Shown here: positions 1 to 64,000 of the stretch, piece after piece | How the letters are laid out: every line of letters starts with the position of its first letter | Position numbering within the stretch: position 1 is the first letter of the stretch | Source: a virus | Taxonomy: Duplodnaviria > Caudoviricetes | Length of the DNA: 64,000 bases | Direction: 5' to 3' (one strand) | Virus record (IMG/VR): IMGVR_UViG_3300031992_000072 | Location: 1 to 64,000 of that record | Notes under the pieces: model-generated | Database searches by the model: none | The model's input: the letters and a program-made list of their open reading frames with translations, nothing else | Told to the model about the DNA's origin: nothing | Made by a program: the position numbers and the translations under genes

Positions 1-302
1 CGCGTTCTGCTGGTGTCATCATATGCATGATGGATTTCTCCCGAACGAAAAAGCATGAAGGCATAATGTTTAGGTTACTTATAACGTTATTATAAAAAAT
101 TTCATAAATCTCAGATAAAATCTGTCCATGTGTTTTGTTTTTCTTTCCTTTGTTGTCCAAAGAAAAGAGGTTTGCAACATATGGTTTTCCGTTATACATT
201 TTAAGCACACACCATCCAGGTCTACGCAAACTAAGATCTGCGGCGATAACCATATATTGTTCAGGAAATTCTATTTTTTTTATTTCTTCTGTTTTCTTTT
301 TT

Positions 303-569
303 TTAGGCATGTTTATCTACCGCCTTTCCGCATTTAGGGCAGTAGTTCCATTCTGGTTTATTTTCTATCCATGCAATTCCTTTTGATTGAATAACCCATG
401 TTTCGTTGCCGAGGAGCGGTCTGCCAATTGCGTCAATAAGCAGACCGCATCCAGAACAACGCCAGCCGTTATTTCCGGCGTCCAGTTCAAAATTAACCTT
501 TTCTTCCAAGGTAACTACTCCTTTCGAGTAGTTTGCCTTATGGTCTTTTGTAGTTTTTTTCAGTTGCAA
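303..569 (-). CDS. hypothetical protein with two CxxC motifs (Zn ribbon)
   Basis: ORF with CSGC and CPKC motifs, same strand as neighbours; true start may be internal. Confidence 0.6.
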   Translation of the reverse strand: MQLKKTTKDHKANYSKGVVTLEEKVNFELDAGNNGWRCSGCGLLIDAIGRPLLGNETWVIQSKGIAWIENKPEWNYCPKCGKAVDKHA

Positions 570-868
570 ACTACTTTGTTTCTACGAATTACTGTTTCTA
601 TTGCTTCTTCTCTTGCGTAAATAAAGTCCATACCGTACTTGTCTATATTTCTTCGCATTTCCTGTGCCATTTCTTCCTTCATTGAAAGAAACTCACTGTA
701 TGTACAGCCGAGCTCTTCTTCCATTTCCTTTTCGGTCATCTCTTCTCCATAGTTAATAATGTCCTCTATGTCGAATTTTTCTCTTTGTTCGAAAAAAGCT
801 TCATAAAGCTCGTCCGGCAGTAACTCAATGTTGTAAGTTACTCCATTAATCATCCTCGTTATCTTCAT
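560..868 (-). CDS. hypothetical acidic protein
   Basis: 102-aa ORF, overlaps next gene, RBS-like GGGTGGGTG upstream. Confidence 0.65.
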   Translation of the reverse strand: MKITRMINGVTYNIELLPDELYEAFFEQREKFDIEDIINYGEEMTEKEMEEELGCTYSEFLSMKEEMAQEMRRNIDKYGMDFIYAREEAIETVIRRNKVVCN

Positions 869-1005
869 CCAGCACCCACCCGAATCCTAATTCTCTGATT
901 TCATATTCATCCGCAACAGCAAATAAAGCATCTTCAATATATTCTCTGCTGGATGCTTCATAATCGTTGAGTACATAATTCTGGAAAATTTTTATAATCT
1001 GTTGC

Positions 1006-1224
1006 TTAGTCACAATATTCTATCTCCACTGTCCCTGTTGATGACTGATTAACTGCGCTTATTTCATGGTCAAATAATCCATCTTCATCTTTCCATTCAT
1101 CAACCATAGAATCATATTTCAGAATCATTCTGCCTTCTCTGTGTCTTAATGGAATATACTGATAGATTCTAAAGTTTACATTAAAGCAAAAAGTTTTGTT
1201 ATCGATTAATTCTTTTATTTTCAT
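1006..1224 (-). CDS. hypothetical protein
   Basis: 72-aa ORF with GGAGA RBS. Confidence 0.6.
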   Translation of the reverse strand: MKIKELIDNKTFCFNVNFRIYQYIPLRHREGRMILKYDSMVDEWKDEDGLFDHEISAVNQSSTGTVEIEYCD

Positions 1225-1364
1225 TTACATCTCCAGATAAGTTGAGATGCATTCGTAAATTGCTCTACGAACATCCTCATTACTTTTAATATTAAATTTT
1301 TCTTTTATTTTTTCTATTTCTTCGTCTGTTAAATAGATTGTGAAAGCCATAGTTGGTACAGCCA

Positions 1365-1793
1365 TTAACCACATCCCCAATCACTTATAAAATCAAGCTT
1401 TGATGCTATTTCGTTATGCGACAAGTCAAATACATTCTGAAGAACTTTTACCATATAACTAATTAATTCATCACAGGTTTTCGGATCTTCAGGCTTTAAC
1501 TGCCACGGATAAGGCGGTTGGTACAGTAAAAATGCTCTTCCGTTACCATCGTCTTCCCAACTCAAAATCTTTTTTTCGTCATAACCTTCAACCAGAAATT
1601 CAGCAAAGTTTGAATATGGATCGCCATAAAACCAGTCAGCGTCCAGAATATCGGCAACATCGTCGATACCTTCTGTTTGGTCTGGCTTAAACAGTTCTTT
1701 AATTTTTTCTTTCACAACCTTCTGGTTTAATGCTCCGTAAACAGAGTCCAAACAAAGTCCAAACCCATTAATTCCCCAGTAAGTCATGCTCAT
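1365..1793 (-). CDS. hypothetical protein
   Basis: 142-aa ORF, ATGA overlap with upstream gene. Confidence 0.7.
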   Translation of the reverse strand: MSMTYWGINGFGLCLDSVYGALNQKVVKEKIKELFKPDQTEGIDDVADILDADWFYGDPYSNFAEFLVEGYDEKKILSWEDDGNGRAFLLYQPPYPWQLKPEDPKTCDELISYMVKVLQNVFDLSHNEIASKLDFISDWGCG

Positions 1794-2362
1794 ATCAATT
1801 TCTCCAATTTGCTTTTTATTTCTTTTGCGAGCTTTTTCGGTAAAACTATTTTTATTGTTTCTTTAGCTGTTGCATACTTGTCAAAATATTTTTGTCCATA
1901 TTTCGCACGTAGTTGTTTAACAGCGTCTGATTGATTTGCTGGTTTTTCGTATTTCAGCAGAACTATGTCGGATGCTTCTTTGACAGATTGTGATGAATAT
2001 AACACATTTATTACTGTCTTATATTTTTGCAGTTCTTCCCAGAGATATTCCAGCTGTGTATGGATATCTCCAACTGAAGTCCCTTTCTTTTCCGCATAAT
2101 CAAGAAGTCCTTTTTTTCTTGTGCTGAAAGCCCATTGTGCCAGACCGTAAGCAATTCTATCCGACACGAATGAATTGTTCATTCTGCTGTCTGCTGCAGA
2201 TGTATATTGTTCGTTTGTCAATCCTGTTTTTTTCTTAACATTGTTCGCAAGAATTGGATTTAGGGAACTTTCAGCAAACAAATTTCCCATCATTGCAGCT
2301 GCCCCATAAGGATTATTCAATTTTTCATAAAGAAAATTCCAGATAATCTCTTCGTTACTCAT
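1790..2362 (-). CDS. phage tail-type lysozyme domain protein (Phage_lysozyme2-like)
   Basis: GAAAMMGNLFAESSLNP...YGLAQW...QLEYLWEEL...KYEKPA motifs typical of this family. Confidence 0.8.
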   Translation of the reverse strand: MSNEEIIWNFLYEKLNNPYGAAAMMGNLFAESSLNPILANNVKKKTGLTNEQYTSAADSRMNNSFVSDRIAYGLAQWAFSTRKKGLLDYAEKKGTSVGDIHTQLEYLWEELQKYKTVINVLYSSQSVKEASDIVLLKYEKPANQSDAVKQLRAKYGQKYFDKYATAKETIKIVLPKKLAKEIKSKLEKLI

Positions 2363-2633
2363 CGTCCTGATGCAGCGGAATTACAAATTTGTCTGTGAAA
2401 TCTTCCATATCCGCATTACCCCACAATAAAATTTCAAATTTATCTGCGTCGAATTTTATGCTATCTCCTTCGAACTTATAGGTAGGCCGTACAACAACCA
2501 GATCCTGCACATAAGCTCCATTAGGGTCTTCAATTCCAACATAAAGTTCTTTGTCAAATTCTCCCGTGTTCTGTTCAGAGACAAGTCTATAACCATTGGA
2601 AAGAGGTATTGTGAACCTACCCATTGTTCCCAC
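2355..2633 (-). CDS. hypothetical protein
   Basis: 92-aa ORF with GGAG RBS, overlapping neighbour. Confidence 0.65.
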   Translation of the reverse strand: MGTMGRFTIPLSNGYRLVSEQNTGEFDKELYVGIEDPNGAYVQDLVVVRPTYKFEGDSIKFDADKFEILLWGNADMEDFTDKFVIPLHQDDE

Positions 2634-2636
2634 TCC

Positions 2637-2969
2637 TTAATACGAATTTGTAGATATCATGTTCAATATTTCATCTGCTATTTGTGTCCAGGTATATTCT
2701 TTTCTGTTCATCCAGCCTTTTTCATAGATGCGGATGCCCATAGAAGTTGAGTCTACGAACCCTCCTTCAAAAGAGCTTCCTCCAATTCCGTATTCTTTCT
2801 TTAGAAAATCAGCAAACTCTTTCCTTGATAGAATTTCAGAACTTTTTTTAATTCTGTCTTTTCCACCTTCGAACCCAGAACCTCTTTTTAACGCTCTTCT
2901 GAGCTTCTGTCTTTGTTCCGGCAATAAATTCTCAGTATCTATCAATTCGAACATACTGATCTGTTGCAT
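2637..2969 (-). CDS. hypothetical protein (LKRGSGFEGGK...LKKEYGIGG motif, as seen in large mobile-element helicase/methylase proteins)
   Basis: start trimmed to MQQISMF after GGAGG RBS; motif recognised from memory. Confidence 0.55.
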   Translation of the reverse strand: MQQISMFELIDTENLLPEQRQKLRRALKRGSGFEGGKDRIKKSSEILSRKEFADFLKKEYGIGGSSFEGGFVDSTSMGIRIYEKGWMNRKEYTWTQIADEILNMISTNSY

Positions 2970-3189
2970 TGCATTCCTCCAGCATTTCAAGAACATCTTC
3001 GTCTGATATGTTAAAAGACTTTTTGTCAATGTAATTCGATGGATTACAAATTTCAGCAGCAATATGAAGTAAAGGTCGTGTATCATGGTCCATAAGATAA
3101 TGTTCGACACTCATTGATATCACAGGGCTATAAAACACTTGACCTTTATTATTCTGAAAAACGAACATTGCTTTATTTTCTGCAAACAT
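2932..3189 (-). CDS. hypothetical protein
   Basis: start trimmed to MFAENK after GGAGA RBS. Confidence 0.6.
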   Translation of the reverse strand: MFAENKAMFVFQNNKGQVFYSPVISMSVEHYLMDHDTRPLLHIAAEICNPSNYIDKKSFNISDEDVLEMLEECNATDQYVRIDRY

Positions 3190-3245
3190 ATCTTTCTCCA
3201 AATAAAAAAAGGGGCAGAGCAATAAAGCCCTGCCCCGAAAGTTAC

Positions 3246-3380
3246 TTACTGACGATTATATTCCTCATCAAGAGTTTCGTCCAGTTCCATCTCGGCAGAA
3301 GCCAACGCGTCTTTTGCGTCCTGAATAGCTTGCTTGTAGGTTTCTACTTCACTCATGAGTTGCTGAATTTTATTATCCAT
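3246..3380 (-). CDS. small coiled-coil hypothetical protein
   Basis: AAAGGAG RBS before MDNKIQQ; followed by terminator hairpin. Confidence 0.55.
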   Translation of the reverse strand: MDNKIQQLMSEVETYKQAIQDAKDALASAEMELDETLDEEYNRQ

Positions 3381-3586
3381 TTGTGCCTCTCCTTTGTAGC
3401 TGTCAATTAAGTTCATCAGGTCGTTTTGGTCTTCGTCGCCGTAGTTGTGTACACTCAAATACATCCACTCCTTTAATCTAAAAATATTAATCATGGGGCT
3501 GCTGCTGTCTTGATAGCGAGCCGCGGTTCTCCCTACCGTTATAGACCATTTAACCAAACTTGCACGTTTGGCACCCAACTTTCTTT

Positions 3587-3632
3587 CCTTTACGGTACAT
3601 TTCGCTTGACTTCAAGCTTCGGTACCGAACTA
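3587..3632 (-). promoter_or_regulatory. 46-bp conserved motif copy 1 (candidate phage RNAP promoter)
   Basis: cctttacggtacatttcgcttgacttcaagcttcggtaccgaacta; near-identical copies at 20052, 30227, 39868. Confidence 0.6.
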
Positions 3633-4031
3633 TTCTTCGTCATTCTCTTCGTCTTCGTAATCTTCAGATTCGTCACTTTCCTCATCTTCTATATCTTCAT
3701 CATAAACATCATAGACTTTCATTCTTTTATTCACACGTGTATCTGTTTTATCTCCTGACTTTTCTATCATAGCCATTAAACGTTTAACAGACATCGGTGA
3801 GGAAACAACTGATCCGTTATCTAAGAATATGGCTGACTTTGCTTTTGCCAAACCGCAGCCATTTATAAGTGTCCCATTTTTTCTTTCGTCTGTAATTACT
3901 TTTCTTGCCTGATGAATTTCTGTTGACATTATTGCCACAATACGAGTAGCGCATATAGAAACATCGAATTGACGATTGTCACTTCTTTTTGTAGAAATCC
4001 GGATAAACTTTAAAGGAATTGTATAACCCAT
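3630..4031 (-). CDS. RemA/DUF370-family regulator homolog with acidic tail
   Basis: ICATRIVAIMSTE..QARKVI..ERKNGTLI..CG..KAKSAIFLDNGSVVSSPMSVKRL aligns by eye with RemA VSANRIIAIVSPES..IKRII..AR..G.LIDAT.GR.TRAVII.DS.HVILS...ET...RL. Confidence 0.6.
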   Translation of the reverse strand: MGYTIPLKFIRISTKRSDNRQFDVSICATRIVAIMSTEIHQARKVITDERKNGTLINGCGLAKAKSAIFLDNGSVVSSPMSVKRLMAMIEKSGDKTDTRVNKRMKVYDVYDEDIEDEESDESEDYEDEENDEE

Positions 4032-4108
4032 GAGAGCATCATCCTTTCTTATTTTTTGTACGACGGGCGGCTTTGGGGCCGCCCGTCGCAGATGCTCCCA
4101 TAAATTGC

Positions 4109-4456
4109 TTAAAACGCATCCGTATCAATTTCTCCAAAACTACCGTTTCCAAAGATACTATCGACTGAATAACCGGAAAACTCTCCGGAGCTGTTATAAA
4201 TATTTTGTCCATTACCAAATGCGCTTTCAATTGTATACCCGGCAAAACCTTTTTCGTCACTATATAAATTCTGACCATTTCCTATGATACTATCAATCGA
4301 ATAACCCGTATGTTCTCCGTCAGCACTATAAAAATTCTGACCGTTTCCAAATACACTATCGATTGAATAACCAACGAAGTTCCCGTTTTCATCATAGAAA
4401 TTTCGACCATTACCGAATACACTATCAACACTATAGTATTTCATTTCTTTTACCAT
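4109..4456 (-). CDS. tandem-repeat protein, ~4.5 copies of a 22-aa GYSIDSVFGNGQNFY..(D/N)G unit
   Basis: repeat visible in translation; AAGGA RBS. Confidence 0.7.
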   Translation of the reverse strand: MVKEMKYYSVDSVFGNGRNFYDENGNFVGYSIDSVFGNGQNFYSADGEHTGYSIDSIIGNGQNLYSDEKGFAGYTIESAFGNGQNIYNSSGEFSGYSVDSIFGNGSFGEIDTDAF

Positions 4457-4459
4457 CCT

Positions 4460-5350
4460 TTAATTTCTATTGTTAGGGAGCACTTTGTATCCTTTTGCCC
4501 AAATATCATATTCTCCAGGCACAACTTCTTTTGCGCCGCCTTTATATATGTACTTGGGACTTTTGTTGTACTTTTCCAACAAAACACAATCTCCTTCGTT
4601 GAAGGGCTGTTTTGCAAAGTCGTCCTTTCGGACTCTTATTAAACCTGTTGTACCTCTTTGAACTGAATAAAACTTTGCTTTTATGCCATATTTATCATCC
4701 AGTTCCCTTACAAAATACAGGTTATTTGGTTGTTCTTTGTCGTATGACAAACATAATCCTACATTACTTAATTCAGACGCTAATCGCTGACTTATCGGAA
4801 GTTCTTCATTTGGCAAAGAATTCTCATATTCTCTGCACGCTTCAAGCCGAGTCTCATACGATTTAATTGTTTTAGTAAGTTTTTGCTTTCCTTCAAAGAA
4901 ATTTTCATAAACCTTCATAAGCTTGCCAGACTTACCAAAATCAATAAAGTAATTTAACTCTATGAGAATCGCTATCTGACGGGTGTCCAAACAAGTCTCC
5001 ATCTGAATGGCTCTTAGTACGTCTGTAAATGTAGAGTATGAATTCATGCCCAGCCGCTGCAGGTCTTGAGCAGCTTTCTTGGACATATATCGGATAGAAG
5101 ACAACGACTGTGAAATAGTTTCGTTTTCTCTGTCCACAACCCAGTCTCTGTTGTCTTGTCCAAATCTTCCGGCAGTTAATTTAATACCTTTATATTTCTG
5201 CATTTCTGAAATAATAGCCGATATTTTATCGGTATTTTTCTTTTCATCATACAGTTTGAGCATTGTTATATAAAGTTCATATGGATAATGAACCTTTAAC
5301 CATGCTGCATAGAGAGAATCACAAGCCATGCTGAAAGCATGAGCACAACA
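4460..5350 (-). CDS. dnaE: DNA polymerase III alpha (DnaE), exon 2: C-terminal fingers/HhH/OB region
   Basis: begins CCAHAFSMACDSLYAAWLKVHYP, continuing the Y-x-F-N-K-S-H-A motif from exon 1 (YMF|CCAHA). Confidence 0.85.
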   Translation of the reverse strand, partial: CCAHAFSMACDSLYAAWLKVHYPYELYITMLKLYDEKKNTDKISAIISEMQKYKGIKLTAGRFGQDNRDWVVDRENETISQSLSSIRYMSKKAAQDLQRLGMNSYSTFTDVLRAIQMETCLDTRQIAILIELNYFIDFGKSGKLMKVYENFFEGKQKLTKTIKSYETRLEACREYENSLPNEELPISQRLASELSNVGLCLSYDKEQPNNLYFVRELDDKYGIKAKFYSVQRGTTGLIRVRKDDFAKQPFNEGDCVLLEKYNKSPKYIYKGGAKEVVPGEYDIWAKGYKVLPNNRN

Positions 5351-6577
5351 CCTTACTACCGTCGGTTTCCCGATATTTATTAGCGGAGTAGACCATGTCA
5401 TCACCCTGTTTTACAGGGGCACAGCGCTTCCAAACGCCGGATTTCACGGCGAATGTACTTCCTTTCGGAATGGTCGTTACACCTTCTCTGATTAGTCAGA
5501 GCTTGGCACGAAGTCTGCATATATTTCAGAAAGTATTTGATTAAGTTTCTCTTTGATGTCATCTTTATATGTAATTTCATATAAATGTATATAATTGTTT
5601 TTGCAATATTCTTTCTTCAAAGGATCGGTAATTTCTCTTTGGTAATCACCAAAATGATCAGGCTGCGGAATATAATGTTGTATTCCTTGATATTCTATAA
5701 GTTTCATATTTCCATTATTGTCCCACAAAGCAAAATCGAAAAATACCGGATATCCTAAAGGAGAAAGCAAATCTGGAAACGAAAATGAAGACTTAAAAGG
5801 TATGTCATACTGCTTAAGCAGTTTACCAATTTCATATTCACCTTTTGAATTTAAACATCCACAGCTTATTTGTCCTCTTCGAAGAGCACTTGCAAATACA
5901 TTAAATTCACTTCCGCATTCCAAACATATACATTTATATTTTCCATAAGATGAAGTCTTATTATATTTAACAGACATAAGTTTCTCAACAACGTAAATTG
6001 AATTAATTGTTTTTCCAGTTAAGTCATATTTCATTCGTTGTTTTTCGAAGCGTTTACATCCACAACTTAAAACTGTTCCTTTTTTCAATTCTCTTGCATC
6101 AACAGTAATTGTTTTTCCGCATATGCATTGGCACAACCATCTTGTTATTTTACGTCCTGATATACCAATACGACTTTCTGCTCTTTCCTTAACTGTAAGA
6201 TATCCAAACTTTTGACCTGTTAAATCTTCGTATTTTCTGTTCTTGTAAAATTCTTCTTTAAGATGACCACAAGACTTGGTAGTAGATAAATTTGATTCGA
6301 TTACATCAGTTTCTTTTCCGCATGAGCATATACAATGCCATTTAGAGCGGACTCTACCTGTTGGAGTTTTATATGAAAACTTATTTTGCAGCAACAATTC
6401 TCCAACAATATCACCTGGTTTGTATTTCATTAAACTTATCACCACCTTCCTATGTAAAATATTACTTTCTGAAATACTTAGCTTTTCTTCGTTAGCCGCA
6501 TTTATGCGACACCCGACATATATCGGTTCACTGTGTTTTTCGACACACATTACTGTGTGAAGGTTCTATCTTTGTTA
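5351..6577 (-). mobile_element. group I intron in dnaE (1227 nt)
   Basis: exon 1 ends in U (TTT), intron begins with an in-frame TAA and ends in G; P1 GUUU/GAAC with U.G; core-like GTAACGACCATT and GACATGGTCTACTCC; splicing restores the frame and the conserved motif. Confidence 0.85.
5492..6430 (-). CDS. intron-encoded homing endonuclease: three DLTG..FG.LTV..W.C.C.CG..SCGC repeats plus C-terminal PD-(D/E)XK/Vsr-like (EDxHD-type) domain
   Basis: repeats and FDF...IEYQGIQHY motif; lies inside the intron; start trimmed to MKYKPG. Confidence 0.8.
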   Translation of the reverse strand: MKYKPGDIVGELLLQNKFSYKTPTGRVRSKWHCICSCGKETDVIESNLSTTKSCGHLKEEFYKNRKYEDLTGQKFGYLTVKERAESRIGISGRKITRWLCQCICGKTITVDARELKKGTVLSCGCKRFEKQRMKYDLTGKTINSIYVVEKLMSVKYNKTSSYGKYKCICLECGSEFNVFASALRRGQISCGCLNSKGEYEIGKLLKQYDIPFKSSFSFPDLLSPLGYPVFFDFALWDNNGNMKLIEYQGIQHYIPQPDHFGDYQREITDPLKKEYCKNNYIHLYEITYKDDIKEKLNQILSEIYADFVPSSD

Positions 6578-8860
6578 AAACATGTAATTCGCAGCATCCT
6601 CTATAATTCTCCATATTTGTTCAACTGTCTGATGTGCTTTTTCTTCTGAAGCACCTTCCTGCTCCTGAAGAACTTTAGTAAACCCATTTTTGAATTCTTC
6701 TTTTGCTGCTAATACTTTTTCAGTCTTCTTCTTCTTAATTGCTTTTGTTGTTGCGTAAGCTTTTGGACCTGGAATTCCTGCAGCTTTTAGAATCTGAAGA
6801 ATCTGTTCATCGAACATTAAGAAGCTGTCTGGAATTTCCTTTGTTGCCAAAAGATTATCAAGAGAAGGAATGTTGTATGCAAAATGTTGGCGACTGATAA
6901 ATGTACTGAGCATTGATTTAAAACCGGGTCTTATTGCAGCAATAAACGCTGATAATTCAGTTACATTCTTTGGCTTGTAAATCATGCAACGTTGAGATGA
7001 TTTCTCTCTTTCGACCTGGTTTAAACCAATCGTATAACCTTTAGCATACAAATCCCATACTTCTTTGTCGTCTTTAACAGCTTCAAGTAATTCGTCTACA
7101 GTCATTACAGGCAATCCAGCAGCTGTAAATGCATTGTAAATTGTTTTTACAACATCGACTCTTAAAAAGTCAGCCTTTAAATAGTTATAAGAGTCTGCTG
7201 TTTTACCATCAATATATGCCGCATATACAGCATCTTTAGATCCAGACTTTGACTTAACTCTTATTACGCCTATTTCTCTTCGCAAGTCTTTGTCCGAAAG
7301 GATATGCGCACATGGATGAGGAGAAATTGCTGTGATAATTCCTTTGTACTTTTTTGATTCTTCGATTAATTCAAGATACTTGTCCTCAATATAAGACTCT
7401 ATCTGAATATCATCATCTACGTTGTAATCAGGATCATCTGCATTATTTTCTCGCGCATGTTTTACGTCCATTTCGTAGTTTTGAATCTGTTTTGCAACAG
7501 CATTTGCAGTTTCAAAATCCAGATCTCTTGCTCTTGCCAGAAGCTTAAAAGCAGACAACGTTTTCGCTGTACCGTATGCAATCATCGGTAAACAACCATA
7601 CTCACCAAGAATTTCTTTTCCAGCCTTTTCAAAAGCTTCAACATTTGCCATGTTCAGATCCAAATCGGGTAATCCGTTAGCCAAACGATCTGCCGAAATA
7701 AATCTTTCAGGATACATTTTAACAGGACAATGCAATCTGTTAATGGATGAAAATCCCATAGCATAATTGGAAACAAACGATGCACCAGAGCCTCTGCCAG
7801 TCTTGGTAAGTACACCACCATATTCTATTCCTCTGTCTATTATCTTTTTCATTATTAAAGGATAATCGGCAGTGTTAGTACTGGTCATTGTGTCCATTTC
7901 AGCATGAATTTCAGCAGCTTCATCCTTTGTAGGCATTCCAGCTTTTCTGATATATTCATTGCACACAGTTTTCTTATATAGAAAATTACGTTTATCCAAC
8001 GTCATATCAGGATAAGGATTAGGTATCTTTTTTTCATTTGTAAAATGAATTCCTTCAAATTCTCTTAAAACCAAAGTATTTTCCATTGCTTCTTCTATTT
8101 GAGCACGGTTTAATACTCCTTGAGTTTTAAGCATTTCTACTGCTTCTTCAGCTGTAGGTAAATAAAGAAGAAATTCGTCTTCATTTCCATAAGTAATTTT
8201 GGAAGCAAGCAATAATTCTCTTCGAAGTTCTTTGTCTTCTTTTGTAATGTAATGACTGTCTGTTGCGAATATTAAAGGCCATCTATATTTCTTGGACATT
8301 TCCAACAGCCATTTATTTCTTTCTATCTGAATCTGCTGTGGATGAGGTTGCACTTCAAGATAAAAATTCTCTCTGAAAATATTTGATAATTCTACAGCAA
8401 GTTCTTCTGTGTCAATACCAGCAACACACGCTGTTGTGCATATAAAGTTTTTGTGATTTAGCCGCCGAAGCAGTTCAAAATCTACTCTTGCATGATAATA
8501 GAATCCTGTTAAATTAGCTTCAGAAAGAATTTCATTTAACTCATAGAAGCCTTCCATGTTTTTAGCCACAAGAATTAAATGATATCCTCTGTGTTCTTTC
8601 ACAGTTCTGTCTGGAACAAAGTATGCTTCAGCTGCTGCAAGTGGCGTCATTTTGAAGTCGTCTGAACTATACTTCAATGCAACTTCAAACTGCTGCCAGA
8701 CATTGGAACGGTTGCCATGTTCGGACATACAAAGAACATGATGACCTCGTTCTCTGTATACTTTCGCATAGTCTTCTATTGACATGGTAGAGTCTGGAGA
8801 CGTCAGAGCGTTACTATAAGATGTATGGCAATGATAATTTTCGAATTCAAGCAATGACAT
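6578..8860 (-). CDS. dnaE: DNA polymerase III alpha (DnaE), exon 1: PHP and polymerase domains
   Basis: YHCHTSYS PHP motif, GRGSGA, PERF, PDLD, HPCA, KADFL motifs. Confidence 0.92.
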
Positions 8861-8886
8861 CCCTCCTTTTATTAATCAATATCTCC

Positions 8887-9252
8887 TTAATTAAATAAAG
8901 AATTAATATCAATAATTTCTTTTGCTAAACAAGTATCTTTTATAAATGTAGTTTCTAAATCATATTCTTCATATTCTGTTGCAAGGTATCTTGTAAACAC
9001 AAATCCATTTGCTATAAGATTCAACGCGTCCTGCAAACTATACCAATGCATTAAATCTTCTTTTTTGCTACAAGACGAATTCCAATTTTTGCCATCTTTA
9101 TGATAGCGTTCATCATAGCCCATTGGTAAGTCTTTTGTTTTACAGTTTGGCAACTCTCCAATACCAAACACATATTCATTATGAGAGTTATACCATAAAC
9201 CATTACTTGGATCTGTACTTTCAAGACGGTATAACCATTTAGGGTTCTTCAT
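8887..9252 (-). CDS. hypothetical protein
   Basis: 121-aa ORF overlapping upstream gene. Confidence 0.7.
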   Translation of the reverse strand: MKNPKWLYRLESTDPSNGLWYNSHNEYVFGIGELPNCKTKDLPMGYDERYHKDGKNWNSSCSKKEDLMHWYSLQDALNLIANGFVFTRYLATEYEEYDLETTFIKDTCLAKEIIDINSLFN

Positions 9253-9601
9253 TTAATCCTTCGCTCTCCAGATCACTTAGATCAATAATGTTCATAGCAT
9301 CAGAAGAAACAACGGGCAACTTACCATTCCACTGCTGAATCATATTATACTTAATAAGTGATTCACTTAAAGTAGCGGCAATTTCTTTGTTAGCTTCAGC
9401 CTGAGCTTCTGCTTGTACTTTTACAGCATATGCTTTTGCATCAGCGTCAATCTTTTGAACATCAGCAGCGGCTTGCGCTTTAATACGCTCACGTTCGGCT
9501 TGTTGCTGCTGCTCCATCGTTTGTTTCTCTTGTTCAGTCTGCGCTATATGTTTGATTGTTTCAAGTTTGCATTCAGCTTCAGTCATAAGTTTCACCGCCA
9601 A
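9239..9601 (-). CDS. SPFH/prohibitin-like C-terminal coiled-coil fragment
   Basis: AERERIKAQAAAD...QAEAQAEANKEIAATLSESLIKYNMIQQWNGKLP is the typical SPFH C-terminus; the SPFH core domain is absent. Confidence 0.65.
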   Translation of the reverse strand: MAVKLMTEAECKLETIKHIAQTEQEKQTMEQQQQAERERIKAQAAADVQKIDADAKAYAVKVQAEAQAEANKEIAATLSESLIKYNMIQQWNGKLPVVSSDAMNIIDLSDLESEGLNEEP

Positions 9602-9757
9602 TTAGCCATTTGGTTCTTCGTCTGGTTCATCTTCCCTATACAATGTTGCAAATGGGAAAACATCATAATTCCCATTTTCATTGCCAAGAAATTCATACAA
9701 TCGTTTTTGACATTCTTCTGTTAAATCTGACCAGTAAATTTCAAATGTTTTTGTCAT
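9602..9757 (-). CDS. small hypothetical protein
   Basis: MTKTFEIYWSDL, ATGA overlap with DUF932 gene. Confidence 0.55.
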   Translation of the reverse strand: MTKTFEIYWSDLTEECQKRLYEFLGNENGNYDVFPFATLYREDEPDEEPNG

Positions 9758-10845
9758 GCAACCTGTTCTCCCATCGAAGCATTCTGAAGATTGTTCCACT
9801 TTCTATTACTCATAGTCATAATAGAATAGCCAGCTGCTTCAAGAGCAGTGCTGCGGTCATAAGACTTAACATCCTGAGCAAACCTCGTTGTTGCATTAGC
9901 AAAGCCATACAGAGACAGATCTCCGCCACGAATCAGATAGTCAAGAATTCCTTGACCTTCCTGTTTGGAATAACCAAACTCAGGAGCGGCAAGTTCAACC
10001 ATCGCAGGAATATTGGCTGTTGTAATCTTAGCTTCACGAGACTGACGCATAAGATCAACAACTCTTTCAAATCGAGCCTGTTCAGCAACAGCCTTCACAG
10101 TGTCTCTTACCTTGAGCTGAAGCGCAATATCGTCAGCCTGAAGCGTTTCACTGCTATACAGCGTGAAGTCTTCCATTGCCTCATTTCTTCTGCCAGTATG
10201 ATACTTGCGAACTTTAGCGTCTGTTACAACCATACCATTAGAACAAACAAGTCGATAAATCAGCGGCTGAATCGTAAGAGAGCCAAGACCTACTTCAGAA
10301 TTGGTAATCATAATACCAGCCTGCACAACGTCTCCAGGCACAACTTCTGTAGTCAGCCGAGGATTCACCACTTTGAGGTAAAGACGCTCATCCGTAACTT
10401 CAAAAGAATTCTGCGGATTAGTAACGTCAAACACCTCACCAAGAATTGGCAGAACAGTCTGTGCGATATCAAAGTTATCAATCCTCCGATAGGAATCAGA
10501 CAGGAATGCTCTCACTGTATTATCCAGTGTCCTGACCATATGAGTCTTAGGTTTCTTTTCAAACCAGCTGTTTACATTCATTGCCAGCAGTTCAGGGTTA
10601 TCAGCACGCATCTTGTCATAATACTTAGCCGGAATACCAAGCGTCGTACCAATCTGGTTATGAGCAACTTCATTAACCCCAAGAATCAGTGTCTGTCCTG
10701 TTGTGTCATTGCGAATACTCAACTGTGCAATATTAGCATCTGCATCCATTGTTATATTGCGAGTGTCAACAAGGTAATCTTTCTTTGCTCTGTTCTGGCG
10801 ATCAAGTTCCATTGCAAGTTCTGTCAGTGTTTTACCGAATTTCAT
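9754..10845 (-). CDS. DUF932-family phage protein
   Basis: RAFLSDSYRRIDN, GIMITNSEVGLGSL.IQP.IYRLVCSNGM motifs. Confidence 0.8.
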   Translation of the reverse strand: MKFGKTLTELAMELDRQNRAKKDYLVDTRNITMDADANIAQLSIRNDTTGQTLILGVNEVAHNQIGTTLGIPAKYYDKMRADNPELLAMNVNSWFEKKPKTHMVRTLDNTVRAFLSDSYRRIDNFDIAQTVLPILGEVFDVTNPQNSFEVTDERLYLKVVNPRLTTEVVPGDVVQAGIMITNSEVGLGSLTIQPLIYRLVCSNGMVVTDAKVRKYHTGRRNEAMEDFTLYSSETLQADDIALQLKVRDTVKAVAEQARFERVVDLMRQSREAKITTANIPAMVELAAPEFGYSKQEGQGILDYLIRGGDLSLYGFANATTRFAQDVKSYDRSTALEAAGYSIMTMSNRKWNNLQNASMGEQVA

Positions 10846-10863
10846 TTCTGTTGTTCCTTTCTT

Positions 10864-11700
10864 TTATTCCTTATAACCTTCGTATTCTTCGTTCTTTCGT
10901 TTATATTTTGGCGGCGGTTCAACACCGTTAGGGCAATTTCTTCTTGCCGAACATAAATTCCAGCAAAAATAGTCAGGCTTTTCTTTACAAGTAAGCCAGT
11001 CAAGAACTGAATATTCTTCTATTCCTTTAATCTGTTTTGTAGCCCATTCAATTGTTTCTCTGTATTCTTCCAACGAGAAAAGTCTTTGAGGCTTAACGCC
11101 ACTTTCATTAAATAAATGAAACATAAGACTATCAGGCCATTGTCCATAATGTTCATTAACGTATGTAGCATAAATCAGCTGCTGACGATACATTTTATTT
11201 TCGTCTTTCTTGAAAGACTGAAGCGATTTTGATTTATGGTCGCATATAATCAAGTCTCCAGACTTTTTATCCCGAAGCATCATATCAATAATGCCAACAA
11301 ACGGTCTTGTTTCCCCGTTTGAAAGAGGAAGTTGAATAGTAAACTTTTCTTCTGCCGAAAGAACATCATAACCATTAAATTCATCAAAGCTTTCAAGAAA
11401 TTCAACGCCAGTTTCGTAAGCTTTTTTCGCATAGCCTTTTGACGCAAGAATTCTGGGCCATGCTGTTACAACCTCGTTGGAATATCTGCGTTCGTATTCA
11501 GCAAGCATGTCTTCTTTTGTCAGTATTTTCTTTGCCCACTGATCAAGCAAATCATGAATCAACGAACCTCTTTCTGCAAAAGCATTTGAAGCTTCTTCTT
11601 CCAAGCCTTCAATACGCTGCAAATAAAAATTGTATTTGCATTCATCGAATGAGCTTAACTGTGAATAAGAATAGACATGCTTGTCTCCTAATAAGCCCAA
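10864..11700 (-). CDS. PD-(D/E)XK RecB-like exonuclease
   Basis: SYSQLSSFDEC..F, RGSLIHDLL, GIIDMM, ICDHKS, QQLIYA and terminal Cys cluster. Confidence 0.85.
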   Translation of the reverse strand: MGLLGDKHVYSYSQLSSFDECKYNFYLQRIEGLEEEASNAFAERGSLIHDLLDQWAKKILTKEDMLAEYERRYSNEVVTAWPRILASKGYAKKAYETGVEFLESFDEFNGYDVLSAEEKFTIQLPLSNGETRPFVGIIDMMLRDKKSGDLIICDHKSKSLQSFKKDENKMYRQQLIYATYVNEHYGQWPDSLMFHLFNESGVKPQRLFSLEEYRETIEWATKQIKGIEEYSVLDWLTCKEKPDYFCWNLCSARRNCPNGVEPPPKYKRKNEEYEGYKE

Positions 11701-11706
11701 GGGACA

Positions 11707-11916
11707 TCACTCCTCTACATTAAAATATTCACCTTTTGCGCTGATACAGCATTTTTTGCAAGTCCAGATATCATTATCAGTTGGATCGTGCGTTACCTCA
11801 ATGCAGTCATCAAGTACTTTCTGACATAAACCAAATTTATTAACCAGCCATTTTTGTACAACATGACCATATACAACGAATTCATTTCCGCCGCATCTCG
11901 GGCAACGTTTTATCAT
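11707..11916 (-). CDS. Zn-ribbon hypothetical protein
   Basis: CPRCG...CKKC. Confidence 0.6.
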   Translation of the reverse strand: MIKRCPRCGGNEFVVYGHVVQKWLVNKFGLCQKVLDDCIEVTHDPTDNDIWTCKKCCISAKGEYFNVEE

Positions 11917-12072
11917 TTAATTCAATCCTTCCAAATAATCATGAAGATATTCGCAAACCTCATACACTATTATCGGCCAATCTTCTGAAATTTCATATTC
12001 TTCAGGCAAACAATTAACTTCACGAATATACACTTTACTTCCGTCAATTTTAATATTAATTTCTGTTTTCAT
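11917..12072 (-). CDS. small hypothetical protein
   Basis: GGAGG RBS before MKTEIN. Confidence 0.5.
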   Translation of the reverse strand: MKTEINIKIDGSKVYIREVNCLPEEYEISEDWPIIVYEVCEYLHDYLEGLN

Positions 12073-12253
12073 TTTTAGCCTCCGTATAAACAAACCCGCC
12101 AATTTTATTCCAGTTATCATCGTATTCTTCAATCATAGTAGTATTCTCAAGATTATTATTGTTTTCATCGAGCCATTGTTCGGCTTTTAAAACCGTCGGA
12201 AACATCATACTTGTAGAATTATATTCATGCTTAATAGTAGCAATGTATTTCAT
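12056..12253 (-). CDS. hypothetical protein
   Basis: 65-aa ORF, ATGA overlap. Confidence 0.55.
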   Translation of the reverse strand: MKYIATIKHEYNSTSMMFPTVLKAEQWLDENNNNLENTTMIEEYDDNWNKIGGFVYTEAKNENRN

Positions 12254-12495
12254 AAACTGCCTTTCTCGGACACCTCTTCAACAACAGGGATGTTGTTGTT
12301 AAGCGTCAGCTTATAACATTTTTCATTGTCCAAATTAAATAAAGAATACATTGTTTTTGCTAATGAAGTATAGCTTGTTTGTTCATGAATATGGTGCCAA
12401 ATCCAGTCTTTGATCTGCAGACCAGTTGAAACACCATCAAAAGGATTGCTGTACATTGTTATCACTTCTCCGTTTGACTGTCTTCTCTTGCGCAA
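12250..12495 (-). CDS. hypothetical protein
   Basis: ORF in operon orientation; start uncertain. Confidence 0.5.
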   Translation of the reverse strand: MRKRRQSNGEVITMYSNPFDGVSTGLQIKDWIWHHIHEQTSYTSLAKTMYSLFNLDNEKCYKLTLNNNIPVVEEVSEKGSL

Positions 12496-12686
12496 ATTGT
12501 ATAAATTTCCGCATCAAGAATAACCTCATTGCAATCTAAACACTCAAGACACATATCGACAGGATTTTCAGGATCTCCATATGTTGCTATTTCAACTGAG
12601 TGACCTCTGTGTTTAAATAGAATATTCCACAGAATTTCATCCGGTTCCCAGAATCGTTCATCCCACATTCTTACATCATTTTCCAT
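12462..12686 (-). CDS. hypothetical protein (CLECLDCNE motif)
   Basis: AAGGAG RBS before MENDVR. Confidence 0.6.
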   Translation of the reverse strand: MENDVRMWDERFWEPDEILWNILFKHRGHSVEIATYGDPENPVDMCLECLDCNEVILDAEIYTICAREDSQTEK

Positions 12687-12699
12687 CTTGTATATCTCC

Positions 12700-14535
12700 T
12701 TAAAACGGCTGAGTTTCAGTTCCATCATCTACTTTAAATTCATCAAGAGTAGCAGCGGCATTTTCAGGAATCTCAATTCCCGTATGATTCCAACCGTACA
12801 CAGTACGATCTCCAACATTCAGCTGGAAAATCCGCCTATTCGCAGGATCATAACAAGTAGGAATAAAGCCTGTAACACCAAAGTCTCTGTTCTTTGTTAC
12901 ACGAATTCCTTTGGGAGACTTTTCAACATTCAGAACAGTATCCGCCAAATTGGTTATCGCAGAAGAACCGCTGACATCCTCAGATGTAAACGTTGCACCA
13001 GCCGCTGTTTTTCTCGGATGGGCCACACACAGAACATGAGCTTTATATTTGTTCGCAAAAGCCTTCAGCTGCGCTGTGAACTTCGCCTGAGCCCTGTTTT
13101 CTTCATCGGCAGACACAAGAGCAGACATCAGATTATCGCAAACAAACAGACGTGTTCCATAGCGCCTGGCGCAGGCTTCGAATACACGAAGAATGGATTC
13201 TGTCTGTTTCTCGTCTGAAATAATTCCATTGTCATAGAGGTAAAATTTACCGTCTAACCATGCCTTAATGCGTTTCTGAATTTCAGCACTTACACAACAG
13301 ATATTCTTGCCTGAACGTACATCCGTTTTATATTCAATATACTTTCTCTCAGTGGCCTGAAGCATAATCCATTCAAGAAATTTATAAGCAGGAAGTTCTC
13401 CGCTGTAAACACATACGCTCTCTCCTGCCTCAACCGCATTCAGACACAGAGGTCCACACAGAGAGGATTTACCTTCTCCGCGCTTACCGGAAATAATCGT
13501 CAGACCACCTTCTCCAAGACCGCCAATCATGTTATCCAACGCAGGAATTTTCGTCATAATTCTTGGAACAGTCGTAGGATCAATGAAAGGAATTTTGGAA
13601 AGCTCAAGAACGCCTTTAATAGGAGCGGGTTCACAGCTTTCAACCATGTTCTTCAGATATTCCGGACCATAGCACGTTAGAATTTCATTCGCATCTTTAC
13701 AAATACGGTTATAGTCTTTGCCGTTATAAATATATTCAGGATATTCTTTCGGAATCATGCACCTGTCTTCGCCAAGACGCTTGGACAGAGTAGAAATCAT
13801 TTCGAGACCAGCTTCATCAGAGTCTCCAAAGAGAATAATCTGATTAAACTGTTCAAGATAATCCCAGCAAAGATTAATAAAGTCAAGGTTTTTGCAGCCA
13901 CAAGGCACAGATACTACATTAGAATATCCAGCTTCATAAATAGCAAGACAGTCAAATTCACCTTCTGTAATAACAAGAGGCTTGTTAAATGTAGTCATGT
14001 CCATACCAAAGAGGATGGGCTCTGTGTTTTCCTTTTGCCATTCTTTTGCTCCATCTTCTTTTGTATGCTTCTTGGGTTTCCTGTATTTTACATAAATCAA
14101 TTCTCCGTCACGATAGAACGGAAAAACAATATTGCCTTTCTTATCAGCAGAAATCTTCCAATCCAGCATTGTTTCTTCGGAGATCCTACGTGTTGCAAAA
14201 TAAGTAACAATTTCCTCAGTCATTGGGTACAGTTCATCCGGATCTGGTTTGGAGTATACTTTCTTTTGCTGTTGAGAAACCTGAGGAAGTGAATAACCAG
14301 TAGGTGCTTGTTCGCCAAAGAATTCACAGAGATTCCGGAAGTTGCCTTTCTTTCCGCAACTTCCCCTCAGGCATTGCCAAGCACCATTGTTTAAACCAAC
14401 AGCAAATGTTTCTTTATCATGTGAATTGCCGCCGCAAAAAGGACAGTATTCTGCAATAACCTGTCCATTCTTTACACGAAAAAATCCTAAATGTTTTTCT
14501 GCCAGTTCAATGACAGCCGAAGCCATGCTATCCAT
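12700..14535 (-). CDS. T7 gp4/Twinkle-like primase-helicase
   Basis: N-terminal CPFC...C..GSC Zn finger, TOPRIM ITEGEFD...DSDEAG...KDANE, Walker A GKRGEGKS, DNLM, HPRK. Confidence 0.9.
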   Translation of the reverse strand: MDSMASAVIELAEKHLGFFRVKNGQVIAEYCPFCGGNSHDKETFAVGLNNGAWQCLRGSCGKKGNFRNLCEFFGEQAPTGYSLPQVSQQQKKVYSKPDPDELYPMTEEIVTYFATRRISEETMLDWKISADKKGNIVFPFYRDGELIYVKYRKPKKHTKEDGAKEWQKENTEPILFGMDMTTFNKPLVITEGEFDCLAIYEAGYSNVVSVPCGCKNLDFINLCWDYLEQFNQIILFGDSDEAGLEMISTLSKRLGEDRCMIPKEYPEYIYNGKDYNRICKDANEILTCYGPEYLKNMVESCEPAPIKGVLELSKIPFIDPTTVPRIMTKIPALDNMIGGLGEGGLTIISGKRGEGKSSLCGPLCLNAVEAGESVCVYSGELPAYKFLEWIMLQATERKYIEYKTDVRSGKNICCVSAEIQKRIKAWLDGKFYLYDNGIISDEKQTESILRVFEACARRYGTRLFVCDNLMSALVSADEENRAQAKFTAQLKAFANKYKAHVLCVAHPRKTAAGATFTSEDVSGSSAITNLADTVLNVEKSPKGIRVTKNRDFGVTGFIPTCYDPANRRIFQLNVGDRTVYGWNHTGIEIPENAAATLDEFKVDDGTETQPF

Positions 14536-14772
14536 AGTGTTTCACCTTTCATTTTTATATTTTCTGTTGTAAGTAATTTCTTTTGTTATCGTTCCAGTAA
14601 ATCAGCTAAATACGTGAGTATTAAACCCTTCCAGCTGTACCCGTTTATTGGTACAGCTGGAAGGAGACCAGAGCAGCGAGCTGCTTTGCAGCTCGTAGCT
14701 CTGGTCAGCTATATAAACCTTCAGTTTCAGTTAGTAACACCAGCTGAGCATTTCTGCATTGCCTGATTTTAC

Positions 14773-15141
14773 TTAGAACGGATCTGGTCCGTCGTCACTA
14801 TTTTCTTCATTTTTGGCAGCTGGTTTCACACTGAGAGGAAACACATCTGTTGCTCTTACACTTAACGACTTTTGTTCGACGTTATTCTTGTCTTTGTACT
14901 GCTGTAATACAAGATCGCCATAGACCTGTACAAGACTTCCCTTTGCAATCTTGCTTAAAATAAATTCTCCGCTTTTACCCCAAACACTTACGTTATAGAA
15001 ATCAGAGAGATACTTATCTCCTTCTTTCTTAGTCGTGTTTACAGCCACAGTAAATGAAACTACAGTTGTTCCCTGCCAGTTTTTCTGTGTTGGTTCTTTT
15101 GTAAGTCTGCCAGTTAAACTTACTTTTGCACAATTTGACAT
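14773..15141 (-). CDS. ssb: single-stranded DNA-binding protein (replication module)
   Basis: LTGRLTKEP...SFTVAVN...FYNVSVWGK...KGSLVQVYG, acidic DPF tail. Confidence 0.88.
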   Translation of the reverse strand: MSNCAKVSLTGRLTKEPTQKNWQGTTVVSFTVAVNTTKKEGDKYLSDFYNVSVWGKSGEFILSKIAKGSLVQVYGDLVLQQYKDKNNVEQKSLSVRATDVFPLSVKPAAKNEENSDDGPDPF

Positions 15142-15310
15142 TTAAGTCCCACCTTGTAAATATTTTCTGTTGCGTCTTTGCTTTACTTTTCTTTATGCGT
15201 AATTTCTGTTGATGTAAAGCAAACTCCCAGAACCGACGCTAGTTCTGGGAGTACTTAAACACCAACCGATGGTCAGCGCATGTGTCACTGCTACGGCTGG
15301 TGGGTTAGCC

Positions 15311-16042
15311 TTAAGCAGCTTTCTTAACCATGGCAAGAAGCTCATCTAATAGAGCCTTTAGTTTAGTCATATCTGCACAGGTCATATAATTAATAGATCC
15401 AATATGTTTTACTACTACTTCCTGCGCAAACTTGTCTTTTGCTTCTTTATCCATGTTTTTGGTAACTACGCCAATACCTTTCTGAATTCTATCTTTAATA
15501 GCTTTCAGATCTTCCGGCGTAGGTCCATTTTCTCTCTCTTCATCTTCTGCCATTGAATATTTAGTCCTATCCTTTGCAAAATAAATATCATGGCAGAAAC
15601 CAAGAGACTTACAGGCAATAGAAAGAGCATCGGTGTAAGCCATCTTCATAGCTTCGTCATTGCAATATTTGCCGTTGCGTTCATTAGCAACGAACTTATT
15701 GCCACCGACGCCTGTAATAGGATGGCTTTCTGTTCCTGTTTCTGGATCTACAACAACAAGCTCAAGCTGACAGAATACCGCAACTTCACCTGTTTCACAC
15801 GGCTCAAACGAATACTTTTCATTCTGAGTCCACCATCCGAAACCAGCCGGACCAAATACTTCTGTCAACCTTTTAATCCTAAACATAGGATTAATATCCG
15901 TATAGCCTTTCAGTCTTCCTGCGCCGATTTCTTTTCTTGCTTCCTGCGGAGTATCCTGAACCTTTCCATAGAAACGCATATTCACATGAATCTGGTCAGG
16001 AGTTTCCTTTACTTCTTCTGTAGTTGTTTTTCTCGGAGGCAT
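15311..16042 (-). CDS. Rad52/Sak-like ssDNA annealing protein
   Basis: YTDINPMFRIKRLTEVFGPAGFGW...GVGG...EAMKMAYTDALSIACKSLGFCHDIY. Confidence 0.75.
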   Translation of the reverse strand: MPPRKTTTEEVKETPDQIHVNMRFYGKVQDTPQEARKEIGAGRLKGYTDINPMFRIKRLTEVFGPAGFGWWTQNEKYSFEPCETGEVAVFCQLELVVVDPETGTESHPITGVGGNKFVANERNGKYCNDEAMKMAYTDALSIACKSLGFCHDIYFAKDRTKYSMAEDEERENGPTPEDLKAIKDRIQKGIGVVTKNMDKEAKDKFAQEVVVKHIGSINYMTCADMTKLKALLDELLAMVKKAA

Positions 16043-16062
16043 AATCCTTTTCCTTTCTTTTG

Positions 16063-16626
16063 TTATTTAAAACATGGTTTAACAACAGGCCATTGTTCAG
16101 TATCAACATTTTCTTTCGTTAAATTATCTTTTATACTATGTATTTTCTTTTGTTGTTGTAACAGCCGTTTATATCCACGTTTTTTTCTTGGTACGTCAAG
16201 CAATTTCATGTCAGGCACTTTTTTGACATAATATACAGATCCAGTTGGATCGCCGTACTGATTTGTTTCAAACCAGCACAGCGCACCACTGGGATAATAA
16301 TGAACACCATGCATTTTATCCTGCGTTCTATAATCAGAAAGATAGTCAAGCATATCGTTATGCCCATATATGGAAGTTACCAACACTTTTGACAGATTGA
16401 ACTTTGGAGTTCCGTCAAACTGTTTTACAACACGATAGCCAGATCTTTTATTGGATGTTGTGTTAGCATAGCATAAAACATACGAAGGCCAGAACGAACC
16501 ATTTTTTATGTCTCTGTCGAGGACAATAGCAAGCGAGTAGTACGTGCTTCTATAATCGCTTTCTGTTCTAGTCGTTTGGCTCGCTGTGTTGCCTTCTTCT
16601 GCACCAGTCTGTATGTTATTTGGCAA
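16063..16626 (-). CDS. hypothetical protein
   Basis: 187-aa ORF overlapping the RNAP 3' end; start uncertain. Confidence 0.55.
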   Translation of the reverse strand: MPNNIQTGAEEGNTASQTTRTESDYRSTYYSLAIVLDRDIKNGSFWPSYVLCYANTTSNKRSGYRVVKQFDGTPKFNLSKVLVTSIYGHNDMLDYLSDYRTQDKMHGVHYYPSGALCWFETNQYGDPTGSVYYVKKVPDMKLLDVPRKKRGYKRLLQQQKKIHSIKDNLTKENVDTEQWPVVKPCFK

Positions 16627-19328
16627 TCTTCACATCTGCACTGGTTAGATGCTTTACGCTCACACATTATTCCGCAGTCAATGCATTCATAGAAACCTTT
16701 GGTGTTCTTTACACACTGATGATTCTTTACCCAGCTTGGAATTTTTGTATTACAATCCAAGCAAGTGTCGCAATCTTTTAAGTTTGCTTTGATGTTTGAC
16801 AGAGCAATTTCTCCGAAAACACGCCAGAACATTTGCTTATGGGCAGGTTTATTCATTCCTTCGCCTGCAAACAAATGTTTTACAATATATGGATATGCAT
16901 TTTCCAACGAACCAAATTTTTCTGTTATTCTGTCTGTTATATCTTCGGCAACTATTTCATATCCATTTATCAGTTTTCTTTCATCTGTATAAGCATTGTC
17001 TCTTGCCTCAATGATGCTTGCTTTATTTGAATTGTCCATCTCACAGAATAATTCCGGAATTTCAGGACGTGAATTCACACAAGGTGCTGACAAAAGCATC
17101 TGCCAGTTAAATCGAGGCAAACCAGAATAATTTAAATTGATATTTCCAATATCATCAAATGCTTTACAGATACGATTCATTGTAGAATTATTTGGATCTG
17201 CATATTTCTTCTTGCGGTTGTGCGGAGTATCTTTACGCCCGTTCTTGCTGAATGCAAAGAACGTTGGCATACGACCATTCTTTCCGCCGCAGGCTCTGCC
17301 AATACGTTTTGCAATTTGTGGAAAGTCTTTATATTCATGGACGACACCAGTCTTTGCTCCGTCTATACGCAGATTGTTTAAATACGTAAGAAGAGCCGCT
17401 GCCACTCTATCCGGGTTGTCTTTATTCCAGACACGAGTAAGCATATTGGATATTTCGCCAATGTTTGAATAATCATGTGACCTTTTCAGTCCTCTGAAAA
17501 GAGAGTCAAAACTGATTGGTTCCGCATTAGCTACTTCAGCATCGTAAAACAACGGTACAACATCAAAAGCTTTGATATTTCTTTCTGCTATATCAACAAA
17601 CAAAGGATCAACTATAACATTTAGCTGATCCCCGTCGACATCGAACTGCAGAATTCTTGATATCATGCTTTTACAACTTGTATGGATAGCGTTTGTGTAA
17701 AACCAATCATAAACATTTTGATCGTGTGATATTTTCTGTACAGAGTGCTCAAAATAAAGATGCGGAGATCTTAGAACATCAGCTTTATCATGTCTCCTGA
17801 AGATCTTACATGCGACTTCATCTTTTGCCAGCAAACCTTTCGGTTCTTTGATGCCAAGGAACCAATATTCACAAGCCGCATAAAAGTCAGGCAATACAAA
17901 AAGTCTTTTGTTTTCACACTTTATTTTGCCGGACTTTGCATCAAGAAGCATTCTTTTACGAATATCTCTTAAAGTTTCTTTTGTATAAGCTTCACGTAAA
18001 AGCTCTGGATAATATGCCAGCGCAGCCTTGTACGGTTGTTCAGAATTCTTTTCTGCTTTCAACGTTTTAAGCATCGTATCAGGATCTTTTGTAATACCTT
18101 CAATCCTTGAGTGCTCCTCAGCTGTAAACTGTTTTATTTCATCGTCTGTCATTATTTGAAGCGTCTGTATCTGCTGATAATTTGTGTATGTGTCTTTTAT
18201 ATAGTCTTCTTCATAGTTTGTTCTGCTGAAATGACAGTTATTTTCTTTGTAAAATTTCTTATATTCATCCCAGTCTTTATAAAGCTTATATAGTTTAAAC
18301 ATAGATGTTGTTAAGATAACATTGATTCTTTCTTTTATAAGATCATGTTTTACACCCCATGCATCTTCTATAATCGGATCAACGTTATTAACCTTGCACC
18401 ATTTTATATAATCCCAGCTGCCCAGTAATCCTTTAATCCAGTCACCTCGTACCATAAAGTTGGATTTTGAAACTTCAGGAAGCATCATTCCGCATCCGTC
18501 TGTATGATCAATCTCAACAGTGCGTACTCCAACTTCATATGAATAATCAGGCTTTATATACATCATTCTGTCTGTTACAGGAGCTTTAAATTCTTTGATA
18601 ACGATACAACGATCTATATCAAAGTCTGTCCACTCTTCTGTGGCTGACGCAGCCAGTGCAAGATATGCCATATATTTTGAAACGTTCAGACTTCCTCTTG
18701 AATTAATTAAGTCCCAGTCCATTCCGCATTCAAGACGTGCATGAACTTTATCCCACATTTCATCCGAGATGAATACAACCTTATCTCTTCTGAGTTGTCC
18801 TGCGCTGGCTGAGAAAAACCTGTAATGTTTATTCACAACCTTATCGCCATTCAACACAGAAAGATAAAATCCGTTTAAAACAAACTGTCTTAATATTTCA
18901 AGATTTTTCCATTTAATCACAATCAAGTCAAGCGTCTTATCAAGATGCTTCAACCCCATTGATCGTGATAATTCACAACAAAATTCTGCAATCTTCTTTC
19001 CTGTTTTCAGATTATCATATGTAACGCCTTCAGGAAACGGATAATCTGCATCTTTAGGATAATAGATTACGGATTTCAGTCTGACAAATCGTGGTTCATT
19101 TTCATGTTCGTGAATTAACTTTTCAAGGGTTTGCTTTATTTCATTTTTTCTTTGAATGACATTTTCCCGTTCTTCTCCTCCTTTAATGTTTTGAGCGTCC
19201 ATTTCGTCTAGCTTGTTCTTTTCTGCGATTATCTGCATATATAAGTCATATTCTTCGTCAGTGAACAAGTCATAGCTGGATAGGGATACCAACCTTATCT
19301 GCTCTTGCAGATATGTTTTTACAGACAA
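16506..19328 (-). CDS. YonO-like single-subunit two-barrel (RdRP-like) DNA-dependent RNA polymerase
   Basis: HTDGCGM, RGDWIKGLL, LRSPHL, QFDVDGD catalytic motif; TTG start after AAAGGAGG; similar to SPbeta YonO from memory. Confidence 0.85.
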   Translation of the reverse strand: MSVKTYLQEQIRLVSLSSYDLFTDEEYDLYMQIIAEKNKLDEMDAQNIKGGEERENVIQRKNEIKQTLEKLIHEHENEPRFVRLKSVIYYPKDADYPFPEGVTYDNLKTGKKIAEFCCELSRSMGLKHLDKTLDLIVIKWKNLEILRQFVLNGFYLSVLNGDKVVNKHYRFFSASAGQLRRDKVVFISDEMWDKVHARLECGMDWDLINSRGSLNVSKYMAYLALAASATEEWTDFDIDRCIVIKEFKAPVTDRMMYIKPDYSYEVGVRTVEIDHTDGCGMMLPEVSKSNFMVRGDWIKGLLGSWDYIKWCKVNNVDPIIEDAWGVKHDLIKERINVILTTSMFKLYKLYKDWDEYKKFYKENNCHFSRTNYEEDYIKDTYTNYQQIQTLQIMTDDEIKQFTAEEHSRIEGITKDPDTMLKTLKAEKNSEQPYKAALAYYPELLREAYTKETLRDIRKRMLLDAKSGKIKCENKRLFVLPDFYAACEYWFLGIKEPKGLLAKDEVACKIFRRHDKADVLRSPHLYFEHSVQKISHDQNVYDWFYTNAIHTSCKSMISRILQFDVDGDQLNVIVDPLFVDIAERNIKAFDVVPLFYDAEVANAEPISFDSLFRGLKRSHDYSNIGEISNMLTRVWNKDNPDRVAAALLTYLNNLRIDGAKTGVVHEYKDFPQIAKRIGRACGGKNGRMPTFFAFSKNGRKDTPHNRKKKYADPNNSTMNRICKAFDDIGNINLNYSGLPRFNWQMLLSAPCVNSRPEIPELFCEMDNSNKASIIEARDNAYTDERKLINGYEIVAEDITDRITEKFGSLENAYPYIVKHLFAGEGMNKPAHKQMFWRVFGEIALSNIKANLKDCDTCLDCNTKIPSWVKNHQCVKNTKGFYECIDCGIMCERKASNQCRCEDCQITYRLVQKKATQRAKRLEQKAIIEARTTRLLLSSTET

Positions 19329-19665
19329 ACAGACCAGTCCTCCTTTTATGAATTTATATGATAAATCCCTTACGGGAATTGAATTTAAAAGCCGTGCGTT
19401 ATGGGCGTTTCGCACGGCACGTAGCCATTCTCCCATGCCCTATGGCTTGCACCCATCAGGTTCGCCTGTCCCTGAACTATGACGAGAAACGAGAATACAC
19501 CAAACGGGTTCGAACTTGAGAGGGTGTGCTGACAAAATCCTATTGCTCGCTCGTTTCTTTTTGTTGGAAAGGAGGTGTCACTCACAACACGTTTAACGTC
19601 ACCACACTATAAATGACGGGAGCTTTTCCAGTCAGAGCAATAAGTATTTGCCTCTCAGAAATTAG

Positions 19666-19736
19666 TAGGGCGTCTGAGAATTGAACTCAAATTGATGGTT
19701 TATAAGACCATTCTTCTACCGTTGAAGTAACGCCCA
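19666..19736 (-). tRNA. tRNA-Ile (anticodon TAT), no encoded CCA
   Basis: cloverleaf TGGGCGT-TA-CTTC/GAAG-ATGGT CTTATAA ACCAT-TTGAG TTCAATT CTCAG-ACGCCCT-A; 1:72 T.T mismatch. Confidence 0.8.
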
Positions 19737-20051
19737 TCAAAAAGAGCCGCTATAGAACAACGAAAGGAAAATCTATAACGGCTCAGGCAACACGAGAACT
19801 CGTACTGGTCTTGGCTAATGACTCGAAGGATGTTCGCGAGTCTTCACGCACGAGAGAGTTGCTGCTGCATCAGTAAGTATCGTCCCAATACCGCTGTGAA
19901 ATCGTATTTTAAAATTGTGTGAGGTGATGATACATACTCTTTTTATTAAATTGGCGGCATCAGGAGGTGAGCCTGACATTAATGCTTGATCACGCAACCG
20001 CATATAAAGACTGCATTGGATATCACTGTGTCCTTTTAATGCAGCTTCTTT

Positions 20052-20097
20052 CCTTTACGGTCTATTTCGCTTGACTTCATATTTCGGTACCTAACTA
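20052..20097 (-). promoter_or_regulatory. 46-bp conserved motif copy 2
   Basis: cctttacggtctatttcgcttgacttcatatttcggtacctaacta, immediately downstream of a terminator. Confidence 0.6.
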
Positions 20098-20131
20098 AAA
20101 AAAGGAGCGAGTAAAAATACCCGCTCCTTTG
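20097..20131 (-). terminator. intrinsic terminator after RT
   Basis: AAAGGAGCGGGTATTTTTACTCGCTCCTTTTTTT on minus strand. Confidence 0.75.
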
Positions 20132-20163
20132 CATAACAAACTAAATATGAAATATTACACAAG

Positions 20164-20231
20164 AAAAGAATGACAATACCCTGGAAACCTGAAAATTTAT
20201 TTTCAGGTTTCCTGGGTTTTGTCTTTCTTTT
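20164..20231. repeat. ~32-bp imperfect hairpin downstream of RT
   Basis: aaaagaatgacaataccctggaaacctgaaaa-ttta-ttttcaggtttcctgggttttgtctttctttt. Confidence 0.85.
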
Positions 20232-20294
20232 ATTGAATGACATACCTTTGTGTGTCATCACATAACATGTAATGAGTCTCTCGACATTTCTTTG

Positions 20295-21446
20295 TTATGC
20301 TATAGTTCCATTCAGGTATTTCTTAAACATGCTGCCAACATTTACAGACCATTTTTTATTGTATTGATCAATTATCTTTTTGAAATACTCAGGTTCTATC
20401 ATGCTGTAATAAGATAGTTGTCCTCTGAGATGCGTTACATCTCCTATATCCCAAAAGTTCTTGTTCTTTGTATCAAGGATGAAAGAACAAAGAGCTGCTT
20501 TGAAATAGTTCTTTTTCTTTACCGAAACTGTAATGTCATTATCCTTATTCAGCAACAATCCAAGACACCAGTTTGCTGATTTCCCAGCCTTTTTTCCGAA
20601 GTGCGTCTTTTCGTTTTTGATTTTAAAAGGCGCTCCAAACTCTTTTAATGTATCTTCAATTAGTTTAACAATTTCTTCATAAGGAAAGCATTTTTCTGCG
20701 GATATATGAATATCATCTGCATATCTGGTGTATATAATTTTCCTATCGGCAAGCATATTAAACAGCTTATGATCGATAGGAATCATCATAATATTTGTGA
20801 GCGTTGGCGAAAGCACTGTACCCTGTGGCAGTCCGCCGTTCAGGAAACCAAGCGATAAAGCTTTTTCTAGTTCGTTTCGTCCTTCTTCAGATTTGCAGAT
20901 TTCTGAAAGAGGAAAGATAATCGAACACATTTTCATAACAAATTCCAGCGTTGTACTCGGAAAGAATCCGCTAAAATCTGTTTTCAAAAACCAGTTACTA
21001 TTATTCCTTTGGTGTTTTTTAACACAATCTACGATACATCTGTCTTCAATATATGCAAAAGCAGATGTATGATACAGAACACCACAGTCATTTTTCAGAA
21101 AACTACTCAGTACTCTTAGTGCGTTCTGTAGTTCGTCGCATGGTGCGTCTATTTGTCTGAAGCCGCCAGTAGTCTTTGGAATTTTAAAGCTGTTATATAA
21201 ACTTTTTCTGTCTTTTTCAAACAAATTACTGTTTAATAAATTAAACTTTCTCAACCAGTTAATCATTCCATTAACATCTATTTTATTTAGAAATGCTTCC
21301 GGAATTTCTTCAAACTTCTTTGTAATAGTAGCACTTGAATAGCTTTTTTCATTTGTAAGTTCGTTTAGAACTATTTTTTCGTTAAATACATCTTCCCAAG
21401 TTAACTGATGAGGTTTGCGATTTTGTTTTACTGTTAAATATATCAT
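20295..21446 (-). CDS. retron-type reverse transcriptase
   Basis: Y.SFKIPKTTGGFRQIDAP, AFAY...IVDCVKKH, KTDFSGFFPS, GLPQGTVLSPTLTN, YTRYADD, CLGL in place of VTGL, C-terminal LRGQLSY. Confidence 0.85.
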   Translation of the reverse strand: MIYLTVKQNRKPHQLTWEDVFNEKIVLNELTNEKSYSSATITKKFEEIPEAFLNKIDVNGMINWLRKFNLLNSNLFEKDRKSLYNSFKIPKTTGGFRQIDAPCDELQNALRVLSSFLKNDCGVLYHTSAFAYIEDRCIVDCVKKHQRNNSNWFLKTDFSGFFPSTTLEFVMKMCSIIFPLSEICKSEEGRNELEKALSLGFLNGGLPQGTVLSPTLTNIMMIPIDHKLFNMLADRKIIYTRYADDIHISAEKCFPYEEIVKLIEDTLKEFGAPFKIKNEKTHFGKKAGKSANWCLGLLLNKDNDITVSVKKKNYFKAALCSFILDTKNKNFWDIGDVTHLRGQLSYYSMIEPEYFKKIIDQYNKKWSVNVGSMFKKYLNGTIA

Positions 21447-21449
21447 TTC

Positions 21450-21730
21450 TTTTGCCTCGCACTTAAACTAAATTACTAGAACCAGTCATCTCGCTGCCTC
21501 CTCGAGTCGCCGCGCTTGATTCTTTTCCGTCGCTTCTTCCCGATTTCGGGGTCTTTGTTTAGGTTTCTGACTTGTGATTTGTCCATGTTTTCATTTTCTA
21601 GCCCTTTCGACATCCTACTGGGCACCGTATCCGGACCACCTCGTGCTTCCAGGAAGGCGTTTTTACCGGGCAAAGTGATACAATTCATTACATGAATTGT
21701 TCAACGAGTGAACGTTGATTTTCTTTAAGT
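21450..21730 (-). ncRNA. candidate RT-associated ncRNA (msr/msd-like leader)
   Basis: 280-nt gap between E1 gene and RT with hairpins TCAACG..CGTTGA and ACAATTCA..TGAATTGT and a long purine-rich stretch; the 70-aa ORF here may be spurious. Confidence 0.4.
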
Positions 21731-21731
21731 G

Positions 21732-22403
21732 TTACAAGACAAGTGTTTCGAAATTAAACGGATTCAGTATCATTGCTCTTTCAAGTTTCTCTTCTTTAAC
21801 AAAATTAACAAAATTTATCACACCAGCCATTGCGACGCTCCACACAGTCGGCATTACGCAAAGTGATACTTTACATGCGCTGACAGGAACATTCTTTTCA
21901 GCTTCTGCGTGAGTAAAATCCATTGTTTCAAGTAACGCTTGAATATCAGAAGTTTTAGTCCAGTCAGCAGCATAATGCTGCGCGGAAACCAAAGCAGTCC
22001 TGAAATCGAACATCGCCTTAATATTCAGGTTATACTTATTCTCTTCGACAATGCGCTTCCTAAGCTCAATATTGTCAACACAAAGAAAAACATAACCATT
22101 CAGCTTATTTCCATCCCAGCCGTCTCCGTATAATTTAATTGTCTTCGCTGCTTCCGGATTAATCTCAACCCAACGGTCATATACACCTTCAAGTTTTGGT
22201 TTATAAAGATTTTTCGTAGTAAACATCTGATTAGCCAGATTATGTTCTTCAACAACGTCAAAGTCATACAAACTGACATTTTTCAAGCCAAATCTGGCAA
22301 GCAGCTCAGCCACCGTAGAACCGACTGAGCCGCAGCCAATGATATGAATTCTGTCTGTACACTTTTCAGGGTTAAAGAACTCAGCACTTTTTGCTAAATT
22401 CAC
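21732..22403 (-). CDS. ThiF/E1-like ubiquitin-activating enzyme
   Basis: IHIIGCGSVGS, YDFDVVEEHNLANQ, FLCVDN, DFR; retains PVSAC but lacks the CxxC Zn pairs. Confidence 0.9.
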   Translation of the reverse strand: MNLAKSAEFFNPEKCTDRIHIIGCGSVGSTVAELLARFGLKNVSLYDFDVVEEHNLANQMFTTKNLYKPKLEGVYDRWVEINPEAAKTIKLYGDGWDGNKLNGYVFLCVDNIELRKRIVEENKYNLNIKAMFDFRTALVSAQHYAADWTKTSDIQALLETMDFTHAEAEKNVPVSACKVSLCVMPTVWSVAMAGVINFVNFVKEEKLERAMILNPFNFETLVL

Positions 22404-23173
22404 CAGTCATACCCTCCGTAATACGTTCCGTCCCAATAGTCATTGAGATAGACTGTTTCGTTTTTTTCGTTTTTTTTACTCTTTTTCTGAACCGGATAAT
22501 AATTCTGATAAGGATAAGTTTTCTTTTCCAGCACCAGTTCTTTTGTAGAAGCGATAAAACCAGAAACTGTGTCGTCTTCGTCTTCAATATCAATCACTAC
22601 ATCGTTTTTATCATAGAACATATTATTATCCAGATCATAAAGATAAGTATTAATATCTCCGCTCTTATTCCAAATCTGGAAAATATAGAAACCAGACTTA
22701 CCCATACTTCTGACAACATCTGCCTGGTTTTGAAGGTCTACTCCTGATGCTGCTGTAGACATCTTTACATGAGAATGCGCCTGAAAATGCATATGTTCAG
22801 CTTCATCATCTGTAAGAGAATTGAAGAACTCAAGAGTATCATTATCTTCAGTGTCAACCTTACTGCCATTTACATACTGCTTACAGATTTTTACATCATA
22901 TACATAATAGAGCGTATCAGACAGTTTCTTGACAAGCCCATACCAGGCGACCTCAGTGTCATAATAATTGACCAAGGCTTCCATACGAACATATGCCTTC
23001 TGAGAATAAACGATAGTAATCTTTTCTTTTGCTTTCATTGAAAAGTCTGTAGAAAATGTGAACTTTGTATCATTCATATTTTCCTTAAACTTTTCCCATT
23101 CTTTTCTAAAGTTTGCAAAGAATGATTCAAGCATTTTATTTTCAACTTCTTCTGTTATTTTAATCGGCTTCAT
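22400..23173 (-). CDS. JAB/MPN-like metallopeptidase (deubiquitinase-like)
   Basis: EVAWYG..., Q.V....VD, HSHVKMSTAASGVD (HxH-x9/10-D motif). Confidence 0.8.
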   Translation of the reverse strand: MKPIKITEEVENKMLESFFANFRKEWEKFKENMNDTKFTFSTDFSMKAKEKITIVYSQKAYVRMEALVNYYDTEVAWYGLVKKLSDTLYYVYDVKICKQYVNGSKVDTEDNDTLEFFNSLTDDEAEHMHFQAHSHVKMSTAASGVDLQNQADVVRSMGKSGFYIFQIWNKSGDINTYLYDLDNNMFYDKNDVVIDIEDEDDTVSGFIASTKELVLEKKTYPYQNYYPVQKKSKKNEKNETVYLNDYWDGTYYGGYDW

Positions 23174-24630
23174 TCTTCTTTCTCCTTGTCAACCAAATAA
23201 ATCAACGCTTCTTCAGGAGTCATATCTACCCCATCTTTACGGCGAAGAACTTTCTCACGGCTGGTCAGAAGCCAACCAAGAAACGGTCTGAAGTTCTGTT
23301 CAGTTTCTTCAAGATTAACAGAACCTGCGGAAGCACAGCAATATTCAACCGCAACAATATAATTACGATTCAACATTGCATCAATAATCCTGTCGCCAAA
23401 CTGACCGAAACAGGAATAATTCTTAAAATGAGGATTCGGAATATATTCTTTCAATTCCGGATCAGCAACTACATAATCATACGTTCTTGTTGACGTACAA
23501 TTGCAACTATCAAAGTCAAGCGTATAATTACTGCAAATTTTAATCGCAAATTCAGGGCTTTCACAGAAAATGCTGTTCAACAAAATCTTCCTGTTTTCAC
23601 GGTCTTTGAATGCATCGAGCAGGTTATTCTGCATATACTTGCCGTCAAAGATATGTCCTGCTTTTGCAAAGCTTTCCCATGCATCCTCATTATAATTATT
23701 CAGCAAAGTACCAACCGCAAATGTAAGCTTGCTTCCCTGGATCTTCAGATTAAACAGTTGCTTATTTGTGCTGAGATATTCAACAAATTCATCTTCAAGA
23801 TCATTCACATTTTCAGTTGCTTTCAGTCCTTCATAAAGAACAATAAGTTCCTTCAGATGCTTAATTGCGTTTGTATATTCAGTCTTTGTCGATTCTACAT
23901 ACCGCCTCTGATCTGATACATCCCTGAAAGCATGATTGACTTTACCTTCATGCATTGCCTTCAGAAGTGTACCAAGCATCATGCGTCTGAAGTCCATTGT
24001 ATAAGGAGCTACCGCATTCTTGATGCTCTGAACAAACGCAAGCTTATCATTCTTTGCGAGCGTTGTAATGATCGAATAATCTTTCTGTTCAAGAGGCTTA
24101 TACTTAAACAGATTCGGCATCATAAGACTAAGGAACGAAATAAGAAGATGATAATATTTTATATCCTTGGATCTGATAAAGATTGCCGCAATATTCTTTT
24201 CTTTATGCCGAGCAGCAATACAATCCACATCAGCTTTTTCTTTCAGAAAAGCACCAATCTTTTCAATAATAACATAATCATGAAGCGCCAAATCAGACTT
24301 AACATTATCATAATTATGCGTATATGTATAATAGCAAAACATCGGAACGTCTGTAAGAGATTCTTCTCTATCAAACAGATTCAATACTGCTGAACTTTCT
24401 TCTGGATACGAACAATAAACACCACTAATACCTTTATAAGGATTGATTCTTTCTTTCAGAAGAGCAATCCCAAGACATGTCAACGAGTAATCAGGCTCGT
24501 TTTCCAGCCTGGAAATAGTGTCAATATACTCCTGTGGAATAGGATCGATAGGATTCTGAATATATTCTCTGAACATTTCTTTTGTTTCTCCGTTTCTTTT
24601 ATTAAAATTAGGGGAGCTGATATATTTCAA
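23170..24630 (-). CDS. large protein with coiled coil and putative C-terminal prokaryotic E2-like domain
   Basis: C-terminal PNPHFKNYSCFG resembles the PH/N...C-x-G signature of prokaryotic E2 families; operon context between Ubl and JAB. Confidence 0.5.
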   Translation of the reverse strand: MKYISSPNFNKRNGETKEMFREYIQNPIDPIPQEYIDTISRLENEPDYSLTCLGIALLKERINPYKGISGVYCSYPEESSAVLNLFDREESLTDVPMFCYYTYTHNYDNVKSDLALHDYVIIEKIGAFLKEKADVDCIAARHKEKNIAAIFIRSKDIKYYHLLISFLSLMMPNLFKYKPLEQKDYSIITTLAKNDKLAFVQSIKNAVAPYTMDFRRMMLGTLLKAMHEGKVNHAFRDVSDQRRYVESTKTEYTNAIKHLKELIVLYEGLKATENVNDLEDEFVEYLSTNKQLFNLKIQGSKLTFAVGTLLNNYNEDAWESFAKAGHIFDGKYMQNNLLDAFKDRENRKILLNSIFCESPEFAIKICSNYTLDFDSCNCTSTRTYDYVVADPELKEYIPNPHFKNYSCFGQFGDRIIDAMLNRNYIVAVEYCCASAGSVNLEETEQNFRPFLGWLLTSREKVLRRKDGVDMTPEEALIYLVDKEKEE

Positions 24631-24654
24631 TCAGCTCCCCGTATATTACGGAGA

Positions 24655-25263
24655 TTATTTAGCAATAATCAGCTTATCAATCTCCGCTTCCTTTTCCGTG
24701 ATTTCCTTCAGCAGATCAGGAATTTCCTTTTCAATTTGATTCAGGTCAAGCAGTGCAGAACCCATAATGTCCTTCACCGCAGCCAGCTTATCATCGACAT
24801 CCTCGTCGAGCAGGACGGTCACAGTGGCCTTGCCGCCGTCATTGGTATAGGTGCCGAAGCAGACACCATATTCATTGATAGAGCCACTGCCACTGCAGGT
24901 CTTCACCTTAAACAGAGCGTCACCGTCTTCATCAACGATCTTCAGCGCTTCGGGAGCATACTTTTCTACACGCTCCCAGTCTTCCCGAGCCACATCAGAT
25001 ACAACAACAGCAGAAGCACCGGAAATTTCAACATGAGCAGCATTGTCGATCTTCACGATGGAAGACAGACGGCACTCCTTGTCGACGCCCCACTCACGCA
25101 GAGTCTTGTCCATTCCGGCAGGGTCAATACGAGTACCATCGATACAGTTGGTGGCTACAGAATAGTCCACGTCGAAAGCATCGAAGATCTCACGGATAGT
25201 GGTTCCTTCATCAAACAGGTCACTCTTGCGTCCAGCGGCAGTGGTAACATAAACTTTAATCAT
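24655..25263 (-). CDS. ubiquitin-like (beta-grasp) protein fused to a C-terminal domain
   Basis: N-terminal ~75 aa MIKVYV...TTIREIFDAFDVDY...IDG...MDKTLREWGV...LSSIVKIDNA fits a Ub-like pattern; strong RBS, GC-rich codons. Confidence 0.65.
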   Translation of the reverse strand: MIKVYVTTAAGRKSDLFDEGTTIREIFDAFDVDYSVATNCIDGTRIDPAGMDKTLREWGVDKECRLSSIVKIDNAAHVEISGASAVVVSDVAREDWERVEKYAPEALKIVDEDGDALFKVKTCSGSGSINEYGVCFGTYTNDGGKATVTVLLDEDVDDKLAAVKDIMGSALLDLNQIEKEIPDLLKEITEKEAEIDKLIIAK

Positions 25264-25395
25264 CTTTTAATCTCTCCTTTTCTTTTATTAATCTTTTTAA
25301 TAGATGATTATTATATATAGCAAGTTTCCTTGCAATATACCAAAAGTAAGAAAAACAAATTGTAAGGGAATGAGGTCAAGCATGGAGCCCATCCC

Positions 25396-25441
25396 TCATA
25401 GTAATTGGCGGAGTTTACGACGCCAGGATGTAGAAACTATA
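25396..25441 (-). promoter_or_regulatory. 46-nt structured leader motif copy 1 (second copy at 34839)
   Basis: TATAGTTTC....CCTGGCG-TCGTAAACTC-CGCCAATTACTATGA; covarying stem between copies. Confidence 0.5.
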
Positions 25442-25544
25442 TTTTGTATTAAAGAGAAAATGTGCCGTAAGACCAGTCTTAAAAATCTTACGGCACAATT
25501 CTTCCCGGGCGCAAAACCACGCATTCATAGGAAGAAATGCTCTT

Positions 25545-25925
25545 ACTAACCAGTCTTACTGCCTATGCCTGATCGTCTTCGTTTTACAACAGTTGACTAA
25601 ACTGATACGACGACATCACAGAATAGGCGCTGTAACTTCAGAGCCGGGAGTCACCCTGTTAACAAGTCGGTTTATCCTCATGCTTAGGAGTTGGATTCTT
25701 CTTTCGCGTCCGCCGAGAAGAGAAAGAAGATTTCGACACTACGCCACCAGGCGGGCTGTTAAGAAAAGGTCGGCTAAGCTGATTAGCCAGTTACTTTACC
25801 TTCCTGATTATTTGGTTAGTGTCTTTAGTATAGTATTACAGGGACTTGTTCGGTATTTAGTCTGCGCAAACATCAACCGCGCCTCACATTAAGTTCTCAT
25901 AGCGCAGAGAACCCCTGTAATACTA
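25545..25925 (-). ncRNA. candidate structured ncRNA downstream of tRNA-Gln
   Basis: 13-bp stem tagtattacaggg/ccctgtaatacta (25831/25913), actaacca/tggttagt (25545/25813), several hairpins, no credible ORF. Confidence 0.45.
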
Positions 25926-25926
25926 A

Positions 25927-26004
25927 TGGCTGGCGTGGCTGGATTCGAACCAGCGGAGTCTCCGGGTCAAAGCCGGATTCGTTAAACCGCTTCGACACAC
26001 GCCA
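25927..26004 (-). tRNA. tRNA-Gln (TTG) with encoded CCA
   Basis: TGGCGTG acceptor, TCCGG CTTTGAC CCGGA, GCTGG TTCGAAT CCAGC, CACGCCA G CCA. Confidence 0.9.
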
Positions 26005-26187
26005 ATGTAAAAAGCCGCATAAAGCGGCTAAGTAGAAGGTAGAAGTCCTTTTATCATGCACTCAGATTCTATTTTCTATACATGGTTTACGTGCGCACCT
26101 GAGCCCTTTTTATTCGCCCGATCAAGGAACGAGCCAATCTGTGCCTTTGGTGGACTTCAATATCAGGCGTCCCTGAATTTCCCTTCC

Positions 26188-26258
26188 TGGTGCCAGCCCC
26201 GGGAGTCGAACCCAAGCCGAGCGCATAATTGCACCCTCTTCCGCTGAGTTAGGCTGAC
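26188..26258 (-). tRNA. tRNA-like element with shortened anticodon loop, encoded CCA
   Basis: GTCAGCC/GGCTGGC acceptor, D arm, TTGGG TTCGACT CCCGG, ACCA; anticodon arm GTGCA-ATTA-TGCGC has a 4-6-nt loop. Confidence 0.65.
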
Positions 26259-26353
26259 ATATTATTTTTTCATTCTATTGTTAAGATCTGCAATTGTATA
26301 TAAGATCCAACCAATTAATCCAAAGACAAGAATAACATTGATTAATCCAGTAA

Positions 26354-26611
26354 TCATTTAGATTCCTTCCTTTTTCCATCAGCACAGAACCAATCCTTAT
26401 CCGGCTTGAATTTTATGTTGTGTTCATTTCTCATGTTCCTACAATATCCATCATCCATGAAACCATAGTGGTCAATTAAAAATCTGCAATCTTTGCAACG
26501 GACAAGTTCTCCGTGATTGTCATTCCATTGATAATCAGAACCGAGCTCACCGCCTGTCCAATATGATTCTATAAATTCAATTTTTCTTTTTTGCGGTCTG
26601 CTTTCGCTCAT
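26354..26611 (-). CDS. VRCKDC...WFCADG family Zn-finger protein
   Basis: motif shared with 27309 and 28245 ORFs. Confidence 0.65.
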   Translation of the reverse strand: MSESRPQKRKIEFIESYWTGGELGSDYQWNDNHGELVRCKDCRFLIDHYGFMDDGYCRNMRNEHNIKFKPDKDWFCADGKRKESK

Positions 26612-26619
26612 TTTTCACT

Positions 26620-27123
26620 TCACCGACCTTCCTGCTTCATCTTTGCACCGCAATGCGGACAGTAATCAAATTCTTCTGTGCAATTGTCCATAATGCTAAA
26701 AACGTGCTTACAGGCAGAACAAACAATGTGACTATCAGAATATGTTCCGTCATACGCAAGGCACTCCGGATATTCAATCCATTCCGCTTCCTGCTTTTTC
26801 AGCATGGAAACAATATCATCCATCTTTGAGCCAAGACCTTTTCCAATTTGCTCAAGTTGTGACAATGCAGTATCCCGTTCCCAACGAATTTGGTCTACGA
26901 CTCCTTGTGATACAAACTTTGGTGGAGCATCATGGAATTTGTGTTTCCATTCGATGACTTCAAGGCATAATTTATCTTTGTCTTTTTGTAATTTACGCAA
27001 CCGCTCTTCCTGCTCTTTCAGCAGTTCAAGAATGTATTCCGCATCCTCTTTCATCAGCCGAACATCCTCAATGTCTCCTGCTTCCTTTATTGCAGTAGAC
27101 AGTTTCAATTCAATAATCGTCAT
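26620..27123 (-). CDS. hypothetical protein with C-terminal CSAC...CPHCGAKM Zn ribbon
   Basis: AAAGGAG RBS before MTIIELK. Confidence 0.65.
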   Translation of the reverse strand: MTIIELKLSTAIKEAGDIEDVRLMKEDAEYILELLKEQEERLRKLQKDKDKLCLEVIEWKHKFHDAPPKFVSQGVVDQIRWERDTALSQLEQIGKGLGSKMDDIVSMLKKQEAEWIEYPECLAYDGTYSDSHIVCSACKHVFSIMDNCTEEFDYCPHCGAKMKQEGR

Positions 27124-27322
27124 TCTGCAATACGCTCCTTTCGTCCTTGTGGTAAATGTAGTCATGCACCATATTCTCAATAAACGTTTGTACAGAACCA
27201 AATCCGTGTAGTTGTTCAAGGTATTCATATTCCTTCGGAGACAATCTGATGTTTACGATTTCATGATACGGACTATATGTATAGTGCAGTCCGTTTTCTT
27301 CTTTGACTTCATTGAGTATCAT
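27110..27322 (-). CDS. hypothetical protein
   Basis: MILNEVK start overlapping upstream stop. Confidence 0.5.
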   Translation of the reverse strand: MILNEVKEENGLHYTYSPYHEIVNIRLSPKEYEYLEQLHGFGSVQTFIENMVHDYIYHKDERSVLQNDDY

Positions 27323-27611
27323 CGTCTTTCCTTTCCCCGTCAGCGCAGAACCAATTATCTTCTGGATACCATGAATACCATTCGTCACCACAGCAACGGC
27401 ACGGGCATTTGCTTCCTTCTGGAAACTCAAGATCAAAACCGCTTTCATACGTTTCCCAATCTGGTTTCTTTGGTCTGTGCTTGCAATCCTTGCAACGGAC
27501 AACTGCTTCCTGCTCTTTCAGTAGGGAAATAGTGTCTGATATTAACTTCATCGTTTCTTTTGAACCATGAAGTTTTCTAAGTTCTTTGATAACCTTCTCC
27601 CTGTCAGGCAT
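27309..27611 (-). CDS. VRCKDC...WFCADG family Zn-finger protein
   Basis: MPDREKVI...VVRCKDCKH...NWFCADGERK. Confidence 0.7.
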   Translation of the reverse strand: MPDREKVIKELRKLHGSKETMKLISDTISLLKEQEAVVRCKDCKHRPKKPDWETYESGFDLEFPEGSKCPCRCCGDEWYSWYPEDNWFCADGERKDDDTQ

Positions 27612-27647
27612 GTAAACATCTCCTTTCTTTTGATCTATAGTTTCCTT

Positions 27648-28031
27648 TTACGAAGTTAATTCAGCATATTCCTTTGCCTTATATCCTGCATTCTTCAGCC
27701 ATTCAGCAACCAAATGCCTATGGCAGAAATCATCAGGCTTTTCATAACAGATCAAAGCAAATTGTTTACCGCCAGATAAATTGTACAGCTCATCCACAAC
27801 ATATGCTGGATTCAGATTTTCAAGCACTTCATTGTAAAAATGCTCGACATAATACTGATTGTCGTGATTTTTCTTCCATTCCATGAAGAAACCGATTTTC
27901 GGTGCAAGTTTCTTATACTGGATACCTTCGTACCATTCCGGTGCTTTTCCGCATATGGATATTGGTACAATCTCTGACGGCAGTTTTTTCAACTTGCCAA
28001 AGTATGATGTATAAATCATCTGCTCAGGCAT
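27648..28031 (-). CDS. DUF488-family protein
   Basis: IYTSYF...PISI...LAP...LICYEKPDDFCHRHLVAEWL. Confidence 0.8.
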   Translation of the reverse strand: MPEQMIYTSYFGKLKKLPSEIVPISICGKAPEWYEGIQYKKLAPKIGFFMEWKKNHDNQYYVEHFYNEVLENLNPAYVVDELYNLSGGKQFALICYEKPDDFCHRHLVAEWLKNAGYKAKEYAELTS

Positions 28032-28239
28032 TCCGCTTCACCGCCTTTTCATCACAATTGTTGTTTTTACACGTCACCATTTTCCCAAAATACGTGCCGC
28101 CAAGTTTTTGAATGACGTCTTTTATTACAATTCTTGTTTGAATCGGATATGCCTCATTAACATCATCTTCTTGTGCTATGTCTTCAAGAAGTCCAAGTAA
28201 AATCATGCTTTCAGTTAGAGTGAGTTGTACTAAAAACAT
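28024..28239 (-). CDS. hypothetical protein
   Basis: 71-aa ORF in operon. Confidence 0.5.
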   Translation of the reverse strand: MFLVQLTLTESMILLGLLEDIAQEDDVNEAYPIQTRIVIKDVIQKLGGTYFGKMVTCKNNNCDEKAVKRNA

Positions 28240-28244
28240 TTACT

Positions 28245-28547
28245 TCACCCTTCTTTCCGTTTTCCATAAGCGCAGAACCAATCCGGTTCGTGGGAATTTC
28301 CGTCTATTCCGCAAACAACGTCTCCTGTTCGTTCCCAACATTTCTTATTACTGCAATCCTTGCACTGGACAATTTGTGGATGTTCTTTTAGAATCTCAAG
28401 GATTTTGCAAATATGTTTTGCGTTAATACCTATTACCTTCGTCACACTTGCTAATGCTTTTATGTCTTGTGTATTTTGATATGTTCCAAACGCAGAATAT
28501 ACAGACAAAACGGTGACTAATACAATCAAAATAACTACTGCTATCAT
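28245..28547 (-). CDS. membrane-anchored VQCKDC...WFCAYG family protein
   Basis: N-terminal hydrophobic helix plus shared C-terminal Cys motif. Confidence 0.6.
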   Translation of the reverse strand: MIAVVILIVLVTVLSVYSAFGTYQNTQDIKALASVTKVIGINAKHICKILEILKEHPQIVQCKDCSNKKCWERTGDVVCGIDGNSHEPDWFCAYGKRKEG

Positions 28548-28813
28548 TTACTTCATCCCATTTTCTTAAATATTAACATCAACGATAAACAAACAAATAT
28601 TAACGATAAAATATATCTAATATCTTTCAACACTGCAACAAGTTCATTCATTCTTGTTTACCGCCCATTTTTGTGAAATCCATGCCAATCATGATATCTG
28701 CCCATTTTTCTTTTGAATCGTGCTTTTTTATATGCTTTTCTTATTGGAACAACACCATTATTAGTTACAATATATAAAACTATTCTGTTCATTTCCATTT
28801 TACAAACTTTCCA

Positions 28814-29002
28814 TTAATTATATCCATGTTCAATCGCCCATTCGCTTTCGTGTGCAAGCTTTCCGTATTTATCGATGTAATCAGAGGCTTCTCCTCTTGT
28901 TTGCCCTTCAAACTTTGGCAATGGATATAGGCTATAATTCTGCATTTCGTCAATATGCTTTTTTTGCTTATCTGTTATCGGTCTTAATCTCCACGAATTC
29001 AT
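28814..29002 (-). CDS. hypothetical protein
   Basis: 62-aa ORF, common phage motif TDKQ...TRGEASDYID. Confidence 0.55.
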   Translation of the reverse strand: MNSWRLRPITDKQKKHIDEMQNYSLYPLPKFEGQTRGEASDYIDKYGKLAHESEWAIEHGYN

Positions 29003-29007
29003 TTTAC

Positions 29008-29268
29008 TTACTGGCCTTTCTTCGGTTTGATTCCGAAAACACAGTATCCATCTTCAATCCCCCAACCGTTCAAAACGTATGTGATTTCATATTCCTTTTT
29101 CATCAGCGGATGACTTACCATTTCGCATCCGTCTGAATCGTATAAAACGATAAACCTTACAGTATCACCTTTCTGATAACCCCTGTCATTCTTGCGAACC
29201 TCAAACGTTTTATCGCCACGGTTAACCGCATCAGCAAACGATTCTTTTATTTTTATTGCGTGTATCAT
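29008..29268 (-). CDS. ASCH/DUF3850-domain protein
   Basis: HAIKI..SFADAV..GDKTFEVRKNDRGYQKGD. Confidence 0.8.
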   Translation of the reverse strand: MIHAIKIKESFADAVNRGDKTFEVRKNDRGYQKGDTVRFIVLYDSDGCEMVSHPLMKKEYEITYVLNGWGIEDGYCVFGIKPKKGQ

Positions 29269-29274
29269 TCTGCT

Positions 29275-29469
29275 TTACCGTCCTTCCGTATGAATCTGTT
29301 TCAAAAGTTCACACGATTCGCAATCTTCAAACAGCTTTCCTTCCCTGTTGCACTTCCACAACGGACAATCGGCAATCAGTTCTCCTGCGTGCCAACACTT
29401 TTTGTCATCACACTCAAAGCAAAGATTGTTTCGATGACATTCATGCATTTGAACATCCATTCGCTTCAC
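29275..29469 (-). CDS. Cys-rich hypothetical protein
   Basis: 64-aa ORF with multiple CxxC. Confidence 0.55.
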   Translation of the reverse strand: MKRMDVQMHECHRNNLCFECDDKKCWHAGELIADCPLWKCNREGKLFEDCESCELLKQIHTEGR

Positions 29470-29493
29470 CGCCTATTTAGTTAAATGTTGTAT

Positions 29494-29754
29494 TTATCTC
29501 AACCTGTTCAAAACATCCTTCAGTGATTTTGCTTCATATTCTAATTCAAGACTTCTTTTTTCTTCTTTTAATGCTTCTAAATCGCTTTGCAAATGTTGCC
29601 TATAATCTTTCAATAACTCAAGAGCATATCCAATTGCAAACTCAGGCAATCCATCATGACAACAATCTTTTTCAATCGGGCATTCATCACATTTTCTTCT
29701 CCATGAATTTTTGCAACATTCATACACCTTAATAACCGTCTCAACATCTGCCAT
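29494..29754 (-). CDS. hypothetical protein
   Basis: AAGGAG RBS. Confidence 0.6.
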   Translation of the reverse strand: MADVETVIKVYECCKNSWRRKCDECPIEKDCCHDGLPEFAIGYALELLKDYRQHLQSDLEALKEEKRSLELEYEAKSLKDVLNRLR

Positions 29755-29779
29755 AAATACACTCCTTACGCAAAGTTAT

Positions 29780-30088
29780 TCAATGCAGGACCTCCAGCCA
29801 GTCATGTTCATTGATGCTTATTGTTTTTTCTTCAAGAAAATCAACTATAGTTACACACGGATAATCATCTAGTTCGTCGTATCTTTCATAATGAAAACTC
29901 TTCGAATTGTTGGTAGATTTAATGAAAATAGTTTTATACTTTTCCAGATAAGAAACAGTTATTGCACTTGCAAGTTCATCTCCGCTGTTCCATGTCATTT
30001 TAATTTTATCTTGCAGATCTTTAAGCAAATGCTCGTCTTCCAAATCAATTCTGATATAAAACTTTCCCTCTTTGAAATCCTCAAGCAT
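29780..30088 (-). CDS. paralog family A protein (F.EGKF.I.I...W.SGD.L)
   Basis: similar to 35967, 36829 and 37148 ORFs. Confidence 0.7.
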   Translation of the reverse strand: MLEDFKEGKFYIRIDLEDEHLLKDLQDKIKMTWNSGDELASAITVSYLEKYKTIFIKSTNNSKSFHYERYDELDDYPCVTIVDFLEEKTISINEHDWLEVLH

Positions 30089-30116
30089 ACAGCTTCTCCT
30101 TTTAAATCCATATCAG

Positions 30117-30198
30117 TCGGCTAGGTGGGACTCGGACCCACACGCTCATAGAGCACGAGATTTTAAGTCTCGAATGTCTGCCATTCCATCACTAGCCG
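30117..30198 (-). tRNA. tRNA-Leu (TAA)
   Basis: CGGCTAG/CTAGCCG acceptor, CGAGA CTTAAAA TCTCG, long variable arm, GTGGG TCCGAGT CCCAC. Confidence 0.88.
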
Positions 30199-30226
30199 CA
30201 AATAAACAGGAGAGAGTGCGCTCTCT

Positions 30227-30272
30227 CCTTTACGGTTTATTTCGCTTGACTTCATAGTAAGGTACCGAACTA
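30227..30272 (-). promoter_or_regulatory. 46-bp conserved motif copy 3
   Basis: cctttacggtttatttcgcttgacttcatagtaaggtaccgaacta, just upstream of tRNA-Leu. Confidence 0.6.
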
Positions 30273-30626
30273 AAATGCTAACAATGAATCCCATTCAATC
30301 GTTTTCGGGCTTTCAAAAATAACTTCACCATAACAGGTTTCAGTTTTTCCGTCTTTAAAATATTCTTTCCAGAAAACATCGTTTTCCTGACAGGTTAATT
30401 CAAATACCATTTGCGGAAACTTCTCTGAAAGAATGATCATATGTCCTTCGTAAGCCGTCCATTCCTGCTGTTCCCAGCTGCAAAAGACAGCCTCATGTTC
30501 TTTCGAATAATAAGCGCCAGTATCAAATACATATCTATACAGATCAAATTCTTCCAGAGCGTCAGACAGATTATGAAATTTTCCAAGATTTTTTACATTG
30601 CGAACAACCAATGAATAATTTTTCAT
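30270..30626 (-). CDS. hypothetical protein
   Basis: 118-aa ORF, ATGA overlap. Confidence 0.7.
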   Translation of the reverse strand: MKNYSLVVRNVKNLGKFHNLSDALEEFDLYRYVFDTGAYYSKEHEAVFCSWEQQEWTAYEGHMIILSEKFPQMVFELTCQENDVFWKEYFKDGKTETCYGEVIFESPKTIEWDSLLAF

Positions 30627-31087
30627 GATATCACCTGAAACATTGACATTAAATCATCTTCAGCTTTCTTGTTTTCAGTTGCGATTTGTTCGTCAATAGC
30701 CTTTTGTGCTTCAATGGATTTACGAATTTCTTCCAGATTAGAATCTCCGTCAAAATCATCAGAATCTTCAATTACTTCAATTTTACTGCCATGAAGATAA
30801 GCAAATGTACCAACTTCTGCGTCTCTTAATTCATACCGTGCATCGTCTATATCTCTTTCATTCTGTGATTCACAGAAGTTACTTTTCAGCTCACGAAAAT
30901 TATAATCGTCTGCCTGCTCAAGAATGTCGTAAGCCCAATAGCTTTCTCCATTAATAGAGATGCTTCCGTAAGCTTCATTTACCCATTCTTCAAAATAATC
31001 ATCGTCTTCATGATAATCTTCAACGATACAATACTCGATAGCATCATCAATGTTATCAAAAATTTCATTGTCAACCTGATATCTCAT
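30623..31087 (-). CDS. acidic hypothetical protein
   Basis: AAGGAGG RBS. Confidence 0.7.
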   Translation of the reverse strand: MRYQVDNEIFDNIDDAIEYCIVEDYHEDDDYFEEWVNEAYGSISINGESYWAYDILEQADDYNFRELKSNFCESQNERDIDDARYELRDAEVGTFAYLHGSKIEVIEDSDDFDGDSNLEEIRKSIEAQKAIDEQIATENKKAEDDLMSMFQVIS

Positions 31088-31150
31088 ATTTGCCTCCTTT
31101 AATAAAAAGGAGAGAGCAAGGAATTATCTCCTTGCTCTCTTTAAATTTAA

Positions 31151-31549
31151 TTAATACGGAACATCGTCTTCGTCAGGAGCTTCAGTCATTTCGATACCAG
31201 GAGCAGTAGCCCCTTTGCCATCAGAAATAAACCTGACCTGTTCAGCACGAACTTCCATCACAGTGCGAAGATTATTGTTCTTGTCCACATAGTTATTTAG
31301 TACAACAGGACCGGAAACAAACACAGCACGGCCCTTCTTCAGAAATTTGGCACAAGTTTCGCCCAGTCCGCGCCAAGCATTAATACGGAAGAACTGTGTC
31401 TGTTTACGAACACCGTATCCTTCGTCTGCGGCAACAGTAAAATTGCATACTTTTGTTTTAACAATCTCTCCAGTTTCCTTATTCGGGTATTCCCGTTCAT
31501 TCAGAATCGGGTCTGCAGTAAGGTTTCCAAGAACATCCAACCTATACAT
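31151..31549 (-). CDS. ssb: SSB-like protein (second paralog)
   Basis: LGNLTADP...CNFTVAAD...FFRINAWR...KKGRAVFVSG, acidic DVPY tail. Confidence 0.82.
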   Translation of the reverse strand: MYRLDVLGNLTADPILNEREYPNKETGEIVKTKVCNFTVAADEGYGVRKQTQFFRINAWRGLGETCAKFLKKGRAVFVSGPVVLNNYVDKNNNLRTVMEVRAEQVRFISDGKGATAPGIEMTEAPDEDDVPY

Positions 31550-31866
31550 TTTTAGTCTCCTTTTCTTTTGTAAATTAATTTCTTTTGTCTGATGAGATTT
31601 ATAAATATACATATTGCTTTTTGGTTACAATATGAAATATTTTTGAAATTGTTTATTTTTATGCTATAAATGCAGTTTGTAATTCAAATGAAATTAAGTT
31701 ATTATTTGCTTTACGAATATGTTATGCAAGAATTACGTATAAAAATACACAAATCGTTATTTTGCTTGGTTTGTGTTGCTTAATATTATCTTTTGTCAAA
31801 TAGAATATTCATTCATTTTTCAAGAAAATTTATCTTCATCAAACTGCATTTATATAATACCACAAA

Positions 31867-32526
31867 TTAACCTTCGACCTTGACAATATGGTAACGACCA
31901 TATCCGGAAGTGCGACCAGACCCGATGCCACCGCCAAATCCGGCGAGATTTACAATATTCAGAATCTGATCACGGCTATAAACATGATCCATGTAATCAA
32001 TCTGGAACTTTGCTTTCCAGTTATGGAAGTGATTCAGATGTACAGTAACAGGCTTGCCCTTCTTCGGGCTCATCAGCCGCTTTTCAACACTCCAGCCTTC
32101 ATAATCAACAGGAATCAACCCATTAGAGCAGCTAACATTAATAGCGTTTTTGAGCTTCGTAGAATACTGTGCAATTTCATTGCGAACAATAGCATCGCCA
32201 AAGCTCTGCTGAAGACCAAAAGCCGTAATGCAGGGCTTATTGTTTTCACGAAGATTATTCAGCATTTCTTCGTTGCATTCAGTATATGTATCTTCGCATT
32301 CAAGAGGTTTCTGCCAGTGAATTGACGTAATAATATCTTCCCAAACGTTGGGTCTTTCGTCAATGCTTTCACGGTCATCAGCCAGAAGTTTCCGTTCGTT
32401 ACGAGCATTCATCTTATTAAGAATCAGATCGCTATCACCTTCGATAGTAACCTGCATATGCTTAACTTTAGCTTCGATGCTCATCAGTTCCACAGTGTTA
32501 TTGTCTTTAATGGTTGCCTTTTTCAT
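31867..32526 (-). CDS. putative RAMP/Cas7-like RNA-binding protein
   Basis: N-terminal VTIEGDSDLILNK strand and C-terminal G-rich loop AGFGGGIGSGRTSGYGRYHI resemble Csm3/Cmr4-type RAMPs. Confidence 0.6.
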   Translation of the reverse strand: MKKATIKDNNTVELMSIEAKVKHMQVTIEGDSDLILNKMNARNERKLLADDRESIDERPNVWEDIITSIHWQKPLECEDTYTECNEEMLNNLRENNKPCITAFGLQQSFGDAIVRNEIAQYSTKLKNAINVSCSNGLIPVDYEGWSVEKRLMSPKKGKPVTVHLNHFHNWKAKFQIDYMDHVYSRDQILNIVNLAGFGGGIGSGRTSGYGRYHIVKVEG

Positions 32527-32543
32527 TTTTAATTCCTTTCTTT

Positions 32544-33248
32544 TGTATTGTACTGTTGTGCGCTATTCTATTTTGTTGTAAGGTGTTGTTTTGAGCTATT
32601 TGCCAGCTCATAGGAGAACACACGTTCTCCTCGTATTATGGTATCGTTTGCTGCACTAAATTCTAATATTTTATTATATGCTGAGAGCTTATGCTCTCTT
32701 ATGAACTGGCAATTTATTCTGTCATGTTTTGTCGTATTATGATCTTTTGTGTACTTGCGCCATTGGCACAACAAGAGACTTATAATGCTTTACTGTCGTA
32801 TAGTATGGTATGCTGAATTATACTGAAGTTTACTTCAGAGAACTATAAGTCTCTGGTTGTACCAATGAAGCTGTCATATATTATTCTTAATTATCCTGTA
32901 TTATGCTTTCATGTCCTGATAAGGATGCAATAAATGTTATCTTATTTTGTCGTATGCTATATTAAAGTATGCTGTTATTAGCTGTGGTATATTTATGGAT
33001 GCTATTGCATCCTTGTCAAGACATGAAAACTGGCTGGTATTACAGAGAACTTCTCTTAATTAAGCCAACAAAATTATTAATATTTATTCTATGTTTAACT
33101 ATGCTGTTCTGTCATATCCTGCGCTATTCTTTATGCCATGAAATTGACTGGCACTACAGAGAACTTCTATACTATGGTGTTTTATAATATCGTAAATTCT
33201 CATAAGCTGTCCTATGCTTGAGAGCAGAAGCTCTCTATAGTACCAGCC
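32544..33248 (-). repeat. array of ~8 tracts with 5-nt periodicity (TRT-NN on plus, NN-AYA on minus) framed by long inverted repeats
   Basis: e.g. TAT AC TAT GG TGT TT TAT AA TAT CG TAA AT TCT CA TAA GC TGT CC TAT GC; stems 32601/32700, 32761/32845, 32910/33003 (21 of 23 bp), 33032/33232. Confidence 0.85.
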
Positions 33249-33256
33249 AAATTAAT

Positions 33257-33748
33257 TTAACTTGCCTGTTCCAGTTCCCGAATGGCTTTAAATACTGGTT
33301 CCAACTCTGTAAGAATCGAGTATTTGACCATAAACGCCTGAAGTTCTGATTTTGCCGTCATCAGAAGCTTTTCGTGAAGTGATGCATCCTGAACAATTAA
33401 TGTAATCGGACGATAACCAGTTTCTCCTTTAAGATTATGATACATTCTTAAAGGAACGCCAACCTTATCGGGTTTCTTTTCTTTATTCAGCCCAATCTCT
33501 ACAATATGCAAGTCGTGCATCACATCCGCAACCTGCTTTAGCCGATACTTTTCAGCAGCTTTTGTATCGTCCCATTCGATCAGTTTATGCATTTCTTTAT
33601 GCTCATCCCGTGCCATATCCAGAATTTCTTCTGTTTCAGGATGTTCACCAAGAGCATAAATTTCTTCTGCTACCTTTTGCGCATCAGCTTTCTTGCGAAA
33701 ACTCTCTGAACCAGGTCTCCAGGTCGCAATAAAATTGCATTCCTTCAT
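33257..33748 (-). CDS. conserved phage hypothetical protein (EWDD..AAEKYRL.Q motif), partner of the RAMP-like gene
   Basis: motif HKLIEWDDTKAAEKYRLKQ; sits directly upstream of the periodic array. Confidence 0.7.
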   Translation of the reverse strand: MKECNFIATWRPGSESFRKKADAQKVAEEIYALGEHPETEEILDMARDEHKEMHKLIEWDDTKAAEKYRLKQVADVMHDLHIVEIGLNKEKKPDKVGVPLRMYHNLKGETGYRPITLIVQDASLHEKLLMTAKSELQAFMVKYSILTELEPVFKAIRELEQAS

Positions 33749-33752
33749 AAAC

Positions 33753-33974
33753 TCACTCCATTCTGAAACTGTCTTCTCCGGGAATCAGGGCTAACGTAGA
33801 CCCATTATCCCACTTCATATGAATCTGTCCTGCATCATCAATATAATCAACCGTTCCTGCATCTCCATGCTTCAGTTTTGTATAAGAATCATTCATAGAA
33901 ATCAATACAAGCCTTGTGCCAGCAGGATATACTTTCTTAATTCTTTCTACTTCTCTTTCGGTCATTCCAAACAT
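33753..33974 (-). CDS. DUF4314-family protein
   Basis: YPAGTRLVLISMND...GDAGTVDYIDDAGQIHMKWDNGSTLALIPGEDSF. Confidence 0.85.
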   Translation of the reverse strand: MFGMTEREVERIKKVYPAGTRLVLISMNDSYTKLKHGDAGTVDYIDDAGQIHMKWDNGSTLALIPGEDSFRME

Positions 33975-34255
33975 GTAAACACCTCGTTAAATTCGTTTTC
34001 TGTTATTTCAAATTTCTTATCATCAACAGGCTCAAGCCACTCGTCAACAAAAACCCAATATCCATTATCATTTACATATTTTCCTGCATAAGCACCGTCT
34101 AATTCATATACAGTGTGGCCTTCACGAGAATATTTATTTATAATCGTATAAACATTCCCGCAATATTTACTCATTCCATTAGCCCAATGTATAAAAAAAT
34201 TATTCTTTATATCGCTATAAAGCTTAACTCTTATAACATCACCAATTTCAAACAT
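33962..34255 (-). CDS. paralog family B protein (SH3/KOW-like, F.IGD.IR...W.F..EWLEPV)
   Basis: similar to 34487 and 37700 ORFs. Confidence 0.7.
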   Translation of the reverse strand: MFEIGDVIRVKLYSDIKNNFFIHWANGMSKYCGNVYTIINKYSREGHTVYELDGAYAGKYVNDNGYWVFVDEWLEPVDDKKFEITENEFNEVFTCLE

Positions 34256-34263
34256 ATTTTACC

Positions 34264-34485
34264 TCATAACGGAAGTTCATCTGTTATTTCATAATCTTCA
34301 AGACCTTCGAAAGGAACATCTTCTTCCTTGAACATTTCATCCGGATAGATCCAGTAGTTGTCTTCGTCATCTACGTCTTCATAAAGAAACATTCCGTGTT
34401 TCATAAATTCATCTGCTTCTTCTTCATTCTCAAACTGAGCAAGCAGAATCGTTGTACCACAATAATGAGCACAAACTTTAACCAT
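34264..34485 (-). CDS. acidic hypothetical protein
   Basis: GGAGG RBS. Confidence 0.6.
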   Translation of the reverse strand: MVKVCAHYCGTTILLAQFENEEEADEFMKHGMFLYEDVDDEDNYWIYPDEMFKEEDVPFEGLEDYEITDELPL

Positions 34486-34486
34486 T

Positions 34487-34798
34487 TCAGTCCTCCAGCA
34501 AACTTAATACGTCTTCTTCTTTTACATCCGGACAGATAGCATTAAACATCCGTTCATTGTTTTTGTACCATTGACTTAATTCAAAATGCCACCAGTAATA
34601 ATTATCAATACTGTAGCATTTGTAATCATCATTCACGTGCTCTTCAATAAACTCAAGTATATAAACAGTATCACCTTTAACTGTTAAAGTATCTTTTATC
34701 TTGCAGATACTGCCTTCCCAATGGTTTGCAACTTTTGTATATTCATTTTCAGTCGTTGAAGGCAGAATTCTGACTATATCGCCAATTGAGTATGGCAT
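34487..34798 (-). CDS. paralog family B protein
   Basis: MPYSIGDIVRIL after GGAGG RBS. Confidence 0.7.
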   Translation of the reverse strand: MPYSIGDIVRILPSTTENEYTKVANHWEGSICKIKDTLTVKGDTVYILEFIEEHVNDDYKCYSIDNYYWWHFELSQWYKNNERMFNAICPDVKEEDVLSLLED

Positions 34799-34838
34799 AC
34801 GAAGCCTCCGGGAATGAGTATAGTAAGAAAAACAAAAA

Positions 34839-34884
34839 TCATAGTATTTGCCGGAGTTTACGACGGCAGGCATATGAAACTATA
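34839..34884 (-). promoter_or_regulatory. 46-nt structured leader motif copy 2
   Basis: TATAGTTTCATATGCCTGCCG-TCGTAAACTC-CGGCAAATACTATGA. Confidence 0.5.
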
Positions 34885-35280
34885 TCAAAACGGGACTTCA
34901 AGAACATGCTTCAGAAAACATTCATCTTCAAGTTCATTATCCACTGCTTTGCTAAGCAGGTCATAATAAACAAGATTGATGTCTCCATTTTCATCGTGAA
35001 TCTTTTCATATGCATGAGACGGAAGAAAATACTCCAACGCATCAAGAATAGTATCAAAAGGTTCGCCATCTTCGCCAAACAAAACATTTGCCTGCTGAAG
35101 TTTTCTGTACTCATGAATAAATTTCAGCTGAAAATCTTCACTCCATGAAAGAAACTCTTTCTGGCACTGATTTTCTGTTTCAATCCTTAATTTTCTGGAA
35201 GTTTCCAGAGGACATTCTTTATCCAGTTCACATGGACGACCCAACTCATCCGCATAAGAACAAATTTTACAGTCTTTCAT
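34885..35280 (-). CDS. hypothetical protein
   Basis: 131-aa ORF, ATGA overlap. Confidence 0.65.
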   Translation of the reverse strand: MKDCKICSYADELGRPCELDKECPLETSRKLRIETENQCQKEFLSWSEDFQLKFIHEYRKLQQANVLFGEDGEPFDTILDALEYFLPSHAYEKIHDENGDINLVYYDLLSKAVDNELEDECFLKHVLEVPF

Positions 35281-35513
35281 TCAAGAATCCTCCCAAATCT
35301 AGGATAGCCTTCTGATCTGAACTCAGAAAGCTGTTCAACATACTGCATAGAGCCACTTAGAACCTGAAGATTTTCCGCAGCTGCGATAATCGTAGCCATA
35401 GCGAGATCATCCAAATTGCGGTCAAGATAACCTTTTGTAAAGTCTACTACATCGTTTAAATATTTGCGTCTGTCTTCTTTTAAACATCTCAGCGCTTCTT
35501 TTTCATCAAACAT
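35277..35513 (-). CDS. hypothetical protein
   Basis: 78-aa ORF with GAGG RBS. Confidence 0.6.
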   Translation of the reverse strand: MFDEKEALRCLKEDRRKYLNDVVDFTKGYLDRNLDDLAMATIIAAAENLQVLSGSMQYVEQLSEFRSEGYPRFGRILE

Positions 35514-35517
35514 ATCG

Positions 35518-35967
35518 TCACCTCAGGCTGACAATCACAACCTTATTCGGAATTTCCTTGGAGAAGTCTTCCAGCATTCCCTGAATAAGGTTCCAGTCGC
35601 CTCCCGCCAATCCACAGCCAATCGCATACGGAAAAGCAATCGGCACTTCAGGAAGAATGTGATGTTCAGCTACAAGCCGAATAATCTTTCCAAGACAGGT
35701 TTTAAAAGCTACATAGTCAGTATATCGCCTGTCTTTACCGAATCCGTCCTGAGCGTACATGTTGATACAGATTCTGCCATCAGTCGTGAACACAGGAAGA
35801 ATATTACCTAGTTTTGCAGGCTCATGTTTGTACTCCCTGTAAACTTCAGGGTATGCATTGCGAATCTGTTTTGCAAGTCCGGCACCCATTACCTGTTTGC
35901 AGTTTACCTGCTGGCAGAAGACAGGGTATCTTCCAGCAACAATGTCGCCTTTTTCAAAATACAGCAT
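35518..35967 (-). CDS. macrodomain protein (Poa1p/TARG1/DarG-like)
   Basis: KGDI...QQVNCKQVMGAGLAKQIR..YP...AFPYAIGCGLAGGDW. Confidence 0.88.
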   Translation of the reverse strand: MLYFEKGDIVAGRYPVFCQQVNCKQVMGAGLAKQIRNAYPEVYREYKHEPAKLGNILPVFTTDGRICINMYAQDGFGKDRRYTDYVAFKTCLGKIIRLVAEHHILPEVPIAFPYAIGCGLAGGDWNLIQGMLEDFSKEIPNKVVIVSLR

Positions 35968-36314
35968 TATATTTCTCCAAACAAATCCGTAAATTCATTT
36001 TCCTCGATAGTAAGTTTTTTTCCGATGAAATCTTCAAGATCAACAATTTCACCATGCTTATACAATTGCGGGTTAAGAGTCCAACAATCAGATTTTCTTG
36101 GATTGGTACCACCAATATAGCTGCATCCGTTTGCGCTACAGCGCAGCCAAAGTTCTTCGTAACCTCTTAAAGCGCTTAGCATAACTCCACTGTCCAGTTC
36201 ATCTCCTGAACAGAATTTAATGCCAGGAATTTCTTCCTGGAACACATTAAGCAACGGAATATCATCTGTTGTTATATGAATCCAGATCTTTCCTTCTAAA
36301 AACTGATCTTTCAT
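35967..36314 (-). CDS. paralog family A protein
   Basis: FLEGKIWIHIT...FCSGDEL. Confidence 0.7.
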   Translation of the reverse strand: MKDQFLEGKIWIHITTDDIPLLNVFQEEIPGIKFCSGDELDSGVMLSALRGYEELWLRCSANGCSYIGGTNPRKSDCWTLNPQLYKHGEIVDLEDFIGKKLTIEENEFTDLFGEI

Positions 36315-36453
36315 TTCCAGTCACTTTCTTTCAGGTTATTGATAATTTCATACAAAATGAACACAATCAGACCTAGAACAACCAAAGCATAAATAACTCC
36401 GGCAAAATCTGCTATCCATCTGTAAATCATACTTTTAGTCATAAGAGACATTT

Positions 36454-36672
36454 TCAGTCACTCCTTCTGTCCCAGAGATTCCAGACGTCTTCTTCGTTCG
36501 CCGTATGTTTTTTGTCCAGCCCGAAGGTAAACAGACCATGAGTTCTGCAGAAGCACTTAGTGCACCGGATATAGCCAACAATACATTGCTCAAAAGGAGT
36601 GATATCTTCAAGCTCCTCGAAGTATTCAGGTTCTCCGCCACAGAAAGGACACAATTTATGCATACCAGTCAC
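36454..36672 (-). CDS. Lar-family restriction alleviation-like Zn-finger protein
   Basis: LCPFCGGEP...IRCTKC....A...WDRR. Confidence 0.7.
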   Translation of the reverse strand: MTGMHKLCPFCGGEPEYFEELEDITPFEQCIVGYIRCTKCFCRTHGLFTFGLDKKHTANEEDVWNLWDRRSD

Positions 36673-36842
36673 TCCTTTGTTAATGAGTTTAGCAATTTTA
36701 CATATTCATTTACTGGTTTTTGTTTTCTTTCGTGCCAGTATTTCCTTGCCAATTCCAGTCGGTGAACAACCTGACAGTCACGGCAGCGCTTTTGTTTAGG
36801 ATTAATTCTTGGAATTTCCCTGTTGCAATCAACACATTTCAT
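36669..36842 (-). CDS. Zn-finger hypothetical protein
   Basis: CVDC...CRDC. Confidence 0.55.
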   Translation of the reverse strand: MKCVDCNREIPRINPKQKRCRDCQVVHRLELARKYWHERKQKPVNEYVKLLNSLTKE

Positions 36843-37155
36843 ACAAACTCTCCAGTTCATCATCCTGAATTTCAAAATTCTTATCAAAAGAATTCAGAAA
36901 ATCAGTCACTGAAATAAACGGAACAGTTGGTTCTAATGCTGTATAAGTTACCGAACAAGGTCCAACTCTTTCTGTGTTATTATGGAGATAAATTGCAGTG
37001 TATTTATTCATGGCTTCATCAAAGGAAAGCGTATCATCAATAGGACATCCGTCAACAAAACAAACAGGAAGCACTTTCGCAAGTTCAGTCATCAGATTCC
37101 TGTCATCCTCTGTTACTTTGACATAAAGATATTCTTTCAGAAACTTTTCAAGCAT
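36829..37155 (-). CDS. paralog family A protein
   Basis: MLEKFLKEYLYVKVT. Confidence 0.7.
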   Translation of the reverse strand: MLEKFLKEYLYVKVTEDDRNLMTELAKVLPVCFVDGCPIDDTLSFDEAMNKYTAIYLHNNTERVGPCSVTYTALEPTVPFISVTDFLNSFDKNFEIQDDELESLYEMC

Positions 37156-37480
37156 CGAACATCCCTACCAGTTCGTCTTCTTCGATTATTATCGGTTTGT
37201 AGTCAAGGAATTCTTTCAGGTCAACATATGTCGCATTACCGATCTGACTTCTAAGCTTATAATGAATTCCGGTCGGACAAAAGTTATTTTTTTCACCACT
37301 TGGTTTTATAAAAATCTCCCTATAAGCATCGAGGTATTGTTCAGTCGTGGCGCTGTTCAGCCTGTCGCCGCTGTTCCATCTAAGATTTACTTTCAGCGCA
37401 AGAGCATTAAGAAGATCTTTATCGTCTTTTGTGATACGGATAAAGAATTCACGATCCAAAAAACTGTCAAGCATTGTCAT
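37148..37480 (-). CDS. paralog family A protein
   Basis: LDSFLDREFFIRIT...WNSGDRL. Confidence 0.7.
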   Translation of the reverse strand: MTMLDSFLDREFFIRITKDDKDLLNALALKVNLRWNSGDRLNSATTEQYLDAYREIFIKPSGEKNNFCPTGIHYKLRSQIGNATYVDLKEFLDYKPIIIEEDELVGMFDA

Positions 37481-37703
37481 ACATCTCCATTAATCTTTTT
37501 CTGATCCAGTCCAGTCGGTCAGATCTTGTTTCGTATACTTCTTTTTCATAGTATTTTGATTCATCATGGTTTCTCATAGCCATAGCCTGACCATAAGAAT
37601 AGGCGTCGCATTTCAGCCAGTAGAGTTCTTCCGGAAGAACATCGTTTACCAATTTCTCAAAAGAGTCTTTTTCATGCATTTCAATCCAGTCTTCAGTTTT
37701 CAT
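37467..37703 (-). CDS. hypothetical protein
   Basis: 78-aa ORF, ATGA overlap. Confidence 0.6.
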   Translation of the reverse strand: MKTEDWIEMHEKDSFEKLVNDVLPEELYWLKCDAYSYGQAMAMRNHDESKYYEKEVYETRSDRLDWIRKRLMEMYDNA

Positions 37704-37954
37704 ATTCCTCCAAAGAGTTCATTGAACTCATCTGTTCCGATAGTAACATCATTCACAGGTTCCAGCCAGTCTTCCCGCCAGAACCATACGCCGTTATCTT
37801 CTTTTAATTTATAAGTCGGATAAAGTTTATCCCAGGATGCTTCAGTACAGACATTAACAGTCGCTTCGGTTCCAACCATTTTCTGCATTTCCGGCACATG
37901 ATCTGTACATTCACGAATAAACACTTTATCATTAACATTAAATTTATGTTCCAT
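37700..37954 (-). CDS. paralog family B protein
   Basis: GGAGG RBS before MEHKFNVNDKV; WFWREDWLEPV. Confidence 0.7.
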   Translation of the reverse strand: MEHKFNVNDKVFIRECTDHVPEMQKMVGTEATVNVCTEASWDKLYPTYKLKEDNGVWFWREDWLEPVNDVTIGTDEFNELFGGI

Positions 37955-37999
37955 AAAGCTTCTTCCTCCTTCTACAATAATCTTCATTTCATTCACTCT

Positions 38000-38600
38000 T
38001 TCATGTTAATTATTTCTTTAGTAATAAATAATCTATATTTACTAGCAGTAATTGCTATAGCAGTAACTGTATTTATAGAGTAATAAGAATATAAACTTTA
38101 GTAATCAGTATATATTCTAAGAGAGCTTTCTCTATTAAAAAGAGAAAGCTCTCTCTTATAAGGCTTTAGTAATTTATAGAATTGTAGATATAAGAATATA
38201 AACTTCAGTCATTCTATAAGGTAATCAGAATATATATAAACCAGTATATAAAAAGCATATAAGAAGTGTATAAAGCATATAGAATTAGTGTAAAAAGCAT
38301 ATAGAATAAAAAGAATATAGTGTAAAAGGTAAAAAGTATATAGAATTATTCTATTCTATAGATTAACCACCCTATAAGAATAATATACCTTAAATATACA
38401 CCATTCTATAAAGTAATCACCCTAATACAGATTAACCAGAATATAAGGTAATTACCATTCTATAAATAATTACCACATATAAAAAAATATCTATAAATAA
38501 TAAATCACCTATAGATAATTCATTTATATTCTTTAGTAATTACTTTTAAAGTAATTAATTCTTTATATATTATATATATTATATATATAAGAAGAAACTT
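38000..38600. other. very AT-rich non-coding region, candidate replication origin
   Basis: no ORF; many AGTAAT/TATAG/GAATAT repeats; 14-bp palindrome arms agagagctttctct/agagaaagctctct at 38120-38154; (TA)n run. Confidence 0.45.
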
Positions 38601-38606
38601 TTCAGA

Positions 38607-38807
38607 TTATTCACTGAAGACAGAGAGAATTTCCTTGTCAGTCACGTCTATTGGTTTAAAAAGATTATTGTATGCAGCAATAACTCTGTCTTTTTCCTCG
38701 TTAGTATAGTTGCATGACGGATTGCAGTATTTTAAAGGACAACCTTTCCTGTCACTGCACGTATCGTACAGACGACAGATAGCTGCATGCATTTCACTGA
38801 CAGTCAT
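38607..38807 (-). CDS. Cys-containing hypothetical protein
   Basis: AAGGAG RBS before MTVSEM. Confidence 0.55.
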   Translation of the reverse strand: MTVSEMHAAICRLYDTCSDRKGCPLKYCNPSCNYTNEEKDRVIAAYNNLFKPIDVTDKEILSVFSE

Positions 38808-39048
38808 CCTGTTTCTCCTTCCGTTCATCAAGCTGCTTGTCAGTCGGGAACGGAGCAGCGCATTCAGTATATTCAGGACAGTCACTGCAGAATACATAAT
38901 CCTTACAGCTCATTCTTACACCTCTTTCGATTATATACCTTGGCAGAAGGCTTGGTACGGGTCACAGGAGAGAATTCCCATGCAACACGCTTTTTGCTGT
39001 TAGCAAGTTTCCTGTCTTTCTTGGACATTTTGTTATAAGAAGTAAATT

Positions 39049-39351
39049 TCATTTCATTTCCTTTCTCAGCAATGCCAGCCGCTCTGCTCTGGCCTGTCGC
39101 TCTTCTTCTGTGCAGACCTTTATCTTGCGAGGGTATATCCCTACAGCTTTAGGGTGCACAGAGAATGTCATGCTGTATTTATCTTCTTTAACCAGTCGGC
39201 AGAGATCAGGTCGCTGATGCGACAGCTTCTCGTACCTCTTCATGATAATCTTGTCAGTCGTGTATAGCTCTGCCCATACGTCAGGACGGAACTTGGGATA
39301 ATTAATAACTGTTTCAGTGTCTTCTTCAGCCATTACAACTTTTTCAATCAC
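39049..39351 (-). CDS. hypothetical protein
   Basis: GGAGGAG RBS, GTG start. Confidence 0.65.
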   Translation of the reverse strand: MIEKVVMAEEDTETVINYPKFRPDVWAELYTTDKIIMKRYEKLSHQRPDLCRLVKEDKYSMTFSVHPKAVGIYPRKIKVCTEEERQARAERLALLRKEMK

Positions 39352-39556
39352 GGTTGCTCTCCTCCTGTGTTCTTTGCTTAATCCAGCCTGTAACTCAGGC
39401 AGTCCTGAAGATATCCTGTAGCGAGTATGATAAAATACCCATCCGGAAAAAATAAACCTTCAGGAAGCCGTATTTCAGGGGATAAAAAAATAAAGCCGGT
39501 AAACCGCAGGTATGTAAACTGGCTGTATGCTCTCACTGCATCTAATTGAACATACA

Positions 39557-39694
39557 TTATTTATGTATCTCTGATCTGCTCACATAGATTTTTTCGGTTC
39601 CTCCGGTTTCTGTCATGCGGTACATTCCATCCGCTGTAAGGAACACAGGATAATCTTTTTCATTGACGGTAATAAATCCGATATGAATAACCAT
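39557..39694 (-). CDS. small hypothetical protein
   Basis: AAGGAGG RBS before MVIHIG. Confidence 0.5.
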   Translation of the reverse strand: MVIHIGFITVNEKDYPVFLTADGMYRMTETGGTEKIYVSRSEIHK

Positions 39695-39867
39695 TTTCTT
39701 AATCCTCCTTACGTCACCAGTCGTGGAGCTAGAAAAGAGGCGAACCCGTTGTGTGCGTAATAGGCAGTCATTCCGTTCCGCATTCACCGATTCCTTTTTA
39801 GTGTCCTCTACCAGCACCTGACTGTGATGCAGATAAAGCCCGACGCTATTATTTCAGTTCCTCTTCT

Positions 39868-39913
39868 CCTTTACGGTACATTTCGCTTGTCCTCAAAGTT
39901 AGGTACCTAACGA
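39868..39913 (-). promoter_or_regulatory. 46-bp conserved motif copy 4
   Basis: cctttacggtacatttcgcttgtcctcaaagttaggtacctaacga, just downstream of two terminator hairpins. Confidence 0.6.
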
Positions 39914-40003
39914 AATGCACTGTAAAAGAGGAGGGTTCAAGTATGGAACCCTCAAAAAAACAGGAGCCTGATTTAGTCACCAGGCTCCTGTGTAAAGTCG
40001 GAA

Positions 40004-40387
40004 TTACTTTTCCGGGAAGGGCAGCTCGTTCTCCAGGGCAGGAGCTTCAGCAGGAGCTTCCACCTCACCAGCCTCATTGGCGGTGATGAAGGTCACCTGC
40101 GGATTGCTCATCTCGAGCTGGCAGGCGGGCTGACCGTTCTTGTCGATGTACGCACGACCGTACACACGACCGACCAGCTGAATCGGGCGACCCTTGGTCA
40201 GGTACTGCGCCAGCTTGGCACCCCGGTCACGCCAGATGCTGATCCGGTAGAACTGGGTCTTCCGGGAGCCATCAGAACCCTGATAGTTCTCCGCGACGTT
40301 GAAGTCGGTCACCAGCACAGCGGCACCGCCGACCATAACAGTGCGGGTTTCAGCAGCCTTAGAAATGTTTCCAACGAAAGTAGTCAT
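40004..40387 (-). CDS. SSB-like protein (third, early paralog)
   Basis: FVGNISKAAE...DFNVAEN...FYRISIWRD...KGRPIQLVG, acidic LPF tail. Confidence 0.75.
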   Translation of the reverse strand: MTTFVGNISKAAETRTVMVGGAAVLVTDFNVAENYQGSDGSRKTQFYRISIWRDRGAKLAQYLTKGRPIQLVGRVYGRAYIDKNGQPACQLEMSNPQVTFITANEAGEVEAPAEAPALENELPFPEK

Positions 40388-40643
40388 AATCAAATACCTC
40401 CAATAATTTCTTTTGTAGATTAATTTCTGTCGTACAAGCCGTATCTCACGCCTTGTGGAGTCATACTGTTCTGCCCGTATGCGACACCCGTTTGTTTCGA
40501 GTCGGGACTTCTCTATCCGACGGCGGTATTTAGTGTGGGTATCGGACGCCACATATATGTTAAAACGGATTCAGGAACGAATCCTAAATCCGTCATCACC
40601 CGACCTGCCCGACGTAAGGAGGGCATTAGCAGTCAGGGAGAAA

Positions 40644-40898
40644 TCAAGTATGGTTTTCGATCTGCTGGACAGCCCTTCCGTTTTCTTTCAGGCGGTCCAT
40701 AAAAGGTTGACCAATGGGCACTCGCTGTTTACGTGCAGGAGGAGCCACATAGCCAACACCTTTAGAGGCTGCGTCCAGTCTTATCTGGTATTGGAGTTCG
40801 GAAATAATCCTGTCATTGTATCTATCGGAAATAATCTTGCCAGCCGAAAATGACAGGACAATCAGAATAAGGGCAATTAAGGCTTCAATTGTTAGCAT
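40644..40898 (-). CDS. small membrane protein
   Basis: N-terminal hydrophobic helix, AAGGAG RBS. Confidence 0.6.
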   Translation of the reverse strand: MLTIEALIALILIVLSFSAGKIISDRYNDRIISELQYQIRLDAASKGVGYVAPPARKQRVPIGQPFMDRLKENGRAVQQIENHT

Positions 40899-41008
40899 AT
40901 TCAGCTTCTCCTTTTAAGACCCAGTCTTCCGGAATTTCCTGATGTTCGTTCATGTATTTACACAGTTCCTCAACTTCCTCATCTGTGTAGTCGGGGAACA
41001 TGTCTTCG

Positions 41009-41464
41009 TCAACGGAGAAGTTCATGGCGAGCCTTCACCCTCTCCTCGTTAGCAATCTTATTGGCACGCTCGTTGAGTTCGTCGCCGGAATGTCCCTTGA
41101 CTTTGACGAACCTTACGGTATGCTTGCCTTTGGAGACCTTGCAGATGAATTCCATCCACAGGTCTTCATTATCCCTTCCTTTGAACCAGGAGACCTTTCT
41201 CTTGGAACCGTCTTTGTTCCGACCGAGGGCGCAGTCGATGATGTACCTGGAATCCGTGTAGAAAGTAATTTCACACGGTTTCTTCTGGTACTTGTCAATC
41301 CAGTCAATCGTGGAAATCATCGGCTGGAGTTCCATGCGGTTATTGGTCGTGCTTTTGTAGTGCCCCCGAAGCACCCTTTCCTGTCCGTTGCACTGAAGGA
41401 TAGCTGCGTATCCGCCAACGCCAGGGTTGGAGCAGGAGCCATCCGTATAAGCGATGATATGCAT
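41009..41464 (-). CDS. rnhA: ribonuclease HI
   Basis: YTDGSCSNPGVGGYAA, TTNNRMEL, YTDSRY, VKGHSG...NERANKIA. Confidence 0.92.
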   Translation of the reverse strand: MHIIAYTDGSCSNPGVGGYAAILQCNGQERVLRGHYKSTTNNRMELQPMISTIDWIDKYQKKPCEITFYTDSRYIIDCALGRNKDGSKRKVSWFKGRDNEDLWMEFICKVSKGKHTVRFVKVKGHSGDELNERANKIANEERVKARHELLR

Positions 41465-41552
41465 TTTTATTCTCCTTTCATGTATAAATCAAGTAAATTT
41501 CAAGGATATTGAAATGTGCAATAACCTTTTCTTTGAATTTTGCGTTCCGATC

Positions 41553-41948
41553 TTAGAGCCAGCTGTAGTAAGGATGCTTATTGTCGTAATCTATAACATC
41601 CTTTATAACGTTTGCATCTGATTGGTCGTATGGGCTGAAATATTCAGCGACTTTATATGCATTGATCTTATTCAGGCTTTTATCGACAAACCACAGTTCC
41701 GCAGTATGGTTATGGTATTCCGTGTCAGAGTCGTCGTTTATCCATTCTTTGAAATGCTTGATAGGAGTCGTGCAACTAGTAGGAGTGTTGTCATTTAGAA
41801 AGAATGTTGTATCAACAAGTTCGTCATTCCACCACTCGTCGTCGTGGTATTCATCAGACAGGTCCCAGAACCCATGCCACATGTAGAGAACGTAATATCC
41901 AGGATGGTTATAATCTTTTTCAATTGAGCGCTTTTTCTTTTCAGTCAT
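41553..41948 (-). CDS. hypothetical protein
   Basis: start trimmed to MTEKKK after AAAGGA RBS. Confidence 0.65.
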   Translation of the reverse strand: MTEKKKRSIEKDYNHPGYYVLYMWHGFWDLSDEYHDDEWWNDELVDTTFFLNDNTPTSCTTPIKHFKEWINDDSDTEYHNHTAELWFVDKSLNKINAYKVAEYFSPYDQSDANVIKDVIDYDNKHPYYSWL

Positions 41949-42176
41949 AGTGCTCTTCCTTTCATTTCGTTCCGTCGGCTGGGCTTGCGGTTTCCAGCCT
42001 GCACGTTCTACTGGGCATATAGCCCAGCCCGCTCCGTGAGACGGAGTGTTCAATATACCAAGGCACAGATATGCACCGTCATGTTTAAGCCCAAGTGTGG
42101 GCGGACGGCTGAAGTCCAGTTTTGATACCCTGTCAGACTTCTTTTTAAACAGGGAGTCGTCGTATTAGCCCGAAGG

Positions 42177-42350
42177 CTACCCTGGCTTCCACCAGTCAGT
42201 TGACGGAATATCAATGGAGGACGGACGGATTTCCGCCTCCGGAATGGAGCAAACTACGCTCCGCTGATGCGCAATCTCTTTTTCGATCTTACGCATATGT
42301 CTTTCCAGCTCGCTGTACACTTCGTACATTGTTCTGTAGTAGCTGTGCAT
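42177..42350 (-). CDS. small hypothetical protein
   Basis: AAAGGAG RBS before MHSYYR. Confidence 0.5.
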   Translation of the reverse strand: MHSYYRTMYEVYSELERHMRKIEKEIAHQRSVVCSIPEAEIRPSSIDIPSTDWWKPG

Positions 42351-42708
42351 AGTCTGTCTCCTTTCGTAACATGTTGAGGGCTGATTATGGCTCAACCCTG
42401 GAAGCCATGATAGCGAGGTTGGGGCTGGTTTCCCACGCCAGCCCCGTAGAAAGGAGGAGTCCCATGAAGATCAGACGCTTTAAGTCTGTTGATCAGCAAT
42501 ATCCGCCGGGCGTCCTTTTCCCAGCGGACCAAACAGGACAAGACACTTCATGCTGGCAACAATCCATATCTTGTAGCTGTCTGTAGGACAAGAAGGTATG
42601 CGTCTTTGCCAATCGGCATACTTTCACCTACAGCGCTTCCCTGTGTATTCAATTCTGCACTCACCGCCAGCGCAAAGCAGTAGCCCGAGTGCAGCACAGA
42701 ATATACAA

Positions 42709-42960
42709 TTAAGCAGGCATCGGAGCGTAGAATTCCTTCACGCTCTTCTTCGCCTTTGCCAGGAACACGTTCTTTTCGTGGATGTACTCGATAAGCTCAT
42801 CCACCCGCTCGTGTTCCTTCTTGGTCAAGGGACGGGTCTTAGCCAGGGCGTCCCACTGTTCGCTTTCCTTCACAGCGGACGCCATGAATGTCTCAACCAG
42901 AACGATCTGGTTCTTCAGGAGTTCAATCTCCTGAGCGTGGTTCAGTTTCCGTGTAGTCAT
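42709..42960 (-). CDS. coiled-coil hypothetical protein
   Basis: AAGGAGG RBS. Confidence 0.65.
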   Translation of the reverse strand: MTTRKLNHAQEIELLKNQIVLVETFMASAVKESEQWDALAKTRPLTKKEHERVDELIEYIHEKNVFLAKAKKSVKEFYAPMPA

Positions 42961-43736
42961 GGCAATACCTCCTTAAAGTTTGGGCTTTGATGCCCACCCG
43001 AGCTGTCCGACGTAAGTCGGACTTATGACGCTGGAAAGAACGCTGATTGGGCCGTCAAGCATGCCCAGGCTCCATACTGCAAACTGACGAGCGTTTAGCA
43101 TGGTTAGCTCAGAGTGGGGCGTTCTTCTTGGTCCTCGACCTTCCCCTTGCCGAGTCTCATACGGTTCTTTCTATGAGCCGAAAAGTTCAGGTTTGATTCC
43201 GCAGGTTCCATCTGCGTAGCGGTTTAACGTCATGCTGGCTGGACGGATGATCGCAACTGTCCCCGGTTTTACATCAGCCCGTGCTATCGGCTGAACCCGA
43301 CCCTTTAACGTCTGGGCTTCGACGGATATGCTTGCTGTGTTTCACATTTCTCGCACCCCGCAAGCACGGGCCGTGTGCCGGACTACGCCAGATCCGGAGA
43401 GTGGGATTACTACGTTCCCCAACGGAAGACTTGTTGTCTTCACCCGACCTGTCCGACGTCAGGAGGACATCACGAGATGCATCGAAGAACTGCATGGGGA
43501 GGAACATTGCAGTTGCTTACGTTGCCGTTTTGAAGCATTGTTGCTTATGTTCTGCTTATCATGTCAGCAGAGTACTCGTTTGGATGTTCGGAGCGTCGGG
43601 GAGCGGAGCGAAAAAATCCCCCCGCCTAAAAATGGGAGCCGCCCCCATCGCCACAAAGAATGCCGTAGCATTCTCGTAGGCATAAAAAAATAAAAAAGAA
43701 CCAGTCAAAACTGGTTCTTTTTAAAGGTGTAATGTT

Positions 43737-45503
43737 TTAATTTACGAGTTCCTGAAAAGTCTCATAACTATGTATTCTTACGTTTTCCCAGAAACGTCCT
43801 TTGTAGCCATTGATGCTTGCATCTGCTTTAACGAGCGTTAAATCAGGAAGCTCTTTTTGATCATAGTCTGCTGCTCTTATTACAGCCCAGTTGTATGTTC
43901 TGTTTTGTTCTGCTCCCATGTTGTCGTAATCATCGCAGTTAGCGCTGACTTTCAGTTTTGCATGGTTCATCCATTCATCGATAAAGGGTTTGTATTTAAG
44001 TTCAACAAAGTTGTTGAACTTTGCCTTAATCTGATGAATTTCATTTGCACGAACTTCAATGCAAGCAATATACTTGTTGCCTTTCATCATTTTTACAATT
44101 GTTGTAAACTTTTGAACAGCTGCATTAGCATAACTGCCAACGCAAATTCCCATTCTTTCGCCAACAACAGCAAGATCTACTGAATCTTTCGCTAATTCAA
44201 ACCTGATGTCGCCATATTCACGGTTGAATCTGTTTCGCTCAAAGTCGTTATATTCAATCTCTCTGTTAGTGTATGATTTACGGGTAAGCCTATTGTAGTA
44301 ATGCTGCATAGAGTCATGGATTTCTTGGAAGTTCTTTGCCTCACGTATAATGTACATGAGTCCATCTTCTGGGATGCGCGGCATCATTCTTGAACAATCT
44401 CTGAATACGTTAATATCCTCTTGTTCAAGATGACTGATAACCCAATTTCTGTTCCTAAGCTCAAATAGCTTCGTAAGGAATGTCTTTATTTCAACCCTAT
44501 GTTCTTTATATGTTTCGAGAAGTTTAACGCCAAGCGAAAAGCATCTTGGAATTTCATCAACATTTACAATTCCGGCATTCATAATCATTTTCACAATGGC
44601 AATGTTGTTAATGTTCTTCAAGTAAAGCTTTTTGAAGGCTTTAGACATAGGAACATTGAACTTTCTTGCAATGTAGTAAATCAGGTCCTGTTCAGAGATG
44701 GCTTCTCTTATTTTCAGGGAGTTAAACCATTCAGGGCGAGTTATGCCAAAGACATTAAGACGAACGGCTTCTTTGCGATAAGTATCAAGAGCAAAACTTT
44801 TTGTCGGTCTTAACGCAGCGTTCAGTAACGAATTCTCATCAGCTTTCTCGATGATCCATGCCTTATCAGGATAGAAGGTTTTGAGACATTCTTTAAGTGC
44901 ATGGAGAGTTTCCTGTGCAAGTTTAAGATCGCTGAATGAATTTTTCGCCCAGGAAATCTGACGAATACTTTTTGATAACCCGTCATAAACATAGCAACGA
45001 CCATCAGCTGTAAAGGTATAAGATTTTGAATATTTGGTTTTCTTTACAATGTTTGCGATGCGCATTAATTCAACGTATTCAGTAGTTACTTTCAGATATC
45101 CATCCGCAATACTGATGTGCTGGTAGATTGGAATTTCACGCACTCTTCTTCCGAGGTGTTCTTTCTGGATATAGATGTTAAATCGAATACTGAATACTTT
45201 TTTGTACTGACGCATTTTGGTTCCGTCAATATAACCGCAGATTTTTTCGCCGTTTTTGTACACGATATATGCTTTCTTTTCAGTGCATTTATCTTTAGCA
45301 AAGGCTTCTGCGTCTTCCAGAGTAGCAAACGGATACAGCGTCCGGTTGCTTTTGTTCTTGACGATATACTTCCAGGTATTCTCGTCATACTTTTCTACGA
45401 TTTTCCGAGCGTAACCGATAGACGAAACATGGGAAATTGTCACGCCTGTCAGCGGGAAATAGATGCACTTTGTGCGAGGAATGTACCACCAAATTTTGTT
45501 CAT
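43737..45503 (-). CDS. PcfJ-like domain protein
   Basis: C-terminal QEIHD...F.LAKDSVDL...GERMGICVGSY...IACIEV...QIKAKFN; start trimmed to MNKIWW after GGAGG. Confidence 0.7.
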   Translation of the reverse strand: MNKIWWYIPRTKCIYFPLTGVTISHVSSIGYARKIVEKYDENTWKYIVKNKSNRTLYPFATLEDAEAFAKDKCTEKKAYIVYKNGEKICGYIDGTKMRQYKKVFSIRFNIYIQKEHLGRRVREIPIYQHISIADGYLKVTTEYVELMRIANIVKKTKYSKSYTFTADGRCYVYDGLSKSIRQISWAKNSFSDLKLAQETLHALKECLKTFYPDKAWIIEKADENSLLNAALRPTKSFALDTYRKEAVRLNVFGITRPEWFNSLKIREAISEQDLIYYIARKFNVPMSKAFKKLYLKNINNIAIVKMIMNAGIVNVDEIPRCFSLGVKLLETYKEHRVEIKTFLTKLFELRNRNWVISHLEQEDINVFRDCSRMMPRIPEDGLMYIIREAKNFQEIHDSMQHYYNRLTRKSYTNREIEYNDFERNRFNREYGDIRFELAKDSVDLAVVGERMGICVGSYANAAVQKFTTIVKMMKGNKYIACIEVRANEIHQIKAKFNNFVELKYKPFIDEWMNHAKLKVSANCDDYDNMGAEQNRTYNWAVIRAADYDQKELPDLTLVKADASINGYKGRFWENVRIHSYETFQELVN

Positions 45504-45585
45504 GAGTAACCCTCCTAAAATGTTTTTTGGAACCAAACGTTCCCATAAAAAAATAAAAAGGCTAGCCGGAGCTAGCCTTATAGGA

Positions 45586-48500
45586 TTAGTCGATCTTAAG
45601 ATCGTCTTCCGTGGCAGAGAGAGCAGCTTCTGCTTCGTCTGCACAGCTGATTTCAACGGCAAGACCGCCGAAGATCAACCGATACGCAGACCAGAGCTTA
45701 TTCCTGATGAAGTCGGTCTTCCCGTCCATCTTCAGGTACTTCTCATCGCAGTACGCGAACATCTGCCAGGTGATCACGTCGTATGCGTCTTCCAGCGTCT
45801 TTCCGTGAGCGACCGCGAAGGCTTCGATCTCTGCAAGAGCGTTTGCTCTCCATGCCATTTCGAAGGTAACTTCGTCGTCGTCTTCGCTGACATTGTTCTT
45901 GTCCTTATTGCTATCATCGTCCAGCCAGACAGCACGGTCACGGTCCAGCCTTCTGGCAAGGCTGTTAAACAGACCCTGATTCGGACGGAACCTTTCACCA
46001 TTGATGGTTACGAGTTCTCCGTTTCCTTCCCGGATCAGTCCGGTCAGACCACGATATCCGCATTCCTGATTGAACATGATCTTCTTGTAGTCGAACTGTC
46101 CTTCAGGCGCATCGTCGATCTTTACGTCTCTCCGAGCATTCTCTGCATACAGAGCGAAGAGCTTGTTCAGCGTCTTATACCTGTGGAGCTCGTTGAGCTT
46201 GGACGGATCAGCCAGTTCATCCAGATGGTTCTTGGGAGTCTGAAGCAGACTGTCGTTCAGATAGAGGCTATTGCTCTTATCAAGCGAGAACCTGTCGATC
46301 ATTACAGGTTTTCCGTCCGGTCCAAGCTGAACGATTCCGTCATCGTCCGTAAGGACAACGTACCTGGTTTCCTTGTAGTACGTGTTTGCTTCCCGAGCAG
46401 TTGCGAAGAACTTTTTCTTACCGTTGTGCTTTACATACCAGATGTTGCCTTCATCAACGGCATCTTTGTATACCTTCGCCCACGGCTGAAGCATACGAGC
46501 ACAGATAGAGCTTTCTTCAGGCTCTTCAATTTCCGCTCCGCCATGCTTGCTTGCGTCTACCAGAACGTTCGCAGCGAACTTCTTGAAGTCTACGCCGCGA
46601 TGAGTGACGGGCATCCTCTTGGTATACCAGCGTTTGTCCACTTCGTCCTGTTCTGTGAGCAGACCGTTCAGCAGAGCATTGAGCCCATAGACGGTAAGCC
46701 CAAGCTCATTCATATGGGTCAGACCCGCGAAGTACTCTCGAAGAACCTCTTCGGTAATCACAGTCTTCTCCGGGTTGGGCGTTTCCCAGATAATCAGTCT
46801 GTTCCATACCTTGAGTGTTTCTTTGACAGCCTCGATGATCGCAGGATCATCGCTGGTGTTGGCGTGGTCTCCATCAAAGTCCATGTCCATGGCGACTGCT
46901 ACGTCGTCATGGCAGTTCAGGAAGATTGTATATTCTTCGTTCTTAATGAACTTTCTGTAATTGCTCGGAATGGATACATTCTCCAGAACACGGACACTGT
47001 TCGGATGAACCACAGGGCTACGCCACATGGCGAGCTCTCCGTGCTTCACGGTCGGCAGATGGATCTGACCAGCCTTCAGCATTCCGTTGTCGTTCTTCCC
47101 ATGCCACGCGGCAAGGATGAAGAACGGATCGGGACAGACAAAGCTGTAGAAGCAGTCCTTCAGAATCTTTCCCGAAAACGCTTCGTTGATGTTCTGCTCC
47201 ATCTTATGTTCAATATGTTCTCTGAAAGAGGGAACGTTCACGAGCTCAGGATACTGTACGGCAACGCTGCCCCATTCTCTTCCGAGCATCTTTGTAGCGC
47301 TTTCAACTGTGTGATTGTCGTTCAGACGCTTGATGGTCTTTGCAGCCATCTTTGCAACCTGTTCATCGGTTGCTTCGCACAGGCACTGCGTTACCTGATA
47401 CGAGATGTTCTTCTTTTCCTTGGGATGAGTCTTGACTACGGTGCCAAGGGTGATCTTTTCACCCATAGCCGTACACCAGTCTTCAAAGGTCTTGTAGGCC
47501 TTGTTCTTGCCAATGCTGGTCTTGATGACAGACTCGTCCACGAAGAAGACGATATCATCGATATCCCGTCCGTCAGGTGTCTTGGTTACGCCAATGGACT
47601 TCAGGTAGGCCTGAGCATTCACATTCTTGCAACCCAGACCTTTCAGCTTCACGGGGTTGCCCCTGTAGCTGTAGAACGACGTGTCGTTCTGGAAGTCGTT
47701 CAGAATCTTGTCTGCCTTTTCAGCAGACATTCCGTTGTAAACCATCTGGTTGTGTAGTTCCATCTGAACCTTCTTCGTCATGCTGATGACGAAGAATCCG
47801 TCAGAGAACTTCACAGGAACAAGATCGTTATCCCTGTCTTCGGCATGACCGTCAAGATACAACTTCGTTGTGTTTGCCACAACGTTCTTGACTACAGTCG
47901 GATAGATGCAGAACATCTCCGGCTTGAACGGAATTTCGATCTGGTGGCTGTACACTGCGATCAGACCTACGGTATAAGCGATGTTCTTGGCAGCAGTGTT
48001 CTGCCATTCATCATCGACTCCGCCATTAGTGTATTCCCGCATCTTGTCATAGATACTTTCTTTTACTGCAATGGTCTTGCACCATTTCGCAGCGTTCGTG
48101 CCGTGTCCGAAGATACGGTACTTGACGTTGTTCACGAGAAGACCGTTCTCGATCACGTCCAGCCATGCATCGAGCAGCCTCTCGGCACGGATGATACCTT
48201 CGAGGTCTTCCTCGTTCTTCGGCTCTGCGATGCGGCTAACTACGTGGATGACAGCATCTTTACCGCCAATTTCCATTGCCTTATCTTCTACAAGACTGAC
48301 GGACTTGCGGATCGTGTCATAGACCCACAGGTTTTCAGACGTAGGATCGTTGTTCAGCTGAGCACGAATGAACTCCATGCTTTTGTACGTCTTTACGGTT
48401 TCAGGCTTACAGATCTTCCGCAGGGCGCGGACAACCTTGATGGCGGTTTTCTCACCGATGCCCTTGATTGCCGTAAGCTTCTCGATATTGTTGGTGGCTA

Positions 48501-48837
48501 CTGCGTTCCGCAGCTCACCACAGTCAATCTTGATGACAGCCTCGATCATCGGCTTATTGATCTTTTCCTTGATCATCAGCCCAATGGCGTTGATCTGCCA
48601 CTGCTTTTCGTCCAACAGTGTGTAGCAGTCATAGTCCCAGTTGTGAGCGTCAAGGACGACTCTGGTTCCATCGATAACGGACTCCAGAAGGCACTGATAA
48701 TCGCCCTTCTTGGCGTCTTCAAAGTAGCCGTAAGCCACCTTGAGATCGTCGCGTTCTACAAAGTGTACTTTTCCTGCGTTCGGGCCTTTCTTGATGATGC
48801 AAGAAACCCTGAACAGAATGTTAATAAGTTTCGCCAT
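45586..48837 (-). CDS. second two-barrel RNA polymerase-like protein with N-terminal HhH
   Basis: FSDG, KLKGLG, WRSPVVHP, MDFDGD catalytic motif; IKGIGEKTA HhH near the N-terminus. Confidence 0.75.
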   Translation of the reverse strand: MAKLINILFRVSCIIKKGPNAGKVHFVERDDLKVAYGYFEDAKKGDYQCLLESVIDGTRVVLDAHNWDYDCYTLLDEKQWQINAIGLMIKEKINKPMIEAVIKIDCGELRNAVATNNIEKLTAIKGIGEKTAIKVVRALRKICKPETVKTYKSMEFIRAQLNNDPTSENLWVYDTIRKSVSLVEDKAMEIGGKDAVIHVVSRIAEPKNEEDLEGIIRAERLLDAWLDVIENGLLVNNVKYRIFGHGTNAAKWCKTIAVKESIYDKMREYTNGGVDDEWQNTAAKNIAYTVGLIAVYSHQIEIPFKPEMFCIYPTVVKNVVANTTKLYLDGHAEDRDNDLVPVKFSDGFFVISMTKKVQMELHNQMVYNGMSAEKADKILNDFQNDTSFYSYRGNPVKLKGLGCKNVNAQAYLKSIGVTKTPDGRDIDDIVFFVDESVIKTSIGKNKAYKTFEDWCTAMGEKITLGTVVKTHPKEKKNISYQVTQCLCEATDEQVAKMAAKTIKRLNDNHTVESATKMLGREWGSVAVQYPELVNVPSFREHIEHKMEQNINEAFSGKILKDCFYSFVCPDPFFILAAWHGKNDNGMLKAGQIHLPTVKHGELAMWRSPVVHPNSVRVLENVSIPSNYRKFIKNEEYTIFLNCHDDVAVAMDMDFDGDHANTSDDPAIIEAVKETLKVWNRLIIWETPNPEKTVITEEVLREYFAGLTHMNELGLTVYGLNALLNGLLTEQDEVDKRWYTKRMPVTHRGVDFKKFAANVLVDASKHGGAEIEEPEESSICARMLQPWAKVYKDAVDEGNIWYVKHNGKKKFFATAREANTYYKETRYVVLTDDDGIVQLGPDGKPVMIDRFSLDKSNSLYLNDSLLQTPKNHLDELADPSKLNELHRYKTLNKLFALYAENARRDVKIDDAPEGQFDYKKIMFNQECGYRGLTGLIREGNGELVTINGERFRPNQGLFNSLARRLDRDRAVWLDDDSNKDKNNVSEDDDEVTFEMAWRANALAEIEAFAVAHGKTLEDAYDVITWQMFAYCDEKYLKMDGKTDFIRNKLWSAYRLIFGGLAVEISCADEAEAALSATEDDLKID

Positions 48838-49058
48838 GGTATTTTCCTCCTAAGATAGTTTTTTAGTCTGCTGACAAGCAACAGGCAGTATCAGTTGCGC
48901 TTTGGGAATAGCGCCTCTCGTGACGTGAGAGCAACGGTGGCATCGCACCACACACCGCCAACTCCGGTTGATTCAAGGTTTCCCCGCACCTGCAGGACGG
49001 CTTGCCTTCTGCCGCATAAAAAATAAAAAAGCTGAGCCGTTAAGCTCAGCTTTTAATG

Positions 49059-49841
49059 TTATTTTGCAAGCTGCAGGCTTTCGATGAACGCTTGTGCTTC
49101 TGCCATTTCTTCATCAGAGAGCAGATTCATAGGTGCTGCTTCACGCGGGTCATGACCTCCCCATTCCCTCCAAGAAATTTCTTCAGGAATTGGGTATTCA
49201 TACTTAATAGTCGCAATCTTTGTGGAGTACTTCTCCTCAATGGTTGCAATCTCTGATTGCTTCATTGTGCCGATATATCCGATTTGTACATTCTTGATGA
49301 TGATGTCATTTCCGTTACACCGCTCTACTCCAACAAAGTCACCGACTTTGTGAGCAGAGTTTGTTTTGAATGTATATTTTGCCTCTTCGTTTGGAGAATA
49401 GCGAACTTTTACAATGCTAATATCAGGATCATCAGAAATAACCTGCCTGACAGGCAAAACAGGTTTCTTCCAGCTCGGAGCAATAATTTGAATATTTGTT
49501 ATTCCAGTTATGGCGAGTTGTCTTGCCCGTTCAACTTGCCTAGTGATCCAAGTCTTATGAGACAGAGGTTCTAAGCGACCAACCTCTGTGAAGCCGATCA
49601 CCTCAAGCTGCTTATCGGCTTCGATGTATGTGACACCGACAGCCTCAACGCCTTTAAAATACGCTCTCTTCAAGGCATCCATCAGTTCTTTTACGGCATT
49701 TTCGCCGTTAAAGAACTTGTAATGTTTAACTATACCTTCATACCAGAAGATGAAGGTAAGGCGCATGAACAGCGTAATGTTCATTATAGGGTCTGCGATA
49801 TACAGCAGCTGTTCAGTTCCGAAGGTCTGAGTAAGTTTCAT
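49059..49841 (-). CDS. hypothetical early protein
   Basis: AAGGAGG RBS, terminator after. Confidence 0.7.
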   Translation of the reverse strand: MKLTQTFGTEQLLYIADPIMNITLFMRLTFIFWYEGIVKHYKFFNGENAVKELMDALKRAYFKGVEAVGVTYIEADKQLEVIGFTEVGRLEPLSHKTWITRQVERARQLAITGITNIQIIAPSWKKPVLPVRQVISDDPDISIVKVRYSPNEEAKYTFKTNSAHKVGDFVGVERCNGNDIIIKNVQIGYIGTMKQSEIATIEEKYSTKIATIKYEYPIPEEISWREWGGHDPREAAPMNLLSDEEMAEAQAFIESLQLAK

Positions 49842-49911
49842 AGGAACACCCTCCTTGTTTTATTGTCGGACTTTGTCCGTATAAAAAATAAAAAAAGCAC
49901 CCGAAGGTGCT

Positions 49912-50199
49912 TTACACGCCATATGCGTTACATATCCATGAAGGAAGACAAATATGTGTTTTTATATTTATACCTTTTTCCTTCAGAAGTTCTTCCGCTG
50001 CAATAATTTCATCATTTATTGCAACAAGATCAAATGGATGCGCTGCTCTGATTGCAACATATATTCCTTCAATCTTTTCGTCATTAATACTCTCAATTTC
50101 ATCGAGAGCATCGTTGATCCAAGATTCAAGGAATCTTTTACTTCTGTTGTACATCCAATCCCATTTAGAATTCGTGCCAACACGTGCCATTTCAAGCAC
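49912..50199 (-). CDS. hypothetical early protein
   Basis: AGGAGG RBS. Confidence 0.65.
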   Translation of the reverse strand: MLEMARVGTNSKWDWMYNRSKRFLESWINDALDEIESINDEKIEGIYVAIRAAHPFDLVAINDEIIAAEELLKEKGINIKTHICLPSWICNAYGV

Positions 50200-50302
50200 C
50201 TCCTATTTTTTATTTGACAGCTGTAGACTGCCACAACCTATTGTGGATAGGCTGCATAAAAATAAAAAAAGAGCCCTATCTCACGACAGTGCTCTTTTTT
50301 TG

Positions 50303-50593
50303 TTAATCGTTATACAATTCAGGATGGATAACATAGTTAACATCTGAATCATATTCAAGACGATTCGTTTTAATGTTGTATTCAAAGAACTTATCTTCAA
50401 ATACGACAATATCGTCTTTATAATACACACAACCAAGATCTATAGCTTCATCGAGTGAAGCGTAACGGACTTCCCAATCCTGCCGCATGAAATACGGCAC
50501 TGTAGCAAAAGCCTCTTCTTTGCTGGAAGCAGCAAACAGATACGTCTTTTCATCTCCGGCGATGGAGACACACCAAATGTAAAACAGGAACAT
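50303..50593 (-). CDS. hypothetical early protein
   Basis: GAGG RBS, terminator after. Confidence 0.65.
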   Translation of the reverse strand: MFLFYIWCVSIAGDEKTYLFAASSKEEAFATVPYFMRQDWEVRYASLDEAIDLGCVYYKDDIVVFEDKFFEYNIKTNRLEYDSDVNYVIHPELYND

Positions 50594-50789
50594 AACAACA
50601 CCTCTTTCTTTATTATTTGCAGCTGGACTACACTGCTATTTAAAGTCCATTAAAATAAAAAAAAGAGTCAGGCCGAAGCCTGCTCCTTTATGATTACGAT
50701 ACTGCCATGGATTTCCGCATCTGGGTAATCTTCTCTGACTTCTGTAGCGGAATCGTAGTAGTATGTATTATCGCCATCTATGACTTTGA

Positions 50790-51185
50790 TCATATGATAC
50801 CTCCATAGTATACTTGAAGGATTATATCGTCGAAGATGCTTTTTGGATCACCTGATTTTTGAACAAGGAATCCAACGATGTCGTCTTCTTCGAGTTCATC
50901 GTCTTCTTCCTTCTCCCATAACCAGATGACCCCTGCGCCATCTCGGATGTAGGCGACGTTCTCTTCGTCTACATCCTCAATGATGCCAACACGAACGTAG
51001 ATATCGTCCGTGTTAATCGCGGTGATCTCCTCGGCTCCTGCTGGAGTAACGAAGATGATCATTAACAACAGCATAGCAACTACGATGATACTTGCTGGTA
51101 CTTGCCAGCATTTCTGGCAAAGTTTGATGAAGAGATATCCAGCGAGGATACCAATCAGAATGATATACATTACAACAAACAACAT
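50790..51185 (-). CDS. membrane/secreted early protein
   Basis: two hydrophobic segments and signal-like PAGA; AAGGAGG RBS. Confidence 0.65.
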   Translation of the reverse strand: MLFVVMYIILIGILAGYLFIKLCQKCWQVPASIIVVAMLLLMIIFVTPAGAEEITAINTDDIYVRVGIIEDVDEENVAYIRDGAGVIWLWEKEEDDELEEDDIVGFLVQKSGDPKSIFDDIILQVYYGGII

Positions 51186-51287
51186 AGGAACATACCTCCT
51201 TTTTCTTAGTCAGCTAAGTGTTGCTTCTTAGCCGCCGTAAAAAAAAAAGAACAGGACTCAACAGTCCTGTTCCCATGGAAGGGTTCT

Positions 51288-51497
51288 TTACACAAAGAAC
51301 CCTTTTTCTTCTCTCATTTCTAAATAACGCTGGAAGTAATAATATGCCACAGCGTTATCAGAATTTATCTGTTTGCCCTTCTCATATCTTACGATTATCG
51401 TGAAAAGGGCGTGTGTGCTTTCTTGCGAAAGCTTCATGCCTCCTTTTTCCAGCTTTTTGATAATCTGGAAATTAGGAATCGATTTTTTAACTGACAT
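51288..51497 (-). CDS. small basic early protein
   Basis: AAGGAG RBS before MSVKKS. Confidence 0.6.
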   Translation of the reverse strand: MSVKKSIPNFQIIKKLEKGGMKLSQESTHALFTIIVRYEKGKQINSDNAVAYYYFQRYLEMREEKGFFV

Positions 51498-51699
51498 ATT
51501 ATTATCTCCTTTTCTTTTAGTTGACAACCTTTGTTTTTAGGCTGCATAAAAATAAAAAAGAGCACAGCTTTCTCAAGCTGGCTCTTTATATTCAGTTGTA
51601 TTTAATTAGATTCTTGATGGTGACTCAGCCTTTATAAAAAAAAGAAAAGCATGAATTAACATGCTTTTCTCTTAATATTTAGTTTTTTAGAGATTATAT

Positions 51700-52500
51700 A
51701 TATAAGCTTCTCTCTACTGCGTCTTTGCAACCCAAGCTACTTGTTGCAAAAACTTCTTCTCTCTATCTTGCTTTAAGAGAAAGGGGCAATGGGTCCCTAA
51801 GCTTGCTTAAGGCTCTTTTGGAGCAAGCACATCGCCTCTCTTGTACGGACGTTGTGCCACATTGTGCTTAATTCCCCATCTTGTAGGATGGCGGGCTCCA
51901 ATGTTGGGCACAACTCCAAGAGATTTAATGCGACAAGGCTTCTCACGTTTTGTGAGAACGATTGCGAGTTACCTATTTGGTGTTACTTCCCTCGCAGTAC
52001 GCTGCTTCTTCCTCTTACGTTTTCGTAGTGCTTTAGCTTTTGCTCTGCAACGTCGGTTTACCAACGAACCTTCGATGCATTTACTACTTGCTTCAGCACA
52101 CTGAACGTGGGTGTTCAGCGGTCATTTTGCTGGATGACACTCCTGACCATAATCCGCTATGCCTGTGTCACGAACTCTTTGCAGAATTCCATTCAGAAAG
52201 AAGTCTTCACATTAGACTTTCCGTATCACTCTACAAATAACGTTTCAGGTTTTGCTCCTGCCTAGTCGCCCAAGCAACACCGTGTTGCTGTTTGACTCCA
52301 GCTAGACCAGAAACTTTTTTGCAGAGACTTCATAGCGGATTACGCTTTTCTCTTCAACATTTTCTACGAGTTTCTTCGAGCCATGTTGTTACTCGCATAC
52401 TATTGTTTGCAGCCTATCCTGTTATGCTCACAGGATTTGGTCTTCCTCGAATTGCTTCTGAGGCACATCCACCAGCTGTGGATGGGGATAGATCCCGTGG
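51700..52500 (-). ncRNA. candidate large structured ncRNA (~800 nt)
   Basis: no credible ORF; dense hairpins; long-range pair ataatccgctatg (~52149) / catagcggattac (~52331). Confidence 0.5.
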
Positions 52501-52530
52501 TCTATCGCCGCATAAATAAAAAAAAGGGGC

Positions 52531-52710
52531 TTAGCCCCTTTCCGGCACGACCAGAGCCGGAGCCCAGATGGAAAACCATCTGACTTCGCTTTCACCGTCG
52601 TCAGCCCGGACGTATTCCGCCACTTCGGCAGATACTTCCTTTTTCTCCGCATCGACGCTAATTGTGTCGATACCAGTGATCCTTGTGTAAACGACCTTGT
52701 ACATTTTCAT
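52531..52710 (-). CDS. small hypothetical protein, first gene of the minus arm
   Basis: AAAGGAG RBS before MKMYKV, terminator after. Confidence 0.6.
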   Translation of the reverse strand: MKMYKVVYTRITGIDTISVDAEKKEVSAEVAEYVRADDGESEVRWFSIWAPALVVPERG

Positions 52711-53126
52711 TGTTGTTCTCCTTTCGTGCCGGTGTCCTCTAAGCCATTCACCATGAGGTGTGGCGCATCCCGCGCTGAGAACCGCTTCATCCACAGCGTA
52801 AACCGCGAATTTACGCTGCGAAATTCGCATTAAAGAAAAAAGAAACATATATATTCCATTCCAATACACTTTTAAATTCCATTCCAAACCACTTCCAAAT
52901 TCTCTTCCAATACTTTTTAATGCCTTTCAAATATTCTTCAGTTTTACGCTGAAATAAAAAAAGCATGCTTTTAAAACCTCTTCCCATAGCTTTTAAAAAA
53001 ACAATAACAATATAAAAAGAACAATAAACATAAATGATACTTTTCTTATCTTTTTTCAGCGTGTCATTCGAAACGAACCGTAAGGGAGAGAGATCCTCTC
53101 TACAAAGATTAAACGGAGTGATTATT

Positions 53127-53510
53127 ATGGAGATTAGTATCCCTAAGTTTGTGTTTGATAAGGAATATTCAACACAGTGGAGGCGTGAAGTACAGTTTCT
53201 TGAGGATAAGGGAATTGCTTATACTTATGCTAAGAAGAATCCTAAATATCCGATCATAAGGTATAAATATACTAAAACGCCTGAACTCTTTTTAGCCCTG
53301 GCTGAGTTTTACAACCAGGTTCGTAATGAACAGTTCTTCAAAAAGGCAGAAAAGACAGCGGAAACTGTAAAGCTGCCGATTGAGGAAGGATGTATTACGC
53401 TTAAGCCGGAAGAGATGACAAACGCTGAAAAGAAACTTATGGAAGTAACTGAGGAAGAAGTAATTGCCGTACTTGATGACAGCTCTACTGTCAAAGATGA
53501 TACGGAGTGA
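53127..53510 (+). CDS. hypothetical protein, first gene of the morphogenesis operon
   Basis: GGAG RBS before MEISIP. Confidence 0.7.
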   Translation: MEISIPKFVFDKEYSTQWRREVQFLEDKGIAYTYAKKNPKYPIIRYKYTKTPELFLALAEFYNQVRNEQFFKKAEKTAETVKLPIEEGCITLKPEEMTNAEKKLMEVTEEEVIAVLDDSSTVKDDTE

Positions 53511-53516
53511 TGCCCT

Positions 53517-54455
53517 GTGGCTTTAATTTTATCCAAACCACGAAATAATAAAGCGCCTACCCAGACGAAACTTTGTTTGCATTGCAACCAGACTAAACCT
53601 TTGTCGCAGTTTTACGCAAACAGGAACTGGGTTGCGAACGGAAATAAAGACGCATGGTGCAAACAGTGTCTGGCTAAAATCAGGACCAAGGATGAAATGA
53701 GAAGATATTTCTGGGAAAACAACAGGGAATGGAAAGAAAATGTCTGGGAGAATGCTTTGAAACAGGCAGAAGTACAGGCTTCCAAGTCTACTGTTTACCA
53801 GAAGTCCAACGAGGAAAGAAGGCATATTCTTCTTGAGTCTGTTGCGTGTCCCATAATTCCGAAACTGATGCAGCAAACACAGAATTATAAGTACGAAGAC
53901 CACACACAGGACGTGAACACAAACAATTACGATGAAGCCAAAGAAAGCGGAAAGATCGTAGAACTTAATCCTTCAAATCCTTCAGCGGCAAAAGACAAAA
54001 ATCTTAAAGTATACAACGAATTCTTCAACGGCGAATTTAAGCCTGCGGAAATTGAGTATCTTGAGAATTATTACTCAGGACTTGAAGAAGATTTTGACTT
54101 GTCGGATATAGCATTAAGGGATTCTGCGAAAAAGGTGGCAAAGGCTTCTTTGCTTGCGGATAAAGCACAGAATGAATATATGCTTGGACGTGGGTCTTTG
54201 CAGGATGTTAAGGACGCAAACGCTGTTTTGGATATGCTCATGAAAACAGGTAATTTTGCGGCGTGCAAACGTAAACCCGGAGACAAGAATACTTTGAATA
54301 ACTGGGCTGAGACTACACAATATTGTGAAACACATGGTCATCCGTGTATTAAAAAAATTGAATGGCCTAAAGATGTTGTTGACACAGCGTTGGACGGTTT
54401 GGGCTATATAATTGAGTCCTTACGGGATGATGATATGGGTGATGTAAATGAGTAG
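53517..54455 (+). CDS. Zn-finger protein, putative terminase small subunit
   Basis: CLHC...WCKQC; directly upstream of and overlapping terL. Confidence 0.55.
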   Translation: MALILSKPRNNKAPTQTKLCLHCNQTKPLSQFYANRNWVANGNKDAWCKQCLAKIRTKDEMRRYFWENNREWKENVWENALKQAEVQASKSTVYQKSNEERRHILLESVACPIIPKLMQQTQNYKYEDHTQDVNTNNYDEAKESGKIVELNPSNPSAAKDKNLKVYNEFFNGEFKPAEIEYLENYYSGLEEDFDLSDIALRDSAKKVAKASLLADKAQNEYMLGRGSLQDVKDANAVLDMLMKTGNFAACKRKPGDKNTLNNWAETTQYCETHGHPCIKKIEWPKDVVDTALDGLGYIIESLRDDDMGDVNE

Positions 54456-56139
54456 AACCTTTAATCGCTCAGGACAGATCTCCAACTGGGACGCAATTGA
54501 AGAACAGATTATTTACTATCGTACCCATATGGATATGTTTATCGAGGATGCGTTTGCTCCTGTTAAACTTACTCCTGTTCAGCATGTTATAGCCAGAGGC
54601 GTAGGAAATGCTACAACCTCAGCTGTTGTTGCTTCCCGTGGATATGGTAAAACATGGCTTACTGCTTTTATTGCAGTAAGCCTTGGCTGTTTGTATCCGG
54701 GAACTTCAATTCTTGTAGTTGCGCCAACCGCTGATCAAGCTACACGTATTGCTGAAAAGATACGTGACCTGTGCAACGAGAACGAAAATTTCAGAAATGA
54801 AATTAAACCTACAAACGCAAGGACATACGTTTCAATTTCAAAGGATGAGTCAACAGTAAACTTAAAAAACGGTTCTGTTATATGCTCTGTCCCTATGATC
54901 CGTGCACGTTCAAGGCGTGCTAAAATGGTTATTGTCGATGAAGCACGGGATATAGATATGGACATTTTAAGGGCAGTTGTTAATCCTACAAGAAATGAAA
55001 CAAGATATAATGCAAGAACATATGGTTTTGATGACTTTGACTCAAAACTTATTTACATTACTTCAGCCTGCCCGAAAAACTTTGCTTTCTTTGAAGAGTT
55101 TCAGCGTATCGTTAAACGAAGGGCTATGGGAGATATGTCTTATTTTGCTATTGTTTTGCACTATAAAACTCCTATAGCCGAGGGGCTTACCAAAGAAAGC
55201 TTCTACGAAGAAGAACGAAGAAGCAATCCTGAATCTACTTTTGCTATGGAATATGAATCCAAATTCTTAGGATCATCTGAGAATTCAGCGCTTCCTTTTG
55301 ACTTAGTTCAGAGTTGCAGGACTTTAAACATTGTTGAAATGGAACAGCCGAAAGGTTCCAAGTCCAGATATGTTTTGTCTTTGGACATTGCAACGTCAAA
55401 AGCAAAAGGATCGGATAACAGCATTTTAATAATGCATAAGTTTAATGAAAAAAAAGACGGCTCTTTCAGCCGTCAGATTGTTCATATTCGTTCTTTTAAT
55501 GGTGTACCTCTGGACAGGCTTACGGAAATAGTCCGTAAATATTATCATATTAAATTTCCGAATACAGAAAAAATAATTTATGACGCCAGAGGTATTGGAG
55601 ACAGTTTTGACAGATTTTTTGACAAAGCATGGATTGATATGGAATCCGGTAAGGAATTTCCTCCTTTGGTCGTAGACGACGAACCTTTAACAAATCCTGA
55701 CGCAATTCAGGCTTTACACCCTTTCAGGGCTGTAAATACTCTTAATCAGCGTATTTATACGAATTTAAGGGTTGCTCTTGAAAAACAAACCATTGAACTT
55801 CCAAGTTCTTCAAGAATTATCAAGGAAAAGCTGAATGAACTTGATAAAAAAATGGACAAAGAAGAATTTGCAAATTTTATTGAAGCAGATGCTTTACAAA
55901 TTGAAATGGGTAATATTGTTGCAAAAACAGGAGCAAGCGGCAATGTCCTGTATGACGTTCCGAAATCTACTATGCATAAGGACAGATACTCTTCTTTGGC
56001 TATGGGAAATGATTATATTTCTGAGCTTGAAAAAGAAAGTATCAGAATGCATCAGCATGGGCCTGTTTGTGTAGGTGTTGTCGGAGGTTTTGAAGATGCG
56101 GCTTCAAAACGTATTATGAAATCATTTGGAAAATTTTAA
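54448..56139 (+). CDS. terL: terminase large subunit
   Basis: ASRGYGKT Walker A, VIVDEA Walker B, YITSA, nuclease LDIA...D...KDRYS. Confidence 0.92.
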   Translation: MSRTFNRSGQISNWDAIEEQIIYYRTHMDMFIEDAFAPVKLTPVQHVIARGVGNATTSAVVASRGYGKTWLTAFIAVSLGCLYPGTSILVVAPTADQATRIAEKIRDLCNENENFRNEIKPTNARTYVSISKDESTVNLKNGSVICSVPMIRARSRRAKMVIVDEARDIDMDILRAVVNPTRNETRYNARTYGFDDFDSKLIYITSACPKNFAFFEEFQRIVKRRAMGDMSYFAIVLHYKTPIAEGLTKESFYEEERRSNPESTFAMEYESKFLGSSENSALPFDLVQSCRTLNIVEMEQPKGSKSRYVLSLDIATSKAKGSDNSILIMHKFNEKKDGSFSRQIVHIRSFNGVPLDRLTEIVRKYYHIKFPNTEKIIYDARGIGDSFDRFFDKAWIDMESGKEFPPLVVDDEPLTNPDAIQALHPFRAVNTLNQRIYTNLRVALEKQTIELPSSSRIIKEKLNELDKKMDKEEFANFIEADALQIEMGNIVAKTGASGNVLYDVPKSTMHKDRYSSLAMGNDYISELEKESIRMHQHGPVCVGVVGGFEDAASKRIMKSFGKF

Positions 56140-56158
56140 GGAAAGGGGCTGAGTCCCG

Positions 56159-57730
56159 ATGGGTTTAATTGATCGGCTGTTTAGCCGAAAAGAAACAGTT
56201 GTGGCTGATCAGCCTCAAAAAAAACAAATAGCAGTTGGAGCGGGAAAAGAAAGTGATCAGGAAACGATTCAAAGTTTTTCCAATTCCAACTTTACATTCA
56301 GTGGGGATTTGTCAAACTATGATTACGTATCAATTCTCCGCGACAAGCAGAATAATATTCAATCTTTCTATCAGCTGGCAGACTATTATACGGACGCAGA
56401 TCCTATTGTTCATGGAATCATAAAGCATGTATATGTTCCTTTTTCTACCTGTTCTGATTGGTATCTTACAGGTTCGAAACAAAAAACATATGCTCTTTAC
56501 GAAGAACAGTATAAACGAATGCGACTGAGAGAAAAAATTGATGCTATTATGCTTGAAATCTGGAAATACAACAATGTTTGTTGTTATTTATATGATGGCG
56601 ATCTTATTACTCTTCCTGTAAATAAATGGAGAATCGGTAATACCATGTTTAACGGAACACCGATTGTAGACTATGATTGTCAGAGTATTTTAAACGAAAT
56701 CCAGATGAAACCTTACAGCATCGATGAAAAATTCGCAAAGGACAGTCAGCAGGAATATATTCTTAAAGGCTATCCTGAAGAAATTCAGAAAGCTATAAAA
56801 GCAGGACAACAATATGCACAGCTTGATCCTGCAAATACGTTTGTGCTACAGGGTTCTAAGGAAAGCTGGCAAAGATATGCTATTCCGTTTATTTCAGCCG
56901 CTCTCAGGGCTCTTGCAAAGAAAGAACTGATTTCAAGCTATGAGGACGCAATGCTGAATATTGGTAAACGAAGCTTCGTTCATGTAAAATACGGAGAAAG
57001 TTCCAAGACAACTGATATTCTTCCGGATCAGGTCCAGCTTGCAGCAGTAAGGAAAATATTCCTGTCCGCAATGAGCGGAACGCCTCTTGCGGTTACAAAT
57101 CATTTAGCAAGCGCTGAACCCATTCAGTTTGATATGGATGACTTATTCCAATGGGACAAGTATCGTAATGTTAATAACGACATTCTTTCAGCCGGAGGAA
57201 TCAGCGGAGTTCTGGTAACAGGAGTTTCTGAAGATGGTTCTACGTTTGCTTCTGCTCAGGTTTCAACGCAAACTGCTGAAGCACGTATAAATTCCATTCG
57301 TGATGAATTCTGCGAAATGATGACACAGATAAACAAACGTCTTGCCGAGGTTATTCCTGGAACGTACAACCTTAAAGAAACGCCTGAATTCCATTTTCAG
57401 CCATTGACAATGGAAGGTAAAAAAGCATTGCGCGAAAAAGCGCTTGAGCTTTGGGAAAAGGGTGTCGTTTCTACGCAGCATATGCTTGAAACACAAGGCT
57501 ATTCAATCGAAGTAGAAAAGGCGAACAGAGAAAAAGAAAAGAAAGACGGAACGGATGAAGTTATGATTCCGAGAGAACTTTCTGACATGCAATATACAGA
57601 AGAAACAACCAATAAAGTAGGACGTCCGGAAATGGACGATACTGAACGAACATCTGATCCTGAATCCGCTATACGTGGCAAACAGCCAAAACCGAGTAAT
57701 CCGGAAGGATCAATGAGTGATGGGACGTAA
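56159..57730 (+). CDS. portal protein
   Basis: 523 aa directly after terL; size and position typical. Confidence 0.78.
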   Translation: MGLIDRLFSRKETVVADQPQKKQIAVGAGKESDQETIQSFSNSNFTFSGDLSNYDYVSILRDKQNNIQSFYQLADYYTDADPIVHGIIKHVYVPFSTCSDWYLTGSKQKTYALYEEQYKRMRLREKIDAIMLEIWKYNNVCCYLYDGDLITLPVNKWRIGNTMFNGTPIVDYDCQSILNEIQMKPYSIDEKFAKDSQQEYILKGYPEEIQKAIKAGQQYAQLDPANTFVLQGSKESWQRYAIPFISAALRALAKKELISSYEDAMLNIGKRSFVHVKYGESSKTTDILPDQVQLAAVRKIFLSAMSGTPLAVTNHLASAEPIQFDMDDLFQWDKYRNVNNDILSAGGISGVLVTGVSEDGSTFASAQVSTQTAEARINSIRDEFCEMMTQINKRLAEVIPGTYNLKETPEFHFQPLTMEGKKALREKALELWEKGVVSTQHMLETQGYSIEVEKANREKEKKDGTDEVMIPRELSDMQYTEETTNKVGRPEMDDTERTSDPESAIRGKQPKPSNPEGSMSDGT

Positions 57731-57739
57731 CATGCTTCA

Positions 57740-58020
57740 GGCGTCTTTAAATAAACTGAGAGCTATAAGGTTGTTGCGCCTTAAAGCAACGTTGTTGTGG
57801 TAACGGCTCCCAAAAGCCGACAAACGGATAGTTCTATCAGCGCCTCTTACTAACGGACAACATCCAATTTTAGCGTTACGTAATGCGCACCTTGATAGTG
57901 CTGGGCATTCTTCGGATGTAAGTCCCAGCATTTTTGATGCAATCGTTCTTTCAGAACGTTTGTATAGATTAGCCTTGCGCTCTTTGTCTTCCCCCATCGA
58001 ACGCAAAGCAAAGGGAGAGT
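57740..58020 (+). ncRNA. structured intergenic element between portal and scaffold genes
   Basis: ~280 nt with stacked hairpins (gctgggc..cccagc, ggctc..gagcc-like, ctttg..caaag). Confidence 0.35.
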
Positions 58021-58024
58021 GCTT

Positions 58025-59269
58025 ATGAGCAAAATTACTTTTGCTTCTGTTATCTCCGAAATCCAACAGTCTGATGTTTTCATGACTGTGAAAGCTCGCA
58101 TCTGCGAAGCTCCTGAGGCTAATCTTAACGGAGCAAGAGTTACCGAAGCTTTCATTGATGAAATTGTAGGTAATGAAGCGCGGTATGTCGGGCTGCCGCT
58201 GTATGCTGATAAAAAAGCTTTAATTGGCGGCAACTACAATCGCCTTGGTCATCTGTATGACACAAAAACAGGCGAATTTCATTCTACGCAAATCGGATCG
58301 TTTTATAAGTTTGAAAAACAAACCAATGGAGACACATGCTATCTTGTTGGATATGCACGTATTCCAAAGCGCAATAAAAAACTTAGCAAAGCTATTTCTG
58401 AACTTTTTGCAGATGGAGCTTTGAAATTTTCATTTGAGCTTTCTGTTGGTGAGTATGAAGAACTTGATGATGAAACAATCCTGATCGATGCGTCTGAAAA
58501 CAATTATTTGGAAGGCACAGCCATTGTGACCTATCCCGCCTGCGAAGATGCTGTGGCACTTGAACTGGTGGCACAGAAAGCAGATGAGACCAGAAAGGGT
58601 GATGAGGAAATGGCAGAAGTCGAAAACAAGGCTGAAGTTGTTGAAACAGAAGCCGCTCAGCCTGAACTGGCTGAAGAAGAAAAGGAAGTTTCTGAAGAAA
58701 CTGAAGAAGTCGAAGCGGCCTGCAAAGATAAAAAAGAAAAGGCCGAAGAAGAAACCGCCGCTGTTGTAACTCATGAATACCATGAAGAACGTCATACAAG
58801 CATGGCATATGATACAGAGACTGGCAAAGAAGTAAGCCAGACTGTAACAATTGAAACTGTCAGCAATAACGTTCAGGAAGGTACTCTTGTAGAATCTGCG
58901 GATGGCGTTCATGTTGCTGAGGAAGTTGTTGCTGAAGATGAAACTCCTTCTTCTGATCCGCCTGCTGATGACAGCACGGATTCCAATGATGGAGACGATT
59001 CCGGCGACGACGAAGAAGAAGATCCGGTTCCGGAGGAAACGGATCAGGACAGTTACGAGCCTCGCAAAAAGAAAACTGCTGAACAGATGATTTCAGATCT
59101 TATTGAAGTTGTTGCTGAATTAAAATCTGAAATTGAAGATCTTAAAAAGCAGAAAGAACAAAAACAAGTAACTGCAGAAATTAACCCCTTTATGAGCGAT
59201 ATCAACGCTAAGGGCAAGTACACATTACTTGAATCGGATACCGCTCCTTCGCAATACACGCTGCTTTAA
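58025..59269 (+). CDS. prohead protease/scaffold protein
   Basis: N-terminal protease-like domain (LGH, FSFELS, LEGTAIVTYPA) followed by a very acidic scaffold region. Confidence 0.72.
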   Translation: MSKITFASVISEIQQSDVFMTVKARICEAPEANLNGARVTEAFIDEIVGNEARYVGLPLYADKKALIGGNYNRLGHLYDTKTGEFHSTQIGSFYKFEKQTNGDTCYLVGYARIPKRNKKLSKAISELFADGALKFSFELSVGEYEELDDETILIDASENNYLEGTAIVTYPACEDAVALELVAQKADETRKGDEEMAEVENKAEVVETEAAQPELAEEEKEVSEETEEVEAACKDKKEKAEEETAAVVTHEYHEERHTSMAYDTETGKEVSQTVTIETVSNNVQEGTLVESADGVHVAEEVVAEDETPSSDPPADDSTDSNDGDDSGDDEEEDPVPEETDQDSYEPRKKKTAEQMISDLIEVVAELKSEIEDLKKQKEQKQVTAEINPFMSDINAKGKYTLLESDTAPSQYTLL

Positions 59270-59303
59270 GCGTGTTAATTTTTTATGAAAGGACTGAATA
59301 GCT

Positions 59304-59735
59304 ATGGCTGGCTATATGACAAAGCTTCAGGGCTATGTATACGAAGGCGAGCTTGTTAATGGTGCTTCCGCTGCTGTTGAGAACGGTATTCTGATGGTTC
59401 AGGGTACGAGCACGGACGCTGGTAAGCTGAAGCTGATTGGCAGTGCTGATACTACTACTAAGCTCCTGTGCAAGGAAGTTACAACTATTTATGATGGTGT
59501 TACTGCGTATCGTTTTGTTGTTAATAAGCTGAATGCCAATTATTATTTTGTTGAAAATGGCTTTGATATTAACGACAATGCTGCTTATGATAAGCGGACT
59601 TATACTACCCCTGTCGGCGCTGAGCTGCGTGCTCATCCGCTGCTGGTTGGTGAAGAATTTGTGACCGATAAAGTGACCGGGACTATCGCTGCCGGAACCG
59701 AGTACGGCGTGAAGACCGATGGCACTATCGGTTAA
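59304..59735 (+). CDS. head decoration/capsid-associated protein
   Basis: 143 aa directly before the capsid gene, highly expressed codon bias. Confidence 0.6.
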   Translation: MAGYMTKLQGYVYEGELVNGASAAVENGILMVQGTSTDAGKLKLIGSADTTTKLLCKEVTTIYDGVTAYRFVVNKLNANYYFVENGFDINDNAAYDKRTYTTPVGAELRAHPLLVGEEFVTDKVTGTIAAGTEYGVKTDGTIG

Positions 59736-59750
59736 TGGGAGGTGCCGAAA

Positions 59751-60755
59751 ATGAGTGAAATTAACGTTTCCCGCGATAGCAAGCTCATCAAGGTGCTTGC
59801 CGCACAGGTCAACAATCAACGTGTTGACTCTGACAAGTCCGAAGAAGCTGCTCAGATTATCTCTGAACTGGCTCAGGATATGAATCCCCAGAACATGCAT
59901 CAGATTGCTCAGATTGTTGGCTATACTGTTGATGAACTGCAGCAGAAATCTCTTGATTTCCTGAATCTGGTTGCTGATATCAAGAACATTGGCTATGGCG
60001 ACAAGGCTGCGTTTAAAGTACGCACTGGCGGCATTAAGGCTGTGTTCCAGGCTAAAGGTGCTACTGCGCCTCGTAGCTACGTGGCTGACAGCCAGATCCT
60101 GGTTGAAACCCGGGAAATCGCGGCTCGTCCTGCCATTAACATTGTTGATCTGCGTACCAATCGTGTGCAGATGTCCGAACTGATCCGTCTTGCGAATGAA
60201 GCGATTACTCTGAAGAAGATTGCTCTGGTTGAAACTGTACTGCACGATTCTATCGATAACTACAGCTCTCCGTTCTATGCGGCTTCCGGCACGACTCCTC
60301 TGGTTATTGCTACTCTGGATGCTCAGCTGAATTACTTCCGTAGGCTTGGTCCTGTGACGCTGCTTGGCGACATCGCCGCTGTAAGTCAGCTGGCTGGTCA
60401 TACTGGTATGGCTGTCAGTGCTACTGGCAAGCAGTTCTCCGGAGATCTGATCAATGAAAACAATAATAATGGTTTCATCGGTCGTTATCGTGGCTGCGAC
60501 GTCATTGCTATGACAAACGCTTATGCCGAAGGTCAGACTGCTCATCCGATCCTGGCTGAAGACTGGATTTACATCATTCCCGGCGGTCAGAGCCCTGATA
60601 TGCGGAACCTCAAGATTGTTAACGAAGGCCCCGTTAACTCCATGGCTTCTCAGAACATTGACGACAGGACTTATGAAATCCTGCTCGATCAGTGGTTCGG
60701 TGTTGCTTTTGTGGTTGGAAAAAATCCGACCAGCGGTGCTCATTATATTGGATAA
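59751..60755 (+). CDS. major capsid protein
   Basis: 334 aa, position after scaffold/decoration genes, strong codon bias, terminator after. Confidence 0.8.
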   Translation: MSEINVSRDSKLIKVLAAQVNNQRVDSDKSEEAAQIISELAQDMNPQNMHQIAQIVGYTVDELQQKSLDFLNLVADIKNIGYGDKAAFKVRTGGIKAVFQAKGATAPRSYVADSQILVETREIAARPAINIVDLRTNRVQMSELIRLANEAITLKKIALVETVLHDSIDNYSSPFYAASGTTPLVIATLDAQLNYFRRLGPVTLLGDIAAVSQLAGHTGMAVSATGKQFSGDLINENNNNGFIGRYRGCDVIAMTNAYAEGQTAHPILAEDWIYIIPGGQSPDMRNLKIVNEGPVNSMASQNIDDRTYEILLDQWFGVAFVVGKNPTSGAHYIG

Positions 60756-60764
60756 TCAAACTAC

Positions 60765-60798
60765 GGGACGGCGGTTTCTTGCCGCCGTCCCTTTTTCT
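60765..60798 (+). terminator. intrinsic terminator after capsid gene
   Basis: gggacggcgg-tttctt-gccgccgtccc-ttttt. Confidence 0.85.
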
Positions 60799-60817
60799 AA
60801 GAAAGGTATGAAGGATT

Positions 60818-61267
60818 ATGGATGGAGATATGAAATACCGCGTCTATAACAGATGCAAATATGACATTGGTGTCAATTTATTATCTGGACAACAAGCTAA
60901 TATTGCAGCAGGCAATTTTATTATGCTGTCTGTAAATGACATTCTTTATATTGAAGGTCTGTCCAAAAGGAAAGTTTTCTCTGCCAAAATGCTGGTTCCG
61001 GTAGATGAAAACAACAATGACGTAGCTCTCGAAGATATTGGCGGATATCCGGATGCTTATGCAACACCTCATCTCAGTGACGAGGAAATTATTGATAAGC
61101 TTGGTAAATCGGCAAAAGCAATCGGGGCATGGCTTGATACGATTGAAGAACCGGAAGAGCTTCATGCAATTTATAAGGTTGCTAAAGAGTTGGATTTACC
61201 TGCCAGCAAATTAAAAATTCTTCAGGCAAAAATGCCAAATAAGGACATGCTCGAAGAAGATGAATAA
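60818..61267 (+). CDS. hypothetical structural-region protein
   Basis: AAGGA RBS. Confidence 0.7.
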   Translation: MDGDMKYRVYNRCKYDIGVNLLSGQQANIAAGNFIMLSVNDILYIEGLSKRKVFSAKMLVPVDENNNDVALEDIGGYPDAYATPHLSDEEIIDKLGKSAKAIGAWLDTIEEPEELHAIYKVAKELDLPASKLKILQAKMPNKDMLEEDE

Positions 61268-61278
61268 TACAGGAAGGA

Positions 61279-61722
61279 GTGATTGACATGTACAATATTG
61301 AAGAAGTCGCTAAAGAACTGAAGTTCGACAATGCATGGCGCAGTACTCCATATCCTGTCCCAGACAGCGATTATGTTAAAATTGTTGTATGGGCAATTAA
61401 AAAATTTTATGTGGATGTCAATCACCCGGACCAGTATGACCGAACTTTGTTTATAACTGACGAACAGAATATCCTGTACTATGACTATGACTTTGATATC
61501 CTTCAGGAAGAGTATATGTATATTTTATGTAAAATGCATTTTCTTAATCTTGTTTATAGCGAATTAGCCGGAGATGGAGCAGTAAGTTATACAACAAATG
61601 CTTTATCTGTTACTGGCGCTAAAGAAGGATATAAGTCTGTTCAACAGGAGCTTGATGCTCTCGAACAGGAACGGATTCGTGTTTTCCATAAAATGATGGC
61701 TCGTGATACGTCCGAGTCGTAA
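61279..61722 (+). CDS. putative head-tail adaptor
   Basis: position and size in the head-tail module. Confidence 0.55.
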   Translation: MIDMYNIEEVAKELKFDNAWRSTPYPVPDSDYVKIVVWAIKKFYVDVNHPDQYDRTLFITDEQNILYYDYDFDILQEEYMYILCKMHFLNLVYSELAGDGAVSYTTNALSVTGAKEGYKSVQQELDALEQERIRVFHKMMARDTSES

Positions 61723-61733
61723 GGGTGATGTAA

Positions 61734-62066
61734 ATGAGTGATTTTAAAGTGAAAATCTCATACAAAAACAAAGATATGGAAACCGTTGTTGAAAAAGAAT
61801 ATGACTTTTTAGATTACACAATGTTAATCAACCTTGATTTGAAAAAAATTTTAGGTCTTATTGAAAATTCGTTTTCTTATTTCAATGACGGTAAGCCAAA
61901 ACAAGAATGGTCGAAAGAATCGTTAGAACGCTTCAATGAAATTCGGCATAAACTTCTTGATCAGGCAAACGCTGTAAAAAGGCTACCGGAAACACTTTTT
62001 TATAAAGATGTTTCTGCAAACACTGTAAGTTTCAGCGAGTGTATCGCAAAAATTATAAATAAATAA
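61734..62066 (+). CDS. hypothetical protein
   Basis: 110-aa ORF in operon. Confidence 0.65.
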   Translation: MSDFKVKISYKNKDMETVVEKEYDFLDYTMLINLDLKKILGLIENSFSYFNDGKPKQEWSKESLERFNEIRHKLLDQANAVKRLPETLFYKDVSANTVSFSECIAKIINK

Positions 62067-62079
62067 AGAAGGTGAGCCA

Positions 62080-62868
62080 ATGTCTATTCCCTATGTACCG
62101 CAAGGTACAACTAAGCGGTTCAGGGTTCCTCGGACACTGGCTGCTGATTTTGATTCCTTTTTAAATATGGATATACCTAATACAGTAATGGATTTTGAGT
62201 TGGTTCGTAATTGGTATGACAAAAACAAAACAGAATATGAGCCAGCTTATGTTCGCGCAGAAATATATCCTGATGCAACTAAATCCAGATATGAAAATAC
62301 CGATAATAATATGAATATACGTTTTTCTTTAAAAGACGATATTCGTAAAGGCGATATGGTTATAGAACCGGATGGTACTATTTATATTCTGGACTGGGCA
62401 ATCCATAAAGAATCAAATAACGCTCCTTCACGGGCTTTAAGATGCAATATGATGCTTGAAGTGTATGAGTATCAAAACGCAACAGTAGACGAAGAAGGTT
62501 ATCTTGTAGATGACGAGGGATACGTAATCAGCGGTGAAAAATATTCAAAACATGCTGAAAACAATAAAAAGAACAATAAAAAGATTATTGTAAACAGTAT
62601 TCCTGCTAATGCATACAGGTATGACGGGCGTCCTGAATATGTTGCTGTTTCCGGAACTCCTGGTACAATTGCCGGAATATTAACATTAATGACAGTACAA
62701 TTTAATGCTCAAACAAAGAACATCCTTATTGGGAATTATTTTGATTGGGCTGACAATACGTATGAAATTGTAGATGTTAATGAAGTTGGTGTTGATATCA
62801 CTGGAGAATATGGAACACTGAAACTTCAAGCTAAAAGAGCGGCTGGTGGTTTACATGGCTACGAATAA
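62080..62868 (+). CDS. putative head closure/neck protein
   Basis: beta-rich ORF in head-tail position. Confidence 0.55.
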   Translation: MSIPYVPQGTTKRFRVPRTLAADFDSFLNMDIPNTVMDFELVRNWYDKNKTEYEPAYVRAEIYPDATKSRYENTDNNMNIRFSLKDDIRKGDMVIEPDGTIYILDWAIHKESNNAPSRALRCNMMLEVYEYQNATVDEEGYLVDDEGYVISGEKYSKHAENNKKNNKKIIVNSIPANAYRYDGRPEYVAVSGTPGTIAGILTLMTVQFNAQTKNILIGNYFDWADNTYEIVDVNEVGVDITGEYGTLKLQAKRAAGGLHGYE

Positions 62869-63364
62869 TATAGCAGATATTGTTATATCTTACGTTGATG
62901 TAGAACCAATAAACATAGCCATTAAAAGTCGGGCAGAAGCACTGGCTTCGCAAATGAACCCAGAAGCTGCAGAAGAGTTTGTGTCTGAAATGAGTGAATT
63001 AATCTGTGATGTTGAACAAAAAGGCGATTCAATTTCGTTTAAAATAAAAGCATCTGATGCTTATCTTCTCGAATATCTTAAGAACCATGGTACTCCTGTT
63101 CTGGGCGGCGACAATGGTATAGCACATAATGTAGATGGGTCTACATATAAAAGCCAAGTTCCTTCGCACCTATGGGGAACACCATTACCGGATCTTGAAC
63201 TTCCTACTTTAGCAGGAGAAGATGAGGCATATCATATTGCAGAAATAATGGCTCCAGACGCAACGCAAAATGCGGTAAGCGAAAGCAAATCAGAAATTGC
63301 AGAATTGGTTGTAAAACCATTTATAACGGAACAACTGCGGAATATAGGAGGTGATGATCCATGA
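62846..63364 (+). CDS. putative neck/tail completion protein
   Basis: position; start may be ATG at 62855. Confidence 0.5.
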   Translation: MVYMATNNIADIVISYVDVEPINIAIKSRAEALASQMNPEAAEEFVSEMSELICDVEQKGDSISFKIKASDAYLLEYLKNHGTPVLGGDNGIAHNVDGSTYKSQVPSHLWGTPLPDLELPTLAGEDEAYHIAEIMAPDATQNAVSESKSEIAELVVKPFITEQLRNIGGDDP

Positions 63365-63825
63365 TGGGCTGGATTAACGCATGGAATACCATTATTCGTA
63401 AAGTTATATGGCCCGACCATGAACTCAAAACCTTAATGAAGATGCCTCCTAAAACTGGTATTATTCAATTTGTTGAACGTTATTTTATTCAGGCTGGATA
63501 TTCTAACAAATTACTTACAGACGAAGCAGTACGTATAGTTTATTCAGATACACAAGGATATGAAACAGAAGTTCCTAATATTAAAAAGAACTTAATGATG
63601 TTTGATATTTATGTAAAAGATAGTGAAATGCGAAATATAGGCGATGATCGTCTTATAACTCGTGACCAGTTAATTGTTGAAAGACTATATAAGTTGTTAA
63701 CAAACGAACGTTATCTTCACGAAACAGGATATCGTTTCTGGATCGCAGGAGATTGGGACGGAGGAACAAGAGTTACAGGTTATCATCGTAAAACCATTGC
63801 GTTTTATTACATGAAAGTTTATTAA
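63361..63825 (+). CDS. putative tail terminator protein
   Basis: position before presumed tail tube gene. Confidence 0.5.
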   Translation: MMGWINAWNTIIRKVIWPDHELKTLMKMPPKTGIIQFVERYFIQAGYSNKLLTDEAVRIVYSDTQGYETEVPNIKKNLMMFDIYVKDSEMRNIGDDRLITRDQLIVERLYKLLTNERYLHETGYRFWIAGDWDGGTRVTGYHRKTIAFYYMKVY

Positions 63826-64000
63826 CAGTTATAACTGCCGCCATGATACAAGGTGGCTAATAAATATTGCATCAAAGGTTATCTGAAGGCCTCTTAATAA
63901 GTATAACCAACTGAAAGCTAAAGAGAGGGGAAGCTCAGAAGCTTGATGTTTGTTATAAATACACAAAGAAAGAGGTCATGTACTATGGCTACTTACATTC

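Follow-up and report, generated by a model that had tools for sequence, protein, structure and literature searches.

Retrons are known from bacteria as anti-phage systems with one template RNA and a toxic effector. The locus described here shares with bacterial retrons a retron-clade reverse transcriptase (RT) with a YADD motif, for which the nearest models are II-A (the St85/Sen2 family) and I-A (Ec78, Ec83), as well as non-coding RNA (ncRNA) on the RT strand, the closing arms a1 and a2, a G after a1, msr stem-loops, accessory genes in the operon and a long msd hairpin, the last in ncRNA-2 only. It differs from them by being carried on a large phage, by having two ncRNAs (up to five in relatives) with copies 3′ of the RT, by one msd type that is long and unstructured, by hypervariable msd cores, by an N-terminal extension of about 75 amino acids on the RT, and by accessory genes for ubiquitin-like (Ubl), E2-like, JAB and E1 proteins rather than for a known toxic effector. 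The same four activities as are predicted here make up Bil (BilABCD: Ubl, E2, JAB deubiquitinase and E1), and models of the CBASS Cap2 type match the Rossmann segment of the E1 encoded here. Unlike in Bil and CBASS, the Ubl ends in Asp-Asn-Ala and not in Gly, the E2-like protein is 486 amino acids long with a large extra N-terminal part, and the module is encoded by a phage and linked to a retron. DRT2, DRT9 and the diversity-generating retroelements (DGRs) likewise have an RT next to a structured RNA, and a template of skewed composition, but here the RT is of another clade and there is no conserved ORF, repeat junction logic, adenine-specific variation or target repeat. A full-text search of the literature found no paper on a retron joined to E1, JAB or Ubl genes or on retrons with several ncRNAs; one survey lists viral retron-like RT clusters only (PMC13681634).

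The window, i.e., the whole stretch of 64,000 nucleotides that was analysed, belongs to an 80.4-kb virus genome that is estimated to be about 69% complete and comes from an uncultured gut phage. The phage also carries tRNA genes, a primase-helicase gene and a gene for a 976-aa RdRP-like polymerase. The phage database held no near DNA match to it, the best RT relative there being 37% identical, and the primase-helicase as query returned no close named phage. All features of the unit lie on the minus strand, in the order g1 to g4, ncRNA-1, RT, ncRNA-2 and terminator. The stop codon of the E1-like gene g4 is at 21732, and the 285-nt gap to the RT start holds no minus-strand terminator, as the preliminary description had stated for a gap of about 280 nt. 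Between 19600 and 25600 only two were found on that strand, at 24640-24611 and at 20130-20101. The latter (a 13-bp stem followed by a T run) is an intrinsic terminator that closes the unit. The former is an 11-bp GC-rich hairpin with a T-rich tail at the g1/g2 junction, which may be an intra-operon attenuator. Judged from sequence, it is probable that the unit is a phage-borne retron with two template RNAs, to which the Ubl kit is the likely accessory or effector partner.

The RT gene (20295-21446) encodes 383 amino acids with YADD at residues 242-245. Its best 25 matches in PADLOC are retron RT models without exception (top RT_II-A, 2e-49), and its best NCBIfam model is retron_St85_RT (NF038233; 3.7e-53), with a score of 180.7 bits against a curated cut-off of 235, so that it is related to the St85 family without being a member. 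A PDB profile search with six family members retrieved as best matches the RTs of Ec83 (7e-30) and Ec78 (4e-27), covering residues 76-380; the N-terminal extension of about 75 amino acids lies outside the retron matches and is conserved within the family. The Drt2 model of NCBIfam reaches 3.5e-12 (46 bits against a cut-off of 390), and Drt3a is likewise far below the retron model. By these comparisons the RT is a retron-clade enzyme, which bears out the retron-type assignment first made from the YADD motif and the retron-like regions X and Y.

A candidate ncRNA had been proposed upstream of the RT, and the gap indeed has the layout of a retron msr-msd (ncRNA-1, 21731-21460). Arm a1 (CACTTAAA, 21731-21724) begins one base past the E1 stop codon and is directly followed by a conserved G (21723), by the hairpins SL1 (21718-21701) and SL2 (21699-21681; CAATTCAT-GTA-ATGAATTG), which are the two hairpins that had been noticed in the gap, by a U-poor template core (21595-21482), by UUUAG (21472-21468) and by arm a2 (TTTAAGTG, 21467-21460). 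The layout was read from the gaps of 15 relatives with RT identities of 52-73%, where a1 follows the E1 stop and is succeeded by the G, two hairpins, a GC-rich part, an A-rich stretch, UUUAG and a2, the 3′ closing arm lying about 13 nt before the RT start. The a1/a2 arms covary in 11 close relatives, at four of which (L010-L013) they were read by eye, and an unbiased helix search that required neither the G nor the UAG recovered these pairs and their flanking signatures at most loci. Examples among relatives are ACGTAAA/TTTACGT, GCGTAAT/ATTACGC, TCACAAT/ATTGTGA, TGCATAAA/TTTATGCA, ATCATATAAA/TTTATATGAT and CATGCAAT/ATTGCATG. SL2 is a local stem that covaries in relatives as well. ncRNA-1 shows homology to the covariance model R1 of the family (see below), which detects it in the window with a register shift (E 0.003) and matches those of L001, L017 and L019 in register. 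A promoter reading of the conserved TGTATCACTTTG box was dropped after a1/a2 and SL2 had been worked out.

The strongly U-poor, purine-rich stretch pointed out beforehand comprises the 114 nt between CTAGAA (21601-21596) and TTCTAG (21481-21476), with 8.8% U, 70% purine and 42% A. It is the most U-poor 114-nt window on the minus strand of the 80-kb genome, and all 17 windows at or below 8.8% U fall at the ncRNA-1 locus. The cores of relatives are A-rich with 11-29% U, so strong U-poverty is not general. A 6-9 bp helix can be found between CUAGAA/UUCUAG-like regions in any relative; the bracketing repeats can therefore not be demonstrated as a conserved stem, and CUAGAA/UUCUAG was set aside as a closing stem. 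The template folds no better than shuffled sequences, either as RNA (z +1.1) or as DNA (z +0.26), and the msd of ncRNA-1 is long and unstructured, without the long msd hairpin of classic retrons.

The core is also the part of ncRNA-1 that varies most. In 15 pairs of near-identical phages the msr and the 3′ ends differ by 0-3.8% and the four-fold sites of the RT by 0-13.7%, while core differences span 1.5-37%, with 10% or more in 14 pairs of the 15, and include indels of lengths not divisible by three; the four-fold sites of E1 vary unevenly between the same phages, so that the neutral baseline for this comparison is blurred by recombination. Core hypervariability was seen in the upstream ncRNAs of L030, L033, L035, L036, L039 and L040 (at about 5640-5975). 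Over 26 near-identical pairs the differences were 0.7% for the msr, 1.6% for the 3′ end and 9.2% for the core, and the substitutions in these pairs show transitions about 2.2 times as frequent as transversions and no adenine bias. A stretch of this composition might be taken for a rolling-circle template of the DRT2 kind, specifying a stop-free ORF, or for the template repeat of a DGR, given that one sense frame of the 114-nt core is without a stop codon and that A makes up 42% of it. We consider both readings extremely improbable and rejected them. The RT is of the retron clade (Drt2 3.5e-12, retron model 3.7e-53), stop codons occur in the cores of relatives and the indels between close relatives do not keep a frame. 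The substitutions are of an ordinary kind, with the transition excess and lack of adenine bias given above, and no variable-repeat partner was found in the 80 kb of a genome that is about 69% complete, the best non-self match agreeing at 39 of 88 non-A positions.

A hairpin of about 32 bp had been described directly after the RT and before the terminator. It is present, and it lies within a second putative msr-msd (ncRNA-2, 20300-20131), recognised from the complementarity of its arms and from its layout in relatives. Arm a1′ (GCATAACAAA, 20300-20291) overlaps the RT stop codon and is followed by a conserved G (20290), the small hairpin SL1′ (20285-20276), SL2′ (20275-20255), the long msd hairpin (20235-20160), UUUAG (20145-20141) and a2′ (TTTGTTATGC, 20140-20131), which is complementary to a1′ at 10 of 10 positions and abuts the terminator. 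The msd hairpin (arms 20160-20196 and 20199-20235, 89% complementary; 32-40 bp) is the longest inverted repeat in the window, with an RNA fold z of -8.7 to -10, and its predicted DNA copy has a folding energy of -30.7 kcal/mol (z -10.9). The ncRNA-2 layout is present at every one of the 14 close-clade loci whose sequence extends to the RT stop, with stems that differ in sequence and covary; folding of 13 of these downstream elements gave z of -5.5 to -10 and hairpins of 16-40 bp for each. In the 80-kb genome only ncRNA-1 and ncRNA-2 combine an 8/8 a1/a2 match with GAAA after a1 and TTTAG before a2, and no homology to the msd was found elsewhere in the genome. The apex stems of the hairpins of L008, L009, L010, L014 and L017 share CCTGAAGG/CCTTCAGG, and the window has CCTGAAAAT/ATTTTCAGG there; the apex common to the five relatives is either shared ancestry or a recognition site. 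The idea of an anti-restriction decoy, suggested by the CCTGAAGG apex, was rejected as CTGAAG is not avoided in the genome (119 occurrences seen, 31 expected).

It might be argued that the downstream element is a 3′-end stabiliser or a terminator-associated structure of the RT mRNA, in a retron with one ncRNA, as the element abuts the terminator and long hairpins at 3′ ends can protect transcripts. This is very unlikely. The element repeats the whole layout of ncRNA-1 (a1′, G, AAAU, SL1, SL2 with a GU-rich loop, UUUAG, a2′), it does so with covarying stems in 14 of 14 close relatives that reach the RT stop, and in distant relatives the RT is followed by one to four further ncRNA copies of full length. 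The preliminary description had offered, besides an msd located 3′ of the RT, an msd split around the RT ORF, and had mentioned a weak 10-nt complement flanking the gene that could be chance. The complement exists and is exact (21694-21685 with 20275-20266), and taken alone it is at chance level (blastn E = 16). In one relative (L002) one compensatory change is present at the same two sites, which would favour one ncRNA split around the RT ORF and closed by this complement. On the other hand each 10-mer, CATGTAATGA in ncRNA-1 and TCATTACATG in ncRNA-2, is the apex of an 8-bp local hairpin (SL2 and its paralogue SL2′) that covaries inside its own copy, and in each flank another closing stem, bearing the G and UAG signatures, has better support. 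An a1/a2 pair flanking the RT was therefore rejected, since each flank is closed by its own a1/a2, and we see practically no chance for a split ncRNA. The downstream hairpin sits in a complete ncRNA with its own a1′/a2′, G and msr hairpins; the proposal of an msd 3′ of the RT thus stands and that of a split one falls.

Such ncRNAs are also found in the wider family. Those of distant relatives (RT identity 41-50%), about 250-350 nt long, begin with a1 (nnnnUGUAAU) and the G and continue with two hairpins, GUAAC and a variable core to UGUAG and a2. The covariance model R1 covers the 5′ 106 positions of the ncRNA only, and a2 was not used for finding copies. With it 142 copies were detected in 70 sources, every one of them on the strand of the RT; a locus has one to five, and most of them flank the RT gene. 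In the model-fitted alignment, pairing of the two msr helices reaches 96.6%, compared with 62.6% for shuffled and 36-46% for slid controls, and compensatory changes were observed at 12 of 12 msr helix pairs. A G stands immediately 3′ of a1 in 131 of 132 aligned copies and is, by analogy, the candidate branching G (21723 and 20290 in the window). For the 9 nt that precede this invariant G, a perfect complement lies 200-361 nt further downstream in 74 of 121 distinct copies, and one matching at least 8 of 9 positions in 104 of 121, as compared with 2 of 605 and 66 of 605, respectively, for unrelated-partner controls. There are 60 different a1 words, and NAG precedes a2 in 89 of 104 cases. At 46 of 107 loci an a1-G...TAG-a2 pair ends no more than 60 nt from the RT start, and at 36 of 105 one starts no more than 40 nt from the RT stop, where the chance expectation for pairs so positioned is about 0.02 per locus. 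The covariance analysis of both flanks that had been called for thus shows covarying a1/a2 arms and msr helices on either side of the RT. Rfam holds no matching family, only tRNAs reaching its threshold, and sub-threshold matches on the hairpin were dismissed as miRNA-like noise. Two relatives (L003 and L027) have five R1 matches each on the RT strand, some of them several kb from the RT. By the sequence-level criteria applied here the element classes as a retron, the long msd hairpin being present in ncRNA-2 and absent from ncRNA-1.

The four genes upstream of ncRNA-1 encode the predicted Ubl kit. None of g1, g2 and g3 matches a PADLOC, Pfam or NCBIfam model, which sets them apart from Bil and from CBASS Cap2/Cap3. 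The product of g1 (24655-25263) consists of a Ubl domain (residues 1-76, ending in KIDNA) and a C-terminal domain of about 125 amino acids, as judged from an AF2 model (pLDDT 91.5) and structure searches, which give residues 1-72 a ubiquitin-like fold. The best 50 matches listed in a wide VIA-align search are all ubiquitin-like or other beta-grasp folds over residues ~1-77 (Z 7.9-9.6), and among the matches listed is the bacterial Bil Ubl 8tyz_B, which superposes on the domain with a Z of 8.8. In distant relatives the C-domain has a gene of its own, the Ubl and C-domain genes stand in opposite orders in different clades, and a free Ubl of 75-84 amino acids ending in ...DNA followed by a stop is encoded at more than 40 loci (e.g., L004:1662-1886, L030:1284-1508 and L022:1400-1642). 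This free form would fit cleavage of the fusion in the window after Asp-Asn-Ala. The 486-aa product of g2 (23170-24630) is tentatively regarded as E2-like, with a C-terminal E2/RWD-like domain, from an invariant motif in the alignment (H401...C407.G409) and from weak matches of residues 276-438 to RWD domains (Z 6.5-7.2) in an AF2 model of pLDDT 90. It has no sequence-family match, the PDB sequence profile and Foldseek found nothing for it, and a protein atlas offered nothing usable on either g2 or the C-domain of g1. Gene g3 (22400-23173) encodes a predicted JAB/MPN+ metallopeptidase with the complete JAMM motif (invariant E74 and H133-S-H135-x7-S143-xx-D146), for which Rpn11 was the best match in a PDB profile search (E 0.011). 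Similarly, g4 (21732-22403) encodes a predicted E1/ThiF-type adenylating enzyme of 223 amino acids (Pfam ThiF 2.4e-18; PDB profile best UBA5, UBA1 and MoeB, with E down to 1e-15), and no gene of the module is better conserved (47-88% identity). Some relatives have additional genes within the module, i.e., one of 269 aa between E1 and the ncRNA (L030:4828-5637) and one of 186 aa between JAB and E1 (L004:4478-5038).

In related phages the RT unit stands last in the Ubl operon, on well over a hundred contigs. A tblastn search with the window proteins against 122 RT loci detected E1 in 109, JAB in 105, g2 in 97 and g1 in 89, and most of the RT loci without Ubl-kit genes are cut short upstream. Among the 109 RT loci with enough upstream flank about 105 keep the Ubl cassette; the true exceptions, with a full upstream flank and no cassette, are L084, L095 and L102, and in L101 E1 is downstream of the RT. 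Viewed from E1, the RT is present 128-1238 nt away in 73 of the 74 viral loci with 2.5 kb of downstream sequence, the one locus without RT being L195. Linkage of the RT and the Ubl kit is near-obligate in both directions, the reverse of the rare association that would have spoken against a partnership. No conventional effector lies beside the RT, in line with the earlier remark that none of a typical kind is adjacent, and the Ubl machinery, put forward at the same time as the possible partner of the retron, proves to be its constant neighbour. Because RT and kit are almost never apart, the kit is most likely in the accessory or effector position.

Shared operon and expression timing could be all that connects the two, in which case a real retron would work independently of the Ubl kit. 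Phage families generally keep their gene order, the close clade has the RdRP-like gene after the RT as well, extra genes are inserted between E1 and RT or between JAB and E1 in some relatives, and a few loci have one part alone (L084, L095 and L102; L195). Against this, the two-way linkage persists down to 41% RT identity while flanking genes change, ncRNA-1 has its a1 one base beyond the E1 stop, and there is no other candidate effector beside the RT. We give functional independence a minor, although not negligible, chance.

For a retron partnered by the Ubl kit, what we infer on co-transcription, cDNA synthesis, product sizes and functional coupling is as follows. One transcript would cover the Ubl, E2-like, JAB and E1 genes, ncRNA-1, the RT gene and ncRNA-2 and end at the terminator (20130-20101). 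On the model of retrons already studied, the RT would bind each ncRNA at its two msr stem-loops, the a1/a2 stem would set the conserved G (21723 or 20290) beside the template end at UUUAG, and the RT would prime from the 2′-OH of this G and then copy the msd. From ncRNA-1 one would expect roughly 130-190 nt of unstructured, pyrimidine-rich DNA, and from ncRNA-2 a hairpin DNA of about 90-100 nt. The Ubl kit would act as accessory or effector, with RT-msDNA particles either controlling the kit or being used by it. It is tempting to speculate, at the risk of probably being wrong, that the reverse-transcribed DNAs are parts of the Ubl machinery (scaffold, specificity determinant or tagging substrate) and that the several hypervariable msd cores of each phage form an exchangeable, fast-evolving specificity array in an arms race. 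In a weaker version of this speculation, the hypervariability would arise by recombination of msDNA into the template from which it was copied.

As read here, the retron would be on the phage side, with several template RNAs of two shapes, and tied to a Ubl kit instead of a toxin. Should the coupling be functional, reverse-transcribed DNA would be linked to protein tagging, a link for which we found no example in any known system, and the locus would offer a tractable entry to a Ubl pathway with a tag ending in Asp-Asn-Ala. The apparent use of both long unstructured and hairpin templates by one RT may interest those who employ retrons for making DNA in cells.

The 976-aa protein encoded beyond the unit (16506-19436, minus strand) matches PF05183, a eukaryotic-type RdRP family (7e-14), and phrog_8308, and is probably a single-subunit phage RNA polymerase of the type of YonO. 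The RT also occurs on 42 contigs (L082-L123) that had been assigned to MAGs of bacteria or archaea from many phyla, one contig being 359 kb long, and most of these are probably mis-binned phage contigs.

What the first reader, a model, noticed from the sequence alone, without database searches (positions are those of the whole stretch)
21732..25263. Complete ubiquitin-like conjugation operon (Ubl fusion, E2-like, JAB, E1) encoded by a phage
Seen: four overlapping or closely spaced genes encode a beta-grasp protein whose Ubl part ends in ...VKIDNA and is fused to a further ~125-aa domain, a 486-aa protein with a C-terminal PNPHFKNYSCFG candidate E2 cysteine, a JAB peptidase (HSH...D) and a ThiF/E1 enzyme. 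No sulfur-transfer cofactor genes (thiamine, molybdopterin) are nearby. Established: E1-E2-JAB-Ubl operons perform protein conjugation in bacterial antiphage systems such as Bil and type II CBASS Cap2/Cap3. Inference: here the phage carries the machinery. JAB might cleave after KIDNA to expose a non-Gly-Gly terminus for conjugation to host, defence or competitor-virion proteins. The Ubl gene has highly expressed, GC-rich codon usage.
Basis: partly seen in the sequence, partly recalled or inferred. Interest (0 to 1): 0.78.

Follow-up and report, generated by a model that had tools for sequence, protein, structure and literature searches.

The report
Phage ubiquitin-like tagging operon
An uncultured gut phage carries its own ubiquitin-like protein-tagging kit (tag, trimming protease, activating enzyme, probable transfer enzyme), whose tag ends in alanine instead of glycine and which is almost always joined to a retron reverse transcriptase; I found no paper describing this.

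Summary

**Components**
- The 257-aa protein has a complete JAMM motif, kept in 73/73 relatives.
- The 223-aa protein is a minimal ThiF/E1, nearest to UBA5.

**New here**
- In 39 of 54 related loci where the tag gene was detected, the tag is a separate 75-88 aa gene, and 19 of them stop exactly at ...VKADNA. The mature tag therefore ends in Ala75, and the fused 126-aa "domain 2" must be cut off.
- Domain 2 is a sixth conserved partner of unknown fold.
- A conserved terminator hairpin and higher GC3 point to the tag being made in excess over the enzymes.

**Context**
- The module (domain 2, Ubl, E2-like, JAB, E1) is followed by a retron-type RT in 60 of 63 loci.
- It has the BilABCD gene order but fails the Bil defining features I could test: Gly terminus, multidomain E1 and CEHH E2.
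- Targets and purpose are unknown.
- The scan has already noted this module on other DNA (77 findings in at least 49 genomes).

The parts
25307..25335 (-). Weak sigma-70-like promoter match (TTGCAA-17-AATAAT) upstream of the Ubl gene; a candidate only
   Evidence: 9 of 12 matches. Promoter-like sites in this region are barely above the shuffled expectation (25 found, 16.6 expected).
25039..25263 (-). Ubl domain: residues 1-75 of the 202-aa protein, a ubiquitin/SUMO-like beta-grasp ending ...V-K-I-D-N-A75
24655..25038 (-). Domain 2: residues 76-202 plus the stop codon. A conserved alpha/beta domain with a C-terminal helical hairpin, fused here but a separate gene upstream of the Ubl gene in most relatives. 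Fold and role unknown.
   Evidence: Split into two genes in L013, L015 and 37 other loci. In 59 sequences, S89, K101, P104, F136 and E178 are nearly or fully invariant. No Pfam or PHROG hit.
24611..24640 (-). Terminator-like hairpin (11 bp, 7 GC, T-rich tail) between the Ubl-domain 2 gene and the E2-like gene. It is nested in an outer helix that pairs ATCTCC, just after the stop codon, with the GGAG ribosome-binding site of the E2-like gene.
   Evidence: A hairpin with a different sequence sits at the same place in L001-L013 and keeps the outer ATCTCC/GGAGAT pairing in L001-L009.
23170..24576 (-). E2-like protein, 468 aa: N-terminal alpha/beta domain, a 65-residue helix, and a C-terminal UBC/RWD-like domain with N381-P-H383-x5-C389-x-G391 (468-aa numbering)
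22400..23173 (-). JAB/JAMM metallopeptidase, 257 aa (E74; H133-S-H135-x7-S143-x2-D146)
   Evidence: Catalytic residues invariant. HSHx7SxxD in 73 of 73 loci. Atlas neighbours include Prok-JAB clusters (score 0.94; TM 0.56/0.67). hhalign aligns the motif to Prok-JAB proteins.
21732..22403 (-). Minimal E1 / ThiF-family adenylating enzyme, 223 aa (GCGSVGS, YDFD, LCVDN, conserved Cys177 in [ST]-A-C)
   Evidence: Pfam ThiF 2.4e-18. The family profile's best PDB match is UBA5, 4e-13. Conserved motifs counted in 76 loci.
20295..21731 (-). Linked downstream unit: a 285-nt non-coding spacer and a retron-type reverse transcriptase (383 aa). Outside the given coordinates but part of the conserved module.
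   Evidence: NCBIfam retron St85-family RT 3.7e-53, below the family cut-off; PADLOC RT_II-A 2e-49. An RT follows the E1 in 60 of 63 loci with enough flank. A terminator lies at 20130..20101.

Best explanation
This is a phage-borne ubiquitin-like conjugation module with six proteins.

**Proposed steps**
1. The tag is made in excess as a Ubl-domain 2 precursor.
2. The JAB metallopeptidase cuts after Ala75 (...V-K-I-D-N-A|A). This frees domain 2 and exposes an alanine carboxyl terminus.
3. The small homodimer-type E1 adenylates that terminus, probably forming a thioester on Cys177.
4. The tag passes to Cys389 of the 468-aa E2-like protein. Its N-terminal domain and long helix probably choose the target, since no E3 is present.
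5. The E2-like protein ligates the tag to lysines of target proteins. JAB may also reverse this.

**Shown here by computation**
- The Ubl fold, and the Ala terminus (by comparative genomics).
- The JAMM catalytic motif and the E1 family assignment.
- Synteny across 80 fetched loci, and the attenuator hairpin.

**Inferred**
- The thioester relay and the E2 role.
- The targets.
- That the adjacent retron RT and its RNA work with the module, most likely in phage-phage or phage-host conflict.
For: - **Ubl fold:**
- **Mature end at Ala75:** among 39 split loci the stand-alone Ubl genes are 75-88 aa. Nineteen stop exactly at ...DNA and the rest carry short tails such as A, V, C, TSK, LAA, NVK, YAA or GNDV (one has 12 residues). 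A further 10 stand-alone Ubl genes of 75-99 aa in more divergent loci, found by ORF inspection, mostly end DGA(+R/RK/SK/NN), with single cases of KNA, NCA and EGN. In structural alignments the tail falls at the Gly-Gly position of SMT3 and ubiquitin (model 1..76 against Smt3 23..98).
- **JAB:** full JAMM motif in 73/73 loci, plus a Prok-JAB structural neighbour.
- **E1:** ThiF 2.4e-18, nearest UBA5, with conserved GxGxxG, DxD, VDN and a Cys.
- **E2-like:** RWD/UBC-type hits cover the domain that holds the invariant Cys. The secondary-structure order is helix, two strands, a helical insert, two strands, a loop with N-P-H...C, then three helices. Asn lies 8 residues before the Cys, as in the HPN...C of UBE2D (spacing recalled from memory).
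- **Gene order:** Ubl-E2-JAB-E1 equals the published BilABCD order (bioRxiv 10.1101/2023.09.26.559546).
- **Stoichiometry:** a conserved terminator after the tag gene and higher GC3 in 46/52 loci.
- **Conservation:** E2-like 60/61, JAB 61/61, RT 60/63.
- **Not sulfur transfer:** no MoaE or ThiG.
Against: - No sequence profile links the large protein to any E2 family: Pfam on 40 members, PDB profiles, and hhalign against two Cap2 E2 domains.
- The E1 has Asn where E1 and ThiF enzymes have the Arg of N-x-x-R-Q (NLxNQ in 75/76). It has no CxxC zinc site and no inserted Cys domain.
- The Pfam Prok-JAB model does not reach the JAB gene.
- No target, conjugate or activity is known, and domain 2 has no assigned fold.
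- One relative (L077) lacks the E2-like and JAB genes.
Confidence: 0.72

Rival explanations
1. E2-independent ligation. The E1 adenylates the Ala-terminated Ubl and the acyl-adenylate, or an E1 thioester, reacts directly with the acceptor, as in Urm1/Uba4 or MccB-type chemistry. The 468-aa protein would then be a scaffold, target adaptor or target rather than a thioester carrier.
For: There is no sequence link to any E2 family. The best fold matches are non-catalytic RWD domains. The E1 profile also matches MccB and MoeB/ThiF at about 1e-11. L077 keeps domain 2, Ubl, E1 and RT without the E2-like and JAB genes.
Against: A Cys with flanking N/H-P-H and G is invariant across 40 members at 21-31% identity. 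That is hard to explain for a pure scaffold. The gene sits in the Bil E2 position and is translationally coupled to JAB and E1. The E1 of L077 is truncated at its N-terminus, so that locus looks degenerate.
Confidence: 0.13
2. The Ubl is mainly a cleavable N-terminal chaperone or expression tag for domain 2, like the ubiquitin-ribosomal protein fusions. Domain 2 would be the real, abundant product, and the E1 and E2-like proteins would modify domain 2 itself, for example on the near-invariant Lys101, rather than foreign proteins.
For: The fused architecture and capsid-gene-like codon bias. Domain 2 is always adjacent and well conserved, with K101 kept in 57/59 sequences. The whole 202-aa protein is the most conserved of the four (60-88% identity).
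Against: In 39 of the 54 loci where the tag gene was detected, the Ubl and domain 2 are separate genes, so a fusion is not needed. The invariant tail, exact stops at DNA, E1 and JAB all point to C-terminal activation of the Ubl itself. This reading still needs conjugation, so it rivals the main one only on the choice of target.
Confidence: 0.1
3. A sulfur-carrier or cofactor-type ThiS/MoaD-ThiF pathway, or a peptide-modification (RiPP-like) pathway, rather than protein tagging.
For: The E1 is of the small ThiF/MoeB type and matches those enzymes.
Against: There is no Gly-Gly terminus. No MoaE or ThiG is present in the 80-kb record, and no rhodanese or cysteine desulfurase was seen among the neighbouring ORFs. 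The JAB peptidase and the Cys-bearing UBC/RWD-like protein have no role in sulfur transfer.
Confidence: 0.03

Closest known systems
BilABCD (type I and II bacterial ISG15-like ubiquitination operons; bioRxiv 10.1101/2023.09.26.559546 and 10.1101/2023.09.04.556158)
   Different: Encoded by phages, not in bacterial defence islands. The Ubl ends in Ala (DNA or DGA), not Gly. The E1 is a 223-aa single adenylation domain without an inactive domain, inserted Cys domain or zinc site. The E2-like protein is 468 aa with an N/H-P-H-x5-C motif rather than C...E.H....H. There is an extra partner (domain 2) and a retron RT with its RNA. No PADLOC or NCBIfam hit beyond the E1 Rossmann fold.
Type II CBASS Cap2/Cap3
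   Same: E1 adenylation domain similarity (Cap2 PADLOC models 3e-14; PDB 7tsx 6e-10). A JAB partner. From memory, CD-NTase C-termini that are conjugated can end in Ala or Gly.
   Different: No CD-NTase was seen. E2 and E1 are not fused. A true beta-grasp Ubl is present. hhalign finds no similarity to two Cap2 E2 domains.
UBA5-UFM1 (minimal eukaryotic E1)
   Same: The best PDB match of the E1 family profile (4e-13). A short, single-domain E1 expected to act as a homodimer. UFM1 is also made as a precursor that is trimmed.
   Different: The match covers only residues 18-122. The C-terminal half is specific to this family. No UFC1- or UFL1-like partners are present.
Retrons (RT + msr-msd RNA + effector)
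   Same: A retron-type RT (St85-family model 3.7e-53; PADLOC RT_II-A 2e-49) follows the E1 in 60/63 loci.
   Different: None of the papers returned by my searches pairs a retron with Ubl, E1 or JAB genes. The RT score is below the NCBIfam family cut-off.
PRTRC cassette (ThiF-related, NCBIfam TIGR03735-03742)
   Same: A ThiF-family protein in a multi-gene cassette on mobile DNA.
   Different: PRTRC_ThiF scores only 19.3 bits against a cut-off of 144.75. No other PRTRC model hits any of the proteins.

Membership tests
BilABCD | Gene order Ubl-E2-DUB(JAB)-E1 | tested here: met
   Published order read.
BilABCD | Ubl with a beta-grasp fold | tested here: met
BilABCD | Reactive C-terminal glycine exposed by the DUB | tested here: not met
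   The terminus is Ala (DNA or DGA) in nearly all of about 65 Ubl genes. One ends YGG.
BilABCD | Multidomain E1 (inactive + active adenylation domains, inserted Cys domain, 4-Cys zinc site) | tested here: not met
   The E1 is 223 aa, a single ThiF domain with no CxxC pairs.
BilABCD | E2 (BilB) with the C...E.H....H (CEHH) arrangement, or sequence homology to BilB | tested here: not met
   The conserved residues run N/H-P-H-x5-C...E. No direct alignment to a BilB sequence was possible.
E2 / UBC superfold | Alpha-beta4-alpha fold with the catalytic Cys in the loop after strand 4 | tested here: inconclusive
JAB/JAMM (MPN+) peptidases | E...HxHx7Sx2D metal-binding motif | tested here: met
   (73/73).
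JAB/JAMM (MPN+) peptidases | Match to Pfam Prok-JAB/JAB models | tested here: not met
   No Pfam hit. hhalign aligns only the 17-residue motif. An Atlas structural neighbour carries PF14464 in 13-33% of its members.
ThiF/E1 adenylating enzymes | Pfam ThiF above the gathering score; GxGxxG and the Asp of the DN motif | tested here: met
   66.6 bits against a cut-off of 28.1. Motifs counted.
ThiF/E1 adenylating enzymes | Arg of the N-x-x-R-Q ATP-binding motif | tested here: not met
   Asn at this position in 75/76 (NLxNQ). It aligns to the Arg of UBA5.
ThiS/MoaD sulfur carriers | Gly-Gly terminus and partner MoaE/ThiG genes | tested here: not met
PRTRC cassette | NCBIfam PRTRC models above their cut-offs | tested here: not met
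Type II CBASS | E2-E1 fusion (Cap2) with a CD-NTase | tested here: not met
   E2-like and E1 are separate genes. No similarity to Cap2 E2 domains. CD-NTase was not searched for by HMM.

The most novel reading that the evidence does not exclude
The Ubl cascade and the retron form one functional system of phages. Either the retron RT and its DNA/RNA product sense or guide, and the alanine-ended Ubl cascade is the effector, or the Ubl is attached to the RT, its DNA product or domain 2. That would be a new retron type and the first complete virus-encoded ubiquitin-like conjugation pathway in prokaryotic viruses, used in phage-phage or phage-host conflict.
Probability: 0.4. Interest if true: 0.9.

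Novelty: new variant of a known kind. Interest (0 to 1): 0.78.

Why it matters
Complete E1-E2-JAB-Ubl pathways in prokaryotes are so far described as bacterial anti-phage or stress systems (Bil, Bub, type II CBASS). Here the virus owns the machinery, in a widespread family: 1,832 cluster representatives at 50% identity for the E2-like protein alone.

It differs in testable ways:
- an alanine-ended tag
- a minimal UBA5-like E1 that lacks the canonical Arg
- an unclassified Cys-bearing transfer protein
- an obligate partner domain
- a retron

If the tag is put on host defence proteins, rival virions or the retron product, this would open a new chapter in virus-host conflict. It would also give a compact, orthogonal tagging system for biotechnology.

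Tried and rejected
**Searches that found nothing**
- Pfam, NCBIfam, PADLOC and PHROGs gave no hit for the Ubl fusion, the E2-like protein or JAB.
- Pfam on 40 divergent E2-like members gave no recurring family.
- PDB sequence and profile searches with A1-A4 gave nothing meaningful.
- Foldseek of the whole E2-like model against the PDB gave nothing. BFVD gave one uncharacterised Siphoviridae protein at 4.8e-20 and no named fold.
- The Atlas search on the E2-like C-terminal part was uninformative because the Atlas's own model has pLDDT 0.35.
- hhalign of the C-terminal domain against two Cap2 E2 domains found no similarity. Collecting enough bacterial E2 sequences was impractical: 2 hits in 399 genomes.
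- Megablast of the region against GenBank phages found no match. tblastn found only MT835544.1.
- Genome scans with the E2-like pattern found no relatives, and two alignments were too divergent to scan.
- A search for a seventh conserved flanking gene found none; the best cluster occurs in 18 of 73 loci.

Domain 2, JAB and the isolated E2-like domain were therefore not folded.

**Readings rejected**
- A PRTRC cassette and a sulfur-carrier pathway (see the membership tests).
Full report
**What is there**

Four co-oriented minus-strand genes occupy 25263..21732. They encode a 202-aa protein, a large protein listed as 486 aa, a 257-aa protein and a 223-aa protein.
- The last three genes overlap by 4 nt (ATGA and GTGA), so they are translationally coupled.
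- The window is phage DNA. It holds a DNA polymerase, a primase-helicase, a large terminase, a portal and two YonO-like RNA polymerases.
- The record is an 80.4-kb IMG/VR virus contig.

**Correction to the large gene**

The TTG start at 24630 lies inside a terminator-like hairpin at 24640..24611 (11 bp, 7 GC, T-rich tail). The database gene call and all homologues start with MF at the ATG at 24576, behind a GGAG site. The protein is therefore 468 aa.

**The tag**

An AlphaFold2 model of the 202-aa protein (27-sequence alignment, mean pLDDT 86) has two domains joined by a low-confidence stretch at residues 71-73.
- Foldseek agrees, with probability 1.00 and target TM 0.65-0.73.
- The tail V70-K-I-D73-N74-A75 holds the invariant core of the family.
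- In the structural alignments the tail falls where SMT3 and ubiquitin have their terminal Gly-Gly (model 1..76 against Smt3 23..98).

**Where the tag ends**

This is the main new result. I fetched 13 IMG/VR loci, one GenBank phage (MT835544.1) and 66 contigs from gut and rumen metagenome-assembled genomes. The last set look like phage contigs binned into genomes.

Of the 54 loci where tblastn detects the Ubl:

| Form | Loci | Detail |
|---|---|---|
| Fused Ubl-domain 2, as in the window | 15 | junction always DNA\|A |
| Stand-alone Ubl gene of 75-88 aa, after a separate domain 2 gene | 39 | 19 stop exactly after ...VVKADNA |

- The other stand-alone genes mostly carry 1-4 extra residues (A, V, C, TSK, LAA, NVK, YAA, GNDV); one has 12.
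- ORF inspection of 12 further loci found a stand-alone Ubl gene in 11 of them. Their ends are mostly DGA(+R, RK, SK, NN), with single cases of KNA, NCA, EGN and YGG. L019 (YGG) was already detected.
- The natural end of the mature tag is therefore Ala75. Anything beyond it, whether three residues or the 126-aa domain 2, must be removed before activation.

**Domain 2**

Residues 76-202 form a conserved partner in its own right.
- tblastn detects it in 57 of 61 loci with enough flank. In two of the four exceptions a domain-2-like gene turned up on ORF inspection.
- S89, K101, P104, F136 and E178 are nearly or fully invariant across 59 sequences.
- It has no Pfam or PHROG match.

**The protease**

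The 257-aa protein has no HMM hit but carries the complete JAMM signature.
- E74, H133-S-H135, S143 and D146 are invariant in 34 homologues. HSHx7SxxD is present in 73 of 73 loci.
- Atlas neighbours include clusters carrying Prok-JAB (feature score 0.94; structural TM 0.56/0.67 over residues 69-224).
- hhalign against four bacterial Prok-JAB proteins aligns exactly this motif and nothing more.

**The E1**

- The 223-aa protein matches Pfam ThiF at 2.4e-18.
- A family profile matches UBA5 best (4e-13). Next come ThiF-type proteins, Uba1, MoeB, MccB and Cap2.
- GCGxxGS, YDFD, the Asp of LCVDN and a Cys in [ST]-A-C (Cys177) are conserved.
- Three differences stand out. It is a single domain with no zinc CxxC pairs and no inserted Cys domain. 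It has Asn where E1 enzymes have the Arg of N-x-x-R-Q (75 of 76 loci). Its C-terminal 100 residues are specific to this family.

**The E2 candidate**

The 468-aa model is confident (pLDDT 92). It has an N-terminal alpha/beta domain, a 65-residue helix and a C-terminal domain.

For the E2 reading:
- The element order fits: helix, two strands, a helical insert, two strands, a loop carrying N381-P-H383-x5-C389-x-G391, then three helices.
- N381, H383, C389 and E424 are invariant in 40 members at 21-31% identity. The motif P-[N/H]-P-H-x5-C-x-G is found in 64 of 71 loci.

Against it:
- No E2 enzyme is among the listed rows.
- No sequence method links the family to any E2.

I put the E2 role at about two in three. 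The family is large, with 1,832 representatives at 50% identity.

**Expression design**

- The tag gene has GC 0.49 and GC3 0.51, against GC3 0.31-0.37 for the four genes downstream. This resembles the 337-aa ORF at 59742-60755, a possible capsid gene by position only.
- Across relatives, GC3 of Ubl/domain 2 exceeds that of E2-like/E1 in 46 of 52 loci.
- The hairpin after the tag gene is kept in position with different sequences in L001-L013. In L001-L009 and the window it is nested in a helix that pairs ATCTCC, just after the stop codon, with the ribosome-binding site of the E2-like gene.
- I read this as an attenuator that keeps the tag in excess over the enzymes. That is an inference.

**Module and neighbours**

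- The E2-like gene is present in 60 of 61 loci, JAB in 61 of 61, and a retron-type RT follows the E1 in 60 of 63.
- In the window the RT (21446..20295) scores 3.7e-53 against the St85 retron model and 2e-49 against PADLOC RT_II-A.
- No other flanking gene is shared by more than 18 of 73 loci. The unit is therefore self-contained and mobile among phage genomes.
- MoaE and ThiG are absent from the 80-kb record.

**Comparison with known systems**

- The gene order equals BilABCD, and JAB pre-processing of a Ubl with extra C-terminal residues is published for type II Bil (10.1101/2023.09.26.559546).
- The module fails the Bil features I could test: Gly terminus, multidomain zinc E1 and the CEHH arrangement of the E2.
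- It is also not type II CBASS, PRTRC or a sulfur-carrier system.
- None of the papers returned by my three literature searches describes a phage-encoded complete Ubl pathway or a retron joined to one.
- The scan's own notes show that this module has been flagged before on other DNA: 77 findings in at least 49 genomes.

**Verdict**

This is a real, widespread, phage-borne variant of the prokaryotic ubiquitin-like conjugation systems.
- Solid: the tag, the protease, the E1 and the alanine terminus.
- Probable: the E2 role.
- Unknown: domain 2, the targets and the link to the retron.

Noticed in passing
window 26354-26611, 27309-27611, 28245-28547 (minus strand): Three paralogous small proteins (85-100 aa) share CKDC...DWFCA(D/Y)G(K/E)RK, a likely zinc-ribbon family repeated just upstream of the operon.
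   Followed up: no
window 16506-19436 and 45586-48837 (minus strand): Two YonO/RdRP-like single-subunit RNA polymerase genes (both phrog_8308). The second has GC3 0.63, far above the rest of the phage.
   Followed up: partly
window 24570-24660 (minus strand); L001-L009: An outer helix pairs ATCTCC, right after the Ubl-domain 2 stop codon, with the GGAGAT ribosome-binding site of the E2-like gene, enclosing the terminator hairpin. This could be a translational coupling or masking device.
   Followed up: partly
L077:3707-6484: A variant locus keeps domain 2, Ubl, an N-terminally truncated E1 and the RT but lacks the E2-like and JAB genes.
   Followed up: no
L066:2723-8654: A rearranged locus in which the RT lies between JAB and E1.
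   Followed up: no
L019:5554-5787: One divergent stand-alone Ubl ends ...IVKAYGG, a Gly-Gly terminus, unlike the Ala terminus of the rest of the family.
   Followed up: no
L024:10912-11349 and six other loci: An RNase HI-like gene lies downstream of the RT in 7 of 73 loci.
   Followed up: no
window 5492-6550 (minus strand): An HNH/homing-endonuclease-like gene lies next to the DNA polymerase gene.
   Followed up: no
window 19665-19736, 25927-26004, 30116-30198 (minus strand): Three phage tRNA genes: Ile-TAT, Gln-TTG and Leu-TAA. The first two bracket the Ubl-retron block.
   Followed up: no

Follow-up and report, generated by a model that had tools for sequence, protein, structure and literature searches.

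The closest described system is the Type II VIPR of Escherichia phage SUSP1, which consists of Vipr, its vrRNAs and vap1 (10.64898/2026.04.26.720920, 10.64898/2026.04.26.720927, 10.64898/2026.10.15.759431). VIPR entered the literature only in 2026, and these papers present it as built on G-G-Y or other G-containing repeats, the named alternatives being NNNGG, YNNNG and NNNNG (10.64898/2026.04.26.720920). Published variants include staggered or hammerhead-interspersed arrays, with scaffold and architecture varying among Vipr clades. The published VIPR work also describes satellites that hijack phage Vipr with GGY guides of their own, and its cryo-EM study used the SUSP1 Vipr.

We analysed a window of 64,000 nt, positions 1 to 64,000 of IMG/VR record IMGVR_UViG_3300031992_000072 (Caudoviricetes). 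That virus record holds a phage genome of 80 kb. Read on the minus strand, the locus consists of 163-aa partner gene, guide array and vipr-like gene, and all genes adjoining the array lie on that strand; the neighbours of the vipr-like gene are the partner, an SSB gene (downstream), DUF4314 and small phage ORFs. The features are as follows.

33257..33748, minus strand: partner gene, 163 aa, putative vap-like accessory, with homologues upstream of the array in related loci
32542..33249, minus strand: putative guide-RNA array, in which eight A-Y-A-NN tracts (V1-V8) alternate with the arms of four long stems, recognised by lag-5/10 periodicity, tracts and stems
33166..33215, minus strand: guide V1, 10 units, NN = gg gc tg at cg tt aa cc gt ga, enclosed by stem 33226-33249 / 33141-33168
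33073..33127, minus strand: guide V2, 11 units, between two 3'-arm copies (33141-33168, 33031-33054)
32936..32990, minus strand: guide V3, 11 units, enclosed by stem 33003-33028 / 32907-32932
32870..32914, minus strand: guide V4, 9 units, in a linker between stems
32787..32821, minus strand: guide V5, 6-7 units, enclosed by stem 32839-32867 / 32761-32789
32713..32752, minus strand: guide V6, 8 units, in a linker
32635..32679, minus strand: guide V7, 9 units, enclosed by stem 32673-32712 / 32600-32639
32542..32599, minus strand: guide V8, 9-11 units, within the 5' leader of vipr and 16 nt short of its start codon
31867..32526, minus strand: Vipr-like RAMP gene, 219 aa, identified by Pfam, Foldseek and hhalign
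31660..31859, minus strand: downstream inverted repeat with 20-nt arms and no guide tract, from the inverted-repeat scan

The locus fits the VIPR criterion of a minimal, virus-borne setting outside CRISPR-cas, judged from its neighbours, from the 80-kb virus record and from a repeat scan confined to 31550-33300, which found no repeat-spacer array. It does not qualify as CRISPR-Cas class 1, since it lacks CRISPR-type repeats and none of its neighbours is a cas gene. A scan for consensus promoters and terminators gave signal at shuffle level and was uninformative.

The 219-aa product matched Pfam RAMPs only weakly (E 0.0048, below cut-off). Its AF2 model (pLDDT 93.2) gave best Foldseek matches that were all of the Cas7 type (Cmr 6s6b_I at 1.8e-7, and Csm3 chains), and hhalign against the SUSP1 Vipr returned a probability of 98.3% (E 1.3e-14) over 61 columns in the C-terminal half. 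A PDB sequence search and tblastn of named phages found nothing. On the strength of the predicted model and the profile alignment, the protein can be assigned to the Cas7-type RAMPs as a homologue of the Vipr characterised in SUSP1, which it resembles in being a stand-alone protein of ~200 aa with a G-loop, here the G-rich loop of the C-terminal part, and in being encoded in a phage-borne two-gene locus. At E ≤ 0.001 there were 2203 homologues, a large clade carried by phages of gut and rumen Clostridia, which are the hosts of the system here, in contrast to the Escherichia host of SUSP1. With the Cas7 backbone subunits Csm3 and Cmr4 the protein shares an RRM-based RAMP fold, a thumb, a glycine-rich loop and, as predicted, one protomer per guide step; it differs from them in its single RRM and in the absence of CRISPR repeats and of other cas genes nearby, in a predicted 5-nt step with 2 pairing bases compared to a 6-nt step with 5 in CRISPR, and in guides hard-wired in the genome with no adaptation module.

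The SUSP1 residue numbering was checked against the sequence and the text of the paper. SUSP1 R138, D177 and W178 aligned by hhalign with L164, S203 and G204, and H17 corresponds to N37, which was placed by eye and not by alignment; the criterion of the G1/G2-reading residues (H17, R138, D177, W178) was not met in this protein. The pyrimidine-pocket residue R179 was kept as R205.

The region 32542-33249 is the most 5-nt-periodic stretch in the 64 kb, and when 300-nt windows are ranked by lag-5 excess, the first 13 all begin within 32401-33101. Autocorrelation of 32544-33248 was 0.366 at lag 5 and 0.409 at lag 10, with other lags between 0.22 and 0.33. The repeating unit is TRT-NN on the plus strand and AYA-NN on the minus strand, in eight tracts of 6-11 units each; guide boundaries are approximate because units are degenerate in this AT-rich phage (several are TTA, TAA or AGA). 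The array satisfies the VIPR criterion of non-coding pentamer repeats in which three positions are conserved and two hypervariable, with about 9-16 units to a tract, and does not satisfy that of a GGY, NNNGG, YNNNG or NNNNG scaffold. Four stems with arms of 24-40 nt were found, namely those given above for V3 (92% complementary), V5 and V7 and a fourth pairing 33031-33054 with 33226-33249, and the tracts are alternately enclosed by stems and situated between them. After every tract comes one arm of a long stem; these arms are not alike from unit to unit and base-pair with sequence flanking the adjacent guide, and a comparison of the window's stems and tracts found no common 3' tail, unlike the shared 3' tail/pseudoknot of SUSP1. 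The array folded far better than shuffled sequence on either strand (z of -11.0 on minus, -7.9 on plus). Rfam at permissive thresholds matched no family to the array and no ribozyme or other known RNA there, which leaves hammerhead-interspersed processing without support, and in contrast to the published variants the units are bounded by long duplexes. The preliminary description was borne out on the ordered 5-nt periodicity, the four long inverted repeats enclosing or separating the tracts, the stem-defined units and the count of eight tracts, although these proved slightly shorter than the 9-13 units given there. It had further reported a stem at 31665/31840 with weaker periodicity: the stem exists (31660-31679/31840-31859, 20 nt, 90%), but the stretch downstream of the vipr-like gene (31613-31866) held neither an AYA-NN tract nor a lag-5 excess.

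About 100 related loci share a common layout of partner gene, A-[C/T/A]-A-NN array and Vipr-like gene. In 80 IMG/VR loci, high-information 5-nt windows were nearly confined to the 1.2 kb that precede the gene, and the de novo consensus of these loci in gene-sense orientation was A (84%), C/T/A (54/22/21%), A (88%), N, N. The family consensus scaffold is A-C-A, and A-Y-A in the window, compared to G-G-Y in SUSP1. Tract lengths in the family had a mode of 11 units and were mostly 9-16, like those of published vrRNAs. V1 keeps its NN in relatives whose proteins are 90% and 87% identical, and V7 largely keeps its own in close relatives; across orthologous tracts of the family the NN and scaffold position 2 changed at similar rates, the clean pairs being too few to reveal a difference in evolution between them. 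Scaffold and protein varied together in the pairs compared: D-W-R in SUSP1 and E-W-R in a relative accompany GGY, S-G-R in the window family accompanies A-Y-A, and T-Q-R in a relative accompanies A-A-Y-like units. Since a large clade combines a G-free A-Y-A scaffold with replaced guanine-reading residues, the scaffold appears to co-evolve with the protein and not to be fixed chemistry. This co-variation gives testable recognition rules and possibly orthogonal tools; callers based on GGY miss A-Y-A systems, and wider searches are therefore needed.

Targets were sought by the published rule of one base skipped per unit. The exact pattern of V1 matched at least 114 IMG/VR contigs in 54 distinct DNA versions, and all of these matches fell in frame on the motif GAWI[R/C]FNPV[D/E], which belongs to a primase-helicase gene (PriCT_2 + AAA_25, PHROG 2597 'DNA primase') with the skip at the codon wobble position; V1 with its unit order reversed gave 0 matches. 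The 'cg' of V1 in the window and the 'ag' in relatives fit the Arg codon families of the target (CGN 22, AGR 24). A relative is carried by a Ruminococcus MAG; among 151 genomes from the order of this MAG, 9 had the site with at most 1 mismatch and none had the backwards control. Because matches to one gene family are not independent, the 114 amount to about one successful match. No self-match above background was found in the phage's own 80-kb genome. The exact patterns of V2, V3 and V7 each gave 0 matches in IMG/VR, V3 with up to 3 mismatches gave 0 in 121 genomes, and V2-V8 showed no excess over shuffles in the 114 target loci (1.09 Mb); a target was found for only one of the eight guides. 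Guides of the family showed no excess over shuffles against related VIPR loci, with one borderline match (18/20) in another vipr gene. The match resembles that of SUSP1 in its in-frame one-base skip at the wobble position, in falling in a gene of a competing mobile element and in lacking a self-target; it differs in that the SUSP1 target is a satellite recombinase.

We consider it very probable that the locus is a VIPR-type RNA-guided DNA-binding system, which makes it one of a known kind (2026 preprints). Computation showed the fold, the homology of the protein with SUSP1 Vipr, the existence and conservation of the array, the strand of the RNA and an in-frame target match with gaps; transcription, processing, filament formation, DNA binding and silencing are inferred only, and no RNA, binding or silencing data exist for the A-Y-A family. 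The preliminary description had pointed to such a phage system, and it is indeed published (bioRxiv 10.64898/2026.04.26.720920); for the same reason the novelty implied by the label 'non-CRISPR' was overstated, the class being already in print. Its RAMP-like protein with a G-rich C-terminal loop was recovered by Foldseek and hhalign, its distinct constant triplet AYA agrees with the window and, as A-C-A, with the family, homologous loci keep the periodic array while their NN dinucleotides differ, and the gapped matches to competing phages that it envisaged were realised for one guide, V1, far above chance and in a gene of other phages.

Under this identification, the operon of partner gene, array and vipr would be transcribed on the minus strand, giving a leader with eight guide tracts of 6-11 A-Y-A-N-N pentamers. 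The long stems would be cut, most likely by a double-strand-specific host RNase, into separate guides and the vipr mRNA. Each pentamer would then be bound by one Vipr protomer, with A-Y-A sequestered and the two N bases presented, and the NN series would read double-stranded DNA with one base skipped per unit at the wobble position, so that the 5-nt RNA step tracks the 3-nt codon step. V1 may be aimed at the primase-helicase motif of other temperate phages or prophages of the same host group, where binding would silence the gene and block replication of the rival.

The V1 match is strand-neutral and cannot alone tell which strand is transcribed. It is therefore compatible with an RNA from the plus strand that reads U-R-U-NN (UGU in the family), is YNNNG-like and pairs with the primase coding strand or mRNA; U-G-U-N-N also fits N-G-Y-N-N, R205 is kept at the pyrimidine pocket and the plus strand folds well too. 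We nevertheless regard a plus-strand RNA as very improbable. In 101 distinct stems of the family, non-Watson-Crick positions in gene-sense orientation were G·T 102 times and A·C 21 times, and a gene-sense RNA, that is one from the minus strand, is inferred from this bias. V8 ends so close to the start codon that there is no room for a promoter, which argues for sense transcription as the vipr leader; the neighbouring genes are all on the minus strand, SUSP1 vrRNAs are gene-sense, and the residues that hold G2 in SUSP1 (R138, W178) are lost. The same G·U bias, being of RNA type, weighs against the array being an element that acts as DNA (iterons, a replication origin beside SSB or a site bound by the partner protein) with the primase match arising by chance. 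The surroundings of replication genes with SSB downstream and the seven of eight guides without a target lend that explanation some support, but SSB adjoins the system in only 6/102 related loci while the RAMP and partner are conserved, the protein has homology to a Vipr that binds RNA, and V1 is in frame in all 54 DNA versions with none in the control; we find it barely tenable.

A gene-sense array of the VIPR type could still be an ordinary member of the seven published types, with scaffold, stems and partner already in supplementary figures (fig. S17, 'or a related consensus'; vap1-6) and nothing new. A PSI-BLAST search in the first paper recovered 2,664 Vipr proteins, and among the 667 loci that were typed some had non-GGY repeats. 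BFVD contains a 46%-identical protein that derives from an NCBI virus record, which places relatives within reach of such a search. Against this, the named alternatives all contain a G, whereas A-C-A-N-N is G-free on the RNA strand in any rotation. 'AYA' and 'ACA' are absent from the main text of the two later papers, and the scaffold triplet, stem architecture and partner gene go unmentioned in the text of the VIPR papers, the supplements of the first paper being in both cases outside the material covered. We think it unlikely that the locus is merely such an already covered member, though this cannot be set aside. Compared to SUSP1, whose guides are mostly downstream with their own promoters, the guides here lie upstream in the vipr leader, and although both arrays are gene-sense tandem pentamers of three fixed and two free bases in ~9-16 units, the long stems here pair the flanks of neighbouring guides. 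A tentative proposal, which we hold with more doubt than conviction, is that the fixed triplet is a second, protein-specified code set by G-loop and thumb residues, and that guides are freed by duplex-specific cleavage; with scaffold loading set by residues, distinct Vipr clades would be mutually orthogonal. If so, scaffold switching could be an escape from satellite hijacking, the clades would provide a set of non-cross-talking programmable DNA binders, and duplex-specific cleavage of inter-guide stems in the vipr leader would be a processing route not described for VIPR.

The partner protein is upstream of the array here and, in contrast to the position of vap1, precedes the guides; it is unrelated to vap1 (hhalign probability 0.4%). 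Its AF2 model (pLDDT 93) had no clear match, Foldseek and VIA-align giving only weak winged-helix-like or helical-hairpin rows, and NCBIfam and PADLOC returned nothing. 'DUF4494' is an automatic look-alike name from the Atlas and was not confirmed by Pfam. The extra 'WDD' partner of the preliminary description is nonetheless a genuine companion: a homologue lies directly upstream of the array on the same strand in 97/102 related loci. The protein has 252 homologues, none of them named.

Independent support comes from a related locus (L022), one guide of which matched 21/22 by the one-base-skip rule, in frame, in a Sak4-like AAA_24 gene; this gene lies 3.3 kb upstream, within an element of the same kind. 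Satellite recombinases and lysogeny regulators were the target classes known so far, and the decoded targets extend them to replication genes of rival phages (primase-helicase, Sak4-like).

The intergenic stretch between the 163-aa partner gene and the 219-aa Vipr-like gene displayed the strongest 5-nt periodicity within the 64-kb window, with all 13 top sliding windows of the entire 64 kb falling at 32401-33101. Base identity within the array was 0.366 at lag 5 and 0.409 at lag 10, compared to 0.22-0.33 at other lags. Both the lag-5 periodicity claimed in the preliminary description and the four long inverted repeats it reported (arms 24-40 nt) were recovered. Read on the minus strand, the array contains eight guide tracts (V1-V8) of 6-11 A-Y-A-N-N units each, where NN are the two free bases of each pentamer. 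The locus is arranged as follows:

33257-33748, minus strand, 163-aa partner gene
V1, enclosed by the stem 33226-33249 / 33141-33168
V2, linker position, with a second 3' arm copy at 33031-33054
V3, enclosed
V4, linker
V5, enclosed
V6, linker
V7, enclosed
V8, linker and leader
31867-32526, minus strand, 219-aa Vipr-like gene

Enclosed and linker positions alternate among the window guides, and this 'EfE…' pattern was common among related arrays. The array folded much more stably than shuffles on both strands (z -11.0 and -7.9) and no ribozyme family was matched in it. Stem sequences varied between units, an indication that pairing is under selection. The segments 33031-33054 and 33141-33168 are 86%-identical arm copies, each complementary to 33226-33249, so the first stem has two alternative 3' partners, around V1 alone or around V1 and V2. 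The partner-gene stop and the first stem are just 8 nt apart, and a single transcript of partner gene, array and vipr was therefore inferred; its cleavage at the duplexes, for which RNase III is the simplest candidate, is likewise an inference. Downstream of vipr lies an SSB gene (31151-31552); the two genes are 250-300 nt apart, and the gap contains a 20-nt inverted repeat (31660-31679/31840-31859). A stem with weaker periodicity had been noted on this side of the 219-aa gene; the stem exists, but no periodic tract was found beside it.

At isolated non-Watson-Crick positions in 101 distinct long array stems, the gene-sense reading gave G·T 102 times and A·C 21 times. Under strand-symmetric mutation equal numbers of G·T and A·C are expected, and G·U pairs are tolerated only in RNA of the strand showing G·T. 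The last tract also stops just short of the ribosome-binding site, 16 nt ahead of the vipr start codon, and must therefore belong to the vipr leader. A U-R-U-NN RNA transcribed from the opposite strand was considered and rejected on both the G·T excess (102 vs 21) and the position of the last tract within the leader, which together indicate, as a prediction from sequence, that the guide RNA is A-Y-A-NN. This last tract, V8, occupies 32542-32599 in the vipr 5' leader and, if it is coated by Vipr, feedback on vipr translation could result.

Compared to Pfam, the 219-aa protein gave only a sub-threshold RAMPs match (residues 142-212). The leading matches of its AlphaFold2 model (pLDDT 93.2; input alignment of 53 sequences) in a Foldseek search of the PDB were all Cas7-type subunits (Cmr of 6s6b, E 1.8e-7, followed by Csm3 chains and Cas7 of type VII), which upholds the RAMP/Cas7-like nature first proposed for it. 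Of the clear matches in a viral structure library, two carried a description: one was a virus protein listed as uncharacterised (46% identity), the other a phage 'RAMP superfamily protein'. At E ≤ 0.001, 2,203 family members were found in a collection clustered at 90%, and 156 clusters at 50% identity. In SUSP1 (KT454805), an Escherichia phage with a characterised type II VIPR, the Vipr gene was identified at 28474-29061 on the minus strand; its translation carries the residues of the structure paper (H17, E71, M72, R138, C173, D177, W178, R179) at their exact positions, and the GGY-NN tracts lie on the gene-sense strand. The family profile matched SUSP1 Vipr (probability 98.3%, E 1.3e-14) over the last 61 columns, which run from the thumb end through the helix and G-loop to the last strand, and this match identifies the 219-aa protein, at the level of sequence, as a homologue of the characterised Vipr.

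Related loci were fetched from IMG/VR (80), genome assemblies (19) and several metagenome contigs. A scan of the 80 IMG/VR loci and of two metagenome contigs placed windows of high 5-nt column information almost exclusively in the 1.2 kb upstream of the Vipr-like gene; the periodic array persists in homologous loci, a point that the preliminary description had proposed to check. The de novo gene-sense consensus was A (1559/1856), C>T≈A (995/407/384), A (1633/1856), N, N; some loci repeat A-C-A without deviation over at least 8 units, and tract lengths peaked at 11 units. Of 102 loci, 97 had a homologue of the 163-aa gene upstream in the same orientation. SSB was linked to the system in only 6 of 102, these being the closest relatives. 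Most assemblies with a relative were MAGs of Clostridia (Ruminococcus, Oscillospiraceae, Lachnospiraceae, Blautia). In the window, a DUF4314 gene (33753-33974; E 1.7e-30) immediately precedes the partner gene on its upstream side.

The NN series of V1 was conserved in relatives. Searched with one base skipped per unit and one unit left half open (19 specified bases), it matched at least 114 IMG/VR contigs compared to 0 for a reverse-order control of the same units, bearing out the suggestion of gapped NN matches to phage DNA. Among the matches listed, all kept the reading frame and placed the skipped base at the wobble position, in 54 distinct DNA versions. The target motif, GAWI[C/R]FNPV[D/E], lies near residue 180-203 of a protein of 660-750 aa with PriCT_2 and AAA_25 domains that matches PHROG 2597 'DNA primase'. 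Codons at the half-open unit in the listed targets were TGY (68), AGR (24) and CGN (22); the window unit 'cg' gave 20/20 against CGN-Arg versions and the unit 'ag' of the two closest relatives 20/20 against AGR-Arg versions. No vipr or partner gene was found in the listed target loci; DUF4314 homologues were present in 4 of the primase-target loci. Within the order of the Ruminococcus MAG carrying a relative, 9 of 151 genomes contained the V1 site with at most 1 mismatch, compared to 0 of 151 for the backwards control. The V1 NN series is identical to the coding strand of its target; the pairing partner of a gene-sense guide would therefore be the template strand of the DNA rather than the mRNA.

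By the 1-nt skip rule, a guide of the related locus L022 (L022:2264-2318; protein 53% identical) agreed with L212:1671-1703 at 21/22 positions; the site belongs to a Sak4-like AAA_24 gene and is matched in frame (reading [L/V]KEWAD..LFA). This gene is 3.3 kb upstream of the primase gene, in the replication module (Sak4, helicase, primase) that V1 also matches. With a chance expectation over all family guides of about 0.001-0.01 (a rough estimate), the match would provide support independently of V1. Another L022 guide (L022:2374-2423) matched L017:3052, inside the L017 vipr gene, at 18/20 with one base skipped per unit, about chance level at that search size; guides aimed at rival VIPR systems are reported in the VIPR papers. 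The other window guides did not exceed shuffles against the V1 target loci, and exact 1-nt-skip patterns of V2, V3 and V7 gave 0 matches in IMG/VR. In the phage's own 80-kb genome nothing rose above background at skips 0, 1 or 2, and skip 3 matched only the arrays themselves.

Published VIPR combines a lone RAMP (Vipr), accessory vap genes and vrRNAs of 9-16 YNNGG units (GGY/NN); the NN bases recognise double-stranded DNA, skipping one base per unit, and the targets lie on competing mobile elements (10.64898/2026.04.26.720920; 10.64898/2026.04.26.720927; 10.64898/2026.10.15.759431). The window system is alike in protein, locus, array and skip rule, whereas its scaffold is neither GGY nor otherwise G-containing and its protein is without the guanine-contact residues. 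No tail common to the tracts was found, and the partner gene is unrelated to vap1 of SUSP1, the accessory gene with which it was compared. Judged by fold, homology, unit geometry, skip rule and target type, it would work like VIPR. The only alternative units named in the VIPR preprint text are NNNGG, YNNNG and NNNNG, and a term search of the text of the two later preprints returned neither AYA nor ACA; supplements of the first preprint excluded, the window system is a VIPR with a scaffold outside the units named there.

In SUSP1 Vipr, G1 and G2 are held by H17, D177, R138 and W178, and Y3 by R179 and its neighbours (VIPR structure preprint). In the family, the aligned positions hold S203, G204 and L164; R205 is retained, and N37 (placed by eye from the alignment) stands in place of H17.

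G-loop residues and scaffold triplets on the gene-sense strand
D-W-R; SUSP1; GGY
E-W-R; distant relative L222; GGY
S-G-R; 219-aa protein family; A-Y-A / A-C-A
T-Q-R; distant relative L224; A-A-Y-like

Covariation of G-loop and scaffold, inferred from these four cases, is the best rationale so far for the change of triplet. On the metagenome contig L224 (783-1237; distant relative P0222), gene-sense tracts of pentamers come after the gene for the T-Q-R Vipr-like protein; they are built on A-A-Y/A-A-A/C-A-A, which would be another G-free scaffold.
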